Source of the DNA: an uncultured Caulobacterales bacterium
GTDB taxonomy: Bacteria; Pseudomonadota; Alphaproteobacteria; Caulobacterales; Parvularculaceae
DNA length: 64,000 nucleotides
Assembly (NCBI GenBank): GCA_964342855.1
Contig: CAYFIB010000013.1
Location: 1,352 to 65,351, forward strand
Direction of reading: 5' to 3'
Every line of letters starts with the position of its first letter. Positions within the stretch are counted from its first letter, which is position 1. A model generated the notes under the pieces. The model did not search any database, was not told the DNA's origin, and was given only the letters and a program-made list of their open reading frames with translations. Positions 1-64,000 of this stretch are shown here, piece by piece. The position numbers and the translations under genes were made by a program.

Positions 1-266
1 GCACGGATTTCGTCCCGACGCCGGCGGGCTTCGGCGAGAGACACCTCTCTGGCGGAGCCAAGCCCGAGATCGCGCCGCCGACCATTTATGGTGATCCGGA
101 GGATCCATCGCCGTCCGCCAGACGCATCGATGACGAGCATCAAGCCGAGCCCGTCGGTATGCCTCCCCGGCTTCTCAAGGGTCGCGACCGCGCGCGCCGT
201 CAGCTGATTGACCTTGATGTTTCCCACGTCGGAAGCCCAACTCTCGACCCACTTTCCAGCCCACAT
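1..266 (-). CDS. Tyrosine-type phage/ICE integrase, N-terminal arm-binding (DUF4102-like) part only; the gene continues beyond the left edge
   Basis: Own translation of the minus strand from 227 downward gives VGNIKVNQLTARAVATLEKPGRHTDGLGLMLVIDASGGRRWILRITINGRRRDLGLGSAREVSLAEARRRRDEIR. This is the typical N-terminus of P4-like integrases. The frame is open to the window edge, so it is absent from the ORF track. The start is either ATG 266-264 or GTG 227-225. Confidence 0.6.
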   Translation of the reverse strand, partial: MWAGKWVESWASDVGNIKVNQLTARAVATLEKPGRHTDGLGLMLVIDASGGRRWILRITINGRRRDLGLGSAREVSLAEARRRRDEIR

Positions 267-559
267 TAAGCGCCGGATTGCGCCGGATGACAATGGATTT
301 CGACGCAGCAAATTTCGATCTAATTCACTGATAAAACTGCAATTTTCGGATCACGCTGGACACCCTCGGATAACGTGGACTGTCCTACTCGGGGAGCCAT
401 TTTCCGGGCCGTTTTCACAAAAACTTGCGAATCGCCGAGACATGCGGACGCCGCTGCGGCTCTACTTTTCGCAGTCAGCACGCCTCCGCAACGCCCTCTC
501 CCGACATGTGCAGCGCATGCTAGAGTCCGCCGACGCAATTGGCGGTGCGGATCGCGCGG

Positions 560-2149
560 ATGTCGGACACGCAGGCAGATCAACAGGATGAAACGGTCGC
601 CGCCCCGCCGGCGCCCGCCCGCCCGGCGCACGCGCCGATACGTGAAAAAACGACCGCCTTTAAAAACTTCATCACAAGCCGCGCCGGCCGCTGGAGCGCG
701 GCGGGGGTGGCGACGGTGGGCGCCGTCGCGTTCTTCGGCAACCTCGCGACGATCCTAGGGCTTTTCAGCCCGCAGACGGCGACGACCTCGCAGGTGGAAA
801 GTCTTCAGACGGAGCTTGCGCTTCAACGCCAGATGATCGCGCAGCTGCTTGAACAGACGCGCCCCGCGGACGCTGGCGCCGTCTCGCCCGAACGTCAGGC
901 GGAGCGGGCGAACGCCGCGGCCCGCGTCGTCGCCGCCGAACCGGAAGCCGCCGCCGCCATCGCCGGGGGCGACTTTCGCGCGGGGTTTCTCGCCCTGAAG
1001 GCGCGGGCGGACGATCTCTCCATGGAAGCCGCCCTCGCCTGGCGCGATCTCGGCGCCCTCGCCTACGACCGCGACCCGGCGATCGCGCTTGATTCCTACC
1101 GACAGGCGGCGCGGATCGATGCGAGCGATTTCGAAACCTGGATGGCGCTCGCCGATCTTGAATTCGACCACACGCGCGACGTCTCCGCCGCAAAAGCGGC
1201 GGCGGCGAAGGCGCTGGAGGTCGCGGGCGACATCGACGAACGACTTCGAGCGCTGGAAGAACTTGCAGCGCTCGAATTCGAAGCGGGCGAGCTGTCCACC
1301 GCCCGCAAGCGCTACGAGCAGCTGACGTTGATCCTCCGCCCCATGATCGACAAGGCGCCGACCGACGCGCGGTTGCTCGCCATCCTCGCCGATGCGCGCG
1401 ACGGCGTCGGCGACATCGCTCATCAGGCGGGAGACTTTGACGGCGCCGAGGCGGCCTTTCGCGATGTGCTCGAGATCCGGCGGCGGCTGCAGGGACTGGA
1501 CCCCGCCGACATCGCGCGGCGGCAGGACGTCTCCAGCGCGCTGGAGAGCATCGGCGAGCTCGCTCTCAGCGCCGACGACCTCAAAAAGGCCGAAGCGGCG
1601 TTTGCGGAAAGTCTCGCCATCGACCGGCAGATCGCGGCGGCGGACCGGGAAAGCCTGTCAGCGCGGCGCAATCTCGCGGTATCCTTGGAGATGTACGGGG
1701 ACATTCTGCTGGATCTCGACGAGACGCAAAGCGCGCTGGAGCACTATCAGGAGAGCCTGCAGACCTCCCGCTTGCTGCTCGCGAGCCACCCGACCAACGC
1801 GCTCTATCGCGAGGATGTCGCCTTCGCGCTCGCTCAGACGGGCACGGCCTATCTGGCGCTTGACGATCGCGAGGCCGGCGTCGCGTCGTATAAGGAAATG
1901 CTGGCGATCATGCGCGGCCTCGCCGAGGAGCAGAAAGACGAGCTGCGCGCGCAGCTCATTCTCGCCGAGACCCTCGCGCGCACGGCCCTTGTCGCCGACG
2001 AAGCGCCGCTCGCCGCGGAGGCTCGGAAGATCCTCGCGACCGCGCGCGCTGAAGGCCGCCTCGATCCCGAGCACGTCGTCGCCATCACCGATACCGAAGA
2101 GGCGCTCGACGAATTTGAGGCCCGTCAGCTTACCGATGGTCGCAGATAA
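560..2149 (+). CDS. Membrane-anchored TPR-repeat protein
   Basis: ORF 539..2149, with ATG at 560 (MSDTQ). One N-terminal hydrophobic helix (AAGVATVGAVAFFGNLATILGLF), then a coiled-coil and long degenerate TPR-like Ala/Leu/Asp-rich repeats. Confidence 0.6.
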   Translation: MSDTQADQQDETVAAPPAPARPAHAPIREKTTAFKNFITSRAGRWSAAGVATVGAVAFFGNLATILGLFSPQTATTSQVESLQTELALQRQMIAQLLEQTRPADAGAVSPERQAERANAAARVVAAEPEAAAAIAGGDFRAGFLALKARADDLSMEAALAWRDLGALAYDRDPAIALDSYRQAARIDASDFETWMALADLEFDHTRDVSAAKAAAAKALEVAGDIDERLRALEELAALEFEAGELSTARKRYEQLTLILRPMIDKAPTDARLLAILADARDGVGDIAHQAGDFDGAEAAFRDVLEIRRRLQGLDPADIARRQDVSSALESIGELALSADDLKKAEAAFAESLAIDRQIAAADRESLSARRNLAVSLEMYGDILLDLDETQSALEHYQESLQTSRLLLASHPTNALYREDVAFALAQTGTAYLALDDREAGVASYKEMLAIMRGLAEEQKDELRAQLILAETLARTALVADEAPLAAEARKILATARAEGRLDPEHVVAITDTEEALDEFEARQLTDGRR

Positions 2150-2759
2150 GCTGGAACTGCGCGCCGCCTTCAGGCTGGATGACCTCTGTCACGACGCCGA
2201 ATTCCAGAAGTTCGTCCGTGCTCATCCAATACATGCCGTCGAACGGCGCTGCTTCCAGCGTGAACCAGTAGAACGCCTCGTTCATGCCGATCGCGCGGAA
2301 ATAGTCGAGGAACACCTTGTGGCCCTGATGGTCGCGCGGCAGCTCTGAAGACGCACGCCGGTCATTGTCATCCTGCCAGGCGTGCACGCCGACGCAGGCG
2401 CCTTCCTCCACGATGCGGTTCTTCCCAGCAAGGAAGAAATCGACGCCGCCCGACGCGATGACGCCATCCGCGGGGACATAGGTCGTCAGCTGTTGCTCGA
2501 AAACGCGCAAGGACGCCTTGATGTTCTTGTCGTCATCCTCCGACCCCGGCACGTTGTTCATGACGATGGTCGCAAGGTCCGGGTGCTGTCGGAAGAGCTT
2601 CTTCACCGCCCGCGGCGTCGGCGCGCCCAGCTCGCCGCTCATGTAAGCCGTGTCGCCCACCACCTCGAACGTCGCGTACTGGGTTTTCGCGAACGCCGCC
2701 GCGAGCGCCAGCACGACAAGCCCGAAGCCCAGACGACGCGCCGCCTTTTTCGATTTCAT
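2130..2759 (-). CDS. Secreted hypothetical protein (ClpP/crotonase-like, COG3904-like pattern)
   Basis: ORF 2130..2840. Internal ATG at 2759 gives MKSKKAARRLGFGLVVLALAAAFA, a signal peptide. The functional assignment is weak, by eye only. The 3' end overlaps the convergent TPR gene by 20 nt. Confidence 0.5.
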   Translation of the reverse strand: MKSKKAARRLGFGLVVLALAAAFAKTQYATFEVVGDTAYMSGELGAPTPRAVKKLFRQHPDLATIVMNNVPGSEDDDKNIKASLRVFEQQLTTYVPADGVIASGGVDFFLAGKNRIVEEGACVGVHAWQDDNDRRASSELPRDHQGHKVFLDYFRAIGMNEAFYWFTLEAAPFDGMYWMSTDELLEFGVVTEVIQPEGGAQFQLICDHR

Positions 2760-2844
2760 CACGCCCATACCCCTCTCCCCTTGTGTTCCGGAGAGTTGAG
2801 CCCGGCGCGGGGCCCGCGTCCAATCGAAAGCGCGCCCCAAACGT

Positions 2845-2871
2845 AAAAACGGAGCCCGCAGGCTCCGTTTT
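2845..2871 (-). terminator. Rho-independent terminator (symmetric A/T flanks) downstream of the yceI pair
   Basis: aaaaACGGAGCC-cgca-GGCTCCGTtttt: 8-bp GC-rich stem, 4-nt loop, with a T-run on both strands. Confidence 0.5.
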
Positions 2872-2897
2872 CGGCAATTGCTTCAGTAGGTTGTTGC

Positions 2898-3455
2898 TTA
2901 GTCGGCTTTGCGCGCGACCAGCTCCACGATGACGTCGACCTCAAGGCCGACCGTGTCGCCGGAGGCCCATTGGCCGGAGCCGACATTGAAGTCCGTACGC
3001 GTCAGCGTGGTCTTGCCGACCATATGCGTCGCGCCGTCTTTCTCCGTCAGCGTGAACGGCAGCACCACCGGCTTGGAAACGCCCTTGAGCGAGAGCGAAC
3101 CGCTCGCGACGAACTGGCCGTCATCGCCCTTCGCGAAATCGTCCGCAGCGAAGACCGCCTTCGGGAATTTCTTGGTGTTGAACCAGGCCGAACCCGGCAG
3201 CGCGTCGTTGCGGTCGCCGGAACCGGCGTCCGCCGACGTCACGTCGATGGTCGCGATGACTTTCGAGCCGGCGAGATCGTCCGCGCTGAACGCGATCTCG
3301 GCGGTGAACTTTTCAAATTCACCGGTGAACTCGCGCCCGCTCTGGGTGGCGACGAAGGTCACCGCGCTTTTGTCGTAGTCGACGACGTACTTGTCCGCCG
3401 CCATGGCCGGGCTTGCGGCGAGCGCGATCGCCGCGGAGAGAATGAAACGTTTCAT
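2898..3455 (-). CDS. YceI-family periplasmic polyisoprenoid-binding protein
   Basis: ORF 2898..3497, with ATG at 3455 (MKRFILSAAIALAASPAMA signal). YceI-like pattern: YVVDYDKSAVTFVATQ...LSLKGVSKPVVLPFTL...RTDFNVG. Confidence 0.8.
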   Translation of the reverse strand: MKRFILSAAIALAASPAMAADKYVVDYDKSAVTFVATQSGREFTGEFEKFTAEIAFSADDLAGSKVIATIDVTSADAGSGDRNDALPGSAWFNTKKFPKAVFAADDFAKGDDGQFVASGSLSLKGVSKPVVLPFTLTEKDGATHMVGKTTLTRTDFNVGSGQWASGDTVGLEVDVIVELVARKAD

Positions 3456-3518
3456 CGTAGGTCCCTTTGGGTTTGATGAGGCGAGCGGGCCCGGCATCGC
3501 CCCGCTCGCAAGTCCCCC

Positions 3519-4109
3519 TTACTTCGCTTGCTCGTATTCGGTTTCGATGGTGATGGACACCTCGTCGCCGACATACGGCACGTACTGGTCTACGCCGAAA
3601 TCGGACCGTTTGATGGTCGTCGTCGCGCCGAAGCCGAGTTTCGAGCGGCCATCGCGCGTTTCGCCGAGCTTGCGGAACTTTGCGTCGAGAACCACCGGCT
3701 TCGTCTCGCCCTTGATGGTGAGATCGCCGGTGATCTTGGCGGTGTTGTCGCCGGTGATTTTAATGCCCGTGCTTTCGAAGGTGATGGTCGGGAACGCCGC
3801 GGCGTTGAAGAAGTTCTCGCCCTGCAGGTGGCCATCGAAGACCTCGACGCCGCTGTCGATGTTCGCGACGTCGATGGTTGTCACGACCGTGCTGTTGGCG
3901 GGGTCAGCCGGGTCCAGATTGATGCTGGAGTCGAACTTCGTCACGCGCAGCACCGGGCGGGAATAGCCCTGGTGGTCGTAGGAAAACGCGATGTAGGCGT
4001 GGTTGCCATCGATCTCATAGGCGCCGGCCGGCGCCTCGGTGAGCGGATTGGCGTTGGCGGAGACGATGAGCGCGGCGGCGGAGCCGGCGGCGAGAAGAGT
4101 TTTCAGCAT
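3519..4109 (-). CDS. YceI-family periplasmic protein (second paralog)
   Basis: Signal peptide MLKTLLAAGSAAALIVSANA. YEIDGNHAYIAFSYDHQGYS...GDLTIKGETKPVVLDAKF...KRSDFGVD. Confidence 0.8.
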   Translation of the reverse strand: MLKTLLAAGSAAALIVSANANPLTEAPAGAYEIDGNHAYIAFSYDHQGYSRPVLRVTKFDSSINLDPADPANSTVVTTIDVANIDSGVEVFDGHLQGENFFNAAAFPTITFESTGIKITGDNTAKITGDLTIKGETKPVVLDAKFRKLGETRDGRSKLGFGATTTIKRSDFGVDQYVPYVGDEVSITIETEYEQAK

Positions 4110-4175
4110 GAGGGAGCGCCCCTTTTTAATGCGAATTGACGCATCGGAGGTAAGGCGCCCGCTGCAACCGTCAAT

Positions 4176-4787
4176 TCACGGGGCCGTGCGAAGCGCGCCC
4201 CGCAAAAGCCGCAAAGCCGCGGATGAGACGATGCTCGCCACGATGATCGACAATAAGGGATCGATCGGCCGCCAGCCGGTCGTCGCGATGGTGATCGCGG
4301 CGACGATCGCCGCGACGGACCCGAAGATGTCGCCGAGAACATGCAGCGCCGCCGCGCGGACATTGGCGTCGCCGTGGCTGTGGGGGTGCAGCAGCTTGAA
4401 GGCCACGTAATTGACGATCAGCCCCGCGACGGCGACGGCGAACATCGGCCCCGCCAGCACCGGCGTCGGCTCGCGCAGGCGCTCGAACGCCTCCCACACC
4501 ATCCAGCCGCTCAAGGGCAACAGCGTCGAGGCGTTGAAGATCGCCGCCCAACGCTTCACCCGCCCGTCGCCCGCGCCCAGCCGGTCGATGCGGCTCGCGA
4601 GAAGCGCGGCGAGCAGCGCCACCGCGTCGAGCGCCATGTGCGCGGCGTCGGCGAGGAGCGCGAGAGAGCCGGAATAGAGACCGCCTGCGATCTCCGCCGC
4701 CATGAACGCGGCCGTGAGCGCGAACGCCTGCGCGAGGCGACGTTCTGAAAGGGCGTCCGTCGCCGCTGCGCATGCGTCATGAGCCAT
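4176..4787 (-). CDS. Cation diffusion facilitator (CzcD/ZitB-like) transporter, transmembrane domain only
   Basis: 203 aa. CDF metal-site motifs are present in TM2 (LADAAHMALD) and TM5 (AALHVLGD). The protein stops right after TM6 (ALRLLRGALRTAP*), so there is no cytoplasmic C-terminal domain. Confidence 0.75.
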   Translation of the reverse strand: MAHDACAAATDALSERRLAQAFALTAAFMAAEIAGGLYSGSLALLADAAHMALDAVALLAALLASRIDRLGAGDGRVKRWAAIFNASTLLPLSGWMVWEAFERLREPTPVLAGPMFAVAVAGLIVNYVAFKLLHPHSHGDANVRAAALHVLGDIFGSVAAIVAAITIATTGWRPIDPLLSIIVASIVSSAALRLLRGALRTAP

Positions 4788-4900
4788 GGCGGAACGCTAC
4801 TCAACGCCGGGGCCCCGCTTCAACTGAACGCCTCGTCACGTTTGCGGCTCGCGGGCCGAGCGTGCTTAATCCGCCTCTGTTCGAGACAAAGGATGTGCTC

Positions 4901-6613
4901 ATGTCGCTTCGACTTCTCGCCCGCGCGCCGTTCGCGCTTGCAGCCCTCGGCCTCGTCGCCTGCGGCGGCGAGGACCCCGCCCCGACCGACGAACCGAAAG
5001 GCGTTCCCGCGGAAACAACGACGCCGACGCTGAAGACCGCGCCCGAGCTTTCCAAGGACGATCTCGGCGCACGCATCGAGATCCTCGCTTCCGACGCCTT
5101 CGAAGGCCGCGCGCCCGGCTCGGCCGGCGGCCGCAAAACCGTCGAGTGGCTGGAAGGCGAGTTCGCCCGCATCGGCCTGAAACCCGCCGGTCGCGACGGA
5201 AGCTACCGCCAGCCGGTGCCGCTTCTGTCCGCTCTTTTGAATTCCGACGCCTCCAGCATGAGCGTCGCGACGCCCGATGGCGAACGCGCGCTCTCCTTCG
5301 GTGATGAAGTCGTCTACTGGACCAAGCGCGTTGAGGAGAACATCGCCGTCGACGCCTCCGATCTCGTGTTCGTCGGCTACGGCGTGGTCGCCCCTGAATA
5401 TCAGTGGAATGACTATGAGGGGCTGGATGTTACGGGGAAGACGGTCGTCATCCTCGTCAACGATCCGGGCTATGAAGTGAAGGAGGACGTCTTCTTCAAG
5501 GGCGAATCCATGACCTATTACGGTCGGTGGACATACAAATACGAAGAAGCCGCCCGCCAGGGCGCCGCCGGCGCCATCATCGTTCACGAAACCGCACCCG
5601 CCGCTTACCCGTGGGCGGTCGTTGAGGGCAGCTGGACCGGACCGCAGCTCGATCTCGAACGTCCGGACGCCGGCGCCTCGCGTACGGCCTTCGAAGGCTG
5701 GATCACCGTTGATATCGCCCGCGAACTCTTCGCCGCCGCCGGCATGGACTTCGACGCGGAGAAGAAAGCCGCCCTCACCCCGGCTTTCACGCCGGTGCCT
5801 CTTGGCGAGCTGAAAGTCTCCGCGGAGCTTTCGACCTCGTTCTCTCGACAGATCTCCGCGAATGTCGCGGGCGTCGTCGAAGGCGACGGCGCGGCGGACG
5901 AGTACGTCCTTTACATGGCGCACTGGGACCATCTCGGCCGCACGTTCTCCGGCGACGACACGATCTCCAACGGCGCCGTCGACAATGCGACGGGTACGGC
6001 GGCCATCCTCGAAATCGCCGAGGCCTACGCCAATCTCGGCGTGAAGCCGAAGCGCTCGCTTCTGTTCCTCGCGGTGACGGCCGAAGAATCCGGCCTCCTC
6101 GGCTCGGCCTATTACGCCGAAGACCCGCTGGTTCCGTTTGAGAAAACGGTAGGCGGGATCAATATCGACGCCCTCCTCCCGGTCGGTCCGACCAAGGACC
6201 TCATCGTCATCGGCTACGGCGCCTCGGAGCTGGAGGACACGCTCAACATCGTCGCGAAGTCGAAAGGCAAGTACCTGCGTCCGGACGCGAGCCCGGAGAA
6301 TGGGTATTTCTATCGCTCCGACCACATCTCCCTCGCCAAGAAAGGCGTGCCGATGCTCTACGCCGATACGGGCGTCGACGCGGTCGAAGGCGGGGAAGCC
6401 GCGGGCGAGGCGTTCGCTGCGACGTACACGGCCGAGCGCTACCACAAGCCGGCGGACGAGTACGACGGCGACTGGAACCTCGACGGCATGATCGAGGACG
6501 TGGAGATCCTCTACGAAACCGGCCGCCGCATCGCCTTCTCCAGCCAGTGGCCGAACTGGTACGACGGCAACGAATTCCGCGCCTTGCGCGACGCGCAGCT
6601 TGCGGAAGACTGA
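4901..6613 (+). CDS. M28-family aminopeptidase lipoprotein with PA domain
   Basis: ORF 4772..6613. ATG 4901 gives MSLRLLARAPFALAALGLVAC (lipobox). M28 metal-ligand blocks are present: MAHWDHLG, DNATGTAAILE, TAEESGLLGS. Confidence 0.8.
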   Translation: MSLRLLARAPFALAALGLVACGGEDPAPTDEPKGVPAETTTPTLKTAPELSKDDLGARIEILASDAFEGRAPGSAGGRKTVEWLEGEFARIGLKPAGRDGSYRQPVPLLSALLNSDASSMSVATPDGERALSFGDEVVYWTKRVEENIAVDASDLVFVGYGVVAPEYQWNDYEGLDVTGKTVVILVNDPGYEVKEDVFFKGESMTYYGRWTYKYEEAARQGAAGAIIVHETAPAAYPWAVVEGSWTGPQLDLERPDAGASRTAFEGWITVDIARELFAAAGMDFDAEKKAALTPAFTPVPLGELKVSAELSTSFSRQISANVAGVVEGDGAADEYVLYMAHWDHLGRTFSGDDTISNGAVDNATGTAAILEIAEAYANLGVKPKRSLLFLAVTAEESGLLGSAYYAEDPLVPFEKTVGGINIDALLPVGPTKDLIVIGYGASELEDTLNIVAKSKGKYLRPDASPENGYFYRSDHISLAKKGVPMLYADTGVDAVEGGEAAGEAFAATYTAERYHKPADEYDGDWNLDGMIEDVEILYETGRRIAFSSQWPNWYDGNEFRALRDAQLAED

Positions 6614-6641
6614 GCGTTCGTGCGCCCTCAACGTAGAAGAA

Positions 6642-6669
6642 GCGCCGCCCGACCGGGCGGCGCTTTTTT
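6642..6669 (+). terminator. Rho-independent terminator after the M28 peptidase gene
   Basis: GCGCCGCCC-gacc-GGGCGGCGC followed by TTTTTT. Confidence 0.65.
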
Positions 6670-6680
6670 GTGGGGCGCGA

Positions 6681-7625
6681 TCAGGGAAGCGCGACCCGTT
6701 TCAGCGCGAACTGTTGCGGCGGTGTCGGATCGAAGCCGAACAGATGATCGAACTGGGACTGAACGACATAGGCGCTGTTCCTGTAGACCGCGACCGTCGT
6801 CGGCACATCGAGACCCGTCGCGATCGTCTCGACACGCCCCATGCCGCCCTCGAGGGTGATGATCGAGAGCGCGCCGGCGGTTCCCTCGACCACGAGAAGC
6901 GATCCATCATCGAGGCTCTCCAGCCCGTCCGGTCCCTGAAGTTTTCGATCCAGCGCGACCTCGTCGATATCGCCCGTTCGCGGTTCCACGCGGAAGAGAA
7001 GGCCCTCATTGTATTTCACGACATAGAGATCGCCGTTGAGGGTCGTCAGGCCATTGGTGTTGAACCCTTCGCCAGTCCAGCGCGGGCTTTGGGCGAGAAC
7101 CTGCAACTCTTCCGAGCCCGGCCTAAGGCGCAGCACGCGGCCGATGCCGGAGTCCGAAACGACGATCGTTCCGTCGCTCAGCTCGTAGATATCGTTGCAG
7201 AACCCGCCGCCCGGAAGCGGATAGCGCCCCGCCACGGCCCCGCTGTCAGCGTCGAAGGCGACCAGCTCGCTGGCGCGGCCGCCGTGGCTCTGGGTCGGAT
7301 CGGACGAGCAGGCGTAAACCGCTTCGCCGTCAAACGTCGCATAGACGCCGATGATCGACATGAGATCGGCGCCCCCGCCCGCAAACAGCGACATGGTCTT
7401 CGTCGCTCGGCTGAGACGATATATTTCGCCGCGCGCAATGGATCCGACATAGACGTCGCCGTCCGCGCCGACCGCGACGCCTTCCGGGTAGAAATCATCA
7501 TGCGGCAGCGCGATTTCGCCTTCGGCCGAGACTTCAAACGGCGTTCCGGGCGCGGCGCCGTCGCTCGCGCAACCGGCTCCCAGAAGCGCCAGAGCCGCGC
7601 TCGCGGCCAACGTTGCTTTCAACAT
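6681..7625 (-). CDS. Beta-propeller lipoprotein (SMP-30/gluconolactonase/NHL-like)
   Basis: Lipoprotein signal MLKATLAASAALALLGAGC. Repeated D/G-rich blades (PEGVAVGADGDVYVG, DGTIVVSDSG, NGDLYVV, DGSLLVVEG). Confidence 0.55.
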   Translation of the reverse strand: MLKATLAASAALALLGAGCASDGAAPGTPFEVSAEGEIALPHDDFYPEGVAVGADGDVYVGSIARGEIYRLSRATKTMSLFAGGGADLMSIIGVYATFDGEAVYACSSDPTQSHGGRASELVAFDADSGAVAGRYPLPGGGFCNDIYELSDGTIVVSDSGIGRVLRLRPGSEELQVLAQSPRWTGEGFNTNGLTTLNGDLYVVKYNEGLLFRVEPRTGDIDEVALDRKLQGPDGLESLDDGSLLVVEGTAGALSIITLEGGMGRVETIATGLDVPTTVAVYRNSAYVVQSQFDHLFGFDPTPPQQFALKRVALP

Positions 7626-7650
7626 GGTCGTTCTCCTTCAGATTCGACGA

Positions 7651-7935
7651 TCAAGCTTCGATGGCGAAAAGGTCGAAGCGCGCGCCGGTCTGACGCAGCT
7701 TGATGAGCGGCTGATGGTCCGGCGCCGCGTACCAGGCGCGGGCTTTCTCAAGGCTCGGAAAGCGGATGAGGACGATGCGGTCCGGCGCGGTCGCGGCGCC
7801 TTCAAGCCGCTCCGGCGCGGCGTTGGCGAGCACCTCGCCCTCAAAGCGCTGCAGAACCTCCGCAAGCCGCGGCCGGTATTCGCCCTGCCAGTCGGTGTTG
7901 GAAATGGTGAGATAGCCTATGGCGTATGCGGTCAT
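7651..7935 (-). CDS. DUF1330 domain protein
   Basis: ORF 7651..8019, with ATG at 7935 (MTAYAIGYLTISNTDW...IVLIRFPSLEKARAWYAAPDHQPL). Divergent from a LysR gene. Confidence 0.7.
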   Translation of the reverse strand: MTAYAIGYLTISNTDWQGEYRPRLAEVLQRFEGEVLANAAPERLEGAATAPDRIVLIRFPSLEKARAWYAAPDHQPLIKLRQTGARFDLFAIEA

Positions 7936-8030
7936 GTCGACCTCCCTTGTGAGTACTGACGGGAGGTAGCCGCTCGAACGCCTTGCAATAACTATCGACA
8001 AACGCACTTGACCGTGCATTTTTGCACGTC

Positions 8031-8894
8031 ATGGAAAACTGGGATGATCTCCGCTTCTTCCTCGCCGTCGCGGAAACCGGGGCCGTGACGGCCGCCGCGA
8101 CCGAGCTCGGCGTGAACCACTCGACCGTGTCGCGCCGGATCGGCGCGCTCGAGGCGGCCGCGGACGTGCGCCTCTTCGACCGGGCGCCGGAGGGCTATGT
8201 GCTGACGCAGGCGGGCCTCGCGCTGCTGGAGCGCGCCAAACCGCTCTCGGGCGCGTTCCATGAAGTGAGCCGCACCCTCGCCGCGCATTCGCCTACCATC
8301 GCCGGAGAGTTGAGCGTGACCGCGCCGCAGGCGGCCATGGTGCATGTCGTAATGCCCATGCTGCGCGGCTTTCGCCGTCAGTATCCTGAAATCCGGCTGA
8401 AGCTCGTCGCCTCCGACGATGTCAGCAATCTGCGGCGCCGCGAAACCGATGTGGCGATCCGCGCATGCAACGGGCCGGATGAATCGCTGGTGGGGCGGAA
8501 ACTCTGCGCCCAGAAGACCGCCGTCTACGCCGACCGGGACTATTGGGCGCGCCTCGACGGGGAGGACCCCGCCTGGATTTCACCCTCCTTGCGGCCGCAG
8601 ATACCGGAATGGGCGAAACGAACGTACCCGAACATGCGCGCCGGCGTCTGCGTCAACGGCAAGCTGGAGACGTTTGAAGCCGTGCGCGCGGGCCTCGGCG
8701 TCGCCCGTCTTCCCTGCCGTCTCGGCGGCTCGGCGGATAACCTCGTCCGCGTGCCGCCGGACGAGCCGGGCGCGGACCTTGATATCTGGCTGCTCATGCA
8801 CGCTTCGCTGCAGTCCGCCCCGCGCGTGCGCGCCTTCGCCGACTTCATCTACGAAGCCTTCAAAACCGAAGCGCCCCTGTTCGAAGGGCGTTGA
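8031..8894 (+). CDS. LysR-family transcriptional regulator
   Basis: MENWDDLRFFLAVAETGAVTAAATELGVNHSTVSRRIGALE, an N-terminal wHTH, followed by a LysR substrate-binding domain. Confidence 0.85.
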   Translation: MENWDDLRFFLAVAETGAVTAAATELGVNHSTVSRRIGALEAAADVRLFDRAPEGYVLTQAGLALLERAKPLSGAFHEVSRTLAAHSPTIAGELSVTAPQAAMVHVVMPMLRGFRRQYPEIRLKLVASDDVSNLRRRETDVAIRACNGPDESLVGRKLCAQKTAVYADRDYWARLDGEDPAWISPSLRPQIPEWAKRTYPNMRAGVCVNGKLETFEAVRAGLGVARLPCRLGGSADNLVRVPPDEPGADLDIWLLMHASLQSAPRVRAFADFIYEAFKTEAPLFEGR

Positions 8895-8898
8895 GGCC

Positions 8899-9903
8899 TC
8901 AGGCCGGGTCCGCCCCGCCGGAGGCCGGCGCCGCCTCGGCCGGTTTGGCGCCGCCGAAGCCCGGCACGAAATCGCGCGCTTTCGCTGTCAGCTCGCGGAA
9001 TTTATCGGACGCGCCTTCAAGGCGCTGCTCCCATTCCGGATCCGGCTGCTGGTCCGCCGTTTTCTTGAAGAAGACCTGCATCAGCGAGAACATGGCGATG
9101 GGCTCTATCAGCGCCGCCTTGGTCGACCAGGCGAGCACGAAGGCGATGACGAACGACCAGAAGCCGATATCGCCCGGAATCAGCGCCATGATCGCGAACG
9201 TCGGCGCGAGCATGACGACGAAGATGAGAAGCGTCAGCCCCCACATCATCAGGGAGAGCCAGACCGCGTTCTTCACGAAGCTCTTGTAATTCTGTCCGTA
9301 GAGGACAAGCGCCTCGCGCGCTGAGGCCCAGGTGTTGTCCGAGTTCGTACGTAGGGCGTGGGCGAGAATAATCTCGTCGACATATTCCAGCGACATGCGG
9401 ATGACCGCGCTCACCATCTTCATGATGTTCTGCAGCCCCGGGATCGGCAGGATGAACGCAACGCCGCCAAGAATGCGCGTGATCGCTTTCAGAACGCCCT
9501 TCACCAGTTGATCGACCGCGAAGAGAAGCGAGGCGTCGGCGAACTTCGCCTGCACGATATCCTTCGCATACGTCACCTGCCCTTTTCCTTCCGGCAGCGG
9601 CTCCTGATCATAGAGCTTCACCAGTACGGCGATGTGTCCGGCCTTTACGACGTAGAGGATGTATTCGCGCAGGAAATAGAGAACGCCCGAGGCGCCGGCG
9701 AAGCCGAAAAGCGCGCCATAGAAGGCGCCGCCGCCCTCCCCTTCGCCGAAGGAGGTGAAGCCGTAACCGATGGCGCCGCCCCCGCCGGTCGCAAGAATAT
9801 AGAGAATGGCGATGCCGAAATAGACGGCGATCCGCGTCAGAATGAACGGCGTCGTCTTCACCATCGCCGCAATCGACTGCGACAGACTGAAATCCCAACC
9901 CAT
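8899..9903 (-). CDS. Multi-pass membrane protein of unknown function
   Basis: 334 aa. Several hydrophobic helices, a Gly-rich loop (TGGGGAIGYGFTSFGEGEGGGAFYG), and a soluble Pro/Ala/Gly-rich tail. I recognise no family. Confidence 0.5.
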   Translation of the reverse strand: MGWDFSLSQSIAAMVKTTPFILTRIAVYFGIAILYILATGGGGAIGYGFTSFGEGEGGGAFYGALFGFAGASGVLYFLREYILYVVKAGHIAVLVKLYDQEPLPEGKGQVTYAKDIVQAKFADASLLFAVDQLVKGVLKAITRILGGVAFILPIPGLQNIMKMVSAVIRMSLEYVDEIILAHALRTNSDNTWASAREALVLYGQNYKSFVKNAVWLSLMMWGLTLLIFVVMLAPTFAIMALIPGDIGFWSFVIAFVLAWSTKAALIEPIAMFSLMQVFFKKTADQQPDPEWEQRLEGASDKFRELTAKARDFVPGFGGAKPAEAAPASGGADPA

Positions 9904-10027
9904 TGTTCCGGCCTCCTCTCAGAACGATTCCAGCACCGTAAAACGAAACGGTGGGACGAAGCCACCGCAGACGGAGATATCGTTCATATGCGCGCGACGC
10001 CTTGACCTCTTCTCTTGCGAACGGTCG

Positions 10028-10939
10028 CTAACGCGCTCTGTGCTCCGCCATCAGTCTTGCGAGTTCCTCCGCGAGCATGTCGTAAACCAAACGTATACGC
10101 CGACTGGTGTGCAGCTCCCGGTGCGTGACGAGCCAGACCGGCACCGGCACCGGCGGAAACTCCGGGTAAACAAGCTCCAGCTCCGGATAGAGATCCGCCA
10201 TGTCTTCCGTCAGGAACGTCAATCCGACGCCCGCCCGGGCGAGCGCGATCAACATGGTGCCGCTCGCCGTCATGGCGGCGATCTGCTCTTCCCCGGTCGA
10301 CAGCCCGAGGCTTTCGAAAAGATTGAGCACGCGATCAGGAGCGTCGAACGCCAGCGTCGGCATCGCGGATACTTCCTGTACGGATTTCGGCCTGCCGTGA
10401 GTGTCCAGAAAATCTTTCGAGGCGTACATCCGGGCCGTGGTTTCGCCGATCAGCTTGCCGATGAGATTGGGCTGTTCCGGCCTCGCATGCCGGATGGAGA
10501 TGTCGGCCTCCCGCTTCGTCAGATCCTGCACGGCGTTCGAAGTGATGACGTTCACGCGAACGCCGGGCGCCTCCTTCTGAAGACGCAGAAGCACCGCAGG
10601 CAGATAAAGCGTCGCAAAAACGTTGGTGGCCGTGACGCTGACCCAGCCGGTCACCGCTTCGGAGCGCCCCGTCGCCGCGAACGAGACGCGCGACGCCGCC
10701 TCCCCCATGGCCCGAACGTGCTCCAGCACCTCGCGCCCCGCTTCAGTGAGATACAGCGATTTCGCTCCGCGCTCGAACAGAACGACGCCCAGCGCGTCTT
10801 CAAGGCCGGCTACCTGACGGCTGACAGTCGGCTGGGTCAGCTTCAGGGCGCGCGCCGCGGCGGACAGCGAGCCTTCCTCCGCTGACGCCAGGAACGCGCG
10901 GACCTGATTCCAGTCAAAAGAGATCGTGTCCCATTTCAT
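10028..10939 (-). CDS. LysR-family transcriptional regulator
   Basis: ATG at 10939: MKWDTISFDWNQVRAFLASAEEGSLSAAARALKLTQPTVSRQVAGLE. Confidence 0.85.
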   Translation of the reverse strand: MKWDTISFDWNQVRAFLASAEEGSLSAAARALKLTQPTVSRQVAGLEDALGVVLFERGAKSLYLTEAGREVLEHVRAMGEAASRVSFAATGRSEAVTGWVSVTATNVFATLYLPAVLLRLQKEAPGVRVNVITSNAVQDLTKREADISIRHARPEQPNLIGKLIGETTARMYASKDFLDTHGRPKSVQEVSAMPTLAFDAPDRVLNLFESLGLSTGEEQIAAMTASGTMLIALARAGVGLTFLTEDMADLYPELELVYPEFPPVPVPVWLVTHRELHTSRRIRLVYDMLAEELARLMAEHRAR

Positions 10940-10967
10940 GCATATTCGCATACCTGATCCAGATTTT

Positions 10968-10986
10968 TTCGCAATTTCTATCCGAA
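10968..10986. promoter_or_regulatory. Candidate LysR T-N11-A box (TTCG-N11-CGAA) in the divergent intergenic region
   Basis: TTCGcaatttctatcCGAA lies between the LysR gene and the methyltransferase genes. If real, the methyltransferase start is more likely ATG 11038 than 10987. Confidence 0.25.
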
Positions 10987-11811
10987 ATGCGTATGGGCGA
11001 ATATCCCGGCGTCGCCTGTAGGGAACGCCACGTTCGAATGACGAGCCACGATGTCTCCGAATCCATTCCGATGCTGTCCGGATCGATCGGCTCGTGGCGG
11101 CTGTCGCTCAGCCGGACGCCGCGCGCTGCGTTCGATCTCGGCCGTCAGTACGATGCGAAAGCGAAGCGCTGGTCTTCCAGGCTGGAGCGGATGGGCGTTC
11201 ACGCCGCATATCGCGAATGCTGGCGTGCACTGCTGGACGAGCAGCTGAACCTCCCGCTCGGGCGCGCGATACGCGTTCTTGACTGCGGCGTCGGCGACGG
11301 CGCCTTCTCGCGAGCGTTTTGCACGGTCTGGTCAGGCGGCCTTGATCTTCATGGCGTCGACGTCTCCGAGGTGATGTTGACCGAGGCTCGATCGCGCTTG
11401 GAAGCCGTCGGCGTTCACGCGACGCTCTGGCGCTCGGATGCGTGCGACCTTCCCTTTGAAGACGGGTTCTTCGATCTCGTCTTCTCCGCACACATGCTGG
11501 AACACCTCCCATCTCCCCAGCGGGCGCTGTCGGAAATGCGACGCGTGCTCGCGCCCGGCGGCGCGGCGGTCGCGGTCGTGACGCGCCGCTCTGCGCCGGG
11601 CCGGCTTGTGCAGGTTAGATGGCGCACGCACGTATTCGACCCGCGTCAGGCCGGCAGGCTGATGGCGGAGAGCGGCTTCGATTCGCTCGGGTGTCTCCCG
11701 CCGACCGGTCGCTCCATCTTCGACAGTCTGAGCCTCACCTGCTACGGGCGAAAACCGCCCTATCAGCGTGCAGGTCTCCCGCAGCCTGAAACGAAAGAAG
11801 ACCATACATGA
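10987..11811 (+). CDS. Class I SAM-dependent methyltransferase
   Basis: SAM motif I VLDCGVGDGAFS. Later blocks FDLVFSAHMLEHL and VLAPGG. The start is uncertain (10987, 11038 or 11071). Confidence 0.7.
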   Translation: MRMGEYPGVACRERHVRMTSHDVSESIPMLSGSIGSWRLSLSRTPRAAFDLGRQYDAKAKRWSSRLERMGVHAAYRECWRALLDEQLNLPLGRAIRVLDCGVGDGAFSRAFCTVWSGGLDLHGVDVSEVMLTEARSRLEAVGVHATLWRSDACDLPFEDGFFDLVFSAHMLEHLPSPQRALSEMRRVLAPGGAAVAVVTRRSAPGRLVQVRWRTHVFDPRQAGRLMAESGFDSLGCLPPTGRSIFDSLSLTCYGRKPPYQRAGLPQPETKEDHT

Positions 11812-12431
11812 AGAACGAGGAGACTTTCTGGGACAGGCTGGCCGACAAATACTTCAAGGAGCCGATCAAGGATCAGGACGCGTATGAAAAGAAGCTGCGC
11901 CTGACGCAGGCGCTTTTCACGCCCGATACGGATGTATTCGAGTTCGCCTGCGGCACCGGCGGAACGGCCCTGCGCCACGCACCTTATGTAAGAAGCGTTC
12001 ACGCCACGGATTTTTCAAGCGAGATGATCCGGATCGCCCGCGCTCAGGCCGACAGCCTCGGCGTGTCGAACGTAACCTTCGAGCAAGCCGACATCACGCG
12101 GCATGACGCGGGGCGCGAGCGCTATGACGTCGTCCTTGGCATGAGCATCCTGCACCTGTTGCGCGAGCCCGAGCGCGTCGCCTCCCGGGTGCATGACTGG
12201 CTGAAACCGGGCGGTTCTTTCGTCTCCAGCACTGTCTGTCTGGGCGACAGCATGGCGTGGATCCGCTTTATCGCGCCGATCGGCCGGGCTCTGGGGAAAA
12301 TGCCGTACGTCAATGTCTTCAAGGCCGCGGAGCTCCGATCGTTCCTGCTGCGCGCGGGGTTCGAGATCGAGACGGAGTGGCGGCCCGAGAAGAGCCCGGC
12401 CGTCTTCATCATCGCCCGAAAGCCCGGCTAG
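11808..12431 (+). CDS. Class I SAM-dependent methyltransferase (second, translationally coupled)
   Basis: ATGA overlap with the upstream gene. Motif I VFEFACGTGGTA, YDVVLGMSILHLL, LKPGGSF. Confidence 0.75.
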   Translation: MKNEETFWDRLADKYFKEPIKDQDAYEKKLRLTQALFTPDTDVFEFACGTGGTALRHAPYVRSVHATDFSSEMIRIARAQADSLGVSNVTFEQADITRHDAGRERYDVVLGMSILHLLREPERVASRVHDWLKPGGSFVSSTVCLGDSMAWIRFIAPIGRALGKMPYVNVFKAAELRSFLLRAGFEIETEWRPEKSPAVFIIARKPG

Positions 12432-13915
12432 GGTCGCTCCTCCGCCGCCGTCGCCTCGACCGGCGCGGACGCCGTCTCGCCGCCCGCCGGAAGCCCCGAG
12501 CGGATGTGCAGATCGCGCTGCGGGAACGGGATTTCGATGCCTTCCGCTGCGAAGCCGTCCCAGATTTTCATGAGGACTTCGGAGCGGACATTGGCGATGC
12601 CGCGCTGGGGGTCGTTGATCCAGAAGCGCAGGTCGAAGTCGACGCTGGAGTCGCCGAAGCCCATCAGATTGCAGACGGGTTCGGGGCGCGCGAGCACGCG
12701 GTCGGTCGACTTCGCCGCCTCGCGGCAAATCTCCTGCACGCGGCGGAGGTCCTTCGTTCCGTAGGCGACGCCGACCGGCGCGTGGATGCGCACGTCCCGG
12801 TCCGCATGCGACCAGTTGACGACGCCCTCCTCCATGAAGGTCGCGTTCGGCACCAGATGCTCCGTGCCGTCGCGCGTTCGGATGGAGACGTAGCGGGCCT
12901 TCATGTCGGTGATCCAGCCGAAGGTCTCGCCCACGGCGACGACGTCTCCGGGCTTGATCGAACGGTCCGCCAGAAGCGTGAACCCGGCGAGGAAGTTCGA
13001 GATGATCTTCTGCAGGCCGAGACCGATGCCGAGACCGACGGCGCCGGAGAAAATGGCGAGGCTCGCGAGATTGAAGCCGATGATCTGCAGGGCGAAGAGA
13101 AGCGCGACGACCGGCAGCGCGAAGTTCAGCACCTTCGCGATCAGCGCCTTGAAGGACGGGTTCAGCTCCTCGACCCTGTCGACCCGGTTGACGATCAGCC
13201 CCGAGACGAGCCCCGCGAGCTGCATGAAGACGGCGAATACGATCCCTGCCCGCACGACATCAAGCAGGGTGAGCCGCACCGCGTCGCGATCGTCCGTCGG
13301 CGGCGAGAGCTGGACGGAGATCGTCTCCAGCCAGGTGATCACCTCGTCCAGCAGATGGAACGCGTCGAGCGCCGCGATCGGCCAGGCGATGTAGAAAGCG
13401 ACCTTCGACCAGAACGGCGAGCGGATGGCGAGCGTGACGAGACGCACCACGATCCACGCCGTCAGCAGGCTGAGCGCCGCGGAGACGAACCCGCGATTCG
13501 CGCCGGCGCTGATGAACCCCGCCTCAGCGCCCGTCAGGATGACCCACGCGGCGATGGGCGTCGCGAGCGTCGCCGCGGCGTCCGCGAGACGGCGGAGGAT
13601 GCCAGCGGGCGCCCGCTGGCGCAGATGCCGGGCGATGAAGTTCTTCAGGCGCGGGCCGAACAGCACCGCCGGGATGATCGCGCCGAAAACGACGGAGATC
13701 TGGATCGCGGAGTTGATCGTAAGAAGCTCGGTGCGCGTCCAGTCGATCCCGGCCTGAAGCCAGCGGTTGAGGCGTTCGGCGTTCAGGAGATCCGTCTCGA
13801 CGAGGTCGGCGATGGCGGAGCGGTCGCCGTCTGTCGGCGGAGCGGCCGGCTCCGCCGCGGGCGCCTCAGGCGGCGTTTCCTGCGGGGCGTCCTGACGCCA
13901 GAGGGTCTCGATCAT
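12428..13915 (-). CDS. MscS-family mechanosensitive channel
   Basis: ORF 12428..14035, with ATG at 13915 (MIETLW). MscS core: GLGLQKIISNFLAGFTLLADRSIKPGDVVAVGETFGWITDMKARYVSIRTRDGTEHLVPN. Confidence 0.85.
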   Translation of the reverse strand: MIETLWRQDAPQETPPEAPAAEPAAPPTDGDRSAIADLVETDLLNAERLNRWLQAGIDWTRTELLTINSAIQISVVFGAIIPAVLFGPRLKNFIARHLRQRAPAGILRRLADAAATLATPIAAWVILTGAEAGFISAGANRGFVSAALSLLTAWIVVRLVTLAIRSPFWSKVAFYIAWPIAALDAFHLLDEVITWLETISVQLSPPTDDRDAVRLTLLDVVRAGIVFAVFMQLAGLVSGLIVNRVDRVEELNPSFKALIAKVLNFALPVVALLFALQIIGFNLASLAIFSGAVGLGIGLGLQKIISNFLAGFTLLADRSIKPGDVVAVGETFGWITDMKARYVSIRTRDGTEHLVPNATFMEEGVVNWSHADRDVRIHAPVGVAYGTKDLRRVQEICREAAKSTDRVLARPEPVCNLMGFGDSSVDFDLRFWINDPQRGIANVRSEVLMKIWDGFAAEGIEIPFPQRDLHIRSGLPAGGETASAPVEATAAEERP

Positions 13916-14039
13916 CTCCGCTCCTCGCCGCTGACGGGCGTTCTTCACCGATAGACCATCGAACCTAGAGCGAATCGCGGCGCCAGCGAGGCGGCGCCCT
14001 TCCGCTCGCGCCCGGCGCGCGCTATTCCTCCCCACCGCC

Positions 14040-14115
14040 GCCGGCTTAGCTCAGCTGGTAGAGCATCTGATTTGTAATCAGGTGGTCGGGGGTTCGAGTC
14101 CCTCAGCCGGCACCA
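14040..14115 (+). tRNA. tRNA-Thr (anticodon TGT), CCA encoded
   Basis: Hand-folded cloverleaf: acceptor GCCGGCT/AGCCGGC, D stem GCTC/GAGC, anticodon stem TCTGA/TCAGG with loop TT-TGT-AA, T arm GGGGG-TTCGAGT-CCCTC, ACCA tail. Confidence 0.9.
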
Positions 14116-14342
14116 TTTTCACCCGATTAATCTCTGACAGTAACAGTCTTAGAGAACCCGCTCAGGCCGCTGATGGATGTCTTCGCGCGGTCAGCTCTGC
14201 TTTTCGCGAACGCCGCCGCGAAATCCGCCTCAAATCATCACCTTAGATTTCCGGTGAAAATCTCCGTTTAAAATCTCTTTTGCAGAGCTTTAAAATTTAT
14301 GCCGTACGAACCGCTCTTCAGTTTGGGGAGTGCGCTAAGAAC

Positions 14343-16577
14343 ATGTTCTTGTTCAACAAAATCAAAAAATCGGAAGATGTAACCGAGGACGCCGGGTTCG
14401 CGTTTTGCGCGTTTGACAACGCCTCTCTCCCCATGATCATGACCGACCGGGAGATGAAGATCTTCCGGCTTAACGCCGCGGCGGCTGAATTAGCGCGTAA
14501 ACATGCCGACGCCTTCCGCGACGCTGATCGGGAATTCAACGCCGACGACCTGATCGGGCGCGATCTCGGCTTTCTGGCGGGCGATCTATCGCACGTGCGC
14601 GGCGCGCTCAGCGACCCGCATTCTCTGCCGATGACCATTGAAACGACGGTTGGTTCGTCTGTGTTCAAACTGGTCTTCAGGCCCGCCGTCATCGGCGGCG
14701 CAAGTGCTGGCGCGATCGTGGAATGGACCGACATTACCGGCGCCGGTCGAAACACGCCCGTCGTCGCCGCGCTGAACCGCTCGCAGGCCGTCATCGAATT
14801 CACGCCGGACGGCGTCATTCTGTCTGCAAACGATATTTTCCTCGCCGCTCTCGGCTATGCGCGCGATGACGTCATCGGCAAGCATCACAGCCTGTTCGTC
14901 GCCCCCCGCGAAACCGGCGCGCCGGCTTACAAAGAGTTCTGGGCGGCGCTCGGCCGCGGCGAGTTCCAGAGCGGCGAGTTTCGACGCGTCACCAAAACCG
15001 GCGAGGATCTCTGGATACAGGCGTCCTACAATCCCATCGTCGACAAGGACGGTCGGGTCACCAGCGTCATCAAGTTCGCCTCGGACATCACCGCGCAGAA
15101 GAAAAAATCCATCGACGACGACGGCAAGCTCGCCGCCGCCAGTCGCTCGCAGGCGATGATCGAGTTTGATCCGTCCGGCGTCATTCTCGATGCAAACGAA
15201 AATTTCCTGTCGGTGATGGGCTACAGCCTCGACGAGATCGTCGGCAAACACCACAGCATGTTCGCGGATCCGGCCGAAGCGGGAAGCGCGGAGTACCAGC
15301 AATTCTGGCAGAAGCTCAGGGCCGGCGAGTTCCAGATCGCCAAATACCGCCGCGTCGGAAAAGGCGGCAAAGAGATCTGGATCCGCGCCTCCTACAACCC
15401 GATCCTCGACGCCGACGGCAAGACGTACAAGGTCGTGAAGTTTGCGACCGACGTCACGCAAGACGAACTCAATGGACGCAAGCGGGCCCAGGAGCAGGAG
15501 ACTATCGTCACCAATCTCGCGATGGGGCTCAGCGCCCTCGCCGAGGGCCGTCTGACGGTGCGTATCGAGACGAAATTCGCGGACGAATACGACAAACTTC
15601 GCGAGAACTTCAATGACTCCGTCGCACGCCTCCAGGACGCGATGAACACCGTCGCTGAAACGGCGAACGGCATGGCGAACGGCGTTGATGAAATCGCCCG
15701 GTCTTCGGACGATCTTTCGAAGCGGACGGAGCATCAGGCTGCGACGCTGGAAGAGACCGCGGCGGCTCTCGACGAGATCACCGCCACCGTCAAACAGACG
15801 GCGGAAAGCGCCAGCGAGGCGAATTCGGTCGTCAGCGAGACGAACGCCGACGCGACGAAGAGCGGCGAAGTCGTGCGTGAGGCGGTCTCCGCCATGGGCG
15901 AAATCGAGAAGTCTTCCGATCAGATTTCGCAGATCATCGGCGTCATCGATGAAATTGCGTTCCAGACGAACCTTCTGGCGCTGAACGCGGGCGTCGAGGC
16001 CGCTCGCGCAGGCGACGCCGGGCGCGGCTTCGCGGTCGTCGCGCAGGAAGTCCGCGCGCTGGCGCAGCGGTCGTCGGAAGCGGCGAAAGAGATCAAGGGG
16101 CTTATCTCCGACAGCTCCGAACACGTCAAATCCGGGGTCGATCTGGTCGGGCGGACCGGCGAGGCGCTAACCGCCATCGTTGGTCGCGTGGACAGCATCA
16201 GCACGCTGGTACGCGAAATCGCCAAGTCCGCTCAGGAACAATCGACGAGCCTTGGCGAAGTGAACGGCGCCATGAACCAGATGGACGAAGTCACTCAGCA
16301 GAACGCCGCTATGGTGGAAGAAGCGACCGCCGCCGCGCAATCGCTCGGCGACGACGCCAGCACGTTGCGCAGTCTGCTTGGCCAGTTCGAGCTCTCGTCC
16401 CATCAGGCGCCGACAAGCGCCCGGGCCGTCCGCCCGGAGACGTCGGTCGCGCCTGCGAAGCAGCCGGAGGTGCGCCGTCAGCAATCGGCCGTTGAAAACT
16501 TCGCTGCTCAGCGTCCCGTCCGGCAAAGCGGCGGCGCGGCCGCGGCGGCGGTCGAAGACGACTGGAGCGAGTTTTAA
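14343..16577 (+). CDS. Soluble methyl-accepting chemotaxis protein with tandem PAS domains
   Basis: ORF 14280..16577, with ATG at 14343. No hydrophobic segments. Two clear PAS repeats ([26 protein letters not shown].. and [26 protein letters not shown]..) plus an N-terminal PAS-like region. MCP signalling hairpin [41 protein letters not shown]-terminal pentapeptide DWSEF. Confidence 0.85.
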
Positions 16578-16615
16578 GGACCGGCGGGCCCGCCGCCTTC
16601 AAGGTCTGACGACAT

Positions 16616-16690
16616 CACCCGAACCGTCACCGACGCGGCGTCACCCGCCGCGTCGACGACGCTAACCTCGTAGAAGCCAGCCGCTGCGGG
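16616..16690 (-). pseudogene. Relic of the 3' end of a pbpC-like (PBP1C C-terminal domain) gene
   Basis: Own translation gives PAAAGFYEVSVVDAAGDAASVTVRVM. The intact PbpC C-terminus in this window (48772..) reads PAGVGFYEVSVVDREGNVASVNVRVF, so 17 of 26 residues are identical. An in-frame TAG lies immediately upstream (16696-16694). There is no start and no upstream domains. Confidence 0.5.
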
Positions 16691-16711
16691 GCGCTATTCC
16701 TCCCCACCGCC

Positions 16712-16787
16712 CCCGGCTGAGCTCAGCCGGTCGCGCATCAGATTTGTAGCCAGGTGGTCGGGGGTTCGGGTCCCTCAGCCGGCGCCA
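16712..16787 (+). pseudogene. Degenerate copy of tRNA-Thr(TGT)
   Basis: 66/76 identical to the tRNA at 14040..14115 and preceded by the same 21-nt flank (gcgctattcctccccaccgcc). The substitutions break pair 1-72, one D-stem pair and two anticodon-stem pairs, and change U8, A21 and A58. Confidence 0.65.
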
Positions 16788-17154
16788 CTGGTTTCAGATC
16801 TCAGTCTCCGCTCAGACCGCCAAAGTTAGATGACGTCGTCCCGTCGCGTTCCATTGGGCGTCATGCTTTTCTGCCCCCCAGGCGCTTTCGTTTGATCACC
16901 GAAGCATGGGCGTGGAGCTGGATCGCGCGACTTCCGTTCCAGCCGCAGTAAACGCACGGCCTTCATGTCGCTTATTCGCCACAATGGCGCTTGGCGCAGA
17001 TGTCGCATCTTTCGTTTTTCGAATCTTCTGTTAACGATGTCGGTGTGCAGCGCACATCCCGTGCGCGCCTCGCGACGCCGCGTGCCCACGCTGTGGCTGC
17101 TCGCACGGGCTTGAGATTTCGCCCGCACCGCAAAAAAACCGAGGGGACACGTAC

Positions 17155-19602
17155 GTGACCAAATTCATGACCGGCGCATCGTCGATCGCCGTGCTTTCCA
17201 TGCTTTCCGCACCCGCATACGCGCAGGACGCCGAGCCGCGCCGTTCGCTCGACCAGATCGTCGTCACCGCGACGAAAACCGAGACGACCGCGCAGGACGC
17301 CGCCGTCGCGCTGCAGGCCGTCGATGAAGAAACGCTCGACGAACTGAACATCGGCAATTTCGACGACTATGTGCGTTATCTGCCGAACGTCTCCTTCGGC
17401 GGCCGGGGCCCGGGCCAGTCCACGGTCTATATCCGCGGCCTCGCGGTGCAGCCGATCACCGTCCTCCTCTCCGGCGCGCAGGGCACCACGCCGAACGTCG
17501 CGCTCTATCTCGACGAACAGCCGGTGACGGCGCCGGGCCGGAATCTCGACGTCTACGCGACCGATCTGGAGCGCATCGAAGTCCTGCCGGGACCGCAGGG
17601 CACGCTCTTCGGCGCGAGCTCCCAGGCGGGCACCATCCGCCTCATCACCAACAAGCCGAAGCTGAACGAGTTCCAGGCGGGCTTCGACGCCTCGGTCGCG
17701 ACCACCAATGACGGCGAACTTTCCAATGGCGTGGAAGCCTATGTGAACATTCCGCTCATTGAGGATAAGCTCGCGGTGCGCGCCGCGTTCTACAACATCT
17801 CCGAGGGCGGCTACATCGACAATGTTCAGGGCACGTTTACGACGGACCCGTCGATCAACCCGGACTCACAGGCGACCGCCAGCGCGGTGAGCTATGAAGC
17901 GGCGGACAACGCCCTCCTTGTCGAAGATAACTTCAACGACAGCGGCTATGAAGGCGTGCGTCTCAGCGGTCTGTTCCAGATCAACGACGACTGGAGCTTC
18001 AGCCTTCAGCACACGCAGCAGAAACTGACGGCCGACGGCGTCTTCGACTACGATCCGACGGTCGGCGACCTCGACGTGACGCGCTTCTTCGAAGACACCC
18101 TTGAAGACGAGTTCGGTCAGACCGCGTGGACGCTGGAAGGCCGCCTCGCCATGCTGGATCTGGTGTACACGGGCGCCTATCTCGACCGCGAGGTCAATCA
18201 GTCGGTCGATTATACGGGCTACAACAACTCCGGCGCATTCATCTCGTATTACACGTGTACGTATGATAACCCGGCTTATGTTGTGAATTACGGTATCGAC
18301 CCGTCCTTCGTCACGCCGGGCGGCCGCGAATGTCTCGACCCGACCAAAGGCGCGGTCATCTTCCAGGAGCACGCGCGCAACACGCACGAATTCCGCTTCT
18401 CCACGCCGTCCGATTACCGTCTCCGCCTGATCGCGGGCGTCTTCTATGACGACTTCGAGATTGAAACGCAGGACGACTATTACTACCTCGCCGCGCCGCA
18501 ACTCGGCTTCGCGCCGAACGCGCCGATCTCCACCGCCGTGCAGGTGAACCCGGCGACACGGCCGGCGGGCGTCGCCTTCTTCAACGATATTCGCCGCACG
18601 GAGAAACAGCTCGCCTACTTCGGCGAGCTCGCCTTCGATCTCGTTCCGAACGTCCTGACCGTCACGGGCGGCCTGCGCTACTACGAGATCGAGTCCGACT
18701 TTGAAGGCTCCTCCAACTTCGCGAACGGCATTTTCGCCGGCTCGGTCGATGGCGACAGCGGCCGCGATTACGACGTCTCCGGCGGTCACACGCCGGAACC
18801 GCTCGAAAATGACGACATCATCATCAAGGCGAACATCAGCTGGACGCCGACGGACGATGTTCTGTTCTTCTTCACGTACTCGGAAGGCTTCCGTCCGGGC
18901 GGCTTCAACCGCGGCGGCGGCCTCGCGTCCGCCAATCCGGCCTTCCCGACGGTCGACACCTTCTATGACACCGATGACGTCCAGTCCTATGAGCTGGGCT
19001 GGAAGAGCCAGCTCTTCGCCAACACGCTACAGTTCAACGGCTCGGCCTATTTCATCGAGTGGACGGACATGCAGGTCTCCCGCTTCGACCCGCAGAACGT
19101 CTCGATCCTGACGTTCATCGAGAACGCTGCGGACTCCGAGATCTTCGGCGTGGAAGGCGACGTGGTCTGGGCGGCGACGGACGGACTGACGCTGTTCGGC
19201 GCATTTTCGTACAACGACACCGAGGTGACCGATGTGAGCGCGCAGGTGATCGACCTCGCCCCGGTCGGGTCGGAGCTGCCGTTGGTGCCGAAATTCCAGT
19301 TCGCCGCACGCGCGCGTTATGAGGCGCCGGTCGGACCTTATCTCGGCTACGTTCAGGCGGGCGTTCAGTACGCGGGCAAGAGCTTCTCCTCGCTGGTCGC
19401 CGCCGTGCGTGAAGAGCAGTCGAGCTACACCACCGCCGACATGTCGGTCGGCGCGTCTCGCGATCAGTGGTCGGCGGAGATCTTCGTGGAAAACCTGACC
19501 GATGAGCGCGCCGAGCTGTTCATCAACGATCAGGACGATATTCGTCGGATCGCGACAAACCGTCCGCGCACGGTTGGCCTTCGGGTGTCGTTTGACTACT
19601 AG
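17155..19602 (+). CDS. TonB-dependent outer-membrane receptor
   Basis: Signal peptide ending AYAQD, TonB box DQIVVTATK, plug and barrel motifs, C-terminal RTVGLRVSFDY. GTG start at 17155 (ATG 17164 is an alternative). Confidence 0.85.
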   Translation: MTKFMTGASSIAVLSMLSAPAYAQDAEPRRSLDQIVVTATKTETTAQDAAVALQAVDEETLDELNIGNFDDYVRYLPNVSFGGRGPGQSTVYIRGLAVQPITVLLSGAQGTTPNVALYLDEQPVTAPGRNLDVYATDLERIEVLPGPQGTLFGASSQAGTIRLITNKPKLNEFQAGFDASVATTNDGELSNGVEAYVNIPLIEDKLAVRAAFYNISEGGYIDNVQGTFTTDPSINPDSQATASAVSYEAADNALLVEDNFNDSGYEGVRLSGLFQINDDWSFSLQHTQQKLTADGVFDYDPTVGDLDVTRFFEDTLEDEFGQTAWTLEGRLAMLDLVYTGAYLDREVNQSVDYTGYNNSGAFISYYTCTYDNPAYVVNYGIDPSFVTPGGRECLDPTKGAVIFQEHARNTHEFRFSTPSDYRLRLIAGVFYDDFEIETQDDYYYLAAPQLGFAPNAPISTAVQVNPATRPAGVAFFNDIRRTEKQLAYFGELAFDLVPNVLTVTGGLRYYEIESDFEGSSNFANGIFAGSVDGDSGRDYDVSGGHTPEPLENDDIIIKANISWTPTDDVLFFFTYSEGFRPGGFNRGGGLASANPAFPTVDTFYDTDDVQSYELGWKSQLFANTLQFNGSAYFIEWTDMQVSRFDPQNVSILTFIENAADSEIFGVEGDVVWAATDGLTLFGAFSYNDTEVTDVSAQVIDLAPVGSELPLVPKFQFAARARYEAPVGPYLGYVQAGVQYAGKSFSSLVAAVREEQSSYTTADMSVGASRDQWSAEIFVENLTDERAELFINDQDDIRRIATNRPRTVGLRVSFDY

Positions 19603-19634
19603 GACCTGACGCGGTCCGAATATGGACGCCAGAT

Positions 19635-19671
19635 CGGGCGGCCCCGCGATGGGCCGCCCGAAACCGTTTTT
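19635..19671 (+). terminator. Rho-independent terminator after the TBDR gene
   Basis: CGGGCGGCCC-cgcgat-GGGCCGCCCG (10-bp stem), followed 6 nt later by TTTTT. Confidence 0.6.
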
Positions 19672-19686
19672 GAGAGGGAGCCGCCC

Positions 19687-21687
19687 GTGGCCGATACGGC
19701 CGAACAGGTCGACCAGAATTCAATCGACGCCGCCCGCCAGACCGCCGCGACACGCCTCAAGGCAGGTGATTTTCAGGGCGCGGCTCAAGCGGCGCGATCC
19801 GGCCTTGAGACCGCCCCGGACGACGCGGAAACCCTGTACCTGCTCGCCGTCGCCGAGCGCTATCTCGGCGATCTCGACGCGGCCCTCGCGACGAGCCAGC
19901 GCCTCATCGACATCGCGCCGAACATGGCGCGCGCGCATCAGGAGCGCGGCCACGCCCTGCGTGCGGCCGGGCGGCTTGAGCAGGCGACCGGCGCCTATCG
20001 TGATGCGGTGGAGCGCAATCCGGCGCTTTTTGCGGCGTGGCTCGCCCTCGCCGAACTCGCCCCCATCGGCTCGCAGCTTTCCGGCCTCGCCCGCGCGCAG
20101 ACCGCGCGGCTGAAATCCCTACCGCCGGAGATCGCCGGCGCGGAAAGCCTGATGCACGACGGCAAGCTCTTCAAAGCCGAGCAGGTCTGTCGTGCGTTCA
20201 TGAAACGCCATCCAAAAAACGTAGACGGGATGCGCCTCCTCGCCGATCTCGGCGCACGGCTGCACATCCTGGACGACGCGGAATTCCTGTTGGAAAGCGC
20301 CCTCGCCTTCGAGCCGGAAAACGTCCCGGCGCGCCTAGACTACATCCGCGTGTTGCATCGGCGCCAGAAGCACGAAAAAGCGCTCGCAGAAGCGGTTGCG
20401 CTCCATGAGCGCGACCCGGCGAACCCCGCCTTCGTCTCAGCTCTGGCGAACGAACGCATGGCCGTCGGCGATTATGAAGAGGCGATCGCGCTCTATGACC
20501 GTCTTTGCACAGAGTTTCCGGAAGTAGCCGAAAACCAACTGGCTCGCGGTCACGCCCTGAAAACAATCGGCAAGGCGGAAGACGCCGTCGCGGCCTATCG
20601 GACGGCGTATCGCGCGCGCCCGGCTTTCGGCGACGCCTATTGGAGCCTCGCCAACCTCAAGACCTACGCCTTCACCGACGCTGAGCTCGCCGACATGCGC
20701 GCCGCGGAACAGGACGCCCGCACGCCGGATGCGGACCGTTATCATCTCGCCTACGCCCTCGGCAAAGCGCTGGAGGACCGCGAGGACCATGACGGCGCCT
20801 TTGAGAGCTACGCCCGCGGCGCCGCCCTGAAACGCGCCGAGTTGCGCTACGATCCGGACCGGATGCAGGCGGAGTTTGATGGGCAGAAGGCGTTTTTCAC
20901 GCCGGAACGCGCAGCGTCGCTCGCCGGGGCGGGCGCCGCGTCCGACGCGCCGATCTTCATCGTCGGCCTTCCGCGCGCGGGCTCGACGCTCATTGAGCAG
21001 ATCCTCGCCTCTCATTCGAAGGTGGAAGGCACGTTGGAGCTGCCGCACGTGCTCGCCCTCGCGCACCGTCTGAACGGACGGCGCAAGCTTGGCGACGATC
21101 CGCGCTATCCCGGCGTCCTCGCCGACCTTCCCGGCGACAAGCTCGCCGAGTTCGGCGCGCAGTATGTATCGGACACGGAGATCTATCGGACCGGCGCGCC
21201 GCGCTTCACCGACAAGATGCCGAACAACTTCCGCCATATCGGCCTGATCCGGATGATTCTCCCGAATGCGAAGATCATCGATGCGCGCCGCGACGCGATG
21301 GCCTGCTGTTTCTCGGGCTTCAAGCAGTTGTTCGCCGAAGGGCAGGAATTCAGCTACGGGCTTGAAGATATCGGCCGCTACTACCGCGGTTATGTCGACC
21401 TGATGGAGCATTGGGACGCGGTTTATCCGGGCGCGATCCTCCGCGTTCGCCACGAAGACGTGGTCAATGACCTCGAAACCGAGGTCAGACGCCTCCTCGA
21501 ATTCTGCGAGCTGCCTTTTGAGAGCGCCTGCCTTGAATTTCACCGCACGGAGCGGTCCGTTCGCACGGCGAGCTCCGAACAGGTTCGCCAACCCATCTAC
21601 CGCACCGGGCTGGAGCAATGGCGCCGCTTCGAGGCCCATCTCGCCCCCTTGAAATCCGCACTCGGACCGGAGCTTTGCGCATCATGA
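19687..21687 (+). CDS. Cytoplasmic TPR-repeat / sulfotransferase fusion protein
   Basis: N-terminal TPRs. The C-terminal sulfotransferase has a PAPS 5'-phosphosulfate loop FIVGLPRAGSTLIEQIL and a 3'-phosphate region ...RTERSVRTASSEQVRQPIY. No signal peptide. GTG start preceded by GAGAGGGAG. Confidence 0.8.
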   Translation: MADTAEQVDQNSIDAARQTAATRLKAGDFQGAAQAARSGLETAPDDAETLYLLAVAERYLGDLDAALATSQRLIDIAPNMARAHQERGHALRAAGRLEQATGAYRDAVERNPALFAAWLALAELAPIGSQLSGLARAQTARLKSLPPEIAGAESLMHDGKLFKAEQVCRAFMKRHPKNVDGMRLLADLGARLHILDDAEFLLESALAFEPENVPARLDYIRVLHRRQKHEKALAEAVALHERDPANPAFVSALANERMAVGDYEEAIALYDRLCTEFPEVAENQLARGHALKTIGKAEDAVAAYRTAYRARPAFGDAYWSLANLKTYAFTDAELADMRAAEQDARTPDADRYHLAYALGKALEDREDHDGAFESYARGAALKRAELRYDPDRMQAEFDGQKAFFTPERAASLAGAGAASDAPIFIVGLPRAGSTLIEQILASHSKVEGTLELPHVLALAHRLNGRRKLGDDPRYPGVLADLPGDKLAEFGAQYVSDTEIYRTGAPRFTDKMPNNFRHIGLIRMILPNAKIIDARRDAMACCFSGFKQLFAEGQEFSYGLEDIGRYYRGYVDLMEHWDAVYPGAILRVRHEDVVNDLETEVRRLLEFCELPFESACLEFHRTERSVRTASSEQVRQPIYRTGLEQWRRFEAHLAPLKSALGPELCAS

Positions 21688-23285
21688 GCGACGACACGTC
21701 AACGACCCTTCTTCCGGATCTGGAGATTGCCGAGAACGGCGACTACGAAACGGACTATGAGACCGGTCAGGACAACATAAACTTCCTCGGCCTCGATATT
21801 CACAACCCGGTCTTTTTCATCAGCGCCGCGGCGATTGTCTCCTTCGCTCTGTCGACGCTCGCGTTCCCGGACAGCGCCGACACTTTCCTCAATGGCTCAA
21901 AAGACTGGGTGCTGAAGCATTTTGACTGGCTGTTCGTCATCACGACGAACATCGTCTTCATCTTCTGCGTCGGCGTTCTTCTCTCGCCTTTCGGGCGCAT
22001 CCGGCTCGGCGGGCCGGAGGCCAAGCCGGAATTCGGCGTTCTCTCCTGGCTCGCCATGCTGTTCTCCGCAGGCGTCGGGATCGGGATGATCTTTTACGGC
22101 GCGGCGGAGCCGCTCGCCTATTTCACGGACTGGTTCGGTACGCCGCTCGGCGTCGAAGCGGGATCGGAAGAAGCGCGCCGCCTCGCCTTCAGCGCCACGA
22201 TTTTTCACTGGGGCTTCACCCCTTGGGCCGTCTACGCGCTGGTCGGCCTGTCGCTCGCCTTCTTCACCTTCAATAAAGGCCTGCCGCTGACGATCCGGTC
22301 GGTCTTCTACCCGCTGCTGGGCGAACGGGTCTGGGGCTGGCCGGGCCATGTCATCGACCTCCTCGCCGTCACCGCGACGCTCTTCGGGCTCGCCACCTCG
22401 CTCGGCCTCGGCGCGCGCCAGGCCGCGACCGGCATCGACTTTCTCTTCGGCGTCGGCGGCGGGCTAACCGGACAGGTCGCGCTCATCGCCGGTGTGACGT
22501 CGCTCGCGATCTTCTCCGTGGTGCGCGGGCTCGACGGCGGGGTCCGCCTCCTCAGCAACATCAACATTCTGCTGGCGATCGGCTTGCTCGTCTTCATCAT
22601 CCTCGCCGGACCGACGCTCGCCATTCTTCGCGGCGTCGGCGTGAATTTCGCGGATTACATTCTCGATACGCCCCGCCTCAGCGCCTGGTTCGGGCGCGAA
22701 GACGAGGCTTGGTTCCACGGCTGGACCATCTTCTACTGGGCGTGGTGGATCTCCTGGTCGCCGTTCGTCGGCATGTTCATCGCCCGCGTCTCGCGCGGAC
22801 GGACGATCCGGCAATTTCTGAGCGCTGTCCTGATCGTGCCCGTGCTCGGCGCCGTTGTCTGGTTCACCGCCTTCGGTGAAACCGCCATCGCGCAGTCCGA
22901 GGCGGGCGTCGGCGCGCTCGCGAACGGCGTGACGGACGTGCCGCTCGTCATGTTCCAGATGCTGGAGAACCTGCCGTTCGGGTACCTCCTCTCGCTTCTC
23001 GCCATCGGCCTCCTGATCGTCTTTTTCGTCACCTCCTCGGACAGCGGATCGCTGGTGATCGACAGCATCACCGCCGGCGGCAAGCTGCACGCGCCCGTTC
23101 CGCAGCGGATTTTCTGGGCGACGACGGAAGGTCTGGTCGCCGCGACGCTGCTGGTCGCTGGCGGCGCGCAGGCGCTCGGCTCGCTGCAGTCGGCCGTCAT
23201 CGCGACAGGACTTCCGTTCACGCTCGTGTTGCTCGCCTGTTGCGCGAGCCTCCTGCGCGGGCTTATGAGCGAAACCGCCTCCTAG
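21684..23285 (+). CDS. BCCT-family (betaine/carnitine/choline-type) transporter
   Basis: ATG 21684 overlaps the sulfotransferase stop (ATGA). BCCT signature HGWTIFYWAWWISWSPFVGMFIARVSRGRTIRQF. Confidence 0.85.
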   Translation: MSDDTSTTLLPDLEIAENGDYETDYETGQDNINFLGLDIHNPVFFISAAAIVSFALSTLAFPDSADTFLNGSKDWVLKHFDWLFVITTNIVFIFCVGVLLSPFGRIRLGGPEAKPEFGVLSWLAMLFSAGVGIGMIFYGAAEPLAYFTDWFGTPLGVEAGSEEARRLAFSATIFHWGFTPWAVYALVGLSLAFFTFNKGLPLTIRSVFYPLLGERVWGWPGHVIDLLAVTATLFGLATSLGLGARQAATGIDFLFGVGGGLTGQVALIAGVTSLAIFSVVRGLDGGVRLLSNINILLAIGLLVFIILAGPTLAILRGVGVNFADYILDTPRLSAWFGREDEAWFHGWTIFYWAWWISWSPFVGMFIARVSRGRTIRQFLSAVLIVPVLGAVVWFTAFGETAIAQSEAGVGALANGVTDVPLVMFQMLENLPFGYLLSLLAIGLLIVFFVTSSDSGSLVIDSITAGGKLHAPVPQRIFWATTEGLVAATLLVAGGAQALGSLQSAVIATGLPFTLVLLACCASLLRGLMSETAS

Positions 23286-23319
23286 CGCCGCTTCCGGCGC
23301 TCGCCGCAGGAACCGCGCC

Positions 23320-23826
23320 ATGACGTCTCGATCGGACGCCGCTCTCGTCGCCCTCCGCCAGATCATTCGGGCGACGGAGCTGGATTCACGCGCGCTGGCG
23401 AAACAGTCGGGCCTGACGCCGTCGCAGCTTCTTCTGCTCCAAGTGCTGGCGAAAGAAGGGGCGATGACCGCCGGCGCCATCGCGAAATCCGTCTCGCTCA
23501 GCCAGGCGACCGTCACCGCGCTGCTCGACAAGCTGGAGACCAGAGGGCTGCTTCGCCGCGCGCGCGACACGGCGGATCGACGCCGCGTTTTCGTGGAGCT
23601 GACCGAAGCCGGAAGACTGTCCGAAACCAACGCCCCCGGACTGCTGCAGGAGCAGTTCGAGAAGCGGTTCGGCAAACTGCAGGACTGGGAGCAGGCGTTC
23701 CTGATCGCCGCGCTGGAAAAAACCGCTACGATGCTCGACGCCGAAGACATCGACGCCGCGCCTGTCCTCGATGTCGGCAAACTGAACGACGCGCCGGACA
23801 TGGAGCCGTCGTCGCGGAAAGCCTAG
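23320..23826 (+). CDS. MarR-family transcriptional regulator
   Basis: wHTH: LTPSQLLLLQVLAKEGAMTAGAIAKSVSLSQATVTALLDKLETRGLLRRARDTADRRRVFVELT. Confidence 0.8.
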   Translation: MTSRSDAALVALRQIIRATELDSRALAKQSGLTPSQLLLLQVLAKEGAMTAGAIAKSVSLSQATVTALLDKLETRGLLRRARDTADRRRVFVELTEAGRLSETNAPGLLQEQFEKRFGKLQDWEQAFLIAALEKTATMLDAEDIDAAPVLDVGKLNDAPDMEPSSRKA

Positions 23827-24077
23827 TCACAGATCGTGAGACCGATACACAGCATGCGTCTCATGCTCCCATGGCGAGCCGCCTAGCATTCGGCCTCAAG
23901 CGGACCGCTTACCGAGCTTTCATGCTTCTCGTCGAAGTCGTCGATTTCTTCGGAAAGCTGGCGCCGGCGCATGAGTTATCGCTCTGAACTACAATCGCTA
24001 GCTCACAACGAACGTCGGAATTCTCAGACAGCGTCATCAACAAAGACCGATGCAGCGCCCATTGAATCAACCGGGCG

Positions 24078-25745
24078 TCACCTGTTCTGGACGGAGACGA
24101 TCTCGTCGGCTGCGATGTCTGAAAACTCCCGACGCAGGCTCGTCATCATCGCCGTCTCCTCTTTCCTACGGGAGTTGTCAGTTCGGGTCCGCGGCAAAGA
24201 AACCGCCGACAATACCGTCAGAACGCCAATCACCAGACAGGAAAGGTTCACCCAGACTTCAGGTCCCGCGCCGACGAATATCGACAGCAGGAAGAAATCT
24301 CCCGTCGTCGCCATGTCCAGCAGCGGAACCCCTGCGAGCAACGCCCCTGACGCGGCGAGGAGCTCCCGCACCGTTCGGTAGTCGTCATTGCGAAACAAGC
24401 TGAACCCGATCGCGCCGCTCCAGACCAGAAAATAGGTCCATCCGACAACAGCGAGACGCCCCTCCGGCGCAACCGGCGCGAGACGGTCTGCATAAAACAC
24501 CGCCGCCGTGGCCAACGGCAGACCGCAGGTGACGCCGACGGTCAGCTTGCTGAGCGCGTGGTAGAACTGTGGCGAGCGAGAGCCGACGTTTCCGTGCTTG
24601 CGCCGCTCCACCCACATCATCATCCCGAGCCCCGTGATGACGGCGAGCGCCAGCCCAAGCACGAAGTAGAGAAACTTCAGGGAAATACCGCCATATGTTC
24701 CGTAATGCAGCGGCGTCATGGTCGCGAGAACCCGGTTCGCCGGCGTGGACGTATCAATGGCGCTGTCTTCGCTTGCGCCCTCTTCCATCCGCTCGCCCGT
24801 TACGCCGCTGATCTGGTAGCCCTCAACAGACATCAACTCGGTGTCCGGGTCGAAGTACAGATCGAAATAGGCGTTGGCGTCGCCGAAATTGTTCATCACG
24901 ACATAGCGCAGGCGCTCGCCGCTCGTCGGCTCCGTCAGCGTGCGAAGCTCGTCCACGGAAATCATCTGCGCCTCGACGCCTGCGGGCGCCTGAGGCTCGC
25001 CCAGAACAGCCGCGATGAGCGCTTCCTGGTCTCCCTTGAACGTCAACAGCGCGATTACCGGCGCAAGCAGGGTGACGACGCCAAGAACCGCGCCGGTGAT
25101 GGCGATCATCACGTAGAACGGCAGTCCCCATAGCCCGAAGACCTTGTGCGCGTCCTGCCATTTCAACCGCATGGAGCGGAAGAACCGCAGGGTGAAGAGT
25201 TCTTCCAGTATCTTCGTATGGGCGATAACGCCTGTGATGATCGACATCAGAAGAATGACGCCGGCGATGCCGACAATGCCGCGCCCAACCGTAACGCCGC
25301 CGAGAAAATCCGGCCACATCAGTTTACGATGGATCTCCAACAACCAGAGCGACAGCCCTTCCCCGCGTTCCGGCAACGCCTCCCCCGTCGCCGGGTCCCA
25401 GCGCTGCGTGCTGAATTCATGATCATGGCCGCCGCCCTCTCGCGGAATATCGACGCCGAGAAAGGCCGAGTAATAAGGTTCCACCTCGCTCGGATATGTG
25501 AAAGTCAGAAAATCGATGTGCAGATCGCCCGCCGTCTTTTCAGCGATCCAATCATTGAGCGTCGCCTGCATGTCGACGGGTTCTTCAACCATGGGCAGAC
25601 GCCGCGCCGGGTCCTCCCATGTCTGAACTTCATGGTAGAACAGTGCGAAACATCCGGTGAACGCCACTACATAGATGAACAGGCCAAGCGTGACGCCCGA
25701 CCAGGAGTGCAGATCATAGTTTCTCTTGTGTCGCGCGCGATCCAT
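24078..25745 (-). CDS. PepSY-associated TM-helix protein (PiuB-like, siderophore-iron reductase-type)
   Basis: ORF 24078..26012, with ATG at 25745: MDRARHKRNYDLHSWSGVTLGLFIYVVAFTGCFALFYHE. The later WLLEIHRKLMW and KWQDAHKVFGLWGLPF blocks are typical of PepSY_TM proteins. Confidence 0.75.
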   Translation of the reverse strand: MDRARHKRNYDLHSWSGVTLGLFIYVVAFTGCFALFYHEVQTWEDPARRLPMVEEPVDMQATLNDWIAEKTAGDLHIDFLTFTYPSEVEPYYSAFLGVDIPREGGGHDHEFSTQRWDPATGEALPERGEGLSLWLLEIHRKLMWPDFLGGVTVGRGIVGIAGVILLMSIITGVIAHTKILEELFTLRFFRSMRLKWQDAHKVFGLWGLPFYVMIAITGAVLGVVTLLAPVIALLTFKGDQEALIAAVLGEPQAPAGVEAQMISVDELRTLTEPTSGERLRYVVMNNFGDANAYFDLYFDPDTELMSVEGYQISGVTGERMEEGASEDSAIDTSTPANRVLATMTPLHYGTYGGISLKFLYFVLGLALAVITGLGMMMWVERRKHGNVGSRSPQFYHALSKLTVGVTCGLPLATAAVFYADRLAPVAPEGRLAVVGWTYFLVWSGAIGFSLFRNDDYRTVRELLAASGALLAGVPLLDMATTGDFFLLSIFVGAGPEVWVNLSCLVIGVLTVLSAVSLPRTRTDNSRRKEETAMMTSLRREFSDIAADEIVSVQNR

Positions 25746-25750
25746 AAAGT

Positions 25751-26071
25751 TCACCCGATATTCGGTTCGACAAGAAAGACGATGACGGCGCACACGGCGG
25801 AGACGGACAAAAGCCCCGTCGCGACGACCCAGGCGCGTTTTTCCCAGTACGTCCAGAACTGAAAACCCGCCCAGATGATCGGCGTCGCCAATGTGAGCCA
25901 GAGCGCTTTCTCCGAGAACGGCCCAGGAAGAACGAGCAGCGCGGCTGCGCCGACGAAGATCGTCGCGACCAGCGCCCAGAGGATGACGCTTGTCAGGCGC
26001 GGCGCCTTCCACGTAGCGATGCCGAGGCCGCCGACGACGATAAGCAGTATGCCGATGACGACGGGGCTCAC
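25751..26071 (-). CDS. Small integral membrane protein (DUF3649/DUF3325-like member of an iron-uptake cluster)
   Basis: 106 aa, 3-4 helices. GTG start overlaps the upstream stop by 4 nt. The family call rests on context and memory only. Confidence 0.45.
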   Translation of the reverse strand: MSPVVIGILLIVVGGLGIATWKAPRLTSVILWALVATIFVGAAALLVLPGPFSEKALWLTLATPIIWAGFQFWTYWEKRAWVVATGLLSVSAVCAVIVFLVEPNIG

Positions 26072-26412
26072 AGCGCCGCCCCTGCTATAGCAGTCATGAG
26101 CACCAGTCCCGCGAGCGCCGCTGCGCCAACGCCGTACTCAACATGGCGTCCGGGAAACCGAGCATCGATCAGCAGGCCGACAATACCCGCCGCGGTGGCC
26201 GCGCCGAGCCAGATGGGAATTCCGCGCTCCCAGCCCTGCGGTTGCGCCATGAGCACCAGCGCGATTAGGGCGAGCGCCCAACCGGCGCCCTTTGCAAGGT
26301 TACGGTTGCGCGCCGAAGCCTTCATGTCTGCGAACACAGCACGTCGCTCGTGCGCTTCAATCCAGATGGCTACGGCCAGCATCAGAAGACTGGCCGCGAA
26401 TGCAGTTTCCAT
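26068..26412 (-). CDS. Small integral membrane protein (DUF3325-like member of an iron-uptake cluster)
   Basis: 114 aa, hydrophobic, lying between the TBDR and PepSY genes. Confidence 0.45.
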   Translation of the reverse strand: METAFAASLLMLAVAIWIEAHERRAVFADMKASARNRNLAKGAGWALALIALVLMAQPQGWERGIPIWLGAATAAGIVGLLIDARFPGRHVEYGVGAAALAGLVLMTAIAGAAL

Positions 26413-26459
26413 GACTTTCCGTCTTTCTGAAGCCTTGACGAACCCAGCGGGTTAAGAGC

Positions 26460-28769
26460 CTAGAAGCTGGTGACGATTCGCCCACCGATAACGCGCGGTG
26501 GACCGAAATAGTTGATGGACCCGCCGGCCGGATCACCGAAGTTGCCGGAGATATACTCTTCGTCGAACAGATTGGTGACGAACAACTCCAACCCATAGTG
26601 GTCCGCCTCATAGCCGACGACGAGATCGACCAGAAAATGATCGTCGTTGATCGCAGAAGCATCATTCGTTCCGAAGGCGAATGATTCAGATTCATATCTG
26701 GCGCGAACATTGACGAAGGTGTCGCTGGCGAACGTGTAACGTCCGCCGAAGCCGACCGTCCAGTTCGGCGCGTTCGGAAATTCCAGCCCGATCAGGCTGG
26801 AACTGGAGAAGCTCGCATCTTCCGTAAACTCTGTTTCCGAGTATCCGAGATTGGCGAAGACTTCCAAACTGCTGACCGGAAGCGCGATCGTTTCGATCTC
26901 AAAGCCGAACAGCTCCGAAGCCCCGACATTGTCCGTCAGCGTATCGAGGGGATTCGACGAGAGCTGAACGTTGATCTGCTGATCCTCGTACTCAATGTAG
27001 TAGACATTGGCGTTCAGGGTCAGACGACGGTCGAACCATTGTGAACGAAGCGCGAACTCATAGTTCGTCGTAAATTCAGGTTCAAAATCGCTGACGATGC
27101 CGAGCGCTTCCAGATCATCCTGAAGGATGAGGCCGTCGCCATTCGTGTCAGCGGCCAGCGCCCCGCGGAAGATATTGAACGACAGGCCGCCCGCTCGGTA
27201 AGCGCGCTGAACGCTGACGCTCGTGGAGAAATCGTCGGTCCATTCGTACTTGATGACGCCCTTTGGCAGGAAAGCTTCGTACTCGTTGTCGGCCTCGAAA
27301 TCGAACGCCTGAGAAAACGTCGACGCAGCCGTCGCGATGACGAAATCGACGACGGGGTCGCCACTTGGCGGAAATGGCGGTACGAAAGTGCTGTCGAAAC
27401 TTGTCTGGTTGATTTCCTCCACGTCGAACCGCGAGCCGACCGTGAAGGAAAGTTTTTCGGTCGCCCGGAACGTCGCTTCACCGAACACGGCATAGTTACG
27501 GATGTTCGTATCGCCGTTACGGTCGAAAACAACCGGGAAGTTTGGCGCGAAGGCGATGATCTGTCCCCGAACGGCTTCACCTTGCGCAATCTGCGTCGGC
27601 GATGGCGTCGGCGTTCCGAAGAGCAGCCCGGCGAGCGTAGCGCCGTCAGGAAGCGCGAACTGGGACCCCACAATGGAGGTGCTGTTGTTCTCAAAACGCC
27701 CGTCGCTGTCGAAGTAGTAGCCGCCCAGAAGAAGATCGAAACGGTCGTCAGAATACGTCAGACGAAGCTCCTGCGAGAAAACCGCGTCCTCATTCACTGT
27801 CGTCCCAGGTTCATTCGGTCCGATCGACAGATTGTCGGCGTCAAAATCATACTCCACCGTACTGTCGATGAACGCTGAAACGCTGGTGAGGCTCAGACTG
27901 TCCGTGAAGTCGTATTCGATTTCGCCCGAGAAGATGCTGGCTTCCGTGCGCCGACGGTCCTCGACGTTCTGCGTCGAGATACGTTCAGGGAACGCATCCC
28001 CGTTGACCCGGTCCTCGCCCCGCTCGCCGTCAAGATAGTTGTAGCTGAGGCGAACGGTCAGATCCGGCAGCGCCGACGGCGTGATGAGCAGCTTCGCGCG
28101 CGCGGTCGTGGAGGATGAGCGATCTCCGTCATCGGTATTGAGGAACGTATTCTCGGTGTACCCGCGCGAGGTCGTGAAATCGCCGGAAACGCGCAGCGAA
28201 ATTTCATCCTTCAGCAAGGGAATGGTCGCGCCGATCGAGGCGCGGCCGGTTTCATATTGCGCGTAGGAGACCTGCGCGGCGCCTTCAAACTCCGAACCGG
28301 GATCGACCGTTCGCGCGACGATCGCGCCCGCCAGCGCGTTGCGCCCCTGAATGGTCGACTGCGGCCCACGGAAGACCTCAACCGTCTTGATATCCCACAG
28401 GTTCAGAGCCCCCTGAGCGAACAACGCGCTCGGAATGAAGACGCCATCCAGATAGACGGTCGCGACATCGCTCGTCTGATCCCCGGCGGACGCGCCCCCG
28501 TTCGCGATGCCGCGGATTGTGAAACCCTGATCGTTGAATCGACTTGTAACGTTCGCCGTCTGTTTGATGACGTCGTAGATGGTCACAAAGTTGTTTTCAT
28601 CGATCGTCGCTTCATCGACGACCGCGACAGAGGACGTCGTGTCCTGCAGCGTTCGCTCGAACTTTTCCCCCGTGACGACAATGACGTCGTCTGTCACTGC
28701 GCTCTCGTTCGCGACCGCCACGGCCGCGAGCACAAGAGCGGACACGCCGCTGGCGATGATCGTTTTCAT
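26460..28769 (-). CDS. TonB-dependent siderophore-type receptor
   Basis: Signal peptide, TonB box DDVIVVTGEK, plug motifs (FTIRGI, VEVFRGPQS), C-terminal GGRIVTSF. Confidence 0.85.
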   Translation of the reverse strand: MKTIIASGVSALVLAAVAVANESAVTDDVIVVTGEKFERTLQDTTSSVAVVDEATIDENNFVTIYDVIKQTANVTSRFNDQGFTIRGIANGGASAGDQTSDVATVYLDGVFIPSALFAQGALNLWDIKTVEVFRGPQSTIQGRNALAGAIVARTVDPGSEFEGAAQVSYAQYETGRASIGATIPLLKDEISLRVSGDFTTSRGYTENTFLNTDDGDRSSSTTARAKLLITPSALPDLTVRLSYNYLDGERGEDRVNGDAFPERISTQNVEDRRRTEASIFSGEIEYDFTDSLSLTSVSAFIDSTVEYDFDADNLSIGPNEPGTTVNEDAVFSQELRLTYSDDRFDLLLGGYYFDSDGRFENNSTSIVGSQFALPDGATLAGLLFGTPTPSPTQIAQGEAVRGQIIAFAPNFPVVFDRNGDTNIRNYAVFGEATFRATEKLSFTVGSRFDVEEINQTSFDSTFVPPFPPSGDPVVDFVIATAASTFSQAFDFEADNEYEAFLPKGVIKYEWTDDFSTSVSVQRAYRAGGLSFNIFRGALAADTNGDGLILQDDLEALGIVSDFEPEFTTNYEFALRSQWFDRRLTLNANVYYIEYEDQQINVQLSSNPLDTLTDNVGASELFGFEIETIALPVSSLEVFANLGYSETEFTEDASFSSSSLIGLEFPNAPNWTVGFGGRYTFASDTFVNVRARYESESFAFGTNDASAINDDHFLVDLVVGYEADHYGLELFVTNLFDEEYISGNFGDPAGGSINYFGPPRVIGGRIVTSF

Positions 28770-28842
28770 GAATAGCCCCTCAAACCCGAACTGAACCGTA
28801 CTCAGCTCGGTCTATAGGCGCCGCGGCATAAGATGTAAATGC

Positions 28843-28863
28843 GAGTCAGTATCATTATCAAAA
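28843..28863 (-). promoter_or_regulatory. Fur-box-like operator upstream of the TBDR/PepSY cluster
   Basis: The minus-sense sequence TTTGATAATGATACTGACTC begins with GATAATGATA, the first 10 nt of the 19-nt Fur consensus GATAATGATAATCATTATC. It lies about 75-95 nt upstream of the TBDR start. Confidence 0.35.
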
Positions 28864-28911
28864 CAGGCGGCCGGGCAGCCCCCTTCGCGCGCCTTAATTC
28901 CGACGCTTGGC

Positions 28912-29175
28912 CTACCCGCCGCTCATGGGCGGCAGGAACGCAATTTCGTCCGTTTCCGTCACAAGCGGATCGTCCTTTCGGGCGATCAGCGCCTGGTTCG
29001 CGCACACGCGGGTCGAAGGATGATCGATCGCTCCCGCCAGGCCCGGATGACGCGTCGCCATCAGGCCCGTCAGCACCGAGACCGGTTGACCGACGGCCTC
29101 GGCCGGCAACGGCTCCGAAGCGAGGCCGGCGAGCTCTCGAAGTTTGCCGAAGAAAAGCACCTCGCCAGACGCCAT
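28912..29175 (-). CDS. moaD: Molybdopterin synthase sulfur-carrier subunit
   Basis: 87 aa, ubiquitin-like, ending in ...FLPPMSGG (C-terminal Gly-Gly). Confidence 0.8.
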   Translation of the reverse strand: MASGEVLFFGKLRELAGLASEPLPAEAVGQPVSVLTGLMATRHPGLAGAIDHPSTRVCANQALIARKDDPLVTETDEIAFLPPMSGG

Positions 29176-29176
29176 T

Positions 29177-30199
29177 TCAGCCCCCGGTCACGGACATCGT
29201 GCGCGGGCTCGCAGCACGGTCGATCGTCATCTGATCAAAGTCGTGTCGGGCAGGCTTCGCGCCGAGAACAGCGTCGAGCGTTTCATCAAACCCCGCCGAC
29301 GTCACCCCTCGCCTGAGCATAGCCCGCAGGTCGGCTCCCTCCTCGTGGCCAAGGCAGCTATAGAGCCGACCCGTAGCGGTCAGGCGTATGCGGTTGCATC
29401 CATCGCAGAAATTATTCGTCAGTGGTGAAATAAACCCCAATAGACCACCCGTCTCCTGCACCCGGACATAACGCGACGGTCCGCCCGTCGTTTTCCGGGT
29501 CTCCGTCAGGGTCCAAAGTTTCTCCAGATCAGTTCGCACATCCTGAAGCGAAAGAAACGACTGGCGCCGCCCCGCCACGCCTTCACCCATGGGCATCACC
29601 TCGATCAGGCTGATATCGAACCCGCGCTCATGCGCCCACTGAATGATGGCCGGAATTTCATCGCGATTGGCGTCCGCCAGAGCGACGGTGTTGATCTTGA
29701 CGCGCAGTCCCGCGCGTTCGGCGGCGTCCACCCCGCGCATGACCTCGCTGAACGACTGCCGCCGAGCGATGCGCGCGAACGTGTCCGGGTTCAGCGTGTC
29801 GAGGGAGATGTTGACGCGCGAAACCCCGGCGCCAGCGAGGTCATTCGCGAAAGCTTCAAGCAGAACGCCGTTCGTTGTAAGAGCCAGCTCATTCAGTCCG
29901 CGACCGAGGCGCGCGCCCAACCGCCGGACCAGATCAATCACGCCTTTGCGGACAAGCGGTTCGCCGCCCGTGAGACGCAGCTTCGTGACGCCGCGATCAA
30001 TGAACGCGTCGGCCAAGCGCTCGATCTCTTCAAAACTCAACAGATCCGCCTTCGGTAGAAACCGCATCCTCTCCGGCATGCAGTAAACGCACCGCAGGTC
30101 GCAACGGTCGGTGACAGAAAGGCGAAGATATCTGACGTGACGTCCGTAGCCGTCGACGAGCGGCGCCGTGGTCGGTCGGTTATCGATCAGCACCGCCAT
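29177..30199 (-). CDS. moaA: GTP 3',8-cyclase (radical SAM)
   Basis: YLRLSVTDRCDLRCVYCMPE radical-SAM cluster motif, second cluster CDGCNRIRLT, C-terminal GG. Confidence 0.9.
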   Translation of the reverse strand: MAVLIDNRPTTAPLVDGYGRHVRYLRLSVTDRCDLRCVYCMPERMRFLPKADLLSFEEIERLADAFIDRGVTKLRLTGGEPLVRKGVIDLVRRLGARLGRGLNELALTTNGVLLEAFANDLAGAGVSRVNISLDTLNPDTFARIARRQSFSEVMRGVDAAERAGLRVKINTVALADANRDEIPAIIQWAHERGFDISLIEVMPMGEGVAGRRQSFLSLQDVRTDLEKLWTLTETRKTTGGPSRYVRVQETGGLLGFISPLTNNFCDGCNRIRLTATGRLYSCLGHEEGADLRAMLRRGVTSAGFDETLDAVLGAKPARHDFDQMTIDRAASPRTMSVTGG

Positions 30200-30819
30200 C
30201 AGCTGGCGCTCGCCGCAAGCGCCCGCGCATCATCCAGGTCCTGCTCGGTGTTGATGTTGAAGAAAGCGCCCGCGCGTGCTCGGATTTCGCAAGTGGACGC
30301 GCCGACGCCCGCCGCCACACGGTGCAGTGCGCGCTCACCGATGGTGAACGCCTGATCGCGCACCAGCTTGCAGGCGGACGCCCGCCACAGGGCGAACACC
30401 GCCTGCGGACGATCATCCGCAGCCGCGATAACGCCCGGCGCCTCACCCAGAGATTCAGCGAGCTGATCGAGAAGATCGCTCGGCGGGAACGGCGCATCAA
30501 TCGGGGCCGTGAGCACAAGCGCATCGCCGCCCGCCTCGGCTTGCGCCCACTGGAGCGCGCTGATCAACGCGCCGATGGGGCCAAGCGAAGATCCGTCCGG
30601 GCCCATTGTATCGTCAAGAAGAACGGCGTCCGCGTCCGTCATCCAGTCGCGCCGAACCGAGGAGAGAATGACCTGTCGTCTCGACCGGGCGGCGAGAAAC
30701 GCCGTCGCTCGGGCACCAAGCGTCTGATCTCCCAGCATGAGGGCGCCTTTATCCACGCCGCCGAAACGCCGCCCCGCGCCGCCTGCATAAAGCGCCCCGA
30801 TGTCGGCGATAACGCTCAT
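30199..30819 (-). CDS. mobA: Molybdenum cofactor guanylyltransferase
   Basis: ORF 30199..30924, with ATG at 30819 overlapping the moaC stop (ATGA). [20 protein letters not shown] nucleotide-binding motif. Confidence 0.75.
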
Positions 30820-31301
30820 GCGACGTAGTCTCCCGATGCGCCGCCCGATTTCGACAGCAGGCGGATATCGCTGATGACCATGGCTTTCTCGACGGCCTTG
30901 AGCATGTCGTAGAGTGTCAGGCAAGCAACGCTTACCGCCGTCAGCGCCTCCATCTCCACGCCCGTGCGCCCGGTCGTTTTGACATCCGCACGCACGCGCA
31001 GTCCGCTATCATCGTCCATCCTGTCTACGCGCACCTGAACACCGCTCAACGGCAGCGGATGACAGAGCGGAACCAGATCCGCCGTCCGTTTAGCAGCCAT
31101 CACGCCGGCTATCTCCGCCGTTGCGATCACGTCGCCTTTCCTGATCTCCCCGCCGAGAGCGAGCCGAAGCGTTTCCGGCCGCATCCGGACGACGCCTTCC
31201 GCCGACGCCAGGCGTTCGGTGACATCCTTCGAGGAGATGTCCACCATCCGGACTTTTCCATCCGCATCAAGATGGGTCAGTTCATCACCCGGCATCGTCA
31301 A
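30816..31301 (-). CDS. moaC: Cyclic pyranopterin monophosphate synthase
   Basis: [16 protein letters not shown]...[29 protein letters not shown]...[14 protein letters not shown]. Confidence 0.9.
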
Positions 31302-31858
31302 TGCTCCCGGAGCCGCGGCATCAGCTCCACCATGTTGCAGGGCGCATGGCGGCTATCGAGCTGCCAACGAATGACCTTGTCCCACCCATCGCGGCAGGCT
31401 CCGTTCGATCCGGGCAGGCAGAACACGAACGTCCCGTTCGCGACGCCCGCGCAGGCGCGTGACTGAAGAGTGGATAGACCGACGCTCTGATAGCTGACGA
31501 GATGCCAGATGACCGCAAAGCCTTCAATTTCCTTTTCGAACAACGGTTGCAGCGCCTCCGGCGTCACGTCACGCCCCGTCAGTCCCGTGCCGCCGGTCGT
31601 GATGATCGCATCCACGCCCGGATCCGCGATCCAGGCGGCGACGGCGGCGCGGATGGCGCCGACATCGTCGCGCACGAGCGCCCGGTCCGCGAGTTCATGG
31701 CTGGCGTCCTCCAGTCGACCGACCAGAATATCGCCGGAAGTGTCCTCGGAGACATCGCGGGTGTCTGAAACTGTCAGCACTGCGATCCGAACAGGGACGA
31801 AGGGTCGCGTTTCATCAATTCGGCCGCCGGGGGCTGGTGGCTTAAGGGGCTCGCTCAT
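31298..31858 (-). CDS. moaB: Molybdenum cofactor biosynthesis protein B (MoaB/MogA fold)
   Basis: ATG at 31858. [11 protein letters not shown]...[21 protein letters not shown]. Confidence 0.8.
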
Positions 31859-31862
31859 GCAG

Positions 31863-32327
31863 TCACTCCGTCGCCCATCTCTTCCGGGCGTCATGGTCGC
31901 TTGCACGCGGCTCAATCCACCGCGCGCCATCCGGACCCGTCTCTTTCTTCCAGAGCGGCGCGTCCGTCTTCAGAATGTCCATGACGCACTCCACCGCGCC
32001 GAGCGCATCCGCACGGTGCGCGGAAGCCGCCGCGACGAGCACGACAGGATCACCGGGCTTCATGGCTCCGACGCGGTGGACGACCATCAGCCCCCTGATC
32101 GCAAACGAAACGACCGACCCGGCGCAGAGGTCCGCCAGGCGCTTTTCCGTGAAGCCCGGAAAATGCTCCAGCGTCAGTTCCGTCACGGCCCCGTCTTCTC
32201 CGCGCACATAACCGATGAAACTCGCCATGGCGCCAATATCGCCAGCCCGCTGGCGAAAGGCCTCGGTCTCACGGTATGGATCAAACCCGTGATCGCTCAG
32301 ACGAATATCCAGTTCACAGTCGGACAT
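31863..32327 (-). CDS. moaE: Molybdopterin synthase catalytic subunit
   Basis: ATG at 32327. GAMASFIGYVR...LEHFPGFTEK...VVHRVGAMKPGDPVVLVAAASAHRADA...APLWKKE. Confidence 0.85.
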   Translation of the reverse strand: MSDCELDIRLSDHGFDPYRETEAFRQRAGDIGAMASFIGYVRGEDGAVTELTLEHFPGFTEKRLADLCAGSVVSFAIRGLMVVHRVGAMKPGDPVVLVAAASAHRADALGAVECVMDILKTDAPLWKKETGPDGARWIEPRASDHDARKRWATE

Positions 32328-32383
32328 GGTCGCCGACCATGCCGCGTCGCCGCGCGCTTGACCAGACGGCGCGTCGGTATCCC

Positions 32384-33151
32384 ATGATCTGGACGGGCGT
32401 CGCGTTCTTTCTGACGGCGGCCGCATACGCCGCCGTCGGCTTCGGCGGCGGCTCGACCTACGCCGCGCTTCTGGCGCTGGCGGAAGTCGATTACCGCGTT
32501 CTCCCGGTCATCACTCTTGCCTGCAACATGATTGTCGCGTCCAGCGGCGCGATTTACTACTGGCGGCGCGGCGCCTATCGAAATGCAGATGTTCCGCCGT
32601 TGATTTTATTCTCCGCACCCGCCGCGTTTCTCGGCGGCCTCACCCCCATCGCGGAGACGGCGTTCTTCGCCGTGCTCGCCGCTCTGCTGGCCATCGGCGG
32701 CGTCGACCTCGCACGACAGGCCGTCACGCCGGCGGCCGACGTTCCGGCGCCGCGCGCCCGTCGCTCGACGGCTCTTGCTGCGATGATCGGTGCGGTCATC
32801 GGTTATATTTCAGGCCTTGCGGGCGTTGGCGGCGGGATCATTCTGGCGCCTGTTCTTCACGCCATGCGCTGGTCGCACGCCCGCTCGATCGCCGCGATCG
32901 CGAGCCTTTACATCGCCGTCAACTCCGCAGCCGCGCTCGCAGGCAAAACCTTGCGGGTCGACGACATCGCGTGGGCGGATATTCTCGCCTTCTGGCCAGC
33001 CCCGCTCGCTGTTTTCATCGGCGGCGTGATCGGACGACGGCTCTCGTTTAAGCTCATGAGCGATCGCGCCCTGAAAGGCGCGACCGCCCTGCTCGTTCTC
33101 ATCGTCGCCGGGCGCATCCTCTTTCGACTTGCTCAGGGAACCGCCGAATGA
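32384..33151 (+). CDS. TauE/SafE (DUF81) family anion permease
   Basis: ATG at 32384. AAVGFGGGSTYAALL and later LAGVGGGIILAPVL are the duplicated TauE motifs. The stop overlaps the moeA start (ATGA). Confidence 0.75.
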   Translation: MIWTGVAFFLTAAAYAAVGFGGGSTYAALLALAEVDYRVLPVITLACNMIVASSGAIYYWRRGAYRNADVPPLILFSAPAAFLGGLTPIAETAFFAVLAALLAIGGVDLARQAVTPAADVPAPRARRSTALAAMIGAVIGYISGLAGVGGGIILAPVLHAMRWSHARSIAAIASLYIAVNSAAALAGKTLRVDDIAWADILAFWPAPLAVFIGGVIGRRLSFKLMSDRALKGATALLVLIVAGRILFRLAQGTAE

Positions 33152-34344
33152 TCACCCGTGAAGACGCTCTCGGCGTCATGCTCTCCGAAATCGTCGCGCT
33201 CGGTTCCGAGAGCGTCCCGACGGGGCAGTCGGTCGGACGCGTGGTCGCGCACGATATCGTCGCACGCATCACCCAGCCGCCTTCAGACATGTCCGCCATG
33301 GACGGCTACGCCGTTCGTTTCGAAGACGCCGCGCCCGGGGCCGAGCTGCGCATCATTGACGCCGCGCCCGCCGGACGCCCGAGCGCGCAGCGCCTGAGCG
33401 CCGGGGAAGCCGTGCGGGTTTTCACCGGCTCGGTCATTCCTCAGGGAGCCGATCATGTCGTCATTCAGGAGGACGTCGATCTCCGGGGCGAAGTCGTCGT
33501 GATCGCGGAGCGCCAACCAGCGCCGCGCAACATCCGCCGTGCCGGGATTGATTTCCGCGTCGGCGACGTCCTGATCGAGGCCGGAACCCGGATCGGACCC
33601 GCGGAAGCTGCGGTGATCGCCGCTGCGAACATCGGCACCGTTTCCGTGCGCCGTCGGCCAAGGATCGCCCTTCTTGCCAGCGGCGACGAGCTGCGCGCGC
33701 CGGGCGCCGATCTCAAACCCGGCGAAATCATTTCCTCGACACCTCATGCATTGTCCGCATTTATCGAGAGCTGGGGCGCGGTCGCTCAGGATCTTGGCGT
33801 CGCACGGGATACGCCAGAAGCGATCCGTGAGCGCATCGACGCCGCCAGAGACGCTGATCTTGTCGTCCCCCTCGGCGGCGCATCGGTCGGCGATCACGAT
33901 CTCATGCGGCCGACCTTTCAGAACGCGGGTTACGGACTCCGTTTCGAAAAGGTCGCTGTGCGCCCGGGCAAGCCGACCTGGTTCGGCGTCGGCTCCCGAA
34001 ACATCGTCCTCGGACTGCCGGGAAATCCGGCGTCGGCGATCGTCTGCGCGCTTTTGTTTCTGAAGCCCGTCATACTCGCGATGTCGGGACGGTCGCTCAC
34101 AGAGCAACGGGAGGTCGAGCTGCTCCCGCTCGCTGAAGACCTGCCCGCGAACGGACGGCGCGAAACGTTTCTGCGGGCGAAAAGCGTCGAGACCGACGCA
34201 TATGGGCGCAGCGTGCAACCAGCGCGCGATCAGGACAGCTCGCTGCTCAGCCCGTTTCTCAGCTGCGATCTGCTCCTTCAGCGTCCCGTCGACGCCGCGT
34301 CCGCCTCGCGCGGCGACCTTGCGCCCTGCCTGAAAATCGACTGA
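33148..34344 (+). CDS. moeA: Molybdopterin molybdenumtransferase
   Basis: SDMSAMDGYAVR, VRVFTGSVIPQGADHVV, LASGDEL, VVPLGGASVGDHDL, GLPGNPASA. Confidence 0.85.
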   Translation: MITREDALGVMLSEIVALGSESVPTGQSVGRVVAHDIVARITQPPSDMSAMDGYAVRFEDAAPGAELRIIDAAPAGRPSAQRLSAGEAVRVFTGSVIPQGADHVVIQEDVDLRGEVVVIAERQPAPRNIRRAGIDFRVGDVLIEAGTRIGPAEAAVIAAANIGTVSVRRRPRIALLASGDELRAPGADLKPGEIISSTPHALSAFIESWGAVAQDLGVARDTPEAIRERIDAARDADLVVPLGGASVGDHDLMRPTFQNAGYGLRFEKVAVRPGKPTWFGVGSRNIVLGLPGNPASAIVCALLFLKPVILAMSGRSLTEQREVELLPLAEDLPANGRRETFLRAKSVETDAYGRSVQPARDQDSSLLSPFLSCDLLLQRPVDAASASRGDLAPCLKID

Positions 34345-34483
34345 CGCTGCACCGCATCATTTCCTTTGACGCAGGTGCGAAAAGCCGTAACAATTCTGAC
34401 ATCGATCGTAGCTGGTCGAGACGCCAACCGCTCGACGATGGGCAAGACGCGGCGATGAAGCTGTTTGCAGAACCGGCGGCCAA

Positions 34484-34533
34484 CACCCGCCTTCATCAGT
34501 TTCACCGCACCGAAAGCGGGTGCTGTCACCCGC
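34484..34533 (+). promoter_or_regulatory. Leader with mutually exclusive hairpins upstream of the porin-nasT-nasS genes
   Basis: GCGGGTG (34516-34522) can pair with CACCCGC at 34484-34490, or with CACCCGC at 34527-34533 (7-bp stem, CUGU loop). A local GCACC/GGTGC stem overlaps the same bases. Confidence 0.3.
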
Positions 34534-34558
34534 CGTCACAGCTCATCAGGAGGCGATC

Positions 34559-35806
34559 ATGCCAGCACGAGTTTTAATCACGACCGCACTGTTCAGCTTT
34601 ACGAGCCTCGCTGCTCCGGCCCTCGCTCTGGAAGACACGGCGCCGCCAGCGACAACGGGCGTTCTCGCCTCGCTTGAAAAAGCCGCGTCGGAAAGCAAGC
34701 CGCTTTTCGAGATCCGACTGCGCTATGAGACCGTTGATTTCGACCCGTTTGATGATCGCGCGAACGCGCTCACGTACCGCATTCGCGCGGGCCTGGAGAC
34801 CGGCGCCGCCTTCAACACCAAACTACTTATCGACTTCGATCACATCGAACCGATCGTGAATGATTTCAATTCCACGATTAACGGCCGGACGCAGTTTCCC
34901 GTTGTCGCCGATCCTGAAACGACGGAGATCAACCGCCTCCAGTTGACCAACACGAGCATCGAGGACACGACGATCACTCTTGGCCGACAGCGCGTGAACT
35001 TTGACGATCAGCGCTTCATCGGGAGCGTCGGCTGGCGCCAGAACGAGCAGACCCTCGACGCCGTCCGTGTCGAGAACACGTCGCTCGGCCCCATCAAGGC
35101 GAACGTCGTGTACGTTTCGCAGGTCAATCGGATATTCGGAGAAGATTCCGGCGCCGGCGTCTTCGATGGGGACAGCTACCTCGTTAATCTCGGCGCTGAG
35201 ACGCCGTTCGGTAAAATGGTCGCGTTCGCCTATCTCATCGATATCGATCAGGCTGGCGGAGTTCTGTCGTCGCAGACCTTCGGCGCACGTTTTACCGGCG
35301 CGAAGACGCTCGAAAACGTAAAGTTCGACTACGCCGCATCCTACGCCGTGCAGTCAGACTACGGCTCAAGCAATCTTTCCTACAATGCGAACTACTACAC
35401 CGTCTCAGCGACGGCCTCCTCCAGAGGCTTCAGCGGCGGCGTCGCCTTTGAAGCTCTCGGCGACGATGATCAACGCGCGTTTCAGACGCCTCTCGCCACG
35501 CTCCACAAGTTCAATGGTTGGGCGGATATTTTTCTCGCAACGCCGCCGGAAGGACTGAAAGACCTGAACGGATCGCTCGGGTATTCGTTCGGTGATTTCG
35601 GCGCCCTGAAAAACGTGAAGACGAAAATCATCTATCATGACTTCGCCTCCTATACGGGATCGCTCAGCTATGGCTCGGAGATCGACGCCATCGTAACGGC
35701 CAGACTCAAGAAACTCGCTCTCCTCCTCAAATTTGCGGACTACAGCGCTGATGACTTCTCCGCCGACAAACAGGTCCTCTGGTTCCAGGTCGACTTCCGA
35801 TTGTGA
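34559..35806 (+). CDS. Outer-membrane beta-barrel porin (alginate-export-like family)
   Basis: ATG at 34559 preceded by AGGAGG. Signal peptide ...SLAAPALALE, an early FEIRLRYE motif, alternating beta-strand pattern, and the end ...VLWFQVDFRL. Confidence 0.6.
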   Translation: MPARVLITTALFSFTSLAAPALALEDTAPPATTGVLASLEKAASESKPLFEIRLRYETVDFDPFDDRANALTYRIRAGLETGAAFNTKLLIDFDHIEPIVNDFNSTINGRTQFPVVADPETTEINRLQLTNTSIEDTTITLGRQRVNFDDQRFIGSVGWRQNEQTLDAVRVENTSLGPIKANVVYVSQVNRIFGEDSGAGVFDGDSYLVNLGAETPFGKMVAFAYLIDIDQAGGVLSSQTFGARFTGAKTLENVKFDYAASYAVQSDYGSSNLSYNANYYTVSATASSRGFSGGVAFEALGDDDQRAFQTPLATLHKFNGWADIFLATPPEGLKDLNGSLGYSFGDFGALKNVKTKIIYHDFASYTGSLSYGSEIDAIVTARLKKLALLLKFADYSADDFSADKQVLWFQVDFRL

Positions 35807-35843
35807 AGTCGCGCCTTCTACGGACGCCGCCAAGCCCCTCCGG

Positions 35844-36425
35844 GTGCTGCTGATCGACGATGACGCCGATCGCGCGGCGCTCGTCGAGGAGGGGCTCGCC
35901 GGCGACGCGATCGTTCACATCGCCGGCCAGATCCATGGGCGCGTGCTGCTGGATCTGGTCGCCGAGGTCGGACCGGACGTCATCATCATGGACTGCAACT
36001 CGCCGGACCGGGACACCATTGAAAGTCTCAGAACCGTCGTCCGGCACATTCCCAAGCCGATCGTCATGTTCGTCGAAGAAGAAGGTTCCGAACGCATGCG
36101 CGACGCCATTGAGGCGGGCGTCGGCGCTTATGTCATCGACGGACTGACGCCGAAACGTGTCCGTCCACTGATTGATGTCGCCATCGCGCGGTTCCGCGTG
36201 ATCCATGACATGCATGCGGAGCTGCAGCGCACGAAAGACGATCTCGCCGCTCGAAAACTGATCGAACGGGCGAAGGGTCTCCTGATGGAGCACAACGGCA
36301 TGACCGAGAACGAAGCGTTCCGCGCGATGCGCGACATGTCGCAGAAGCAGGCGAAGCCGATGCGGGACGTCGCGGAAAATGTGCTCGCAGTCCTCGGCGT
36401 GCTGTCGAAATCGAAGAGGCCCTAG
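35844..36425 (+). CDS. nasT: ANTAR-domain response-regulator-like antiterminator
   Basis: Receiver-like N-domain (RVLLIDDDADRAALVEEGL) and a C-terminal ANTAR domain (KLIERAKGLLMEHNGMTENEAFRAMRDMSQKQAKPMRDVAENVL). The ORF-track start 35733 lies inside the porin gene. GTG 35844 is the first in-frame start after the porin stop; ATG 35751 is an alternative. Confidence 0.8.
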   Translation: MLLIDDDADRAALVEEGLAGDAIVHIAGQIHGRVLLDLVAEVGPDVIIMDCNSPDRDTIESLRTVVRHIPKPIVMFVEEEGSERMRDAIEAGVGAYVIDGLTPKRVRPLIDVAIARFRVIHDMHAELQRTKDDLAARKLIERAKGLLMEHNGMTENEAFRAMRDMSQKQAKPMRDVAENVLAVLGVLSKSKRP

Positions 36426-36427
36426 CC

Positions 36428-37657
36428 ATGTCCGCTCGATCGCTCTCCATCGGTTTCGCGCGTTTGAGCGACTGCGCGCCGCTCGTCGCCGCGAAGGAAA
36501 CTGGCGCGTTCGCCAAACAAGGTCTCGACGTCGCGCTGACGCGTTTTGATTCCTGGGCCGCCATGCGCGATGCGCTGGCGCACGGCGCAATCGATGCCGC
36601 GCACATGCTTTCGCCAATGGTTATCGCGTCCGCCGCCGGGCTGGAGCCGCCCGCTCCTCGCTTCCGAACCGCCTTCATCTTCAATCTCAACGGCAACTCC
36701 ATCACCGTCTCCGAAGCGATTTACGAGGAGATGCGGCGCATCGCTCCTCAGTACATGAACCGTCGCCCCTTGACCGCGTCGGCGCTGAAGGCGCTCATCG
36801 ACTTGCGGCGCGCGCGGGGAGAACGCCAGATCACCCTTGCCTACGTCTATCATTTCTCCATGCACGCTTATGAGCTTCGGTACTGGCTGGCGGCGGCGGG
36901 TATTGATCCGAGGCGGGACGTCCGTCTGGTCGTCACGCCGCCAAGCCTGATGGCGGAAGCGCTCGCCTCCGGCGCCATCGACGGCTTCTGCGTCGGCGAA
37001 CCATGGGGCGAAGTGGCCGCTTCCGAAGGCTCCGGACGCACACTGATCACATCCTGTGAACTCTGGCCGGGCAAACCGGAGAAAGCGCTCGCCGTCCGCG
37101 CGGACTGGGCCGACGCCAATTCCGATATTCATCGTTTGCTCATCTCCGCCCTTCTTCAAGCTGCGATCTGGCTCGATCCGCCCGCAAATCGCCTCGCCGC
37201 GGCCCGTATGCTGGCGAAGCCGGACTATGTCGACATGGATGTCGGCAACATCGCCGCGTCACTGACCGGCGAGCACTGGCGTACGGGGGGAAGCGACCGG
37301 GCGAGCGACGCGGACTTCAATGTCTTTCATCGTTATGCGGCGAATTTCCCGTGGCGCTCGCACGCCAAATGGATCCTTTCTCAGATGATCCGATGGGGCG
37401 AAGCCCCTCCAGGCATCGGCATCGAGGCCATCGCCGACGCAGCTTATGACTGCGCCTTCTATCGCGAGACCGCGACCGCGCTCGGCGTTCCGTGCCCGAC
37501 GGTGGATGAGCGGATCGAAGGCGCCCACCCGCACGCCTGGCTGCTGAGCGAGGCGACGTCGCCCATAGCCTGCGCCGCGAACCGCTTTCTTGACGGACGG
37601 GTGTTCGATCCCGCCGATATCGAGGGGTATATCTCCGCCGATACGTTCGGGACCTGA
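36428..37657 (+). CDS. nasS: Cytoplasmic NrtA-like nitrate/nitrite sensor protein
   Basis: NrtA/CmpA-type solute-binding fold without a signal peptide (MSARSLSIGFARLSDCAPLVAAKE). Starts 2 nt after nasT. Confidence 0.75.
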   Translation: MSARSLSIGFARLSDCAPLVAAKETGAFAKQGLDVALTRFDSWAAMRDALAHGAIDAAHMLSPMVIASAAGLEPPAPRFRTAFIFNLNGNSITVSEAIYEEMRRIAPQYMNRRPLTASALKALIDLRRARGERQITLAYVYHFSMHAYELRYWLAAAGIDPRRDVRLVVTPPSLMAEALASGAIDGFCVGEPWGEVAASEGSGRTLITSCELWPGKPEKALAVRADWADANSDIHRLLISALLQAAIWLDPPANRLAAARMLAKPDYVDMDVGNIAASLTGEHWRTGGSDRASDADFNVFHRYAANFPWRSHAKWILSQMIRWGEAPPGIGIEAIADAAYDCAFYRETATALGVPCPTVDERIEGAHPHAWLLSEATSPIACAANRFLDGRVFDPADIEGYISADTFGT

Positions 37658-37682
37658 GCTGAAGGGCAGTCCCGTGCGCCGA

Positions 37683-38435
37683 CTATTCCGCAGCAAGAGG
37701 TCGCGCCGCCGGAATTGCGCCACGCAGCGGGCGACGCACAAGGAGAATGGCGGGGTTCTGAACACCGTGAACGGACGCGTCCGCGGCCAACCGACCGATG
37801 GTCGTCGCTACCGTTCTTTTCTCCAGGCGCCCGGCGTTCTCAATCCAGTCGGCTGGCGCATCCGCGGGCGCGCCGGCGGCGAGCAGGCGTTCTTCAATCA
37901 ATCGCGCCTGCCCCACCCCCATATAGAACGCGACGCAAGCGCCCGGCTTCACATACTCCGCCCACGCTGGTTCATCTCCATCAATAGCGGACTTGCCCGT
38001 CGTCACGATGAACGTATTCAGCGTTCCGCGCTCGGTGACGGGTATGGTCGCGTCCGCCGCGGCGGCGAGCGCCGAAGTGACGCCAGGCACGATTTCCACG
38101 TCCGCACCGACATGCCGCGCGGTCGCGATTTCTTCCGCAGCCCGCCCGAAAATCATCGGATCGCCTGACTTCAGGCGAGCGACGGAGCGCCCCTCGATCA
38201 AGGCCGAGACGATCTCCCGATTGATCGCGTCCTGCTGTACGCCGCCATCTCCGCAGCGCTTCCCGACATAGCGAAGCTCCGCCCCCGTTCGGGCGAAAGA
38301 CAGAACCTCCGGATCGACCAGACGATCGTAGAGAATGAGATCGGCTGCGGCGATCCTCCGCGTGGCGCGCACCGTCAGAAGATCCGCCGCGCCGGGGCCG
38401 CATCCAATGAGGTAGAGTCGCCCTCTCTTTGTCAT
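37683..38435 (-). CDS. cobA: Uroporphyrinogen-III C-methyltransferase (siroheme branch)
   Basis: LYLIGCGPGAADLLTVRA...LKSGDPMIFGRAAEE. The start overlaps the nasA stop (ATGA). Confidence 0.8.
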   Translation of the reverse strand: MTKRGRLYLIGCGPGAADLLTVRATRRIAAADLILYDRLVDPEVLSFARTGAELRYVGKRCGDGGVQQDAINREIVSALIEGRSVARLKSGDPMIFGRAAEEIATARHVGADVEIVPGVTSALAAAADATIPVTERGTLNTFIVTTGKSAIDGDEPAWAEYVKPGACVAFYMGVGQARLIEERLLAAGAPADAPADWIENAGRLEKRTVATTIGRLAADASVHGVQNPAILLVRRPLRGAIPAARPLAAE

Positions 38436-41104
38436 TCCGCCGCCCTCAGATTTGGCGCTGTCGGCGCGCGCTCGATCAGAGCGGCGATCTCGGACCGACA
38501 GGACCCGCAGTTCGTTCCTGCGCGGGTCGTGCGGCCGATCTCATCGACGGAAGTCGCGCCGCAGGAAATCGCGTTGCGGATGGCGTCCACGCCCACACCT
38601 TCGCACGCGCAGACGATACGGCCCGCCGCCGCTCCCGTCGGCGGCCGACCGGCGAGGAGCACTGCGCGCGTCGCCGCGTCGATCTCGACGCCGACCAGCG
38701 AGGACAGCCAGGACCTGTCCGCTGCAACCGGTTCGCGCCGGTTGACCGTCAGAAATGCGTTCAACACATCGCCTTCATATCGCGCGCGCCGGAACCCCGC
38801 CCGATCACGAAGCTCCTGCACGCCGGAACGCGTTTTGCCTTTAAAGAGCGCCGCGGTCAGCTGCTGTAGAGGCGCTTCTCCCTTCCCGGCGAACTCCGTA
38901 CGCCACCCGTTTTTTGTACGCGCCTTCGCCCAATACCCGAGTGAAGACAGCTCCCCTTTCGCCGGTTCCTCAGTGAAGACGCCGAACGCGTACCAATCGA
39001 CATCACTACGACGAATACAGACAGGCGTATGTTTCAGTTCCGGCTGACCGGATATCGGATCCGTCACCGCCTCGGCGAGCACGTCCACGCGCCCGCACGA
39101 AGCGTAGCGCGACGCCCAGTGCATGGGCGCGAACACCCGTCCCATCGGCGCCGCGTCCGTTACGAGCAGACGCAGCGTCGCCTCGCCCAGCCGGGAGCGA
39201 ACCGTTACGATGTCCGCGTCAGCGAGGCCTCGCGCAGACGCATCCATCGGGTTCATTTCCAGAAACGGCTCCGCGATGTGGGCGGAAAGACGCGCCGTCT
39301 TCGCCGTACGCGTCATGGTGTGCCACTGGTCGCGAATGCGCCCGGTGTTCAGCACCAGATCGTATTCCTCATCCGACTCGCGCGCAGGCGCCCGCGCGGG
39401 GGTGGCGACGAACCGCCCTTTTCGTGATGGGGTGAAAAACCCGCCATTGGCGAAAAAGCGCGTATCCTGCCGCGGCGACGATGGCGCGACAGGACCCGAC
39501 TTCCGCGCCGGCCATTGAAACGGCGACATCGCGTCGTAGTCGGCGTCGCTGCATGTCGCCCACGCCCCGATATCAAAGTCCCGCGCTCCGTCGTTTTCAA
39601 ATGCGGAAAGCGCCGCGTACTCACGGAATATCTCAGCGGGTCCTTGATAATCGAACCCCGCATGCCCCATACGGCGCGCCGCATCTGCGACGATCGCCCA
39701 ATCATGGCGCGCCTCGCCCGGGGACGGCAGAAATGCGCGCTGGCGCGATATGCGGCGTTCGGAGTTCGTGACCGTGCCCGTTTTCTCGCCCCAGCCGGTC
39801 GCCGGAAGCGCGATGTCCGCGAGCTGCACCGTGTCTGAAGTCGCGACAATGTCGGAGACGACCACCAGCGGGCAGGCCTGCAGCGCCTCGCGCACCGCGT
39901 CAGCGTCCGGCATAGAGACGACCGGGTTTGTGGCCATGATCCAGACCGCCTTGATCTCCCCACGTCCGATCGCCTGAAACAGATCGACCGCTTTCTTTCC
40001 GGGTCGCTCGGCCATTCGAGGCGCGTTCCAGAACCGCCTTACGCGATCGACATCCGTCGGATCGAAATCCATATGGCAGGCGAGCTGATTGGCGAGACCG
40101 CCAACCTCACGCCCGCCCATGGCGTTCGGCTGGCCGGTGATCGAGAACGGTCCCGCTCCCGGCCTGCCGATCCGCCCCGTGACGAGATGCGTGTTGATGA
40201 TCGCGTTCACCTTGTCCGTGCCCGCGGACGATTGATTGACCCCTTGAGAATAAACCGTGACAGTCTTCGGCGTCTCTCGGACCCAGTCGATGAAGGTCCT
40301 GAGATCGGATGGGGAGAGCCCCGTCGAAGCCGCGACGTCTTCCAGCGAGGCGGACCCGACGGCGGACAATGCGGCCTCCAGTCCTTCCGTATGGTCCTCA
40401 ATATAGCGCTCATCCCGTGCTGAGCTTTGCGCCAATTGATCGAAAAGGGCGTTGAAGAGGGTGACATCCGTTCCCGGCTTAATGGGCAAGTGCAGATCCG
40501 CATCCGCGGTCGTCGCCGTCGCGCGCGGGTCGATGACGACCAGACGCGCGCCGCTTTTCCGGCGCGCCGCCATGAGGCGCTGGTGCAGAACAGGATGACA
40601 CCAGGCGAAGTTCGACCCCACCAGGACAACCAGGTCGGCGAGCTCCAGATCTTCGTAGACGCCGGGAACCGTATCCGCGCCGAAGGCGCGCTTGTGTCCC
40701 GCTACGGACGACGCCATGCACAATCGCGAATTGGTGTCGATGTTCGCGGACCCAACGAAGCCTTTCATCAGCTTGTTGGCGACGTAATAGTCTTCCGTAA
40801 GCAACTGACCGGACACGTACAGGGCGACAGCGTCCGGACCATGCTGATCAATCGCGTTGCGAAAGCCGTCGGCGACCCGCGTCAGCGCGGCGTCCCAGCT
40901 CACGCGAGCGCCGTCCGCCATGGGATGGAGAAGCCGCTCTTCGAGCGTGAGCGTTTCGCCAAGCGCCGCCCCTTTGGAGCAGAGGCGTCCGAAATTTGCG
41001 GGATGACGCTCATCACCGTGCACGGACTGTGCTTCGTGAACCGGTTTAACGCGCACGCCGCACCCGACCCCGCAATAGGGACAGGTCGTACGGATTTCCG
41101 CCAC
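38432..41104 (-). CDS. nasA: Assimilatory nitrate reductase catalytic subunit (Mo-bisMGD) with a C-terminal BFD-like [2Fe-2S] domain
   Basis: N-terminal 4Fe-4S motif TTCPYCGVGCGV and molybdopterin oxidoreductase blocks. The C-terminus VCACEGVGVDAIRNAI...GTNCGSCRSEI is BFD-like. Start taken as GTG 41104; other in-frame GTGs at 41113 and 41188 are possible. Confidence 0.85.
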   Translation of the reverse strand: MAEIRTTCPYCGVGCGVRVKPVHEAQSVHGDERHPANFGRLCSKGAALGETLTLEERLLHPMADGARVSWDAALTRVADGFRNAIDQHGPDAVALYVSGQLLTEDYYVANKLMKGFVGSANIDTNSRLCMASSVAGHKRAFGADTVPGVYEDLELADLVVLVGSNFAWCHPVLHQRLMAARRKSGARLVVIDPRATATTADADLHLPIKPGTDVTLFNALFDQLAQSSARDERYIEDHTEGLEAALSAVGSASLEDVAASTGLSPSDLRTFIDWVRETPKTVTVYSQGVNQSSAGTDKVNAIINTHLVTGRIGRPGAGPFSITGQPNAMGGREVGGLANQLACHMDFDPTDVDRVRRFWNAPRMAERPGKKAVDLFQAIGRGEIKAVWIMATNPVVSMPDADAVREALQACPLVVVSDIVATSDTVQLADIALPATGWGEKTGTVTNSERRISRQRAFLPSPGEARHDWAIVADAARRMGHAGFDYQGPAEIFREYAALSAFENDGARDFDIGAWATCSDADYDAMSPFQWPARKSGPVAPSSPRQDTRFFANGGFFTPSRKGRFVATPARAPARESDEEYDLVLNTGRIRDQWHTMTRTAKTARLSAHIAEPFLEMNPMDASARGLADADIVTVRSRLGEATLRLLVTDAAPMGRVFAPMHWASRYASCGRVDVLAEAVTDPISGQPELKHTPVCIRRSDVDWYAFGVFTEEPAKGELSSLGYWAKARTKNGWRTEFAGKGEAPLQQLTAALFKGKTRSGVQELRDRAGFRRARYEGDVLNAFLTVNRREPVAADRSWLSSLVGVEIDAATRAVLLAGRPPTGAAAGRIVCACEGVGVDAIRNAISCGATSVDEIGRTTRAGTNCGSCRSEIAALIERAPTAPNLRAAE

Positions 41105-41124
41105 ACGCGCCACTGCGGCCCGGC

Positions 41125-41457
41125 CTACTCGCCGATATCGATGAAAACGCGGTCGCCGCGAAGTTCGACTGGATAGGTGCGCACGCACCCTTCGTCCGCT
41201 CCGCGCGCGCGGCCGCTCTGCAGATCGATAACCCAGTTATGGAGCGGGCAGGTCACGGCGGTGTCATGAACGATACCCTCCGTGAGCGGTCCCTTCTTGT
41301 GCGGGCACTGGTTGTCGATCGCGTAGAGCGCGCCATCCTGCGCCTTGAAGACGCCGATCTCCCCGTGCGGAACGACCAGACGACGCGCGCCCCGCGCCGG
41401 GATATGCGAGACGTCGCATGCGTCCACCCACCGCCTCTTATGCATCATGCCATCCAT
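41125..41457 (-). CDS. nirD: Nitrite reductase small subunit (Rieske-like)
   Basis: GEIGVFKAQDGALYAIDNQCPHKKGPLTEGIVHDTAVTCPLHNW. Confidence 0.85.
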   Translation of the reverse strand: MDGMMHKRRWVDACDVSHIPARGARRLVVPHGEIGVFKAQDGALYAIDNQCPHKKGPLTEGIVHDTAVTCPLHNWVIDLQSGRARGADEGCVRTYPVELRGDRVFIDIGE

Positions 41458-41459
41458 GC

Positions 41460-43901
41460 CTATTCCGCCGCCATCAGGGGTTTGAACTCATGAGATTGAA
41501 CGCCCGCACGCGCACGCTCCGCCCACGGGTCTTGCTGCATGAATTGCTGTGAATAGAGGAACCGATCATAAAGCGCTGCGCGTTTCTCTGAATCATCAAC
41601 GATCTGGGAGCGAACCTTGTCGAGCCCCACACGCGCGGACCACTTGTAGATCCGCTCCAGATACCAGGCCTGTTCCCGATAAAGCTGCATCAGCGCCGAC
41701 GCGTACTCCAGCACCTCGTCTTCGGTTTCGACCTTGCAGAGAATATCCGTCCCGCGAACGTGCATGCCCGCGGCTCCGGCGAAGTGCAGCTCATAGCCGC
41801 TGTCGACGCAGACGACGCCGATATCCTTGCAGGTCGCCTCGGCGCAGTTTCTCGGGCACCCGGAGACCGCGAGCTTCACCTTGTGCGGCGTCCATGAGCC
41901 CCACATCAGCTTTTCAAGCTTCACTCCAAGTCCAGTAGAATCCTGCGTCCCGAAGCGGCACCAGTCCGTTCCGACGCAGGTCTTCACCGTACGCAGGCCC
42001 TTGGCGTAGGCGTGCCCGGAGACCAGCCCGGCGGCGTTCAGATCACCCCAGACGTCAGGAAGGTCCTCCTTCCGCACACCAAGGAGGTCGATACGCTGCC
42101 CGCCGGTGACCTTCACGGTCGGTATTCTGAACTTGTCCGCGACGTCCGCAATCGCACGCAACTCGTCCGGCGTCGTCAAGCCTCCCCACATGCGCGGCAC
42201 GACGGAGTATGTTCCGTCTTTCTGGATATTGGCGTGAACGCGCTCGTTGATGAAGCGAGACTGCGCGTCATCGACATACTCCCCCGGCCACGCCGCCAGC
42301 AGGTAGTAATTGAGCGCCGGGCGGCACTTCGCGCACCCGCAGGAGGTTTTCCAGTCAAGTTCCTGCATGACGGCGGGAATGGACTTCAGCGACTGCGCAA
42401 GAATGAGGCGGCGAACCTCGTCGTGCCCGAGATCGGTGCACGGACATATCCCGGCAGGCGCGTTCGCTTCAAACGCGTCGCCGAGCGACAATGACAGAAG
42501 CTGCTCGACAAGCCCCGTACATGTTCCACAGGAAGAGGACGCCTTCGTGCAGGCGCGGGCGGATGCAAGGTCCTTAACGGCGCCGCTACTGACCGCCTGT
42601 AGAATTTCGCCCTTGGAAACGCCGTTGCAACCGCAGATCTCCACGTCATCTGGCAAGGCTGCAACGGCCGCCATAGGGTCCGCTGGTCCGGCTCCCGCAA
42701 AGGCCTGCCCGAAAATCAGCGTGTCGCGCTCATCCTTTGAAATGAGCTCGCCGGATCTGATCCGTTGCAGGAAGAAAGACCCGTCCGCCGTTTCGCCGTA
42801 GAGGACGGCGCCTATGAGCTTATCGCCTTCCAGAACGAGGCGCTTGTACACGCCTCGCGAAGCGTCCCGGAACACGACCTCATCGCGCTCTTCTGCTTCG
42901 GCGAAGTCTCCAGCAGAGAACAGATCAATGCCGGTGACTTTCAGCTTTGTCGAGGTTTCCGAGTGAACGAAGGGCGCCGCATCTCTCCCCGCCAGAACGG
43001 CGCCGGCGACCTTGGCCTGCTCATAAAGCGGCGCGACCAGACCGTACACGTTGCCTTCAAACTCGATACACTCGCCGACCGCGAACACATCCGGATCCGA
43101 CGTCCGCATGAACCCGTCGACCTGCACGCCGCGACCGACATCCAGACCAGCGGAGCGTGCAAGTTCAATGTTCGGCCGTATGCCGACGGCCATCACCACG
43201 ATATCCGCGGCGAGCTCGCTTCCATCGTCCAGCGCAACACCGGTGACGCGGTCCTTTCCCAGAATCGCTTTCGTGTTCGCCCGCGTCCTGATATCGACGC
43301 CGCGATCGACCAACGCCTTTTCCAGCAGGTAGCCCGCGGAGCCGTCCAGCTGACGTTCCATCAGGGTCGGCATAAGATGCACGACGCTGACCTCCATGCC
43401 GCGCGCCTTCAGCCCCGCCGCAGCCTCAAGCCCCAGCAGCCCGCCGCCGATGACGACGGCGCGTCCGCCGTTTTTCGCCGCCGCCAGCATGGCCTCGACA
43501 TCGTCCAGGTCGCGATAGGCGAGAACGCCGGGCAGATCGGCGCCCGGCACGGGGATGATGAACGGGTTCGATCCGGTCGCGACGACCAGCTTGTCATAGG
43601 TCGCCGACACGCCGGATGCGGATCGGACGATCCGTGCGGACCGATCAATCTCCGTCACCCGCTCGCCCTTGTGAAGGGTTATGTCGTGTTCCGCATACCA
43701 CGCGTCGTCATGGATGATGATATCGTCATAGGCCTGCTCGCCCGATAGCACGGGCGACAGCATGATGCGGTTGTAGTTCACCCGCGGTTCGGCGTTGAAG
43801 ATGGTGACGTCGTATAGCTCCGGCTCAAGATCGAACAGGGCTTCAAGCATGCGCCCCGGCGCCATGCCGTTGCCGATGACCACCAGTTTCTGTTTCGTCA
43901 T
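41460..43901 (-). CDS. nirB: NAD(P)H-nitrite reductase large subunit (siroheme/4Fe-4S)
   Basis: KLVVIGNGMAPGR FAD fold, a second Rossmann fold VVIGGGLLGLEAA, a BFD-like CGCNGVSKG segment, and sulfite/nitrite reductase cluster cysteines (CVGTDWCRFG, SGCPRNCAE). Confidence 0.9.
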   Translation of the reverse strand: MTKQKLVVIGNGMAPGRMLEALFDLEPELYDVTIFNAEPRVNYNRIMLSPVLSGEQAYDDIIIHDDAWYAEHDITLHKGERVTEIDRSARIVRSASGVSATYDKLVVATGSNPFIIPVPGADLPGVLAYRDLDDVEAMLAAAKNGGRAVVIGGGLLGLEAAAGLKARGMEVSVVHLMPTLMERQLDGSAGYLLEKALVDRGVDIRTRANTKAILGKDRVTGVALDDGSELAADIVVMAVGIRPNIELARSAGLDVGRGVQVDGFMRTSDPDVFAVGECIEFEGNVYGLVAPLYEQAKVAGAVLAGRDAAPFVHSETSTKLKVTGIDLFSAGDFAEAEERDEVVFRDASRGVYKRLVLEGDKLIGAVLYGETADGSFFLQRIRSGELISKDERDTLIFGQAFAGAGPADPMAAVAALPDDVEICGCNGVSKGEILQAVSSGAVKDLASARACTKASSSCGTCTGLVEQLLSLSLGDAFEANAPAGICPCTDLGHDEVRRLILAQSLKSIPAVMQELDWKTSCGCAKCRPALNYYLLAAWPGEYVDDAQSRFINERVHANIQKDGTYSVVPRMWGGLTTPDELRAIADVADKFRIPTVKVTGGQRIDLLGVRKEDLPDVWGDLNAAGLVSGHAYAKGLRTVKTCVGTDWCRFGTQDSTGLGVKLEKLMWGSWTPHKVKLAVSGCPRNCAEATCKDIGVVCVDSGYELHFAGAAGMHVRGTDILCKVETEDEVLEYASALMQLYREQAWYLERIYKWSARVGLDKVRSQIVDDSEKRAALYDRFLYSQQFMQQDPWAERARAGVQSHEFKPLMAAE

Positions 43902-45592
43902 CAGGCCGCCTCCTCATCGTCGTCGGAGGCGCTCGCTTTCGGGTCCGCCCCGCCTTCGTAGTCTTCAAGAAACTGGATGAGTTCCTGCCGATAGCGGTAA
44001 TAATCCGGGTGCTCCATGAGAGATTTGCGCGTACGCGGACGGGGAATGTCCACCTCCATCACCTTGCCGATCCGAGCGTTCGGTCCGTTGGTCATCATCA
44101 CCACACGGTCAGCCAGAAGGATCGCCTCATCCACATCGTGGGTTACGCACAGCGCCGTAACCGACGTCCGCTGCCAGACCTCCATCAGCACTTCCTGAAG
44201 TTCCCAACGCGTCAGGCTGTCGAGCATGCCGAACGGTTCGTCGAGAAGAAGGAGACGCGGACTGAGCGCGAAGGCGCGTGCGATGCCGACGCGCTGGCGC
44301 ATGCCGTTCGACATGTCGGCCGCTGTTTTATCCAAAGCATCGCCGAGACCGACCCGGTGCAGATAATACTCAACGACCTGCTCACGTTCCTCCTGCGTCG
44401 CCTTCGGATAAACCCGGTCGACGCCGACAGCGACATTCTGCTTCGCCGTCAGCCACGGGAACAACGACGGCGCCTGGAACACCACGGCGCGGTCCGGCCC
44501 GGCGCCGCGCACTTCGTATCCACCGAGAATGATGCCGCCCCGCGAGACATCGTTCAGCCCGGCCGTCATGGTCAGAACAGTTGATTTTCCGCATCCCGAG
44601 TGCCCGATGACGGAGATGAACTCTCCCTTGCGGACTTTCAGATCAAAGCCGTCGACGACGGTGAGCGGCCCTTTCGGCGTCGGGTAAATCTTCGACACCT
44701 GTGAATATTCAAGATATCTTTCCGGCCGCCCGAGGGTCTCGTCCGCGATCTTGCGGTAGGCTTTCGGCGCCAGCGGCGTCACATTCGGCAACTCCCCATG
44801 CGTTGCTTTTGCTTTCTTGGCGATGCCGACATCCACGAGATAGTCCGTCACCGCCTTGCGCACGGCCTTGAAGTCCGGATCGTCATTCATCTTCGTGCGG
44901 TCGCGCGGACGCAGTAGCCGCACCTCGAACTCCGGACCGAGCGTCGCTCCTGGCCCGGGGTTCAGCGGAATGATCCGGTCAGCCATAAGAATGGCCTCAT
45001 CGACATCGTTCGTGATCAGAATGACCGTCTTGCGGTTTCGGGACCAGATATCGCTGATCTCATCCTGCAGCTTGGAGCGCGTCAGCGCATCAAGCGCGGA
45101 CAACGGCTCGTCCAGAAGCAGTATGGACGGATCCATGGCGAGCGCGCGCGCGACGGAGACCCGCTGTCGCATGCCCCCTGAAAGCTCCGCGGGGCGACGG
45201 TCCGCCGCGTGGGCTAGTCCCACCATCTCCACATACTTTTCGACCCTCGCCGAGCGATCGGTTCTGCTTTCCTTTGAAAAAACCGAATCCACCGCCAGCG
45301 CCACGTTCTGACGAACCGTCAGCCAAGGCATCAACGAGTAGCTCTGGAACACGACGCCGCGGTCGGCGCTCGGGCCGACGACAGGCTCTTCTTTGCAGAT
45401 CACCTCGCCTGCATCAGGCCTTTCAAGCCCGGCCAGCAGGTTGATAAGCGTCGTTTTTCCGGATCCGGAGAACCCGACCAGCGCGACGAACTCTCCCTCC
45501 TCAACCGACAGGGAGATATCCCGAAGCACCTCAACGCGATCTTCATCACGTCCGAAGCCCTTGGAGACGTTCCGCAGTTCAAGGATCGACAT
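43901..45592 (-). CDS. Nitrate/nitrite ABC transporter ATPase with two fused nucleotide-binding domains
   Basis: Two Walker A sites (GFSGSGKTT and GHSGCGKST), two LSGG-type signatures (LSGGMRQR, MSNGMRQR) and two Walker B motifs (LLLDEP twice). Confidence 0.8.
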   Translation of the reverse strand: MSILELRNVSKGFGRDEDRVEVLRDISLSVEEGEFVALVGFSGSGKTTLINLLAGLERPDAGEVICKEEPVVGPSADRGVVFQSYSLMPWLTVRQNVALAVDSVFSKESRTDRSARVEKYVEMVGLAHAADRRPAELSGGMRQRVSVARALAMDPSILLLDEPLSALDALTRSKLQDEISDIWSRNRKTVILITNDVDEAILMADRIIPLNPGPGATLGPEFEVRLLRPRDRTKMNDDPDFKAVRKAVTDYLVDVGIAKKAKATHGELPNVTPLAPKAYRKIADETLGRPERYLEYSQVSKIYPTPKGPLTVVDGFDLKVRKGEFISVIGHSGCGKSTVLTMTAGLNDVSRGGIILGGYEVRGAGPDRAVVFQAPSLFPWLTAKQNVAVGVDRVYPKATQEEREQVVEYYLHRVGLGDALDKTAADMSNGMRQRVGIARAFALSPRLLLLDEPFGMLDSLTRWELQEVLMEVWQRTSVTALCVTHDVDEAILLADRVVMMTNGPNARIGKVMEVDIPRPRTRKSLMEHPDYYRYRQELIQFLEDYEGGADPKASASDDDEEAA

Positions 45593-45605
45593 ACACCTCT
45601 CTCCT

Positions 45606-46763
45606 TTAACGCTGAGCGGAAAACGTGAACATCGACTGGAGCGCGACCATCACCCGGTCGAGAAGGAAACCGATGACGCCGATGGTGAGCACCGCCACCA
45701 TGATTTTCGCGAGCGACTGGGACGAGCCGTTCTGAAATTCATCCCAGACGAACTTTCCTAGCCCGGGGTTCTGCGCCAGCATCTCAGCTGCGATCAGAAC
45801 CATCCAACCGACGCCGAGGGAGAGGCGCATGCCAGTGAAGATAAGCGGCAGGGCCGACGGCAGAACAAGGCGCGTCACCTTCGTCCACGGATGAAGGTTC
45901 AGGACTTTCCCGACGTTCACAAGGTCCTTGTCGACAGTGGCGACACCAAGCGCTGTGTTGATCAGTGTCGGCCACAAAGAACACAGCGTCACGGTTACCG
46001 CGGACGTAAGGAAAGATTTCGGGATGGCGGAGTCCGGGGCGGTTGTCGCTGAAACGACCATGGTCACGATCGGGAGCCATGCAAGCGGCGAGACGGGTTT
46101 GAAAATCTGGATGAGCGGGTTCATGGCGCCATTGATGAAAGGCGACATGCCCATGAGAATACCGAGCGGCGCAGCGAACAGAACGGCGAGGAAGAACCCG
46201 AAGAACACCGTCTGCAGACTGGTCCATATCTGATCGTAATACGTCGGCTTGCCGGTGTAATCGACTTCGCGAACGCGATCGCCGCGCCCGGCTTCGATAA
46301 GCGCCGCATTCCGGGCGTCCTGCCGGTCATAGAATTCGGCCGCCTTGGCGCGCTCCTGAACATGATCCTTATGGAGAACGACCGCCTGCTCAGCGACCTC
46401 CGCCGGACCGGGAACCGCGCCAAGAGAGGTCTGCACCGTCGGCGCAAGCTGCGCCCACGCGAATAGAAACAGGAATATCGCCAGAAGCGGTACGCCCAGC
46501 CGGGTCCAGACAAGCGACAGGTTCGGCTTGACCGCGTCTCCAGCGGCGATCATCAGCAGGGGCGTCACCCAGGACAACGCAAAGATATCAAGAAACTTCG
46601 CCGCCTTGTTGATGGTCGAGAACGCCTTCTCCTGACGCGCCGCCTTCGCTTTGGCCGCATCTGGTTTCTCTACTTCCTGCGCGGTCGGTATGGCGATCGG
46701 CTCTTCCGCGCGATCAACCTTCGCCGATGCATCAGTTCGCTCGACAATCATCGCACTGCTCAT
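45606..46763 (-). CDS. nrtB: Nitrate ABC transporter permease
   Basis: Six or more helices and an EAA-type loop region (...LIAAEMLAQNPGLGKFVW). Long hydrophilic N-terminal extension. Confidence 0.8.
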   Translation of the reverse strand: MSSAMIVERTDASAKVDRAEEPIAIPTAQEVEKPDAAKAKAARQEKAFSTINKAAKFLDIFALSWVTPLLMIAAGDAVKPNLSLVWTRLGVPLLAIFLFLFAWAQLAPTVQTSLGAVPGPAEVAEQAVVLHKDHVQERAKAAEFYDRQDARNAALIEAGRGDRVREVDYTGKPTYYDQIWTSLQTVFFGFFLAVLFAAPLGILMGMSPFINGAMNPLIQIFKPVSPLAWLPIVTMVVSATTAPDSAIPKSFLTSAVTVTLCSLWPTLINTALGVATVDKDLVNVGKVLNLHPWTKVTRLVLPSALPLIFTGMRLSLGVGWMVLIAAEMLAQNPGLGKFVWDEFQNGSSQSLAKIMVAVLTIGVIGFLLDRVMVALQSMFTFSAQR

Positions 46764-46831
46764 TTCACTGCTCCATCGTCATGTTCGACAGAAAGGATCG
46801 CGCCGCCGCAGCGTCGATCCGTTATCTGATG

Positions 46832-48298
46832 TTATTCAGAGGGCGAAACGACGCCGCCGCCTACAACCTGATCCGCGCCCTTCAGGCCGATATCGAAGTT
46901 TTCGAGATAAGCGTTCGGCTCGCGGCCGTTGAAAACGACCCCGTCGATGAACTCGCTCTGCGGTTCACGATAGCCATCCGTCCCCCATGGGAACGCTGCT
47001 TCTTCAGCGAGATCGTCATCGACCAGAGAGCGCGCCGCCGTAAGGTAGATATCCGGACGGTAGACCTTGCGAGCCACTTCGTCGTACCAGGCGTCCGATT
47101 GCTGTTCGGCGATCTGCCCCCAACGACGCATCTGCGATAGATACCAGACGGCGTCAGAGTAGTATGGATACGTTGCATTATAGCGAAAGAAGACGTTGAA
47201 GTCCGGAATTTCCCGTTTATCGCCTTTTTCGTATTCGAAAGTGCCGGTCATCGAATTGGCGATGACGTCGTAATCGGCGCCAACATATTCGGGCCGCGCC
47301 AGAATCTCCACAGCCTCATGACGATTGGCGTTGTCGTTCTCGTCAAGCCAGATGGCCGCCCGGATGAGCGCTCGAGTGACCGCGAGAACCGTGTTCGGAT
47401 TTTCTTCCGCGAAGTTCGCTGAAAAACCGAAAACCTTTTCAGGATTATCTTTCCAAATCTCATAGTCCGTGATGACCGGAACGCCGACGCCTTTGAAGAC
47501 GGCTTGCTGATTCCATGGCTCGCCCACGCAATAGCCATAAATCGTGCCAGCCTCGAGCGTCGCGGGCATCTGCGGGGGCGGAGTGACGGAAAGCAGCGCC
47601 TCGGCCTGTATCTGTCCGGAAACGTCATCGGGCGAATAGTAGCCCGGGTGAACGCCGCCTGCAGCGAGCCAGTACCGCAGTTCGTAGTTGTGCGTCGAAA
47701 CGGGGAAGACCATGCCCATATTGAACGGGCGCCCTTCATCACGGAACTTCTCAACAACAGGCTTCAGGTGTTCCGCGCCGATAGGATGTACGGGAAACCC
47801 GTCAGGCTGCTTTGGAATGCCGGGCTTCATCACCTCCCAGACTTCATTGGAAACGGTTATTCCGTTACCATTCAGGTCCATGGAGAACGGCGTGATGATA
47901 TGCGCCTCGGTGCCATAACCGATCGTCGCCGCGAGCGGCTGACCGGCAAGCATGTGCGCGCCTTCAAGCTCGCCATCGATCACCCGATCAAGTAGAACTT
48001 TCCAGTTGGCCTGCGGTTCAAGAGTTACGTAGAGCCCTTCGTCTTCGAAGTAGCCCTTCTCATACGCGATCGCGAGGGGCGCCATGTCCGTGAGCTTGAT
48101 GAAGCCGAAGGTCAGATCAGACACCTCAACATCATACTCTGGAAGCTGGACCTCAGATACCGGAACTTCTTTAGACGAGCCGACCTCTTCAGTCGGCGTT
48201 TCACCGCCGCACGCGGCGAGTGTCAGGATCGCGATAATCGCGCGTCCGCTGGAACGGACTGAAAATTTATGCGGGGCGTGTGTGAATGGCGTTGTCAT
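46832..48298 (-). CDS. nrtA: Nitrate ABC transporter substrate-binding lipoprotein (CmpA/NrtA family)
   Basis: Lipobox ILTLAAC. NrtA-like blocks: [46 protein letters not shown]. Confidence 0.8.
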
Positions 48299-48466
48299 GG
48301 CGTCGACATCCTATGTTGCGCGTCGCAGCGCGGAGCGATCCGCGCGCAGACAGCAAAACCCGTTGAACTTCTCAGCACACCCGCTTTTCAGCGAAGGCGC
48401 ATCGTGCCGCTTCGCGGCGTTTTATGCCCAACGTCGGACGTCGATTTCGGAATTTGGCGTTTCCGG

Positions 48467-48488
48467 TTTGTGACAGCGTCGTCACAAA
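48467..48488. promoter_or_regulatory. Perfect 8-bp inverted repeat TTTGTGAC-N6-GTCACAAA in the nrtA upstream region
   Basis: Lies about 170-190 nt upstream of the nrtA ATG. It could be a dimeric regulator site or a transcribed hairpin. Confidence 0.3.
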
Positions 48489-48644
48489 TTCAAGGAAGCA
48501 TAATCGCCCGCCCAAAGCGAGAACTATTTTGCTGCGCTGCAGAATTTTTGCAGAGAATGGACGTTTCAAGATGGTTTTGTGCGATTTTATCGCGACATAA
48601 TGGCTTTTTTAGCTAATTTATATCCTGGAAGCGATTCTCCCAAA

Positions 48645-48665
48645 CAGGCTGGCCTTCACAGCCTG
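48645..48665 (-). terminator. Possible terminator of the a2M-pbpC operon
   Basis: CAGGCTG-N7-CAGCCTG. In the minus sense it is followed by TTTGGG, a weak U-tract. Confidence 0.3.
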
Positions 48666-48771
48666 CTACCCCGCCGCCCCGATTTGGCGTGAACGCCCTC
48701 GCGATCTGGGCATTGCTCGACGGCCAAACGAATGCTCGTGCTCGCCTCCGAGGAAGCAACATGCCGACACG

Positions 48772-50772
48772 CTAGGATTGGGTCTCAAATACCCGGACGT
48801 TCACGGAGGCGACATTCCCCTCTCGGTCAACCACGCTGACCTCGTAGAAGCCGACCCCTGCGGGCCGCCATTCCGCGCGACCGCCGACGTCGACGAGCGG
48901 CGCTCCGTTTACATACCAGTTGAGACCGGCGCCGCGACCCGCCAGAACGACCGGGCGACCGCTGGCGCGGTGGAGCGGCAGCTCCGCCCCCTCCGATGGA
49001 AAAACGATGCGCGGGCCCGTGACGGAGCTGACGGCGGCGCTGACCCAAGGCGCCGGCGGCGCGGGGGCGTCCGTTCCTCCGCGTTCGTTGGGCAGAATAT
49101 CGAACAGGCGCCTCAGCAACGGCGCCGCGGCTTCAAGGCCCGTCGCGCCCGGTCGCGGCGTCCCGTCCGCACGACCGACCCAGACCACCACCACGTAGCC
49201 GCCGCCGACGCCCGCGGCCCAGGCGTCCCGAAAACCCCAGGACGTGCCCGTCTTTATGGCGACGCGCGGCCCATCCGCCGACAGGGCCGAGGGCGCGCGG
49301 CCCGACGGCGACGGCGCGTCGATCAGGATGCGGCGCACTTTCGCGGCGGCGGCGTCGCTCATAACGGCGTATCCGTCGCTCTCTCCGCCCTTTTCCGTCC
49401 AATGGAGAGGCGCCGTCGCCCCCTCTCCCGCCAGCGCGGTGTAGAGGAGCGCTAGATCGGACAAGGAAAGCCCCGCCCCGCCGAGGGCGACCGGCAGCCC
49501 CGCGCGTCCGTCCGTTGATGGCGGAAGATCAAGCGGCGCGCCCGCGGCGTCCAGTTGCGCGGCGAAGCGCTCCGCGCCGACGCGGCTGAGGAGATCGACC
49601 GCCGGCACATTGAGGGAATGGCGAAGCGCGTCGCGGGCGGAAAGATCGCCCTGGTGCGTCCGGTCGAAGTTTTCCGGCGCATACGTCCCGAACGCTTCGG
49701 GCCGGTCGTGCAGGGTCGTCTCCGGCGCCGCGACGCCTGCATCAAACGCCATGGCGTAGATGAAGGGTTTGAGCGTGGAGCCCGGCGAGCGCGAGGCCGC
49801 GGTCAGGTCCACCCACCCGCCCGGCCGGTCACGACCCGCCGAGCCGACATGCGCACGCACGGCGCCGCTCGCCGCCTCGACGATCAGCGCCGCCGCCTGC
49901 ACCTCGTCCCCTTCCAGGAGCGCGTGACTGCGGACGATCTCTTCAGCGATGCGCTGAAGGTTCGCGTCGAGCGTGGAGCGGGCTTCGGTTGACGCAGCCT
50001 CAGCGAGGGCGCGTCGGGCGCCAGCGTCGGCCATCTGCGGAAAATCGCGGCGGCGCGGCGCAGGCGCGGAGAGAAGCGCGGCGCGGCTTTCGTCTGTCAG
50101 CATACCGACCGCTGCGAGGCGTTCACCGATGCGCGCCCGGGCGGCGCGGGCCGCATCCGGGCGACGGTCCGGGCGCCGCGCCTCGGGGGCCTGCGGCAAA
50201 GCGATGAGCAGCGCCTCCTCGGCCGGGTCGAGGTCCGCAGGCTCCTTGCCGAAATAAGCGAGGCTTGCGGCGCGCACGCCCTCCAGATTGCCGCCATAGG
50301 GCGTGAGGGTGAGGTAGAGCTCCAATATCTCCCGCTTCGAGAGCCGCGCCTCGATCTGCAGCGCCCGGAGCGCCTCAATGAACTTGGAGCCGATGGTGCG
50401 CGGGCGCGGCTCCAGAAGCCGCGCCGTCTGCATGGTGATGGTTGAAGCGCCCGAGGTGACGCGCCCGGCGCGAACGCCATCCGCCGTCGCGCGCGCGACG
50501 GCGAGCGGGTCGACGCCCCAATGGGAGTAGAAGCGCGCGTCTTCGACAGAGATCAGGCGTTCGATAAACTCCGGATCAAGATCATCGAGTTTCGCGGGGA
50601 GGCGCCAGCGTTGTTCGCTGTTCGAGTAGGCCGCCAGCGGTCGTCCTTCACGATCCAGGACAAGGGAGGAGACGTCCCCCGCCCGTTCGATCGGCGGCGG
50701 GAGCGCGCGGTCGAGGGCGACGACCATCAGGACGACGCCAAGCGCCGCCAGGATCGCGCCTCTCAACCTCAC
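48772..50772 (-). CDS. pbpC: Penicillin-binding protein 1C (transglycosylase/transpeptidase)
   Basis: GT51 motifs (SVEDARFYSHWGVDP, GASTITMQ). Transpeptidase motifs SPGSTLKPF, SLN and KTGTS. BiPBP_C-like C-terminus. Confidence 0.85.
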   Translation of the reverse strand: MRLRGAILAALGVVLMVVALDRALPPPIERAGDVSSLVLDREGRPLAAYSNSEQRWRLPAKLDDLDPEFIERLISVEDARFYSHWGVDPLAVARATADGVRAGRVTSGASTITMQTARLLEPRPRTIGSKFIEALRALQIEARLSKREILELYLTLTPYGGNLEGVRAASLAYFGKEPADLDPAEEALLIALPQAPEARRPDRRPDAARAARARIGERLAAVGMLTDESRAALLSAPAPRRRDFPQMADAGARRALAEAASTEARSTLDANLQRIAEEIVRSHALLEGDEVQAAALIVEAASGAVRAHVGSAGRDRPGGWVDLTAASRSPGSTLKPFIYAMAFDAGVAAPETTLHDRPEAFGTYAPENFDRTHQGDLSARDALRHSLNVPAVDLLSRVGAERFAAQLDAAGAPLDLPPSTDGRAGLPVALGGAGLSLSDLALLYTALAGEGATAPLHWTEKGGESDGYAVMSDAAAAKVRRILIDAPSPSGRAPSALSADGPRVAIKTGTSWGFRDAWAAGVGGGYVVVVWVGRADGTPRPGATGLEAAAPLLRRLFDILPNERGGTDAPAPPAPWVSAAVSSVTGPRIVFPSEGAELPLHRASGRPVVLAGRGAGLNWYVNGAPLVDVGGRAEWRPAGVGFYEVSVVDREGNVASVNVRVFETQS

Positions 50773-50783
50773 GGGTCAGCCTC

Positions 50784-53700
50784 TCACTGCGCGGACGCGA
50801 TGGCGACGCGCCCCGAGGCCGAACGCGCGAAGACCGCCGGACGGTACATGTCCTCCGCCACCGCCCCCGGCATGGCGAAGTCGCCGGGCGTCACCGCACG
50901 GACGAGATAGGCGAGCCGCCGCGGTTCGCCCCGCAGGTCGATGGCCGCGACATAGCGGTCGTCCCGCGCTTCGGCGATCTTTGCGCGATGGAGCACGCCG
51001 GCGAACGCGTAAGGCCCGTCATAGTCCCCGTTCGGATCGGCGCCGTCATTGGGCCCGAGGGTCGTCTCGATCTCGAAGCCCGGCGGCAGAAGATCGGCGA
51101 TGACGATCGGGTGCGTGACGGAATCCTCCGGACGCACCTCGACGACGATCAGCAGCCGGTCGTTCTGGCGCACCTCGGCGAGATCGACCGCCTCGCCCGT
51201 ACGCGAGAGGATGCGCTTGGAGATGGCGAGGCCCGAGGCCGTCGCTTCCGGCGGATCGACCGGGTCGCCCTTGGCCGATACGGTTGCGTAAACCGTTCCG
51301 TTCCCGGCGTTCTGGAACGCCGCGCCGTCATCGAAAGCGGATGCCGAGACCGGCCAGCCCACGATGGGGCCGGACTTGGTCTCCGCCCCGCCCGCGACTT
51401 TCACCGCGCCGGCGCGCGCCAGCATGGCGTCGGCGGCGAGGAGGAGGAACGCCTTCTCCTGCGTGTGCATCATCCGCGCGTCCTTCATGGAGGCGGACAT
51501 GGCCGCGACGAAGCGCTCCGCATACGCCTCCTCCCCGGCTTCCAGCGCGACGGCGACCGCGCCCGCCGCGTCCCGCAGGGAGGACTGGTAATAGTCGTCC
51601 CGGTTCTCATAGCCGAGGGCTTTCTCCGCCAGCGCGAAGGCGGAATTCGCGCGAGCGACGTCGCCCATCATCTTCAGCGCCGCGCCCAGTTGCGCGCGGG
51701 CGAGCGGCGACGGCGTCTTCTTGATCCACGCATCGTGCGCGTAACGCAGGTCCGCGAGGTCCGCCTTGCCTGCGCGGGCGAGGACGTACAGCGAATAGGC
51801 CGCGGCGCGACGGCGGAGATATTCCGTCGAATCCGCCGGCGCCCAGCGCCGGTCGATCCGTGTCTCATAGCCGAGATACGTCCACTGATCGGCGTTGGAG
51901 AGCTCGCGAAGAGAAGCGTACGCCCGTTCCAGCGCCTCATCCGGAACCACGCGGCCGGAAGCTTTGGCTTTCTCAAGGAACTCCACGACATAAGGCGCGA
52001 GCCACGCCGACGCCGCCCGGTCGCCCGCGCGCCACAGACCAAACGCTCCGTCCGTCGTCTGACGGTCGAGGATCTGGTTGACCGCGTCCTGCACCCGCGC
52101 GCGCTCGGCGCGGTCGGGGGCGGCTTCCTTCGCATACGCTGCAAGGCGCTCGGAGAGGAGGAGCGGCATGGCGGAGGAGACGAGCTGCTCCGTGCAGCCG
52201 TAAGGATACGTGTACAGCGAGGCGATGAGCGCCCCCGGCTCGATCCCGGCGAGCGGCGAGAAGGAGACCGAGGCTTCGAGGCTCGACGGGGCGAGCCCCG
52301 CGATCTCGCCGCCCGAGAGCGTCAGGCTCTCCCCGGCGCCGAGCGCGATCGTCCGGGAGCGGCGCTCCGGATACCAGGGCGAGCGGGACTGGATGTCGTA
52401 GCGGCGCGAGACCGCGAAACCCTCCGGCCCCGACACGGAAAGCGCGACCGAACCGAGGCCGACCGGCCCGCCTTCAATCGGCACGGCGGCGGATTTCCGC
52501 TCGCCTTCGTCAAGCGCGAGCGTGCGCGACGCGTCCGCCGCGGCGGCGCCCTCGGCGTCTATCTCGGCTTGATAGTCGCCCGCGGCGCCTTCCACATTGT
52601 CGATGGAGAGCGTCGCCTGCGCGGCGTCCCCCGGCGCGAGGAAACGCGGCAAGATGAGCCGTGCAGGAACTTCATCGCGCACAGTGAGCGGTTCAGCGAG
52701 AGCGCCGAGGGCCGTTTCGCTCCACGCGACGGCCATCAGGCGCAGCTCGCCATTGAAGTCCGGCACGTCGAGGGTGATCTCCGCCTCGCCGTCCTCGCCG
52801 ACATCCACCAGCCCCGAAAAGAGCGCGACGGATTTCTCCGGGACGACCGTCAGCCCCTCCCCGCCGATCTGGTCGCCACCGAACTTGGCGGGCGCGCCGA
52901 GATTGGGATCAAGGAGACGGGAATAGTCATCATAAAGACCGACGCCGAGGCGCTTCTTGCCGAAATACCAGCCTAACGGGTCCGGCGAGGCGTGCTTGGT
53001 CAGCCGCAGGATGCCTTCGTCCACCGCGGCGATGGTGAGGTTCGCGCGTTCGCCCGCCGCGCCTTCGATGCGCACCGGGAGGGTCAATTCTCCGCGCGGG
53101 CGCAGTAGCTCCGGCGCGCCAAGCTCGACCTCCAGCGTGCGCGCGCCCATGTCGAACGGCACATAGGCGACGCCCATGGCGCGCCGCGGCACGGGACGAT
53201 CCGCGGGCGACCGCGGCGTGACGACCGTCGCGAGCACGTAGACGCCCGCGCCCCAGGAGGGGTCCGTCTCGATCTCGATCTCGCGCCCCCGTTCGGACAC
53301 GGAATAGCGCTTCACATCGAGAATGCGGTCCGAGGCGACGACGATCATCGCCTCCCCGGCGTAAGGCGGGCGTAGAGAAAGCGTCACCGTCTCGCCCGGC
53401 TTTACCGGCGTTTCAGGCGCCGTCAGCGTCGCCTCGTCCGGCGCGGCGGCGCCGTCGGCCCAGGAGCGCCAGCCGACCCAGAAGCGTAAGGTTGTCTCCG
53501 CGCCCGTCGCGGGGTCCGTCGCCGTCAGGCGGTAGGTGCCGTAGTCGAGGCGCCGGGTGAGCGACGCTGTTCCATCCTCGGCGGTCTCAATGGAACCTTC
53601 CGACACCGGAAGATCGCGATAGACGCGCCGCCACCGCCACTGGCCGCCGGAGCGGTACCAGTCGAACCAGTAGTCTTCCTCCGTCAGGCGCCAATCGAGA

Positions 53701-55724
53701 TCCCCCGAAACCGGCGCCCCGTCGCGATTGAGGAGAAGAAGATCGATCCCCGCCGGATCATTCGCGCCGACGCTGCGCGCGCCGTCGGAGAGACGCAGGC
53801 CCACATAACGCTCGGCGGCGCGCAGCGGCACGCGGGCGCTTTCGCGCACGGCCCGCCCGCCCGGCTCCAGCGCCGCGACGACGATGTCGGCGCGCAGGGG
53901 CGCCGCGGCGCGGATGTCGCTCTCGATTTCGAGCGGGATCTCCGCGACGCCGTCGCCATCAGTCGTGCGCATGGGCAAGGTGAGGAAACGCTGATCGAAC
54001 CCGCCTTCCAGCGGGCCGAAGCGGTAACCGCGATAGTCCGGGAACGGGTTCGGATCGAGGCGCAGGCGCGCTTCGGATTCGATGGTGAGACCGGAACCCG
54101 GCGCGCCGTAGAGGAACCGAACGTCGGTGCGCAGCGTGCGCGTGTCGCCTGGCTTCAGGGGCGTTTCGTCGTCGGCGTCGAGTTTCACCTCGATGGTCTG
54201 CGGAACGAAATCCTCGACCGAAACGGAGGCGCCGCCAACATAGCCCGCGCCGTCCAATTCGTAGGAGAACCGCCACTCGCCGCGCGGGGCGGATTTCGGC
54301 AGATCGTAGGAAAGCGAGAAGCCGCCGAGATCGAGCCCCGGCGTGCGCAGGCGCGCGGCCTCCGTGCCGTTCGGGCGGGAGATGACGACCGAGCCCGGAC
54401 GATCATCAATGGCGACGCCGAAGGCGTCGCGCACGAGACCGGTGAGGTACACCCGCTCGCCCGGCCGGTAGATGCCGCGATCCGTGTAGAGATAAGCGTC
54501 GAAGTCCCCCGACGCGTATCGACCGCCGACGCCGCGGTCGGAAAGATCAAGCTGCGCGCGGTCGAGATCGAGGGCGGCGAAGTCGGCATCCTTCCCATAG
54601 GCCATGACCATGCGCGCGCGATCCGGGCCGGAGCCGCGGACGAGGGATTCAGCAAACCGTACGAGGCCGTCGCCGTCCGTCGCGGCCGTGTCGAGAATGT
54701 CGTTGTTGGCGGCGATGAGTTCGACCTTCACGCCGGAAACGGGTTTCGCGGTTTTAAGCGACCTTGCGACGACCATGAGGCCGTCCGTGCCCTGATAGGT
54801 GGTGAGCGCAAGATCGGTGAAGAGGATCCACCGCCAGGCGCGCGCGGCGTCGCCCTCCTCCACGCCTTCTGAGGCGTCGGCGAGCTCGACGAAATAGGCG
54901 CCCGGCTCGAAGCTTTCGAGGGCCGCGCCGAGCGGGAAGACGGTCGTCGCGGCGACATTGCGCTCGCCGTCCACGTCGAATTCGCCTTCATAGACGATAA
55001 CGCCGACATCGCGGCCGTTCTCGCGCTCAGGCGCGTAGAAATAATCGTCCTCATCGAGCGTGCGGCCTTCGACAATGGCGCGCTGGGCGAGGATGCGGTC
55101 GCCGACACGGCGTACCCGCACGCGCAACCGGTCGATGTTCACGGTTTCGACGCCGAGACCGTCCGCATCCGTCCGTGGCAGGATGACCCCATCGCCGGCG
55201 AACGCGACGTAGGCCGGCTTGTCGCCAAAGGAGATGGAGACCGTTTCGCCGCGGGCGAGGGTTTCGCCGTCCGCCGCTGGAAGACCGGCGCGCACGGTGG
55301 CGCGATAGTCGCGGTCGAATTCAAGGCCGGTGAGGCAGAGCTTCTCGCCCTCCGCCGTCGCCGCGGCCCGCGGCGCGCCCTCCACCGAGACATAGTCCGT
55401 ATAGGCGACAGAGCCGTCCTTCACGAGCTTGCGCGAGAAAACGAGGCAGGCCTTGGGCGCCGCGCCCGAAGTGTCCGTCTCCATCCGGATGAGCTGAAAG
55501 CCTTCGGTCGCCTCACGCGCCGGACGCGGGGCGCCGTCGCGGCGCGGCTCGCGCCAGCGGGCGTTCGGGTCGCTCGCATCAGCGCTGCGCGCGTCATCGG
55601 CGCGCGGCGTCCCCTCGCCCGTCAACAGCCCGGTAAGTTCCGTGTGGGTTCCGACGACGACCCCGCCCGCGAAGGCGGCGGCGAGCGCGACGACGGGAAC
55701 GACGAGGCGGATGATCCAGGACAT
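50784..55724 (-). CDS. Bacterial alpha-2-macroglobulin family protein (YfhM/ECAM-like) with an intact thioester motif
   Basis: 1646 aa with an N-terminal membrane anchor. Thioester site YPYGCTEQLVSS. The gene is 11 nt upstream of pbpC. Confidence 0.9.
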   Translation of the reverse strand: MSWIIRLVVPVVALAAAFAGGVVVGTHTELTGLLTGEGTPRADDARSADASDPNARWREPRRDGAPRPAREATEGFQLIRMETDTSGAAPKACLVFSRKLVKDGSVAYTDYVSVEGAPRAAATAEGEKLCLTGLEFDRDYRATVRAGLPAADGETLARGETVSISFGDKPAYVAFAGDGVILPRTDADGLGVETVNIDRLRVRVRRVGDRILAQRAIVEGRTLDEDDYFYAPERENGRDVGVIVYEGEFDVDGERNVAATTVFPLGAALESFEPGAYFVELADASEGVEEGDAARAWRWILFTDLALTTYQGTDGLMVVARSLKTAKPVSGVKVELIAANNDILDTAATDGDGLVRFAESLVRGSGPDRARMVMAYGKDADFAALDLDRAQLDLSDRGVGGRYASGDFDAYLYTDRGIYRPGERVYLTGLVRDAFGVAIDDRPGSVVISRPNGTEAARLRTPGLDLGGFSLSYDLPKSAPRGEWRFSYELDGAGYVGGASVSVEDFVPQTIEVKLDADDETPLKPGDTRTLRTDVRFLYGAPGSGLTIESEARLRLDPNPFPDYRGYRFGPLEGGFDQRFLTLPMRTTDGDGVAEIPLEIESDIRAAAPLRADIVVAALEPGGRAVRESARVPLRAAERYVGLRLSDGARSVGANDPAGIDLLLLNRDGAPVSGDLDWRLTEEDYWFDWYRSGGQWRWRRVYRDLPVSEGSIETAEDGTASLTRRLDYGTYRLTATDPATGAETTLRFWVGWRSWADGAAAPDEATLTAPETPVKPGETVTLSLRPPYAGEAMIVVASDRILDVKRYSVSERGREIEIETDPSWGAGVYVLATVVTPRSPADRPVPRRAMGVAYVPFDMGARTLEVELGAPELLRPRGELTLPVRIEGAAGERANLTIAAVDEGILRLTKHASPDPLGWYFGKKRLGVGLYDDYSRLLDPNLGAPAKFGGDQIGGEGLTVVPEKSVALFSGLVDVGEDGEAEITLDVPDFNGELRLMAVAWSETALGALAEPLTVRDEVPARLILPRFLAPGDAAQATLSIDNVEGAAGDYQAEIDAEGAAAADASRTLALDEGERKSAAVPIEGGPVGLGSVALSVSGPEGFAVSRRYDIQSRSPWYPERRSRTIALGAGESLTLSGGEIAGLAPSSLEASVSFSPLAGIEPGALIASLYTYPYGCTEQLVSSAMPLLLSERLAAYAKEAAPDRAERARVQDAVNQILDRQTTDGAFGLWRAGDRAASAWLAPYVVEFLEKAKASGRVVPDEALERAYASLRELSNADQWTYLGYETRIDRRWAPADSTEYLRRRAAAYSLYVLARAGKADLADLRYAHDAWIKKTPSPLARAQLGAALKMMGDVARANSAFALAEKALGYENRDDYYQSSLRDAAGAVAVALEAGEEAYAERFVAAMSASMKDARMMHTQEKAFLLLAADAMLARAGAVKVAGGAETKSGPIVGWPVSASAFDDGAAFQNAGNGTVYATVSAKGDPVDPPEATASGLAISKRILSRTGEAVDLAEVRQNDRLLIVVEVRPEDSVTHPIVIADLLPPGFEIETTLGPNDGADPNGDYDGPYAFAGVLHRAKIAEARDDRYVAAIDLRGEPRRLAYLVRAVTPGDFAMPGAVAEDMYRPAVFARSASGRVAIASAQ

Positions 55725-55921
55725 GGCGTGCGCGGCGGCCGTTTTGGCCGCTCCCCTTTTTCAGCGCCCGTCGGACGCGCTTCGTTTGGTTCAGGAAATC
55801 GCGGCGGCGTGGCGCGAATACGGCCTGATCGCGACGCCCCCGTCCGCAATTCCTCCCCTGATCGACAAGGTTAAATTGCGGGAGCCGCTGCGGCAATCGC
55901 ACGCGAAGCGCCTGATATCAC

Positions 55922-56386
55922 TCAGAAGTTGGCGACGCGGCGACAGTGGGTGAGCGGGTATTGCGGCCGATCACCCGGCCAGACGCCGGTCAGCGTTCGG
56001 AAGTCAAAAAGCTCGATGCGGCGACTGTCGAGATAGCGCGGGGCGTTGATGATCCGCCCGTTTGCGTCCCGATAGACGGCGACGCGGCGCCGGGCCGTCA
56101 CCTTGCCGTCGGTGAACCGGCAGGCGTCGTAAATGAATTCCCCGCCGCCGCCCGGCTGACGACCATCGCAGAAATTGATCGACCAGTATTTGGCGTGGGT
56201 GAATTTCACCGTCGCGGGCGCGGCGTCGCTTACCTGCACGTAAGCGGCGTCCCCGCCAAGGGCCGCTGTGTTCTCCAGACTGCAGAAATAGGTGCGCGTG
56301 CCGTATGCGGTGCTTTCAGCGGCGGATGCCGATGCTGGAGCGAGGGCGAGGAGCAACGCGACGGCCAGCATTTCCTCCCCCTTCAT
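55922..56386 (-). CDS. Small secreted 4-Cys protein of unknown function
   Basis: Signal peptide MLAVALLLALAPASASA. Four Cys in the mature part. The start is 56386 or 56371. Last gene of the caspase operon. Confidence 0.5.
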   Translation of the reverse strand: MKGEEMLAVALLLALAPASASAAESTAYGTRTYFCSLENTAALGGDAAYVQVSDAAPATVKFTHAKYWSINFCDGRQPGGGGEFIYDACRFTDGKVTARRRVAVYRDANGRIINAPRYLDSRRIELFDFRTLTGVWPGDRPQYPLTHCRRVANF

Positions 56387-56400
56387 TCACGCGGCGTCGC

Positions 56401-57537
56401 TCAGTCCACGCAGGCCCACGGACGGATCTGACAGTTCGGGATCTCCACAACCGGCTTGCCCGCAAGATAGGCCGGATAGCCGAGATTGCCGCGCGTCCAC
56501 GGAATTTGCTCGTCAAACGGCGCCGGGCCGCCGCCGAACTGGTCGCGATACTCCGCGGCGCAGGTGTTGTAGTCGGCCTTCATGGCCTGAATCGTCCGTG
56601 TCAGAACGCTGACGATGTCCTGCTTGATGCGCAGCTCGGCCTGAAAGTGCTGGGCGAACGGGCCGAGCGACCCGCCGGACTTTTTCCGTCGGGCGGCGAC
56701 GCAGGGGGAGTCGCTCGCCGACTGGTTCGGGCCCGTCGAATAGATGATCATCGTGTCACGGAATGTCGGCATGACGGCGAGGCCCTTGCGCTCGCTGTTC
56801 AGCGGAATGCGGCGGTCTTCCAGGCTGCCGCCGGAGGTGACGACCTCGTATTCGGAGATGTCGAACGCCCGTTGCCGCGGCCGCTGCAACGCGTCCGGAT
56901 AAACCGAGTTGATCTCCGCGTCCTGTTCTTCGGAGAAGACCGAGGTCGGCGCGTCGCGGCAGGCGTCCAGCACGTAAACGATGCCGGCTTTGGCGCGCTC
57001 GCGCAGACCGGCGAGGAGTTCGGAAGAGCGGAAGACCTGAATTTCTTCGCCGTCCTTCACGTCCGGAACGAGGAAGTTTTCGTTCTCGAACTGAAATCCG
57101 TGTCCGGCGAAATAGAAAAAAACCGTCGGGTAGACGGGGCGCTCATCGGCGCGGCCGGGCAGATTGCGCAGGCGCGCGGCTTTTTCCTCCGCCGCCCGGT
57201 TGGCCGCCTCGATCGCGTCGCCGAAGAGGCGCAACTCTTCCTTGAAGTAGAAGACGTTCTTGTTGTCGGCGCGCCGCACCGTATCGAACTTGTTCGAGAG
57301 CTTCAGCGCCCGGCTGCCGCTCGCCCCCCGCAGGGATGAGACGACGGCGTTCATGTCGTTATCGGTGTTGTTGAGATCGCTGATGCGGGCGTTCTCTTTA
57401 TACGTATTGCCCATCACCAGCGCGACGAACGGCGTCGCGGTGAAGGACGGGTCCGAGGCGCAGGAGGATGCAAGCCCGGCGCCCGCGCCGGCGGCGCCCA
57501 GCATCAGGGCGCGTCGTGTGAGACGATGATCGGTCAC
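56401..57537 (-). CDS. Exported caspase-family (peptidase C14) protein, Tat signal plus a lipobox-like site
   Basis: GTG start preceded by GAGGA. Twin-arginine signal TRRALMLGAAGAGAGLASSC. Catalytic His block VFFYFAGHGFQ and Cys block IVYVLDACRD. A p10-like segment MIIYSTGPNQSASD. Confidence 0.75.
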   Translation of the reverse strand: MTDHRLTRRALMLGAAGAGAGLASSCASDPSFTATPFVALVMGNTYKENARISDLNNTDNDMNAVVSSLRGASGSRALKLSNKFDTVRRADNKNVFYFKEELRLFGDAIEAANRAAEEKAARLRNLPGRADERPVYPTVFFYFAGHGFQFENENFLVPDVKDGEEIQVFRSSELLAGLRERAKAGIVYVLDACRDAPTSVFSEEQDAEINSVYPDALQRPRQRAFDISEYEVVTSGGSLEDRRIPLNSERKGLAVMPTFRDTMIIYSTGPNQSASDSPCVAARRKKSGGSLGPFAQHFQAELRIKQDIVSVLTRTIQAMKADYNTCAAEYRDQFGGGPAPFDEQIPWTRGNLGYPAYLAGKPVVEIPNCQIRPWACVD

Positions 57538-57541
57538 GGGA

Positions 57542-59461
57542 CTAATTCCTCAGGGCGTCAATGAGTTTGATGGCGGCGTCGTAGTGAACGCGATTGGCGG
57601 CGGGCGCGGCGTCGCGATCCGCCCGGATCAACTTCTTGATATCGGACGTGCTCTCGGTCGGCTTCCGGCGCAGATAGAACATGGCGAGTTCATAGCCTTC
57701 GTCGTCGCAACCGCGGCGCAGATCGAGGGCCCAATAAACGCGCGAGCCCTGCTGACGCTTGTCGAGAATGCAGCGCTCGTCCGGGTTTTCGCGATACCAG
57801 ATGATGGCGCGAAGATCGTTGATCGCCGGGCCGACGAAGTCTTCGTGGCCCAGATCGACGACGACTTCCGGGCTCGTCGTATCGATGGTCTGGAAGTGAA
57901 CGTCCGCCAGCGGCGGCGCGCCGTCGCCCGCGCGTTTCTGCGCCGTCAGCAGGCGCAGGAACGAACCGCCGGCGCCGCCGCCGACGAAGGTTTTCGCCGC
58001 GTTCAGATATTTCGAGGCGCGCAGAGCCTGATCGCTGCGCGAGGCGTACAGCGTGAGACGGTCCGCATGCGAAGCGATGCGCGAGGTTTTGGCGACGAAG
58101 TCTCCACGTGCGACGTCCGGCGAGGCGAAGATCACCTCGTTGAACGTCTTGCCGGTCAGCTGCCCGCGGTCCTTCATGCGGTTGAGCGCGGCCAGCAGAT
58201 ATTCGTTGCCCATGGAGTGCGCGATGACGTGGACCCGCTCCGCCCCACTCTGACGCAGCATGATGTTGATGTATTCCACCAGCCCGTCGAGGACGAAGTT
58301 GTTCGAGATCAACGCCCGGTCTTCCGAGTACGCATAAAGAGAACCGCCAGACGGCCACGAATACATGGCGACCGCGCCGTTGCCGACATTGTCGAGACCG
58401 ACCTTGAGGGTCGCCGCCCGCTCCAGCGCCTGCCGGAAGGTCTGGTTGTAGCCGTGCACGAAGAGGATGAGCTCTTTGCGGTTGGAAGAGCGGATTTCCT
58501 CCTGCAGCGAGGCGACGAAGGAGTTGCGGCTGTAAGAGGTGATCGACTCGATGATGAGATCATCGCCCGAGCCGTCGCCGCGGAGCGAGAACACCAGTTC
58601 GTTCGGCCGCGCTATGCCCGTCGGGTCGTCGAGAATTTTCGTCGGCACGTTGATCGAGATGACGCCGACATCAAGCGATTCGCTCAGTTCCGAGCCATAC
58701 GGATTGTTCACGTCGTGCAGCGTGCTCGCCTGACGGTTCGTGCCGTAGAACACCTTCACCAGCTTGTGGGTGTTGGAGCCGCGGCGCGCGAGACGGGCCG
58801 TCTCCGGCGCTTCGGCGGGCGCCTGCAGCTCCAGCTCGCTGCGCAGCTCGGCGTTGATGTTCTCCGAAATCCAGATGTTGACGGCCAGGCGCACATCGTT
58901 GCTCAACTGTTTGCGGAGGATTTCCCGCTCGAAGTCGAGATAGGCCTTGCCGTGCGGCGCGGCTGAAAGCGCCGCCGTTTCCGCGTCCTGCCCGCGCCGG
59001 AACGCCCGGTCGATCAGGTATCCGCGCAGCTTGAAGTCCAGCGCGTTGACGTAGGAGCCCTCTTCCGCGAGCAGCCGGGCCATATCGTCGATCAGCTCAA
59101 GATCGTCGTTCAGCGAGGTGCGTTTCGGCTGCGCCAGTCGGTCGAGCTTGTAGGCCTCGTTCAGGATATCGAGCGCGCGGGAGACGTCGCCGCGCCCCTC
59201 CTGAGCTTCGGCGAGGGCGATCAGCATCGCCCGTCCCTCGATCGAGTCATAGGTCGAGCGGTCGCTTTCGCCGAGGGCGACGAGCTTGGCCGCCGCCGCT
59301 TCGATCTTGATATTGGTCGGCGCGGCGAGCGCGAGGCTCACTTCCATCCACAGCGCGTCGCTTGCGGACGTTTGCGCCATCGCGCCGCCGGCTGCGAACG
59401 AAACGCCGGCGAAAGCGCCCAGCGCGGCGGCCCGAAGGCGGGTGAAAAAGCGGTCCATCAT
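57542..59461 (-). CDS. Secreted protein: helical TPR-like N-domain plus a DUF900-type alpha/beta hydrolase
   Basis: Sec signal ...AAGGAMAQ. DUF900 pattern LILFVHGYNQTF...AMYSWPSGGSLYAY...RVHVIAHSMGNEYLLAAL (GxSxG-type nucleophile elbow HSMG). Confidence 0.75.
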   Translation of the reverse strand: MMDRFFTRLRAAALGAFAGVSFAAGGAMAQTSASDALWMEVSLALAAPTNIKIEAAAAKLVALGESDRSTYDSIEGRAMLIALAEAQEGRGDVSRALDILNEAYKLDRLAQPKRTSLNDDLELIDDMARLLAEEGSYVNALDFKLRGYLIDRAFRRGQDAETAALSAAPHGKAYLDFEREILRKQLSNDVRLAVNIWISENINAELRSELELQAPAEAPETARLARRGSNTHKLVKVFYGTNRQASTLHDVNNPYGSELSESLDVGVISINVPTKILDDPTGIARPNELVFSLRGDGSGDDLIIESITSYSRNSFVASLQEEIRSSNRKELILFVHGYNQTFRQALERAATLKVGLDNVGNGAVAMYSWPSGGSLYAYSEDRALISNNFVLDGLVEYINIMLRQSGAERVHVIAHSMGNEYLLAALNRMKDRGQLTGKTFNEVIFASPDVARGDFVAKTSRIASHADRLTLYASRSDQALRASKYLNAAKTFVGGGAGGSFLRLLTAQKRAGDGAPPLADVHFQTIDTTSPEVVVDLGHEDFVGPAINDLRAIIWYRENPDERCILDKRQQGSRVYWALDLRRGCDDEGYELAMFYLRRKPTESTSDIKKLIRADRDAAPAANRVHYDAAIKLIDALRN

Positions 59462-59501
59462 GGTTTCTCCCAGTCTGGCGCGTCCGCCCCGACGCGGAAG
59501 A

Positions 59502-60569
59502 TCAGTACAGCAGATAGCCGAGGCGGAACGAAATTCCCTGTACGGTCTGGTTGCTTCCCACCAGAGCCGTTTCCGAAAGCGGCGAGTAATTGGTCAGGCG
59601 GTAGACAAGGTCCGCGCGCCATTTGCGCCGCCAGGTGCTTGTCACGCCGACGCTGACATCGATGCCGACCAGCCACTCGTCGCTGAAGAACGCGCTGTCC
59701 GAACGGTCGCCGATGACGCCGCCGACTTCGTCCTGCGCGAAGGCATCGCGGTAGCCGCCCGCAAGCAGGAAGTTGGCGAAGCCCTCGGTCGCCCGGTTTG
59801 GCGTGACCGGCACTTTGATTTCAAGGCCGGTACGCGCCGTGTAGAGATCGTACGCCTCAAGACGCGAGCCGGATGCGGGCGTGCGCGTCTCGGTCGGCGT
59901 CAGCGGGTCCGGCCCGGTGAAATCGAAAAGCGTGTCATAGGTCGCGGTGTCGATCCGCACGCGTTCGTAGCGCCCGGAGACGACCAGCGCGACGACGTCG
60001 CCGAGCGCGCGGGTCTTCGCGTCCAGCTCGAAATCATAGCGCCGCATCTTCGCGTCGGTGACGCGCTCCAGCGCCTGACCGGTCGAAAAATCGCCGCCGC
60101 GCTGGATGATCTCCGTATCGCCCTCGCCGAAGCCGATGGTGAGATTGAACGTCGTCTGACGAAGAAACGCGCTTGGCGCGCGCAAGGTGAACACGCCGCC
60201 GTTCATGATGAAGGCGTAGGGCTCGCCGCGCGAGGTGAGATCGAACTCGCTGTCCGTGCGCACGGTGCCGAGGGAGAAGCTGTCCTGCACGCCCCAGGTC
60301 TTGAAAGAAGCGCCGACCAGCCAACCGACATCGCTGCCCGCAAGCGCTTCGTACTCATCCTCGGCGCGGACATCGTCCTGCTCGGCGATGTCCGTCTCAT
60401 CCTCGGCGTGAACAACGTCCTGCTCGGCGATGTCCGTGCGAAGAGAGATCGGCGTCGGGCCCGTCTGCTGCGCAAGCGCTGGAGACGCGGCGACAGACAC
60501 GCAGAGAGCGCTCGCGGCTGTCGCCGCAATCGTCGTCGTCCCGCTCAAAAATCCCCGTAGGCCCGCCAT
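59502..60569 (-). CDS. Outer-membrane beta-barrel protein with an acidic N-terminal tandem repeat
   Basis: Signal peptide ...VAASPALAQQ, alternating amphipathic strands, and a C-terminal beta-signal-like ISFRLGYLLY. Confidence 0.55.
   Translation of the reverse strand: MAGLRGFLSGTTTIAATAASALCVSVAASPALAQQTGPTPISLRTDIAEQDVVHAEDETDIAEQDDVRAEDEYEALAGSDVGWLVGASFKTWGVQDSFSLGTVRTDSEFDLTSRGEPYAFIMNGGVFTLRAPSAFLRQTTFNLTIGFGEGDTEIIQRGGDFSTGQALERVTDAKMRRYDFELDAKTRALGDVVALVVSGRYERVRIDTATYDTLFDFTGPDPLTPTETRTPASGSRLEAYDLYTARTGLEIKVPVTPNRATEGFANFLLAGGYRDAFAQDEVGGVIGDRSDSAFFSDEWLVGIDVSVGVTSTWRRKWRADLVYRLTNYSPLSETALVGSNQTVQGISFRLGYLLY
60354..60437 (-). repeat. 42-bp tandem duplication (2 copies, 39/42 identical) inside the OM barrel gene
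   Basis: Encodes TDIAEQDVVHAEDE / TDIAEQDDVRAEDE. Confidence 0.85.
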
Positions 60570-60682
60570 ACGCGCCTCCCTCTCCCGTCATGTGAAAGTG
60601 CCCGCAGCGCCGCGCGAAAGCAAGGATCGTATCGCGACAGATCGGTGACGGTCGGTAAGAATACGCCGTCTCGCAGGAGCCG

Positions 60683-61474
60683 TCAGAGAAAGAGCGCGAC
60701 GCTCTGGCGGGCGGCGATAACCGGCTGTCCGGACGCGTTCCAGATCAGCATGTCCTGGCTGGAGTAGCCGGCCTGCGCATGGTCGGCGCGGGTCTGCATC
60801 AGCCACCAGCCGTCCTCGGTCTCGAAGTCTTCGACAAGCACGTTGACCATCCAGGTGACGGAACTGATCGGCGCGGGCTCGGGAAACTTCGCGAACATGG
60901 CGGGCGGCGGCATGTCGGCGATGGCCAGCATGGCGGACATGCCCGCGGCATCGCGATCCCGATGGCGGATCCAGATGAGGTGATCGTGCTTGTCGGAGCC
61001 GGAAACCGGGATCCCCCCCGCGGCGAGATGGCTGTTGAACTTGCTCGCGAAACTCGGTCGCATGAACGCGCCCTCGGGGATCATCGGCGGGCACTCTTCC
61101 GGAGCCGGGACGCTCGGCGCGGGAATATGAAACTCATCGAACATCGACGGCCGCGCGGCGCCAAACGCGAACTGGCAGCGCGCGGCGATGCCTTTTTCGC
61201 CGGTGAGGTCCGCGCCGATAAACTGGACATTGCGGCCCGCGCGCAACACTTCCGCGCGCGCCTCGACCTCGCCGCCGGCCGGGCCAATGAAGGCGACAGT
61301 CGCAGACCGCAGCGGCGGCGCCTCCGGCGCGATCAGCCGGGCGGCCTCATGGCAATAGGCGGCGGTGAGCCCGCCATAGATCGTGCGGCCCTGCATCCAC
61401 TCTTCAGGCGGATGGGCGATGAGGCTGGTTTCGGACCGCTCGGCGGCGGCCATCAGTTCAGTGAATGAGGTCAT
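60683..61474 (-). CDS. Acyl-CoA thioesterase (double hotdog, TesB-like)
   Basis: 263 aa. ...GRTIYGGLTAAYCHEAA... with a second half ...WMVNVLVEDFETEDGWWLMQTRADHAQAGYSSQDMLIW. Assigned by eye only. Confidence 0.55.
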   Translation of the reverse strand: MTSFTELMAAAERSETSLIAHPPEEWMQGRTIYGGLTAAYCHEAARLIAPEAPPLRSATVAFIGPAGGEVEARAEVLRAGRNVQFIGADLTGEKGIAARCQFAFGAARPSMFDEFHIPAPSVPAPEECPPMIPEGAFMRPSFASKFNSHLAAGGIPVSGSDKHDHLIWIRHRDRDAAGMSAMLAIADMPPPAMFAKFPEPAPISSVTWMVNVLVEDFETEDGWWLMQTRADHAQAGYSSQDMLIWNASGQPVIAARQSVALFL

Positions 61475-61513
61475 GCGCCTCTACTAGCGCATGTCTCGCA
61501 GGCGCGGCGCCTT

Positions 61514-61963
61514 CTAGAGCAGTTCCGCGCCGCCCTCGCCCGCCCGGTCGCCGCGTTTGCGCCCCTGAATGGAGTTGATGAAGAAGAGGCAGAGGATCGT
61601 CAGCGTCGCGGTGAACGAATAGACGAGCGGCAGGAGCCGCGCTTTCTCGGTCAGATCGTAATTGCGGATCACCTCGCCCGAGGCCTGCGCGCCGGTCGCC
61701 ATCTCTTCGCGTTCCGCGAACATCGCCGCATCCGCATAAAGCGCTTCCAGCTGAGAGTAGTTGTCCGCCTGCGCGGAGTAATTCACGCCGAGAAAGCCGA
61801 GATAGGCGACGATAATGACCGCCTTCATGGTGCCCGGCACGAACTGACGCGCGATGATCAGCAGGCCGATGATCGCCATGTGAATGGTGAGAAAGAAGTT
61901 CCACACCTCGTTGATGATCGACAGCTGCGAGGCGATCAGATCCATGATTTCGTAAGCGCTCAT
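61514..61963 (-). CDS. Small membrane protein, unknown function
   Basis: ATG at 61963 (MSAYEIMDL). Three predicted helices. No family recognised. Confidence 0.45.
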   Translation of the reverse strand: MSAYEIMDLIASQLSIINEVWNFFLTIHMAIIGLLIIARQFVPGTMKAVIIVAYLGFLGVNYSAQADNYSQLEALYADAAMFAEREEMATGAQASGEVIRNYDLTEKARLLPLVYSFTATLTILCLFFINSIQGRKRGDRAGEGGAELL

Positions 61964-62086
61964 CGGTCCCCTCCGACAACTCGACATCTTTTCTTAGCGC
62001 GCGGCGCAGCGCGCGGCCAAGTCGTTAACGCCCCGTTAACCAAGTCCGGCGCGAGTGTGCGGCGGGAAAGGAACGGGGACCCGGAC

Positions 62087-62446
62087 ATGCTGATCAACGT
62101 GCTCAACGCCTTCTTCGCGCTGACCATCATCGCCGCTTCGATCGGACTGCTCGCGCAGGGCGCGAAATGGCTCGGCCTGACGAACACCGAGCCGAAAACG
62201 ATGAAGCGCCATGGCCGCCGCCTCGCCATTCTCGACGCCGCGCCGCTCGACGCGCGTCGACGCCTCTTTCTCGTGCGCATCGATGACGAAGAGCGCGCGC
62301 TCCTCATCGGCGGCGAGAACGATCTGGAGCTGTCGCCCCTCGTCGGCCGCGCGGAAATCTCTCGCGCCCGCGCGAAAACCCGCGACGAAGACGACGCGTC
62401 CAACGTCGTCGATCTCGACGCCGGCCGCCTGTTCGCGAACGGCTGA
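62087..62446 (+). CDS. FliO-like small membrane protein
   Basis: ATG at 62087 inside ORF 61880..62446, preceded by GGAAAGGAACGGGGA. One N-terminal helix (MLINVLNAFFALTIIAASIGLLA) followed by RRLAILDAAPLDARRRLFLVRIDDEERALLIGGENDLEL, which resembles the FliO core. Confidence 0.4.
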   Translation: MLINVLNAFFALTIIAASIGLLAQGAKWLGLTNTEPKTMKRHGRRLAILDAAPLDARRRLFLVRIDDEERALLIGGENDLELSPLVGRAEISRARAKTRDEDDASNVVDLDAGRLFANG

Positions 62447-62514
62447 GGCTCTAAACTTTTCAATGAATTCAAGTATTTAGCACGGCCTCCTAAAGCCGTC
62501 GCTCAGGCATTCTT

Positions 62515-62615
62515 GTCATCCCGACCGAGAGAAGCGAGAGCCGGGACCAAGGGTCGCGTGCGCTCGCTCCGAAACTCCGGGTCCCGGATAACGGTTTCGC
62601 CGTTTCCGGGACGAC
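62515..62615. repeat. About 100-bp nested inverted-repeat (REP/MITE-like) element between convergent genes
   Basis: The outer arms GTCATCCCG (62515-23) and CGGGACGAC (62607-15) match in 8 of 9 positions. The inner arms CCGGGACC (62541-48) and GGTCCCGG (62580-87) are perfect. Confidence 0.45.
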
Positions 62616-62651
62616 GCACAAATTGAGAATTCGGGACCGAGGCGCCGCCCC

Positions 62652-63068
62652 TCAGTCGTCGCGATGCACTTTCTCGCGGCGTTCGTGGCGCTCCTGCGCC
62701 TCCAGCGACAGGGTCGCGATGGGGCGGGCTTCGAGGCGCTTCAGGCTGATCGGCTCGCCCGTCTCCTCGCAATAGCCGTAGGAGCCGTCGTCGATCCGGC
62801 GGAGCGCCGAATCGATCTTGGAGATCAGCTTGCGCTGACGATCGCGGGCCCGCAGCTCAAGCGCCTTGTCGGTCTCGACGGAAGCCCGGTCGGCGATGTC
62901 GGGATGGTTCAGCGAATCATCCTGCAGATGGGCGATGGTCATCTGGCTTTCGGCCAGAATGTCCGCTTTCCACTCGTGCAGTTTCTTGCGGAAATACTCG
63001 AGCTGACGATCGTTCATGAACGGCTCGTCGTCGCTCGGTCGATAGGTATCGAGTTCGGCTTCCGACAT
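62652..63068 (-). CDS. dksA: RNA polymerase-binding transcription factor DksA (1-Cys variant)
   Basis: Coiled-coil tip DxxDxA (PDIADRAS). C-terminal GYCEETGEPISLKRLEARPIATLSLEAQE. Confidence 0.85.
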   Translation of the reverse strand: MSEAELDTYRPSDDEPFMNDRQLEYFRKKLHEWKADILAESQMTIAHLQDDSLNHPDIADRASVETDKALELRARDRQRKLISKIDSALRRIDDGSYGYCEETGEPISLKRLEARPIATLSLEAQERHERREKVHRDD

Positions 63069-63253
63069 GGGACGTCCTCCGCGACTGACCGGCTCTACCG
63101 GTCGGACCCGCCTCGCTTTTTCGCGCCGGACTATATTCAGCCCGATGCGCCCCGCAACTATCCGCCAACGCGCCGAAGCGCAATTCCGGAATGCGCGGGA
63201 GACGCGACGCTCGTCGCCCGAACGTGGTTAAGAAGTGATTGACGCCGCGCCCC

Positions 63254-63922
63254 TCAGCGCTCGGCGTGGGCGAGGTCCGCGAACGCCCCGAACTGCGCGG
63301 GTTCGAAGGCGATTTCGAGGGCGCCGGGCGCGACATTGCGCGGAACAGTGTCGCCATAGAACGGCAGATCGGCGTCGCTCGCCGGCCACGAGATCGTCTC
63401 GGCGCGCGCCTGAGAGAGAACTTCGCGCGAGAAACGTTGCGCTTCGGCCACGAAGGCCACGTAGCTCGCGGCGATTTTCTGGCGCGTGACGCCGCCGAGA
63501 ACGATGTTCGACTGACGCACGACGACGACGCCCTGCTGGGTGGCGAACGAACTCGCCGTCACCGACACGACATTGAACCGATTAAGAAGATCGAGGCTCA
63601 CCCCGCCCGGCGCCATGATGGCGAAGACGTCATAGGCGAAGCAGCCCTGCTCGCGGCACATGCTGGTGGTCACGAGGAATACGCCGCCGCCCTCCAGCCT
63701 CACGACCACCGCGCGCCCGCCCGCGGGATTCATCGCGTAGCTGGCGTTGATCCCGAGATCGACCGCGATCTGGTGGAGGCCTTCCAGCGTCACCGCGCCG
63801 ACAATCGCCTGCCCGTTGGGAAACGTCGGCGTCTCGGACTGCGGCGGCGCCGGCGTTTGCGCATGCGCGACGCCCATCGCGGCGAGAACTGAAACCAATA
63901 CCGCCACCACGCGACGACCCAT
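63254..63922 (-). CDS. Secreted YbjN-like domain protein
   Basis: ATG at 63922. Signal peptide MGRRVVAVLVSVLAAMGVAHAQ. The core GGVFLVTTSMCREQGCFAYDVFAIMAPGGVSLDLLNRFNVVSVTASSF...IVLGGVT resembles the YbjN pattern. Confidence 0.45.
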   Translation of the reverse strand: MGRRVVAVLVSVLAAMGVAHAQTPAPPQSETPTFPNGQAIVGAVTLEGLHQIAVDLGINASYAMNPAGGRAVVVRLEGGGVFLVTTSMCREQGCFAYDVFAIMAPGGVSLDLLNRFNVVSVTASSFATQQGVVVVRQSNIVLGGVTRQKIAASYVAFVAEAQRFSREVLSQARAETISWPASDADLPFYGDTVPRNVAPGALEIAFEPAQFGAFADLAHAER

Positions 63923-64000
63923 GAACCCCTCCATACCGGTGCTGGCGAGAACCTTAGCGGCGCAATCCCGCCCGCGCCACGATTGATCGCCGCTGATAAG

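Follow-up and report, generated by a model that had tools for sequence, protein, structure and literature searches.

The window, a 64,000-nucleotide stretch of DNA from an uncultured member of the Caulobacterales, contains a 97-nt direct repeat at 14019-14115 and 16691-16787. Repeat finding returned a single family of two copies, identical at 87 of 97 positions (90%) and spaced 2,672 nt start to start, in agreement with the two-copy block of a preliminary description made from the letters of the sequence. Each copy consists of a 21-nt leader (F21; 14019-14039 and 16691-16711, both on the plus strand) followed by a 76-nt tRNA body. Direct reading gave the 21/21 identity of the flank and the 10 differences in 76 tRNA positions that had been claimed, and the three longest stretches of uninterrupted identity measure 21, 18, and 14 nt. 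A search with the block, suggested as a check in the same description, found two copies only in the 3.26-Mb assembly, the remaining matches being other tRNAs. The same structure is present at 99.95 to 100% identity in independent metagenome assemblies, so an assembly artifact is excluded. Assemblies of this species were also searched for empty-site or circle variants; none was found, as all had either the same structure or contigs that break off within the tRNA or the PAS repeats. A metagenome scan for the flank-tRNA junction gave 6 matches, none of them similar to the window, and these were dismissed as chance. The host is a marine alphaproteobacterium, in which a dead tRNA copy lies 2.7 kb behind the working tRNA-Thr(UGU).

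Copy 1 is the working gene. ARAGORN calls a tRNA-Thr(TGT) at 14040-14115 (plus strand), the only tRNA found in the window; it scores 72.8 bits against the Rfam tRNA family and has a cloverleaf-like fold (z = -3.67). Genome-wide, ARAGORN finds one Thr tRNA gene each for UGU, GGU, and CGU, which makes copy 1 the sole tRNA-Thr(UGU). Its sequence is 100% identical to the tRNA of G001, the only other species of the genus, and equals that of Logan contig L057. The upstream sequence CGCCCTTCCGC...CCCGGCGCGC is common to copy 1 and the region upstream of the G001 tRNA-Thr and also occurs in L057; over positions -60 to -21, global alignment with G001 scored 16, compared to a shuffle mean of 7.9 (SD, 1.9; p about 0.001). 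By this similarity, 13995-14018 (plus strand, about -45 to -22) probably acts as the native promoter of the tRNA gene. No such similarity was seen between the region upstream of copy 2 and that of the G001 tRNA-Thr. Immediately before the tRNA, F21 of copy 1 matches L057 at 20 of 21 positions and shares with G001 its first 7 nt only (GCGCTAT). Similarity between the trailers of copy 1 and G001 was not significant (p = 0.10); therefore, no native origin is claimed for the trailer.

Copy 2 (16712-16787, plus strand) is a pseudo-tRNA-Thr in which the anticodon TGT is kept. As the preliminary description had expected, ARAGORN is silent on it while calling copy 1. Its Rfam score of 24.3 bits falls below the RF00005 gathering score of 29 bits, the cutoff for an Rfam tRNA, and its minimum-energy fold contains no cloverleaf. 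A functional second tRNA, the outcome named at the start as contrary to decay, thus fails with the gene finder, at the Rfam threshold, and on folding. The 10 substitutions (G1>C, U8>G, U17>C, A21>C, A23>C, U29>A, A38>G, U39>C, A58>G, and A73>G) are all derived in copy 2, because G001 and L057 are identical to copy 1. In the cmscan alignment they break pair 1-72, one D-stem pair, and two anticodon-stem pairs, and they alter the conserved tertiary nucleotides U8, A21, and A58 and the discriminator base, just as had been proposed. The bias from A/T to G/C was likewise recovered (8 of 10 changes), and 9 of the 10 affect A/T sites, of which the tRNA has 31 (p about 0.002 by the binomial), a pattern that would fit neutral drift toward the genomic G+C. 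Copy 2 is probably not transcribed, because it lacks the upstream region common to copy 1 and G001. The flank has 0 of 21 changes, compared to 10 of 76 in the tRNA body, a contrast that uniform decay makes only weakly improbable (p about 0.05) but that could hint at later homogenization or at constraint.

A role for copy 2 other than as a tRNA was considered, namely, as a signal for 3′-end processing or stability of the mRNA of the preceding chemoreceptor gene or as a promoter or operator of the TonB-dependent receptor (TBDR) operon that follows. With two of the substitutions, U8>G and U17>C, an 18-nt stretch at 16713-16730 becomes a perfect palindrome (CCGGCTGAGCTCAGCCGG), which dominates the predicted fold and would perhaps be the active element; the unchanged flank and the invariance of the element across all assemblies of the species also speak for such a role. 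However, the palindrome was singled out post hoc, with an estimated p of about 0.01 to 0.02, the fold is no stabler than that of shuffled sequence (z = -0.18), no Rfam family scores above threshold, and the substitutions fit drift to the genomic G+C. Invariance has no weight here, as the assemblies represent one near-clonal population and there is no conservation beyond it. Overall, we consider a function of copy 2 highly improbable.

The interval between the copies begins with an AT-richer leader (14116-14342, plus strand; 48.5% G+C versus 64% for the genome) that contains the promoter-like hexamers TTTAAA-N18-TAAAAT at 14267-14296, a match to consensus alone. It is followed by a gene at 14343-16577 (plus strand) for a cytoplasmic PAS-HAMP-MCP chemoreceptor of 744 amino acids with the C terminus DWSEF. 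Pfam identifies an MCPsignal domain (5e-56), two PAS domains with strong matches and a weak one at the N terminus, and a weak HAMP match. The AT-richer leader and single PAS-MCP gene had been recognized initially; a stub of the cell-wall enzyme gene pbpC, on the minus strand, is added here. The MCP has its nearest relative in its own genome, a paralogue on C39/C62 (58% amino acid identity). No homologues of 62 to 99% identity were among the database matches listed, clusters at 90% identity contain this species alone, and G001 has no MCP at an E value of ≤1e-30. Foreign composition of the insert was rejected on G+C and GC3, the latter being 0.79 for the MCP gene and 0.78 to 0.90 for its neighbors.

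The stub on the minus strand (16598-16711) preserves the final ~37 codons of a second pbpC and is a pseudogene fragment, because it has an in-frame stop and only these codons are left. At the DNA level, 16617-16711 is 75% identical to 48791-48885, within the resident pbpC (local score, 73; shuffles, 22 ± 2.4), and tblastn matches residues 630 to 664 of the resident PbpC to 16711-16607 with 63% identity (E = 1.7e-8). The relic translates as GGGEE*RPAAAGFYEVSVVDAAGDAASVTVRV, where the resident protein has GGRAEWRPAGVGFYEVSVVDREGNVASVNVRV. Resident PbpC is a class A PBP with Transgly, Transpeptidase, and BiPBP_C domains; the relic is homologous to BiPBP_C, its C-terminal domain, and matches the C-terminal pattern GGxxxW-RP..GFY of 29 PbpC orthologues from the family. 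The stop of the MCP gene overlaps the stop of the relic's reading frame, as would be expected of an old convergent pair excised together. Among 30 PbpC loci of the family, none has an MCP gene or a tRNA adjoining pbpC.

New here is the placement of this stub directly to the left of copy 2, with homology that stays in register through the flank: the last 21 nt of the relic are the flank of copy 2, and the resemblance to pbpC continues as far as the first base of the tRNA. In register, F21 matches the resident pbpC at 16 of 21 positions, with the in-frame fit GG..E.W; matches of at least 16/21 occur at a frequency of 8.9e-6 per site, or 58 sites genome-wide. The 21-nt flank could accordingly have begun as pbpC coding sequence and been copied later to the position before copy 1. 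In that event, a truncated pbpC would first have been fused to the first base of a tRNA-Thr copy, and a later conversion tract from GCGCTAT to the tRNA would have carried the flank to copy 1. For the flank, the context of copy 2 would then be the older one. The register match includes identical GGC GGT and GAA codons and a TAG for TGG, the relic fits the family motif, and over its final 14 nt, the flank agrees with pbpC at 11 of 14 positions but with the G001 leader at only 6 of 13. A perfect flank beside a tRNA body that differs by 13% is also what a more recent conversion would leave. Against these points, two rare events are needed, together with a chance heptamer common to the relic and the native -10 region, the latter also in G001. 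The conversion is an extra step, and its tract must end precisely short of tRNA position 1, a site at which the two copies differ. The leader of G001 has diverged too far to be of help (p = 0.19), and the L057 tRNA is already preceded by the flank, so any conversion would have to be old. We regard a pbpC origin of the flank as unlikely.

For comparison with relatives, the order mscS - tRNA-Thr - TBDR had been put forward as the frame, and this did not hold: the order is not conserved, and the upstream anchor is an M28 peptidase gene. The mscS gene sits in a separate 7.4-kb block found in this lineage only. Orthologues of mscS (47 to 70% amino acid identity) are present in 110 of 121 genomes of the family, but the best 19 loci have no tRNA beside mscS, and it was dropped as an anchor. 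The mscS - tRNA-Thr pair is kept only in L057 (run ERR15087775; MscS 93% identical), the closest relative, whose contig ends inside the tRNA. The 13% decay of copy 2, set beside an intergenic divergence of about 20%, suggests that the duplication is older than the split from this relative. As defined from G001, the conserved backbone is M28 peptidase - tRNA-Thr - variable DNA - TBDR - sulfotransferase. G001 has one tRNA-Thr, then 12.3 kb of other genes, then the orthologous TBDR, and has neither the MCP gene nor copy 2. The possibility raised at the outset of a conserved functional tandem in relatives is thus not borne out, as G001 has a single copy with different genes after it. Taking this one distant congener as the comparison, the MCP gene and copy 2 would together be an insert.

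Downstream of copy 2, the TBDR gene (17155-19602, plus strand; Pfam Plug and beta-barrel) is the first gene of the downstream part of the conserved backbone, in a module with the order TBDR - TPR-sulfotransferase - BCCT - MarR. The G001 orthologue has 79% protein identity and the same genes after it. In TBDR relatives of 77 to 81% amino acid identity, the module is kept and the upstream neighbors all differ, with no tRNA or pseudo-tRNA upstream of the TBDR gene in any of them. The spacer before the TBDR gene (16788-17154, plus strand) is unrelated to the MCP leader at 14116-14342 (local score, 21; shuffles, 17.9 ± 2.4) and neither another remnant of pbpC nor an Rfam family above threshold was found in it. 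An empty site, in which the TBDR spacer would come straight after the tRNA, was not found in any relative, nor was a donor arrangement of tRNA - MCP - full second pbpC found in relatives.

tRNA genes are classic landing sites of foreign DNA, the usual cause being a site-specific integrase and the usual trace a partial 3′ tRNA repeat; Williams reportedly described a sublocation preference at tRNA/tmRNA-gene islands in 2002. The locus could thus be the remnant of an integrase island, in which an attP with the whole tRNA-Thr and the pbpC stub would have integrated, copy 2 would be attR, and the integrase and most cargo would since have been deleted. As outlined for Islander (PMC4383910), tDNA islands carry a tyrosine integrase gene and have an intact tDNA at one boundary and a displaced 3′ tDNA fragment at the other. 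An intact tRNA, accessory DNA, and a distal direct repeat follow one another here in the same layout. The accessory DNA starts exactly at the 3′ end of the working tRNA, a tRNA direct repeat, with its right border exactly at the tRNA 3′ end, closes it, and the site varies among relatives, the DNA downstream of tRNA-Thr differing between this genome (G000) and G001. An intact P4-type tyrosine integrase is encoded on the same contig. It is the nearest integrase, however, and is found at the contig's left end, on the 5′ side at a distance of more than 13 kb, with backbone genes syntenic with G001 between it and the locus. Within 14116-16690, no integrase, integrase fragment, or transposase was found, and Pfam finds the MCP only. 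Unlike the islands of that description, the locus repeats the complete tRNA with 21 nt of its 5′ leader and not a 3′ tRNA fragment, has native composition and a one-gene cargo whose nearest relative is a same-genome paralogue, and has a distal repeat fused to the stub of a housekeeping-type gene. A repeat that spans the 5′ leader is itself awkward for an island, as an att crossover within the tRNA would leave copy 1 its own chromosomal leader. The poor fit to a classical tRNA island noted in the preliminary description therefore stands. The outward island pattern is present, yet its hallmarks, as read from the sequence, would exclude the usual integrase mechanism, because the whole tRNA and leader are repeated, an integrase is absent, and the composition is native. 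We judge an island remnant to be quite unlikely, even more so than a pbpC origin of the flank.

The best reading of the locus is a fairly ordinary one: a recombination scar, formed without an integrase at a variable site linked to a tRNA gene, in which the tRNA leader underwent illegitimate recombination with a similar sequence in pbpC. To this reading we assign a probability of roughly 0.6. The initial alternatives had been a segmental duplication or a recombination scar. The scar is retained and plain segmental duplication is not, since the flank in register with the pbpC relic points to illegitimate recombination. A plain tandem duplication is moreover excluded by the unrelated DNA after the two copies; it could be kept only by supposing a second deletion with its endpoint precisely at the 3′ end of the tRNA. 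In the scar reading, tRNA-Thr(UGU) would, in the lineage leading to this species, have stood at a rearrangement-prone junction, with the M28 peptidase gene upstream and variable DNA and the TBDR operon downstream, and the ancestral order would have been tRNA-Thr followed by the chemoreceptor gene and a convergent second pbpC. Short-homology recombination of the 21-nt tRNA leader with a similar 21-mer at about codons 630 to 636 of pbpC would have joined the 3′ stub of pbpC to a second leader and tRNA.

By the favored route, a 2.67-kb circle of tRNA, leader, MCP gene, and pbpC stub would first have been excised and would then have entered, by Campbell-type homologous insertion via the 97-bp block, a chromosome variant with the tRNA directly before the TBDR spacer. 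The circle route would account for both borders, the left being the point of circle closure and the right the tRNA 3′ end, where strain-variable DNA starts. Transfer between cells is required by this route, which counts against the scar reading, as do the failure to find a relative with an empty site or the donor arrangement and the ambiguous origin of the flank. A tandem duplication trimmed by later deletion, or a template switch during replication, may have given the same end product; we infer both the direction and the route of the event from the present arrangement. The distal copy would have received the leader without the native upstream promoter region and, being redundant, would have drifted to the genomic G+C and lost its tRNA function. 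As no identical run longer than 21 nt is left between the copies, the MCP gene would now be protected from loss by recombination between the repeats.

Integrase-free hotspots of horizontal transfer were reportedly described by Oliveira et al. in 2017, and flexible genomic islands next to tRNA genes are diversified by homologous recombination in the island literature on Alteromonas and Prochlorococcus. The locus resembles such hotspots in its M28 - tRNA-Thr ... TBDR operon anchors, with different genes between them in each relative and no mobility genes. Hotspots are usually described without a duplicated anchor, whereas the anchor tRNA is duplicated here and records the recombination event. 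Join points of tandem duplications, studied in Salmonella and E. coli by Reams and Roth, among others, arise by short-homology illegitimate recombination and are remodeled by deletion. Like these, the locus has a novel junction between look-alikes, the leader and the pbpC 21-mer (16/21), and a 2.67-kb unit with a whole gene; unlike these, its two copies are followed by unrelated DNA. A literature search for full-length tRNA repeats at islands found nothing specific.

As the join point is kept inside the pbpC stub, the crossover can be located with almost single-base precision. The locus also dates the pseudo-tRNA and shows the G+C-biased decay of a released tRNA gene. For annotation, it is a caution that direct tRNA repeats are not automatically att sites, and it offers an example of small tRNA-linked islets built by recombination alone. 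On a tentative extension of this reading, which we think rather doubtful, a whole tRNA with a short leader may serve as an integrase-free homologous handle, by which small circles, excised with the tRNA from a variable tRNA-linked region through illegitimate recombination, would enter the same tRNA in other strains through RecA-type recombination and leave a decaying spare behind. If true, this would be a general and so far undescribed way to move single accessory genes between strains at tRNA hotspots.

The 97-nt direct repeat reported in the preliminary description (14019-14115 and 16691-16787) proved to be real, with identity at 87 of 97 positions: its first 21 nt (GCGCTATTCCTCCCCACCGCC, here F21) show no difference between the copies, and the 76-nt tRNA bodies behind them differ at 10 positions. 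Assemblies of the species made independently (ENA, Tara, Logan) carry the same structure at 99.95 to 100% identity, which rules out an assembly artefact. In the genome (3.26 Mb, 117 contigs), the block occurs no more than twice; 38 tRNAs were found, and copy 1 alone among them is a tRNA-Thr(UGU). ARAGORN called copy 1 and did not call copy 2, leaving tRNA-Thr(TGT) at 14040-14115 as the sole tRNA in the whole 64-kb window. Copy 1 scored 72.8 bits against the Rfam tRNA model and copy 2 scored 24.3 bits, under the gathering score of 29; four stem pairs of copy 2 are broken in the model alignment, which bears out the earlier claim of destroyed pairs. The predicted fold of copy 1 is tRNA-like (z = -3.67), while that predicted for copy 2 is not a cloverleaf and shows no gain in stability over shuffled sequence (z = -0.18). 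Judged from its sequence, copy 2 is most likely neither transcribed nor functional.

All ten differences are derived in copy 2, as copy 1 is 100% identical both to the tRNA of G001, the genome of the only other species in the genus, and to the 74 nt of tRNA on L057, a Logan contig of the nearest relative that ends inside the tRNA and whose organism carries an MscS 93% identical to that of the present genome. Eight of the ten changes run from A/T to G/C in a genome of 64% G+C, in keeping with the drift proposed earlier. Nine of the ten lie at A/T sites, of which there are 31 (binomial p about 0.002), and together the substitutions raise the G+C of the tRNA from 59 to 70%, a pattern that suits a released tRNA gene relaxing toward the composition of the genome. 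That F21 has 0/21 changes and the tRNA body 10/76 would be only mildly unexpected if decay were uniform (p about 0.05) and calls for no special explanation. By two of the substitutions, U8>G and U17>C, tRNA positions 2-19 (16713-16730) have become a perfect 18-nt palindrome, CCGGCTGAGCTCAGCCGG, which dominates the predicted fold of the pseudo-tRNA; this observation is post hoc, with an estimated p of about 0.01 to 0.02, and without supporting conservation.

An MscS-type channel gene (12428-13915, minus strand) lies upstream of tRNA-Thr. The content described for the interval between the copies was also recovered, namely, a 227-nt leader of 48.5% G+C ahead of a gene for a soluble, 744-aa PAS-HAMP-MCP chemoreceptor with the C-terminus DWSEF; genes for a TonB-dependent receptor (TBDR) and then a TPR-sulfotransferase lie downstream of copy 2. 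In GC and GC3, the chemoreceptor gene resembles its neighbours. The nearest relative found anywhere is encoded in the same genome, a paralogue with 58% amino acid identity (contigs C39/C62); the nearest foreign proteins reach at most about 61% identity, and this over a partial length. At least five MCP loci were found in the present genome and none in G001 at E<=1e-30. Paralogues sit at the ends of contigs C39 (21724-23628), C62 (11839-12294), and C99, so the assembly breaks within the conserved signalling domain of the MCPs.

Mobility genes such as an integrase or a transposase were not found between the copies. With no integrase, a full-length repeat rather than a 3' fragment, and native composition, a classical att pair was rejected; in addition, a crossover within the tRNA would leave copy 1 its own leader, not F21. 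The original reading, in which copy 2 is decayed and the structure is a scar of recombination rather than an att site, is supported and sharpened. A plain tandem duplicate was also rejected, as the DNA after copy 1 is unrelated to that after copy 2. At the left edge of the window (1-311, minus strand, reaching roughly C13:370 beyond that edge) lies an intact, 387-aa tyrosine integrase (Arm-DNA-bind_3, Phage_int_M, Phage_integrase). ARAGORN found no tRNA adjoining it, and more than 13 kb of backbone genes syntenic with G001 separate it from tRNA-Thr.

The family, to judge from the names that homologues carry, is Parvularculaceae. By synteny with G001, the backbone reads YceI, YceI, CDF, M28 peptidase, tRNA-Thr, variable DNA, TBDR, TPR-sulfotransferase, and BCCT. 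G001 has one tRNA-Thr(UGU) copy, which starts about 50 nt past the M28 stop codon. Between it and the orthologous TBDR lie 12.3 kb with other genes: aminotransferases, a nitrilase-family gene, and, on contig C22 (L034 9825-13866), a second and very divergent pair of TBDR and TPR-sulfotransferase, with 24-31% amino acid identity to the window's genes. The present genome differs first by a 7.4-kb, eight-gene block (6614-13994; two hypotheticals, DUF1330, two LysR regulators, two methyltransferases, and, last, mscS) between M28 and the tRNA promoter region, not at this place in G001, and second by the chemoreceptor module and pseudo-tRNA downstream of the tRNA. Both edges of the block carry the heptamer GCGCCCT (6625-6631 and 13997-14003). 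The region upstream of copy 1 (-60 to -22) significantly resembles its counterpart in G001 (p about 0.001), and no significant similarity was seen for copy 2; copy 1 therefore appears to occupy the native promoter context. The order mscS, tRNA-Thr, TBDR, previously proposed as a synteny frame, did not hold, as mscS adjoins no tRNA in more distant relatives and the gene before tRNA-Thr in the backbone is M28. Orthologues of the TBDR (77-81% identity) lie behind unrelated genes, and no tRNA is present there; given this and the placement of mscS, the junction is prone to rearrangement. Neither an empty site nor a donor arrangement was found among the relatives compared.

Read antisense, the 3' end of the resident pbpC gene (48772-50772, minus strand; Transgly, Transpeptidase, BiPBP_C) is matched over 95 nt, at 75% identity, by the DNA from the chemoreceptor stop to copy 2; the local alignment scored 73 versus 22 +/- 2.4 for shuffles. 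This relic of a second gene, pbpC2, translates on the minus strand as GGGEE*RPAAAGFYEVSVVDAAGDAASVTVRV, compared with GGRAEWRPAGVGFYEVSVVDREGNVASVNVRV in resident PbpC (tblastn E = 1.7e-8), and agrees with the motif seen at the C-terminus of PbpC orthologues in Parvularculaceae; pbpC is absent from G001 at E<=1e-60. The stops of the chemoreceptor and the relic frame overlap on opposite strands (TTTTAAGG, 16573-16600) and are followed by the palindrome GGCGGGCCCGCC; from sequence, the two ends look like a compact convergent gene pair sharing a hairpin.

The pbpC homology continues gapless through F21, which encodes GGGEE*R and matches the resident gene at 16/21 positions in register, and ends at the first base of the pseudo-tRNA; a match to F21 that good occurs genome-wide at 8.9e-6 per site (58 sites in all). 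No further pbpC remnant was found to the right of copy 2. With pbpC on the left, identity to the tRNA leader from -21 on, and a 21-mer resembling both, the join point has the features expected of illegitimate recombination at a short look-alike. The in-frame codon matches would also suit F21 being original pbpC coding sequence, later copied before copy 1 by a short conversion patch, but this needs two rare events and is rated lower; the heptamer GCGCTAT, proposed to bound the patch, is also in G001.

We prefer a route of circle excision and reinsertion. From a start of tRNA, leader, and MCP plus convergent pbpC2, F21 would recombine with its look-alike in pbpC2, releasing a 2.67-kb circle, which would then enter a chromosome variant with the tRNA directly before the TBDR spacer by homologous recombination through the 97-bp block. 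The repeat would thus start exactly where the circle closed and stop precisely with the last base of the tRNA, beyond which the DNA varies between strains. Possible alternative routes are a tandem duplication that later lost DNA by deletion and template switching during replication. Copy 2 has decayed by 13%, and the mscS-tRNA spacer has diverged by about 20% from that of L057 (25 differences in about 125 non-tRNA positions), which suggests that the event may be about as old as the split between the present genome and L057. Overall, we conclude that the locus belongs with tRNA-linked islets.

What the first reader, a model, noticed from the sequence alone, without database searches (positions are those of the whole stretch)
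55922..60569. Four-gene operon of exclusively exported proteins: OM barrel - helical/DUF900 hydrolase - Tat-lipoprotein caspase - small 4-Cys protein
Seen in sequence: four minus-strand genes are separated by only 40, 4 and 14 nt. Every product carries an N-terminal export signal: OM barrel ...SPALAQQ; hydrolase ...GGAMAQ; caspase twin-arginine TRRALMLGAAG... ending in LASSC; small protein ...APASASA. The caspase has both catalytic blocks (FFYFAGHGF, VYVLDACRD) and a p10-like segment. The hydrolase has the DUF900 pattern with an HSMG nucleophile elbow behind a ~300-aa helical domain. Established knowledge: bacterial C14 (ortho/metacaspase-like) proteins are mostly cytoplasmic and often occur in NTPase/TPR/WD40 conflict modules, and DUF900 has no assigned function. 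Inference: this looks like a dedicated cell-envelope proteolytic/esterolytic module with its own outer-membrane component, and the small disulfide-type protein could be a substrate, inhibitor or chaperone. Tat export would suit a protease that must fold or dimerise before export. I know of no described system with this composition. Possible roles are envelope remodelling, surface or OMV cargo processing, interbacterial or predator defence, or envelope-targeted suicide.
Basis: partly seen in the sequence, partly recalled or inferred. Interest (0 to 1): 0.75.

Follow-up and report, generated by a model that had tools for sequence, protein, structure and literature searches.

The report
Outer-membrane barrel paired with exported caspase-like protease
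A rare outer-membrane barrel protein sits next to a lipid-anchored, exported caspase-like protease in several distant bacterial lineages, and in this genome a secreted serine hydrolase and a small cysteine-containing protein have joined them; no such cell-envelope module has been described and its function is unknown.

Summary
Four tightly spaced minus-strand genes at 55922-60569 encode a signal-peptide beta-barrel, a DUF900 Ser-Asp-His hydrolase, a twin-arginine/lipobox Peptidase_C14 protein with an intact His-Cys dyad, and a small 4-Cys secreted protein.

The unit is not a conserved four-gene operon.
- **Conserved core:** the barrel plus the lipoprotein caspase homologue. The barrel family is very rare: 9 hits among 1.84 billion representatives. 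In the three distant lineages (24-29% identity) with enough flanking DNA, a C14 lipoprotein of the same subfamily lies next to the barrel, in three different gene arrangements.
- **DUF900:** found only in the window's clade and one sister clade. Its next-closest relatives lie elsewhere, without caspase or barrel.
- **Small protein:** found only in near-identical strains.

An AlphaFold model (pLDDT 76) is a roughly 10-stranded barrel closest in shape to omptins, but the family has no invariant histidine. The caspase subfamily is closest to the MALT1 paracaspase and keeps the acidic pocket residues, which suggests cleavage after Arg/Lys.

My best reading is an outer-membrane-anchored protease docked to its barrel partner, with a variable second exported hydrolase (DUF900 here, trypsin-DUF4384 elsewhere). 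The mechanism is inferred. I found no description of this pairing.

The parts
59502..60569 (-). Outer-membrane beta-barrel protein (355 aa). It has a signal peptide ending ALA|QQ, an acidic N-terminal extension (aa ~35-80) and a ~10-stranded barrel (aa ~84-354) ending in ...GYLLY. This is the conserved partner of the caspase-like lipoprotein.
   Evidence: ORF. There is no Pfam or NCBIfam hit. An exhaustive profile search finds only 9 relatives among 1.84e9 representatives; the 8 distant ones have signal peptides and 7 of the 8 end in a terminal Phe (mostly ...RF). The family profile hits NspA (E 0.0066), and 6 of 10 members weakly hit PF13505 OMP_b-brl. The AF2 model built on 10 sequences has pLDDT 76 and pTM 0.69 and is all-beta over aa 84-354. 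Foldseek top hits are all outer-membrane barrels, best to Pla/OmpT/pOmpT with target-normalised TM (TMt) 0.5-0.6.
60354..60437 (-). A 42-bp x 2 tandem duplication inside the barrel gene. It encodes the acidic repeat TDIAEQD(V/D)V(H/R)AEDE in the N-terminal extension and varies between strains.
   Evidence: TRF finds period 42, 2.0 copies, 92% matches. The barrel variant P0030 (90% identical in alignment A7; 341 aa) has one copy, and the 69% orthologue has none.
57542..59461 (-). Secreted DUF900 alpha/beta hydrolase (639 aa). It has a Sec signal (AMA|Q), a ~200-aa N-terminal extra domain with weak TPR hints, and a DUF900 domain with the catalytic triad Ser416 (HSMG), Asp449 and His539. It also has a clade-specific insertion at aa ~487-509 and a C-terminal Cys pair (564, 585). 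This gene is a clade-specific addition to the core.
   Evidence: Pfam PF05990 4.7e-37. S416, D449 and H539 are invariant in 16 aligned homologues. The orthologue in L001 is 52% identical over the full length. A GGGAGAA Shine-Dalgarno site lies before the ATG. The N-domain gives only sub-threshold TPR_14/TPR_12 hits.
56401..57537 (-). Twin-arginine lipoprotein Peptidase_C14 (378 aa), a paracaspase-like cysteine protease. It has the Tat motif TRRALM, the lipobox LASS|C26, a short 10-residue tether, and the catalytic residues His146 (FAGHGF) and Cys193 (LDACRD). Asp61 and Asp191 are acidic S1-pocket candidates. Four further Cys (279, 326, 369, 376) are present.
   Evidence: Pfam PF00656 2.4e-18. 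The Tat motif plus lipobox are conserved in the 42% orthologue. The subfamily profile is closest to the MALT1 paracaspase (1.4e-7), with GHG and D-x-C-R aligned. A GAGGA Shine-Dalgarno site lies 9 nt before the GTG and overlaps the end of the DUF900 gene.
55922..56371 (-). Small secreted 4-Cys protein (149 aa from the Shine-Dalgarno-supported ATG, or 154 aa from 56386). It has no detectable family. It is a strain/species-level accessory gene, probably co-transcribed.
   Evidence: ORF. The SD site GGGGGAGGAA precedes the second ATG. Only the 149-aa form is in the protein collection, in a cluster with 2 variants. In a variant the mature part is 94% identical while the signal peptide diverges. 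It is absent from L001. There is no Pfam or PDB match.
60570..60682 (-). The 113-nt intergenic region between the thioesterase stop and the barrel start. It presumably holds the operon's promoter, and a GGGAGAGGGAGG Shine-Dalgarno site precedes the ATG.
   Evidence: Sequence. No sigma-70 consensus match was found, so the promoter is inferred only.

Best explanation
The locus encodes an outer-membrane-associated hydrolytic module.

Conserved core: a rare, roughly 10-stranded, closed (non-pore) outer-membrane beta-barrel and a lipid-anchored caspase-fold cysteine protease (C14, paracaspase-like, probably cutting after Arg/Lys). The protease is tethered by only 10-12 residues, so its catalytic domain is held against the outer membrane. 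I propose that the barrel is its membrane docking or positioning partner.

In the window's clade the protease is exported folded through Tat. A secreted DUF900 Ser-Asp-His hydrolase (esterase/lipase, possibly phospholipase A-like) has been inserted between the two core genes and is probably translationally coupled to the protease.

Another lineage has a secreted trypsin-DUF4384 protease immediately upstream of the C14 gene, as DUF900 is here. From this I infer that the second hydrolase is an exchangeable partner. The protease either processes or activates it, or the two work together on envelope-proximal or extracellular protein and lipid substrates.

The small 4-Cys protein is a recent accessory of unknown role.

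Shown: gene content, catalytic residues, export signals, barrel fold, and recurrent barrel-C14 adjacency. Inferred: physical docking, Arg/Lys specificity, any processing of the second hydrolase, and the physiological role.
For: - **Domains and catalytic residues:**
- **Export signals conserved in orthologues:**
- **Barrel identity:**
- **Recurrent adjacency:** the barrel family has only 9 members at E<=1e-3 among 1.84e9 representatives. Three distant relatives have enough flanking DNA to judge, and all three have a C14 gene next door in a different arrangement. These are L010 barrel->C14 (55-nt gap; lipobox LTAC), L011 C14->barrel (the partial upstream gene starts LDACRNNPF), and L014-16 barrel convergent with trypsin-DUF4384->C14.
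- **Same C14 subfamily:** the barrel-linked C14s align with the window caspase over nearly its full length at 65-88 bits. The best unlinked C14 found in the 5.8-billion-protein search scored 43 bits.
- **Chance estimate:** with about 0.5 caspase homologues per genome (671 in 1463 genomes, PMC3501461), chance adjacency is roughly 3e-4 per lineage. This is my own rough estimate.
- **Likely co-expression:** short gaps, Shine-Dalgarno sites and the GAGGA site inside the end of the DUF900 gene; no terminator-like sites in the gaps between the four genes.
- **Paracaspase-like pocket:**
- **Exported second hydrolase in L015:** signal peptide, Trypsin 1e-42 and DUF4384.
- **Closed anchor rather than pore:** the invariant charged residues (R177/D179/E181, R200/E202, R246, D304, D320/R324) alternate along strands in the periplasm-proximal half. 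Length variation falls in and around the extracellular loops (44 inserted alignment columns in the loops and 40 in the long strands, none in the periplasmic turns).
Against:
- The barrel model has moderate confidence, and the strand count comes from the DSSP string only.
- Only five lineages are known, and two short contigs (L012, L013) show no adjacent C14.
- DUF900 is absent from the distant loci, so its coupling to the protease rests on two related clades. These also share the surrounding synteny (DksA ... thioesterase), so the arrangement could simply be inherited.
- The L001 barrel ends in ...RLIG, not in an aromatic residue.
- Arg/Lys specificity is inferred from alignment to MALT1 and from my memory of its pocket residues.
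- The link from DUF900 to phospholipase activity is remote and rests on one preprint about an archaeal enzyme.
Confidence: 0.45

Rival explanations
1. The barrel is a dedicated surface-exposure or secretion device. It brings the lipoprotein protease, the DUF900 hydrolase or both to the cell surface or into vesicles, as Slam does for surface lipoproteins or as RcsF is threaded through OmpA/C/F. The module then acts outside the cell in nutrient scavenging or antagonism.
For: The barrel and lipoprotein are always adjacent. The long strands and omptin-like shape suggest a barrel that protrudes from the surface. Secreted DUF900-type enzymes can kill other cells. The extracellular loops vary, as expected for surface-exposed parts.
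Against: A ~10-stranded barrel with a lumen lined by conserved alternating charged residues is too narrow to pass a folded 35-kDa domain (inference). The lipoprotein tether is only 10-12 residues, which is too short for RcsF-type threading. There is no POTRA, TPR or DUF560-like domain.
Confidence: 0.17
2. The module is an envelope-targeted suicide or defence system. Phage attack or envelope damage activates the caspase-like protease. It then unleashes the DUF900 lipase on the cell's own membranes.
For: Caspase-fold proteases and lipases are common effectors in bacterial conflict systems (established knowledge). There is a weak PADLOC caspase-domain hit (E 1.4e-6).
Against: There is no sensor, NTPase or other known defence component, and no PADLOC system match. 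The locus sits in a stable housekeeping neighbourhood (DksA, thioesterase, A2M-PbpC, nitrate assimilation) that is syntenic between genera. It shows no island features and no marked GC deviation from its neighbours. It does not occur in viral contigs.
Confidence: 0.1
3. The genes are independent exported proteins that merely lie together, and the tight spacing reflects compact genome organisation. The barrel, hydrolase, protease and small protein have unrelated functions.
For: DUF900 relatives occur without caspase or barrel. The small protein is not conserved. The two clades that share the trio also share the flanking synteny.
Against: Barrel-C14 adjacency is retained across about 25% identity in three different gene orders, which is hard to explain by inheritance alone. 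The 4-nt gap, with the Shine-Dalgarno site inside the upstream gene, suggests coupled translation of DUF900 and C14.
Confidence: 0.08
4. The module works with the alpha-2-macroglobulin/PbpC pair immediately downstream. The caspase-like protease is either the endogenous target or activator of the periplasmic protease trap, or part of a peptidoglycan repair circuit.
For: A2M (50784-55724) starts 197 nt after the small gene on the same strand and is followed by PbpC. A2M carries the thioester motif CTEQ (sequence).
Against: The adjacency exists only in the window lineage. In L001 a convergent S41 peptidase follows the caspase, and L010 and L014-16 have no A2M. A2M-PbpC is a widespread self-contained pair (established knowledge).
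Confidence: 0.05

Closest known systems
MALT1-type paracaspases and bacterial orthocaspases/metacaspases (Peptidase family C14B)
   Same: The caspase fold and the His-Cys dyad in the GHG and D-x-C-R motifs are shared. Acidic residues align with MALT1 D365 and D462, which implies basic P1 specificity. MALT1 is the best solved-structure match for the subfamily profile (1.4e-7).
   Different: This protein is exported (Tat here, no twin-arginine motif in distant relatives) and lipid-anchored with a 10-12-residue tether. It has no death, Ig, NTPase, TPR or WD40 domains and is paired with an outer-membrane barrel. Its activity has not been tested.
Exported prokaryotic caspase homologues as catalogued by Asplund-Samuelsson et al. 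2012 (PMC3501461) and Klemencic et al. 2019 (PMC6426788)
   Same: About 15% of prokaryotic caspase homologues have N-terminal TM or signal segments. A Tat-like signal has been proposed for cyanobacterial pseudo-orthocaspases. Alphaproteobacterial trypsin-p20(QC)-DUF4384 fusions are known. In L014-16 a trypsin-DUF4384 gene sits next to the C14 gene.
   Different: Neither paper, in the passages I read, describes a dedicated barrel partner or DUF900 linkage. The dyad here is the canonical His-Cys, not a pseudo-variant.
DUF900 (PF05990) hydrolases, including ~600-aa lipoprotein relatives and the archaeal phospholipase 'cinquedea' (bioRxiv 10.64898/2026.06.10.730825)
   Same: The HSMG nucleophile elbow and the Ser-Asp-His triad are invariant, and the proteins are exported. 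The closest relatives share the same layout of N-terminal extra domain, DUF900 domain and C-terminal Cys pair.
   Different: The relatives are lipoproteins located beside an Lnt-like CN_hydrolase, a two-component system and PlsC-type acyltransferases, with no caspase or barrel. The window protein has a Sec type-I signal and a clade-specific insertion. Homology to cinquedea itself was not tested.
Omptins (OmpT, Pla; Peptidase A26), 10-stranded long outer-membrane barrels
   Same: These are the best Foldseek matches (E 1.6e-8, target-normalised TM 0.5-0.6) and have similar long strands.
   Different: Identity is 9-12%, there is no Omptin Pfam hit, and the family has no invariant His. This is a resemblance in shape, not family membership.
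Outer-membrane barrel plus tethered enzyme pairs: PorV-PorU of the type IX secretion attachment complex (a clan CD peptidase held on a barrel), MipA-MltA, and LptD-LptE (from my own knowledge, not tested here)
   Same: The logic matches: a beta-barrel encoded or assembled with an outer-membrane-associated hydrolase or lipoprotein. PorU is also a clan CD cysteine peptidase.
   Different: There is no sequence relationship. The barrel sizes differ (PorV 14 strands, LptD 26), the phyla differ, and no T9SS genes are present. The comparison is an analogy only.

Membership tests
Peptidase_C14 (PF00656), caspase/paracaspase/metacaspase fold | Profile match above the curated threshold | tested here: met
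   67.1 bits against a cut-off of 21.4, E 2.4e-18, aa 38-347. Partner C14s in L010 and L015 score 1.4e-25 and 2.2e-28.
Peptidase_C14 (PF00656), caspase/paracaspase/metacaspase fold | Catalytic His-Cys dyad in conserved motifs | tested here: met
   His146 (FAGHGF) and Cys193 (LDACRD) are conserved in all full-length subfamily members. D-A-C-R is invariant in five sequences.
Peptidase_C14 (PF00656), caspase/paracaspase/metacaspase fold | Proteolytic activity and P1 specificity | not testable with these tools
   Only inferred. Asp61 and Asp191 align with MALT1 Asp365 and Asp462 (plus my knowledge of the MALT1 pocket).
DUF900 (PF05990) alpha/beta hydrolase | Profile match above the curated threshold | tested here: met
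   128.1 bits against a cut-off of 20.5, E 4.7e-37.
DUF900 (PF05990) alpha/beta hydrolase | Nucleophile elbow and Ser-Asp-His triad | tested here: met
   H415-S416-M417-G418, D449 and G538-H539 are invariant in 16 homologues.
Outer-membrane beta-barrel (OMP_b-brl clan) | N-terminal signal peptide and C-terminal aromatic beta-signal | tested here: inconclusive
   A signal-like N-terminus is present in all members. The window protein ends ...GYLLY and 7 of the 8 distant members end in Phe (mostly ...RF), but the L001 orthologue ends ...RLIG. SignalP was not available.
Outer-membrane beta-barrel (OMP_b-brl clan) | Closed antiparallel barrel fold | tested here: met
   The AF2 model has pLDDT 76 and pTM 0.69 and is all-beta over aa 84-354. 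125 Foldseek hits have E<=1e-3, and all 50 hits listed are outer-membrane barrels or complexes containing them. The family profile hits NspA at E 0.0066.
Outer-membrane beta-barrel (OMP_b-brl clan) | Pfam profile match (PF13505) | tested here: inconclusive
   The window protein has no hit. Six of 10 family members have weak hits, the best at E 1.3e-4.
Omptin (Peptidase A26) | Omptin profile match and conserved Asp/Asp plus Asp/His catalytic pairs | tested here: not met
   There is no Omptin Pfam hit, and the 10-sequence family alignment has no invariant His. Only the fold is similar.
Tat-exported lipoprotein | Twin-arginine consensus (S/T-R-R-x-F/L-L) followed by a weakly hydrophobic h-region | tested here: met
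   TRRALM in the window and SRRALL in L001. It is absent from the L010 and L014 partners, so it is clade-specific. Actual Tat dependence cannot be tested here.
Tat-exported lipoprotein | Lipobox with invariant Cys | tested here: met
   LASS|C (window), GLAS|C (L001) and WLTA|C (L010). L014 has the less canonical APVA|C. The residue at +2 is Ala or Gln, which under the E. coli rule means outer-membrane sorting (inference).
Known anti-phage defence systems (PADLOC-DB) | Match of the components to a catalogued system | tested here: not met
   The only hit is a weak generic caspase-domain match (E 1.4e-6). The other three proteins have no hit.
   The trio without the small gene occurs in L001, and barrel plus DUF900 (cut at the contig end) in L007. 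Barrel + C14 only occurs in L010 and L011, and barrel + C14 with trypsin-DUF4384 in L014-16.

The most novel reading that the evidence does not exclude
The barrel and the paracaspase-like lipoprotein form a previously undescribed outer-membrane protease complex. It works as an extracytoplasmic caspase-type activation switch. The membrane-held protease cleaves after basic residues to activate an exchangeable co-exported effector hydrolase at the cell envelope or surface. That effector is a DUF900 lipase/phospholipase here and a trypsin-DUF4384 protease elsewhere. The purpose would be antagonism, predation defence or envelope remodelling.
Probability: 0.2. Interest if true: 0.8.

Novelty: new variant of a known kind. 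Interest (0 to 1): 0.58.

Why it matters
Bacterial caspase homologues are studied almost entirely as cytoplasmic death or defence effectors. As far as I know, none of the exported ones has a defined function or partner.

A caspase-fold lipoprotein that keeps a dedicated, very rare outer-membrane barrel beside it across deep divergence gives a concrete two-protein system to test. It would show what a caspase-type protease does outside the cytoplasm.

The swap of the neighbouring serine hydrolase (DUF900 here, trypsin-DUF4384 elsewhere) suggests a modular arrangement of protease plus effector. It also offers a genomic handle on DUF900, which remains largely uncharacterised.

One barrel-family member is in a cultured Sphingobium terrigena strain. 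Genetics may therefore be feasible, although I could not check that its neighbourhood holds a C14 gene.

Tried and rejected
1. **AF2 on the barrel with 2 sequences** failed (pLDDT 31). It was repeated with 10 sequences.
2. **Genome-collection scan with the barrel alignment** returned only the already known sister MAG.
3. **Two metagenome scans.** The caspase alignment gave nothing. The distant-barrel alignment gave one false positive: L009 is a large unrelated protein with a chance GYDLFSGRGG match.
4. **Viral contig scans** with two barrel alignments gave nothing.
5. **tblastn of the Sphingobium barrel against plasmids** gave no match.
6. **Sequence searches of solved structures** with the barrel pair, the DUF900 protein and the small protein gave nothing useful.
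7. **NCBIfam** gave no informative names.
8. **Promoter and terminator scan** found no sigma-70 match. The only terminator-like hits lie inside coding sequence.
9. **Omptin-type protease idea for the barrel** was rejected, because there is no profile hit and no invariant His.
10. **Functional link to the A2M-PbpC pair downstream** was rejected as a core feature, because the adjacency is not conserved.
11. **Conserved periplasmic turns as a docking surface** were not supported. Turn conservation (0.39) is about the same as loop conservation (0.37). Only fixed turn lengths and a conserved membrane-embedded core stand out.
12. **Literature searches** for periplasmic, secreted or lipoprotein caspases found no relevant paper.

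Full report
**Observation**

| Gene | Coordinates | Length |
|---|---|---|
| Barrel candidate | 59502-60569 | 355 aa |
| DUF900 hydrolase | 57542-59461 | 639 aa |
| Caspase homologue | 56401-57537 | 378 aa, GTG start |
| Small protein | 55922-56386 | 154 aa |

The gaps are 40, 4 and 14 nt, and all quoted motifs are present. Pfam gives DUF900 at 4.7e-37 (aa 313-489) and Peptidase_C14 at 2.4e-18 (aa 38-347). The barrel and the small protein have no family.

Each gene has a Shine-Dalgarno site. GAGGA lies 9 nt before the caspase GTG, inside the last codons of the DUF900 gene, so translational coupling is plausible. The small gene most likely starts at the second ATG (56371, 149 aa). GGGGGAGGAA lies just before that ATG, and only the 149-aa form is in the protein collection. 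No terminator-like site lies in the gaps between the four genes.

**Export signals**

The barrel, DUF900 and small proteins have hydrophobic N-terminal cores and Ala-x-Ala sites. The cytoplasmic thioesterase next door does not.

The caspase has TRRALM followed by a weakly hydrophobic stretch and the lipobox LASS|C. The 42%-identical orthologue in a MAG (L001) has SRRALL and GLAS|C, so both features are conserved. The residue after the lipid-modified Cys is Ala, which under the E. coli sorting rule means the outer membrane. This is an inference. Only about 10 residues separate the Cys from the first strand of the caspase fold, so the domain is held close to the membrane.

**Catalytic competence**

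- In the caspase, His146 (FAGHGF) and Cys193 (LDACRD) are conserved in every full-length relative.
- A profile of the subfamily matches the MALT1 paracaspase best among solved structures (1.4e-7, against 0.036 for metacaspases). Asp61 and Asp191 align with MALT1 Asp365 and Asp462. From my knowledge these line the Arg-binding pocket, so cleavage after Arg/Lys is likely, but this is inferred.
- In the DUF900 protein, HSMG (Ser416), Asp449 and His539 are invariant in 16 homologues.
- Family-wide conservation starts near residue 234. The extra N-terminal domain is therefore about 200 residues, and it gives only sub-threshold TPR hints.

**The barrel**

Word-based searches found only an identical copy and one 69% orthologue. 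An exhaustive HMMER search of 1.84 billion representatives found just 9 proteins at E<=1e-3. Eight of them are distant (24-27% identity, 281-338 aa), with signal peptides, and seven of the eight end in a terminal Phe, mostly ...RF.

The family profile hits NspA (E 0.0066), and 6 of 10 members weakly hit OMP_b-brl. AlphaFold failed with two sequences (pLDDT 31). With ten it gave pLDDT 76 and pTM 0.69, with residues 84-354 forming about ten long strands.

Every listed Foldseek match is an outer-membrane barrel or a complex containing one. The best by TM-score are the 10-stranded omptins Pla, OmpT and pOmpT (target-normalised TM 0.5-0.6, 9-12% identity). The family has no invariant histidine and no omptin profile hit, so it is omptin-shaped but not an omptin.

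The invariant residues are mostly alternating charged residues in the periplasm-proximal half of the strands, while length variation falls in and around the extracellular loops and none in the periplasmic turns. This fits a closed anchor-type barrel rather than a pore.

**What is conserved**

| Lineage | Arrangement |
|---|---|
| Window strain and close relatives (L002, L008; 87-100% identical) | barrel - DUF900 - C14 (L008 ends inside C14); small gene also in L002 |
| Sister clade (L001) | DksA ... thioesterase - barrel - DUF900 - C14, then a convergent S41 peptidase; no small gene, no A2M |
| L007 (same sister clade) | thioesterase - barrel - DUF900, cut at the contig end |
| L010 (distant barrel P0038) | barrel, 55 nt, C14 lipoprotein (lipobox LTAC) |
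| L011 (P0041) | partial gene starting LDACRNNPF with the caspase C-terminal motifs, then barrel |
| L014-16 (P0046) | barrel convergent with an operon of exported trypsin-DUF4384 protease followed by a C14 lipoprotein |

The sister clade is 69%, 52% and 42% identical to the window for the barrel, DUF900 and C14 proteins. The window clade and the sister clade share the flanking synteny, so their agreement alone is weak evidence.

The decisive evidence comes from the distant barrels. Two further contigs (L012, L013) are short and show no adjacent C14.

The barrel-linked C14s align with the window caspase over nearly its full length at 65-88 bits. The best unlinked C14 in the large protein search scored 43 bits. 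So barrel and caspase lipoprotein have stayed together across about 25% identity and through three gene orders. Given about 0.5 caspase homologues per genome, chance is an unlikely explanation.

By contrast, the next-closest DUF900 proteins (35-39% identical) are lipoproteins with the same domain layout. They sit beside an Lnt-like CN_hydrolase, a two-component system and acyltransferases, with no caspase or barrel.

**Context**

- The locus lies in an ordinary chromosomal neighbourhood: DksA, thioesterase, A2M-PbpC and nitrate assimilation genes.
- GC content (0.64) is close to that of the neighbouring stretches.
- There is no defence-system match.
- It does not occur in viral contigs.
- The A2M-PbpC pair directly downstream is not adjacent in any other lineage, so I treat it as incidental.

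**Interpretation**

The best-supported reading is an outer-membrane-associated protease module. Its core is the barrel plus the short-tethered paracaspase-like lipoprotein. A variable second exported serine hydrolase sits immediately upstream of the C14 gene: DUF900 in the window clade, trypsin-DUF4384 in L014-16.

I propose that the barrel docks or positions the protease. The protease would then process the second hydrolase or cooperate with it on envelope-proximal or external substrates.

Only the anatomy and the gene linkage are shown. Docking, specificity, processing and physiological role are all inferences.

Rival readings, with the weight I give each:
- a surface-display role for the barrel (0.17)
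- envelope suicide or defence (0.10)
- unrelated neighbouring genes (0.08)
- an A2M-linked circuit (0.05)

**Comparison with what is known**

Exported prokaryotic caspase homologues are recognised as a class (PMC3501461). Tat-like signals on pseudo-orthocaspases and trypsin-p20-DUF4384 fusions have also been noted (PMC6426788).

A 2024 classification of alpha/beta hydrolases lists DUF900 as a family of unknown function (PMC11878206). A 2026 preprint shows phospholipase A activity for a secreted archaeal enzyme, and 69% of its archaeal homologues match DUF900.

I found no paper describing a barrel-caspase lipoprotein pair or a C14-DUF900 operon. The nearest functional analogies are PorV-PorU and MipA-MltA. 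These come from my own knowledge and were not tested here.

**Verdict**

The real unit is a rare two-gene core with lineage-specific additions. It is a new variant of a known kind: an exported caspase homologue with a dedicated outer-membrane partner. Interest is moderate to high (0.58), limited by rarity and the lack of any functional data.

Noticed in passing
window 48772-55724 (minus strand): A bacterial alpha-2-macroglobulin gene (1646 aa, thioester motif CTEQ at Cys1177, N-terminal TM/signal but no lipobox) is followed by PbpC (Transgly + Transpeptidase + BiPBP_C). It starts 197 nt downstream of the small gene on the same strand. A periplasmic protease trap next to an exported protease operon is suggestive, but the adjacency is seen only in this lineage.
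   Followed up: partly
window 60354-60437: A 42-bp x 2 tandem duplication (92% match) encodes an acidic 14-residue repeat in the barrel's N-terminal extension. A close strain variant (P0030, 90% identical in alignment A7) has one copy and the sister clade has none, so this segment varies between strains.
   Followed up: yes
L004 6382-12412, L005 2278-9280, L006 3705-8059: The next-closest DUF900 proteins are ~600-620-aa lipoproteins. They lie directly after a two-component system and a 516-aa CN_hydrolase (Lnt-like), and next to PlsC-type acyltransferases and a rhomboid gene. This context hints at a lipid or lipoprotein-related role for this DUF900 branch.
   Followed up: no
L014 1890-4261, L015 1394-3954: An exported trypsin-like protease with a C-terminal DUF4384 domain sits directly upstream of the barrel-linked C14 lipoprotein. 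This resembles the trypsin-p20-DUF4384 fusion proteins reported in alphaproteobacteria (PMC6426788).
   Followed up: partly
L001 11167-12807: In the sister clade an S41 peptidase with a lipobox (AVG|C) lies convergent to the caspase gene, 38 nt from its end, where the small gene and A2M lie in the window.
   Followed up: no
window 55922-56371, protein residues ~81-84: The small secreted protein contains the tetrapeptide DACR, identical to the caspase active-site motif (LDACRD), and an Arg-rich stretch (TARRRVAVYRD...RYLDSRR). The match is probably chance, but the Arg-rich stretch would offer many sites to an Arg-specific protease.
   Followed up: no
window 55734-55752: A GC-rich hairpin (GGCGGCCGTTTTGGCCGCT) lies 9 nt upstream of the A2M start codon. 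Its T-run is on the plus strand, where no gene ends, so it is not a terminator for the four-gene cluster.
   Followed up: no
L010 2388-2912: An IS6-family-like transposase ORF lies about 570 nt downstream of the barrel-C14 pair in this metagenome contig, so the pair may be near mobile DNA in that lineage.
   Followed up: no
window 38432-48298: A nitrate/nitrite assimilation cluster lies downstream: a molybdopterin nitrate reductase, a NirB-type nitrite reductase and NrtABC-like transporter genes. This confirms an ordinary chromosomal setting.
   Followed up: partly
protein cluster of P0040: The barrel family includes a protein from cultured Sphingobium terrigena (WP_182914100.1 / RJG50725.1, on a 9.2-kb contig). 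It would be the obvious experimental entry point.
   Followed up: no
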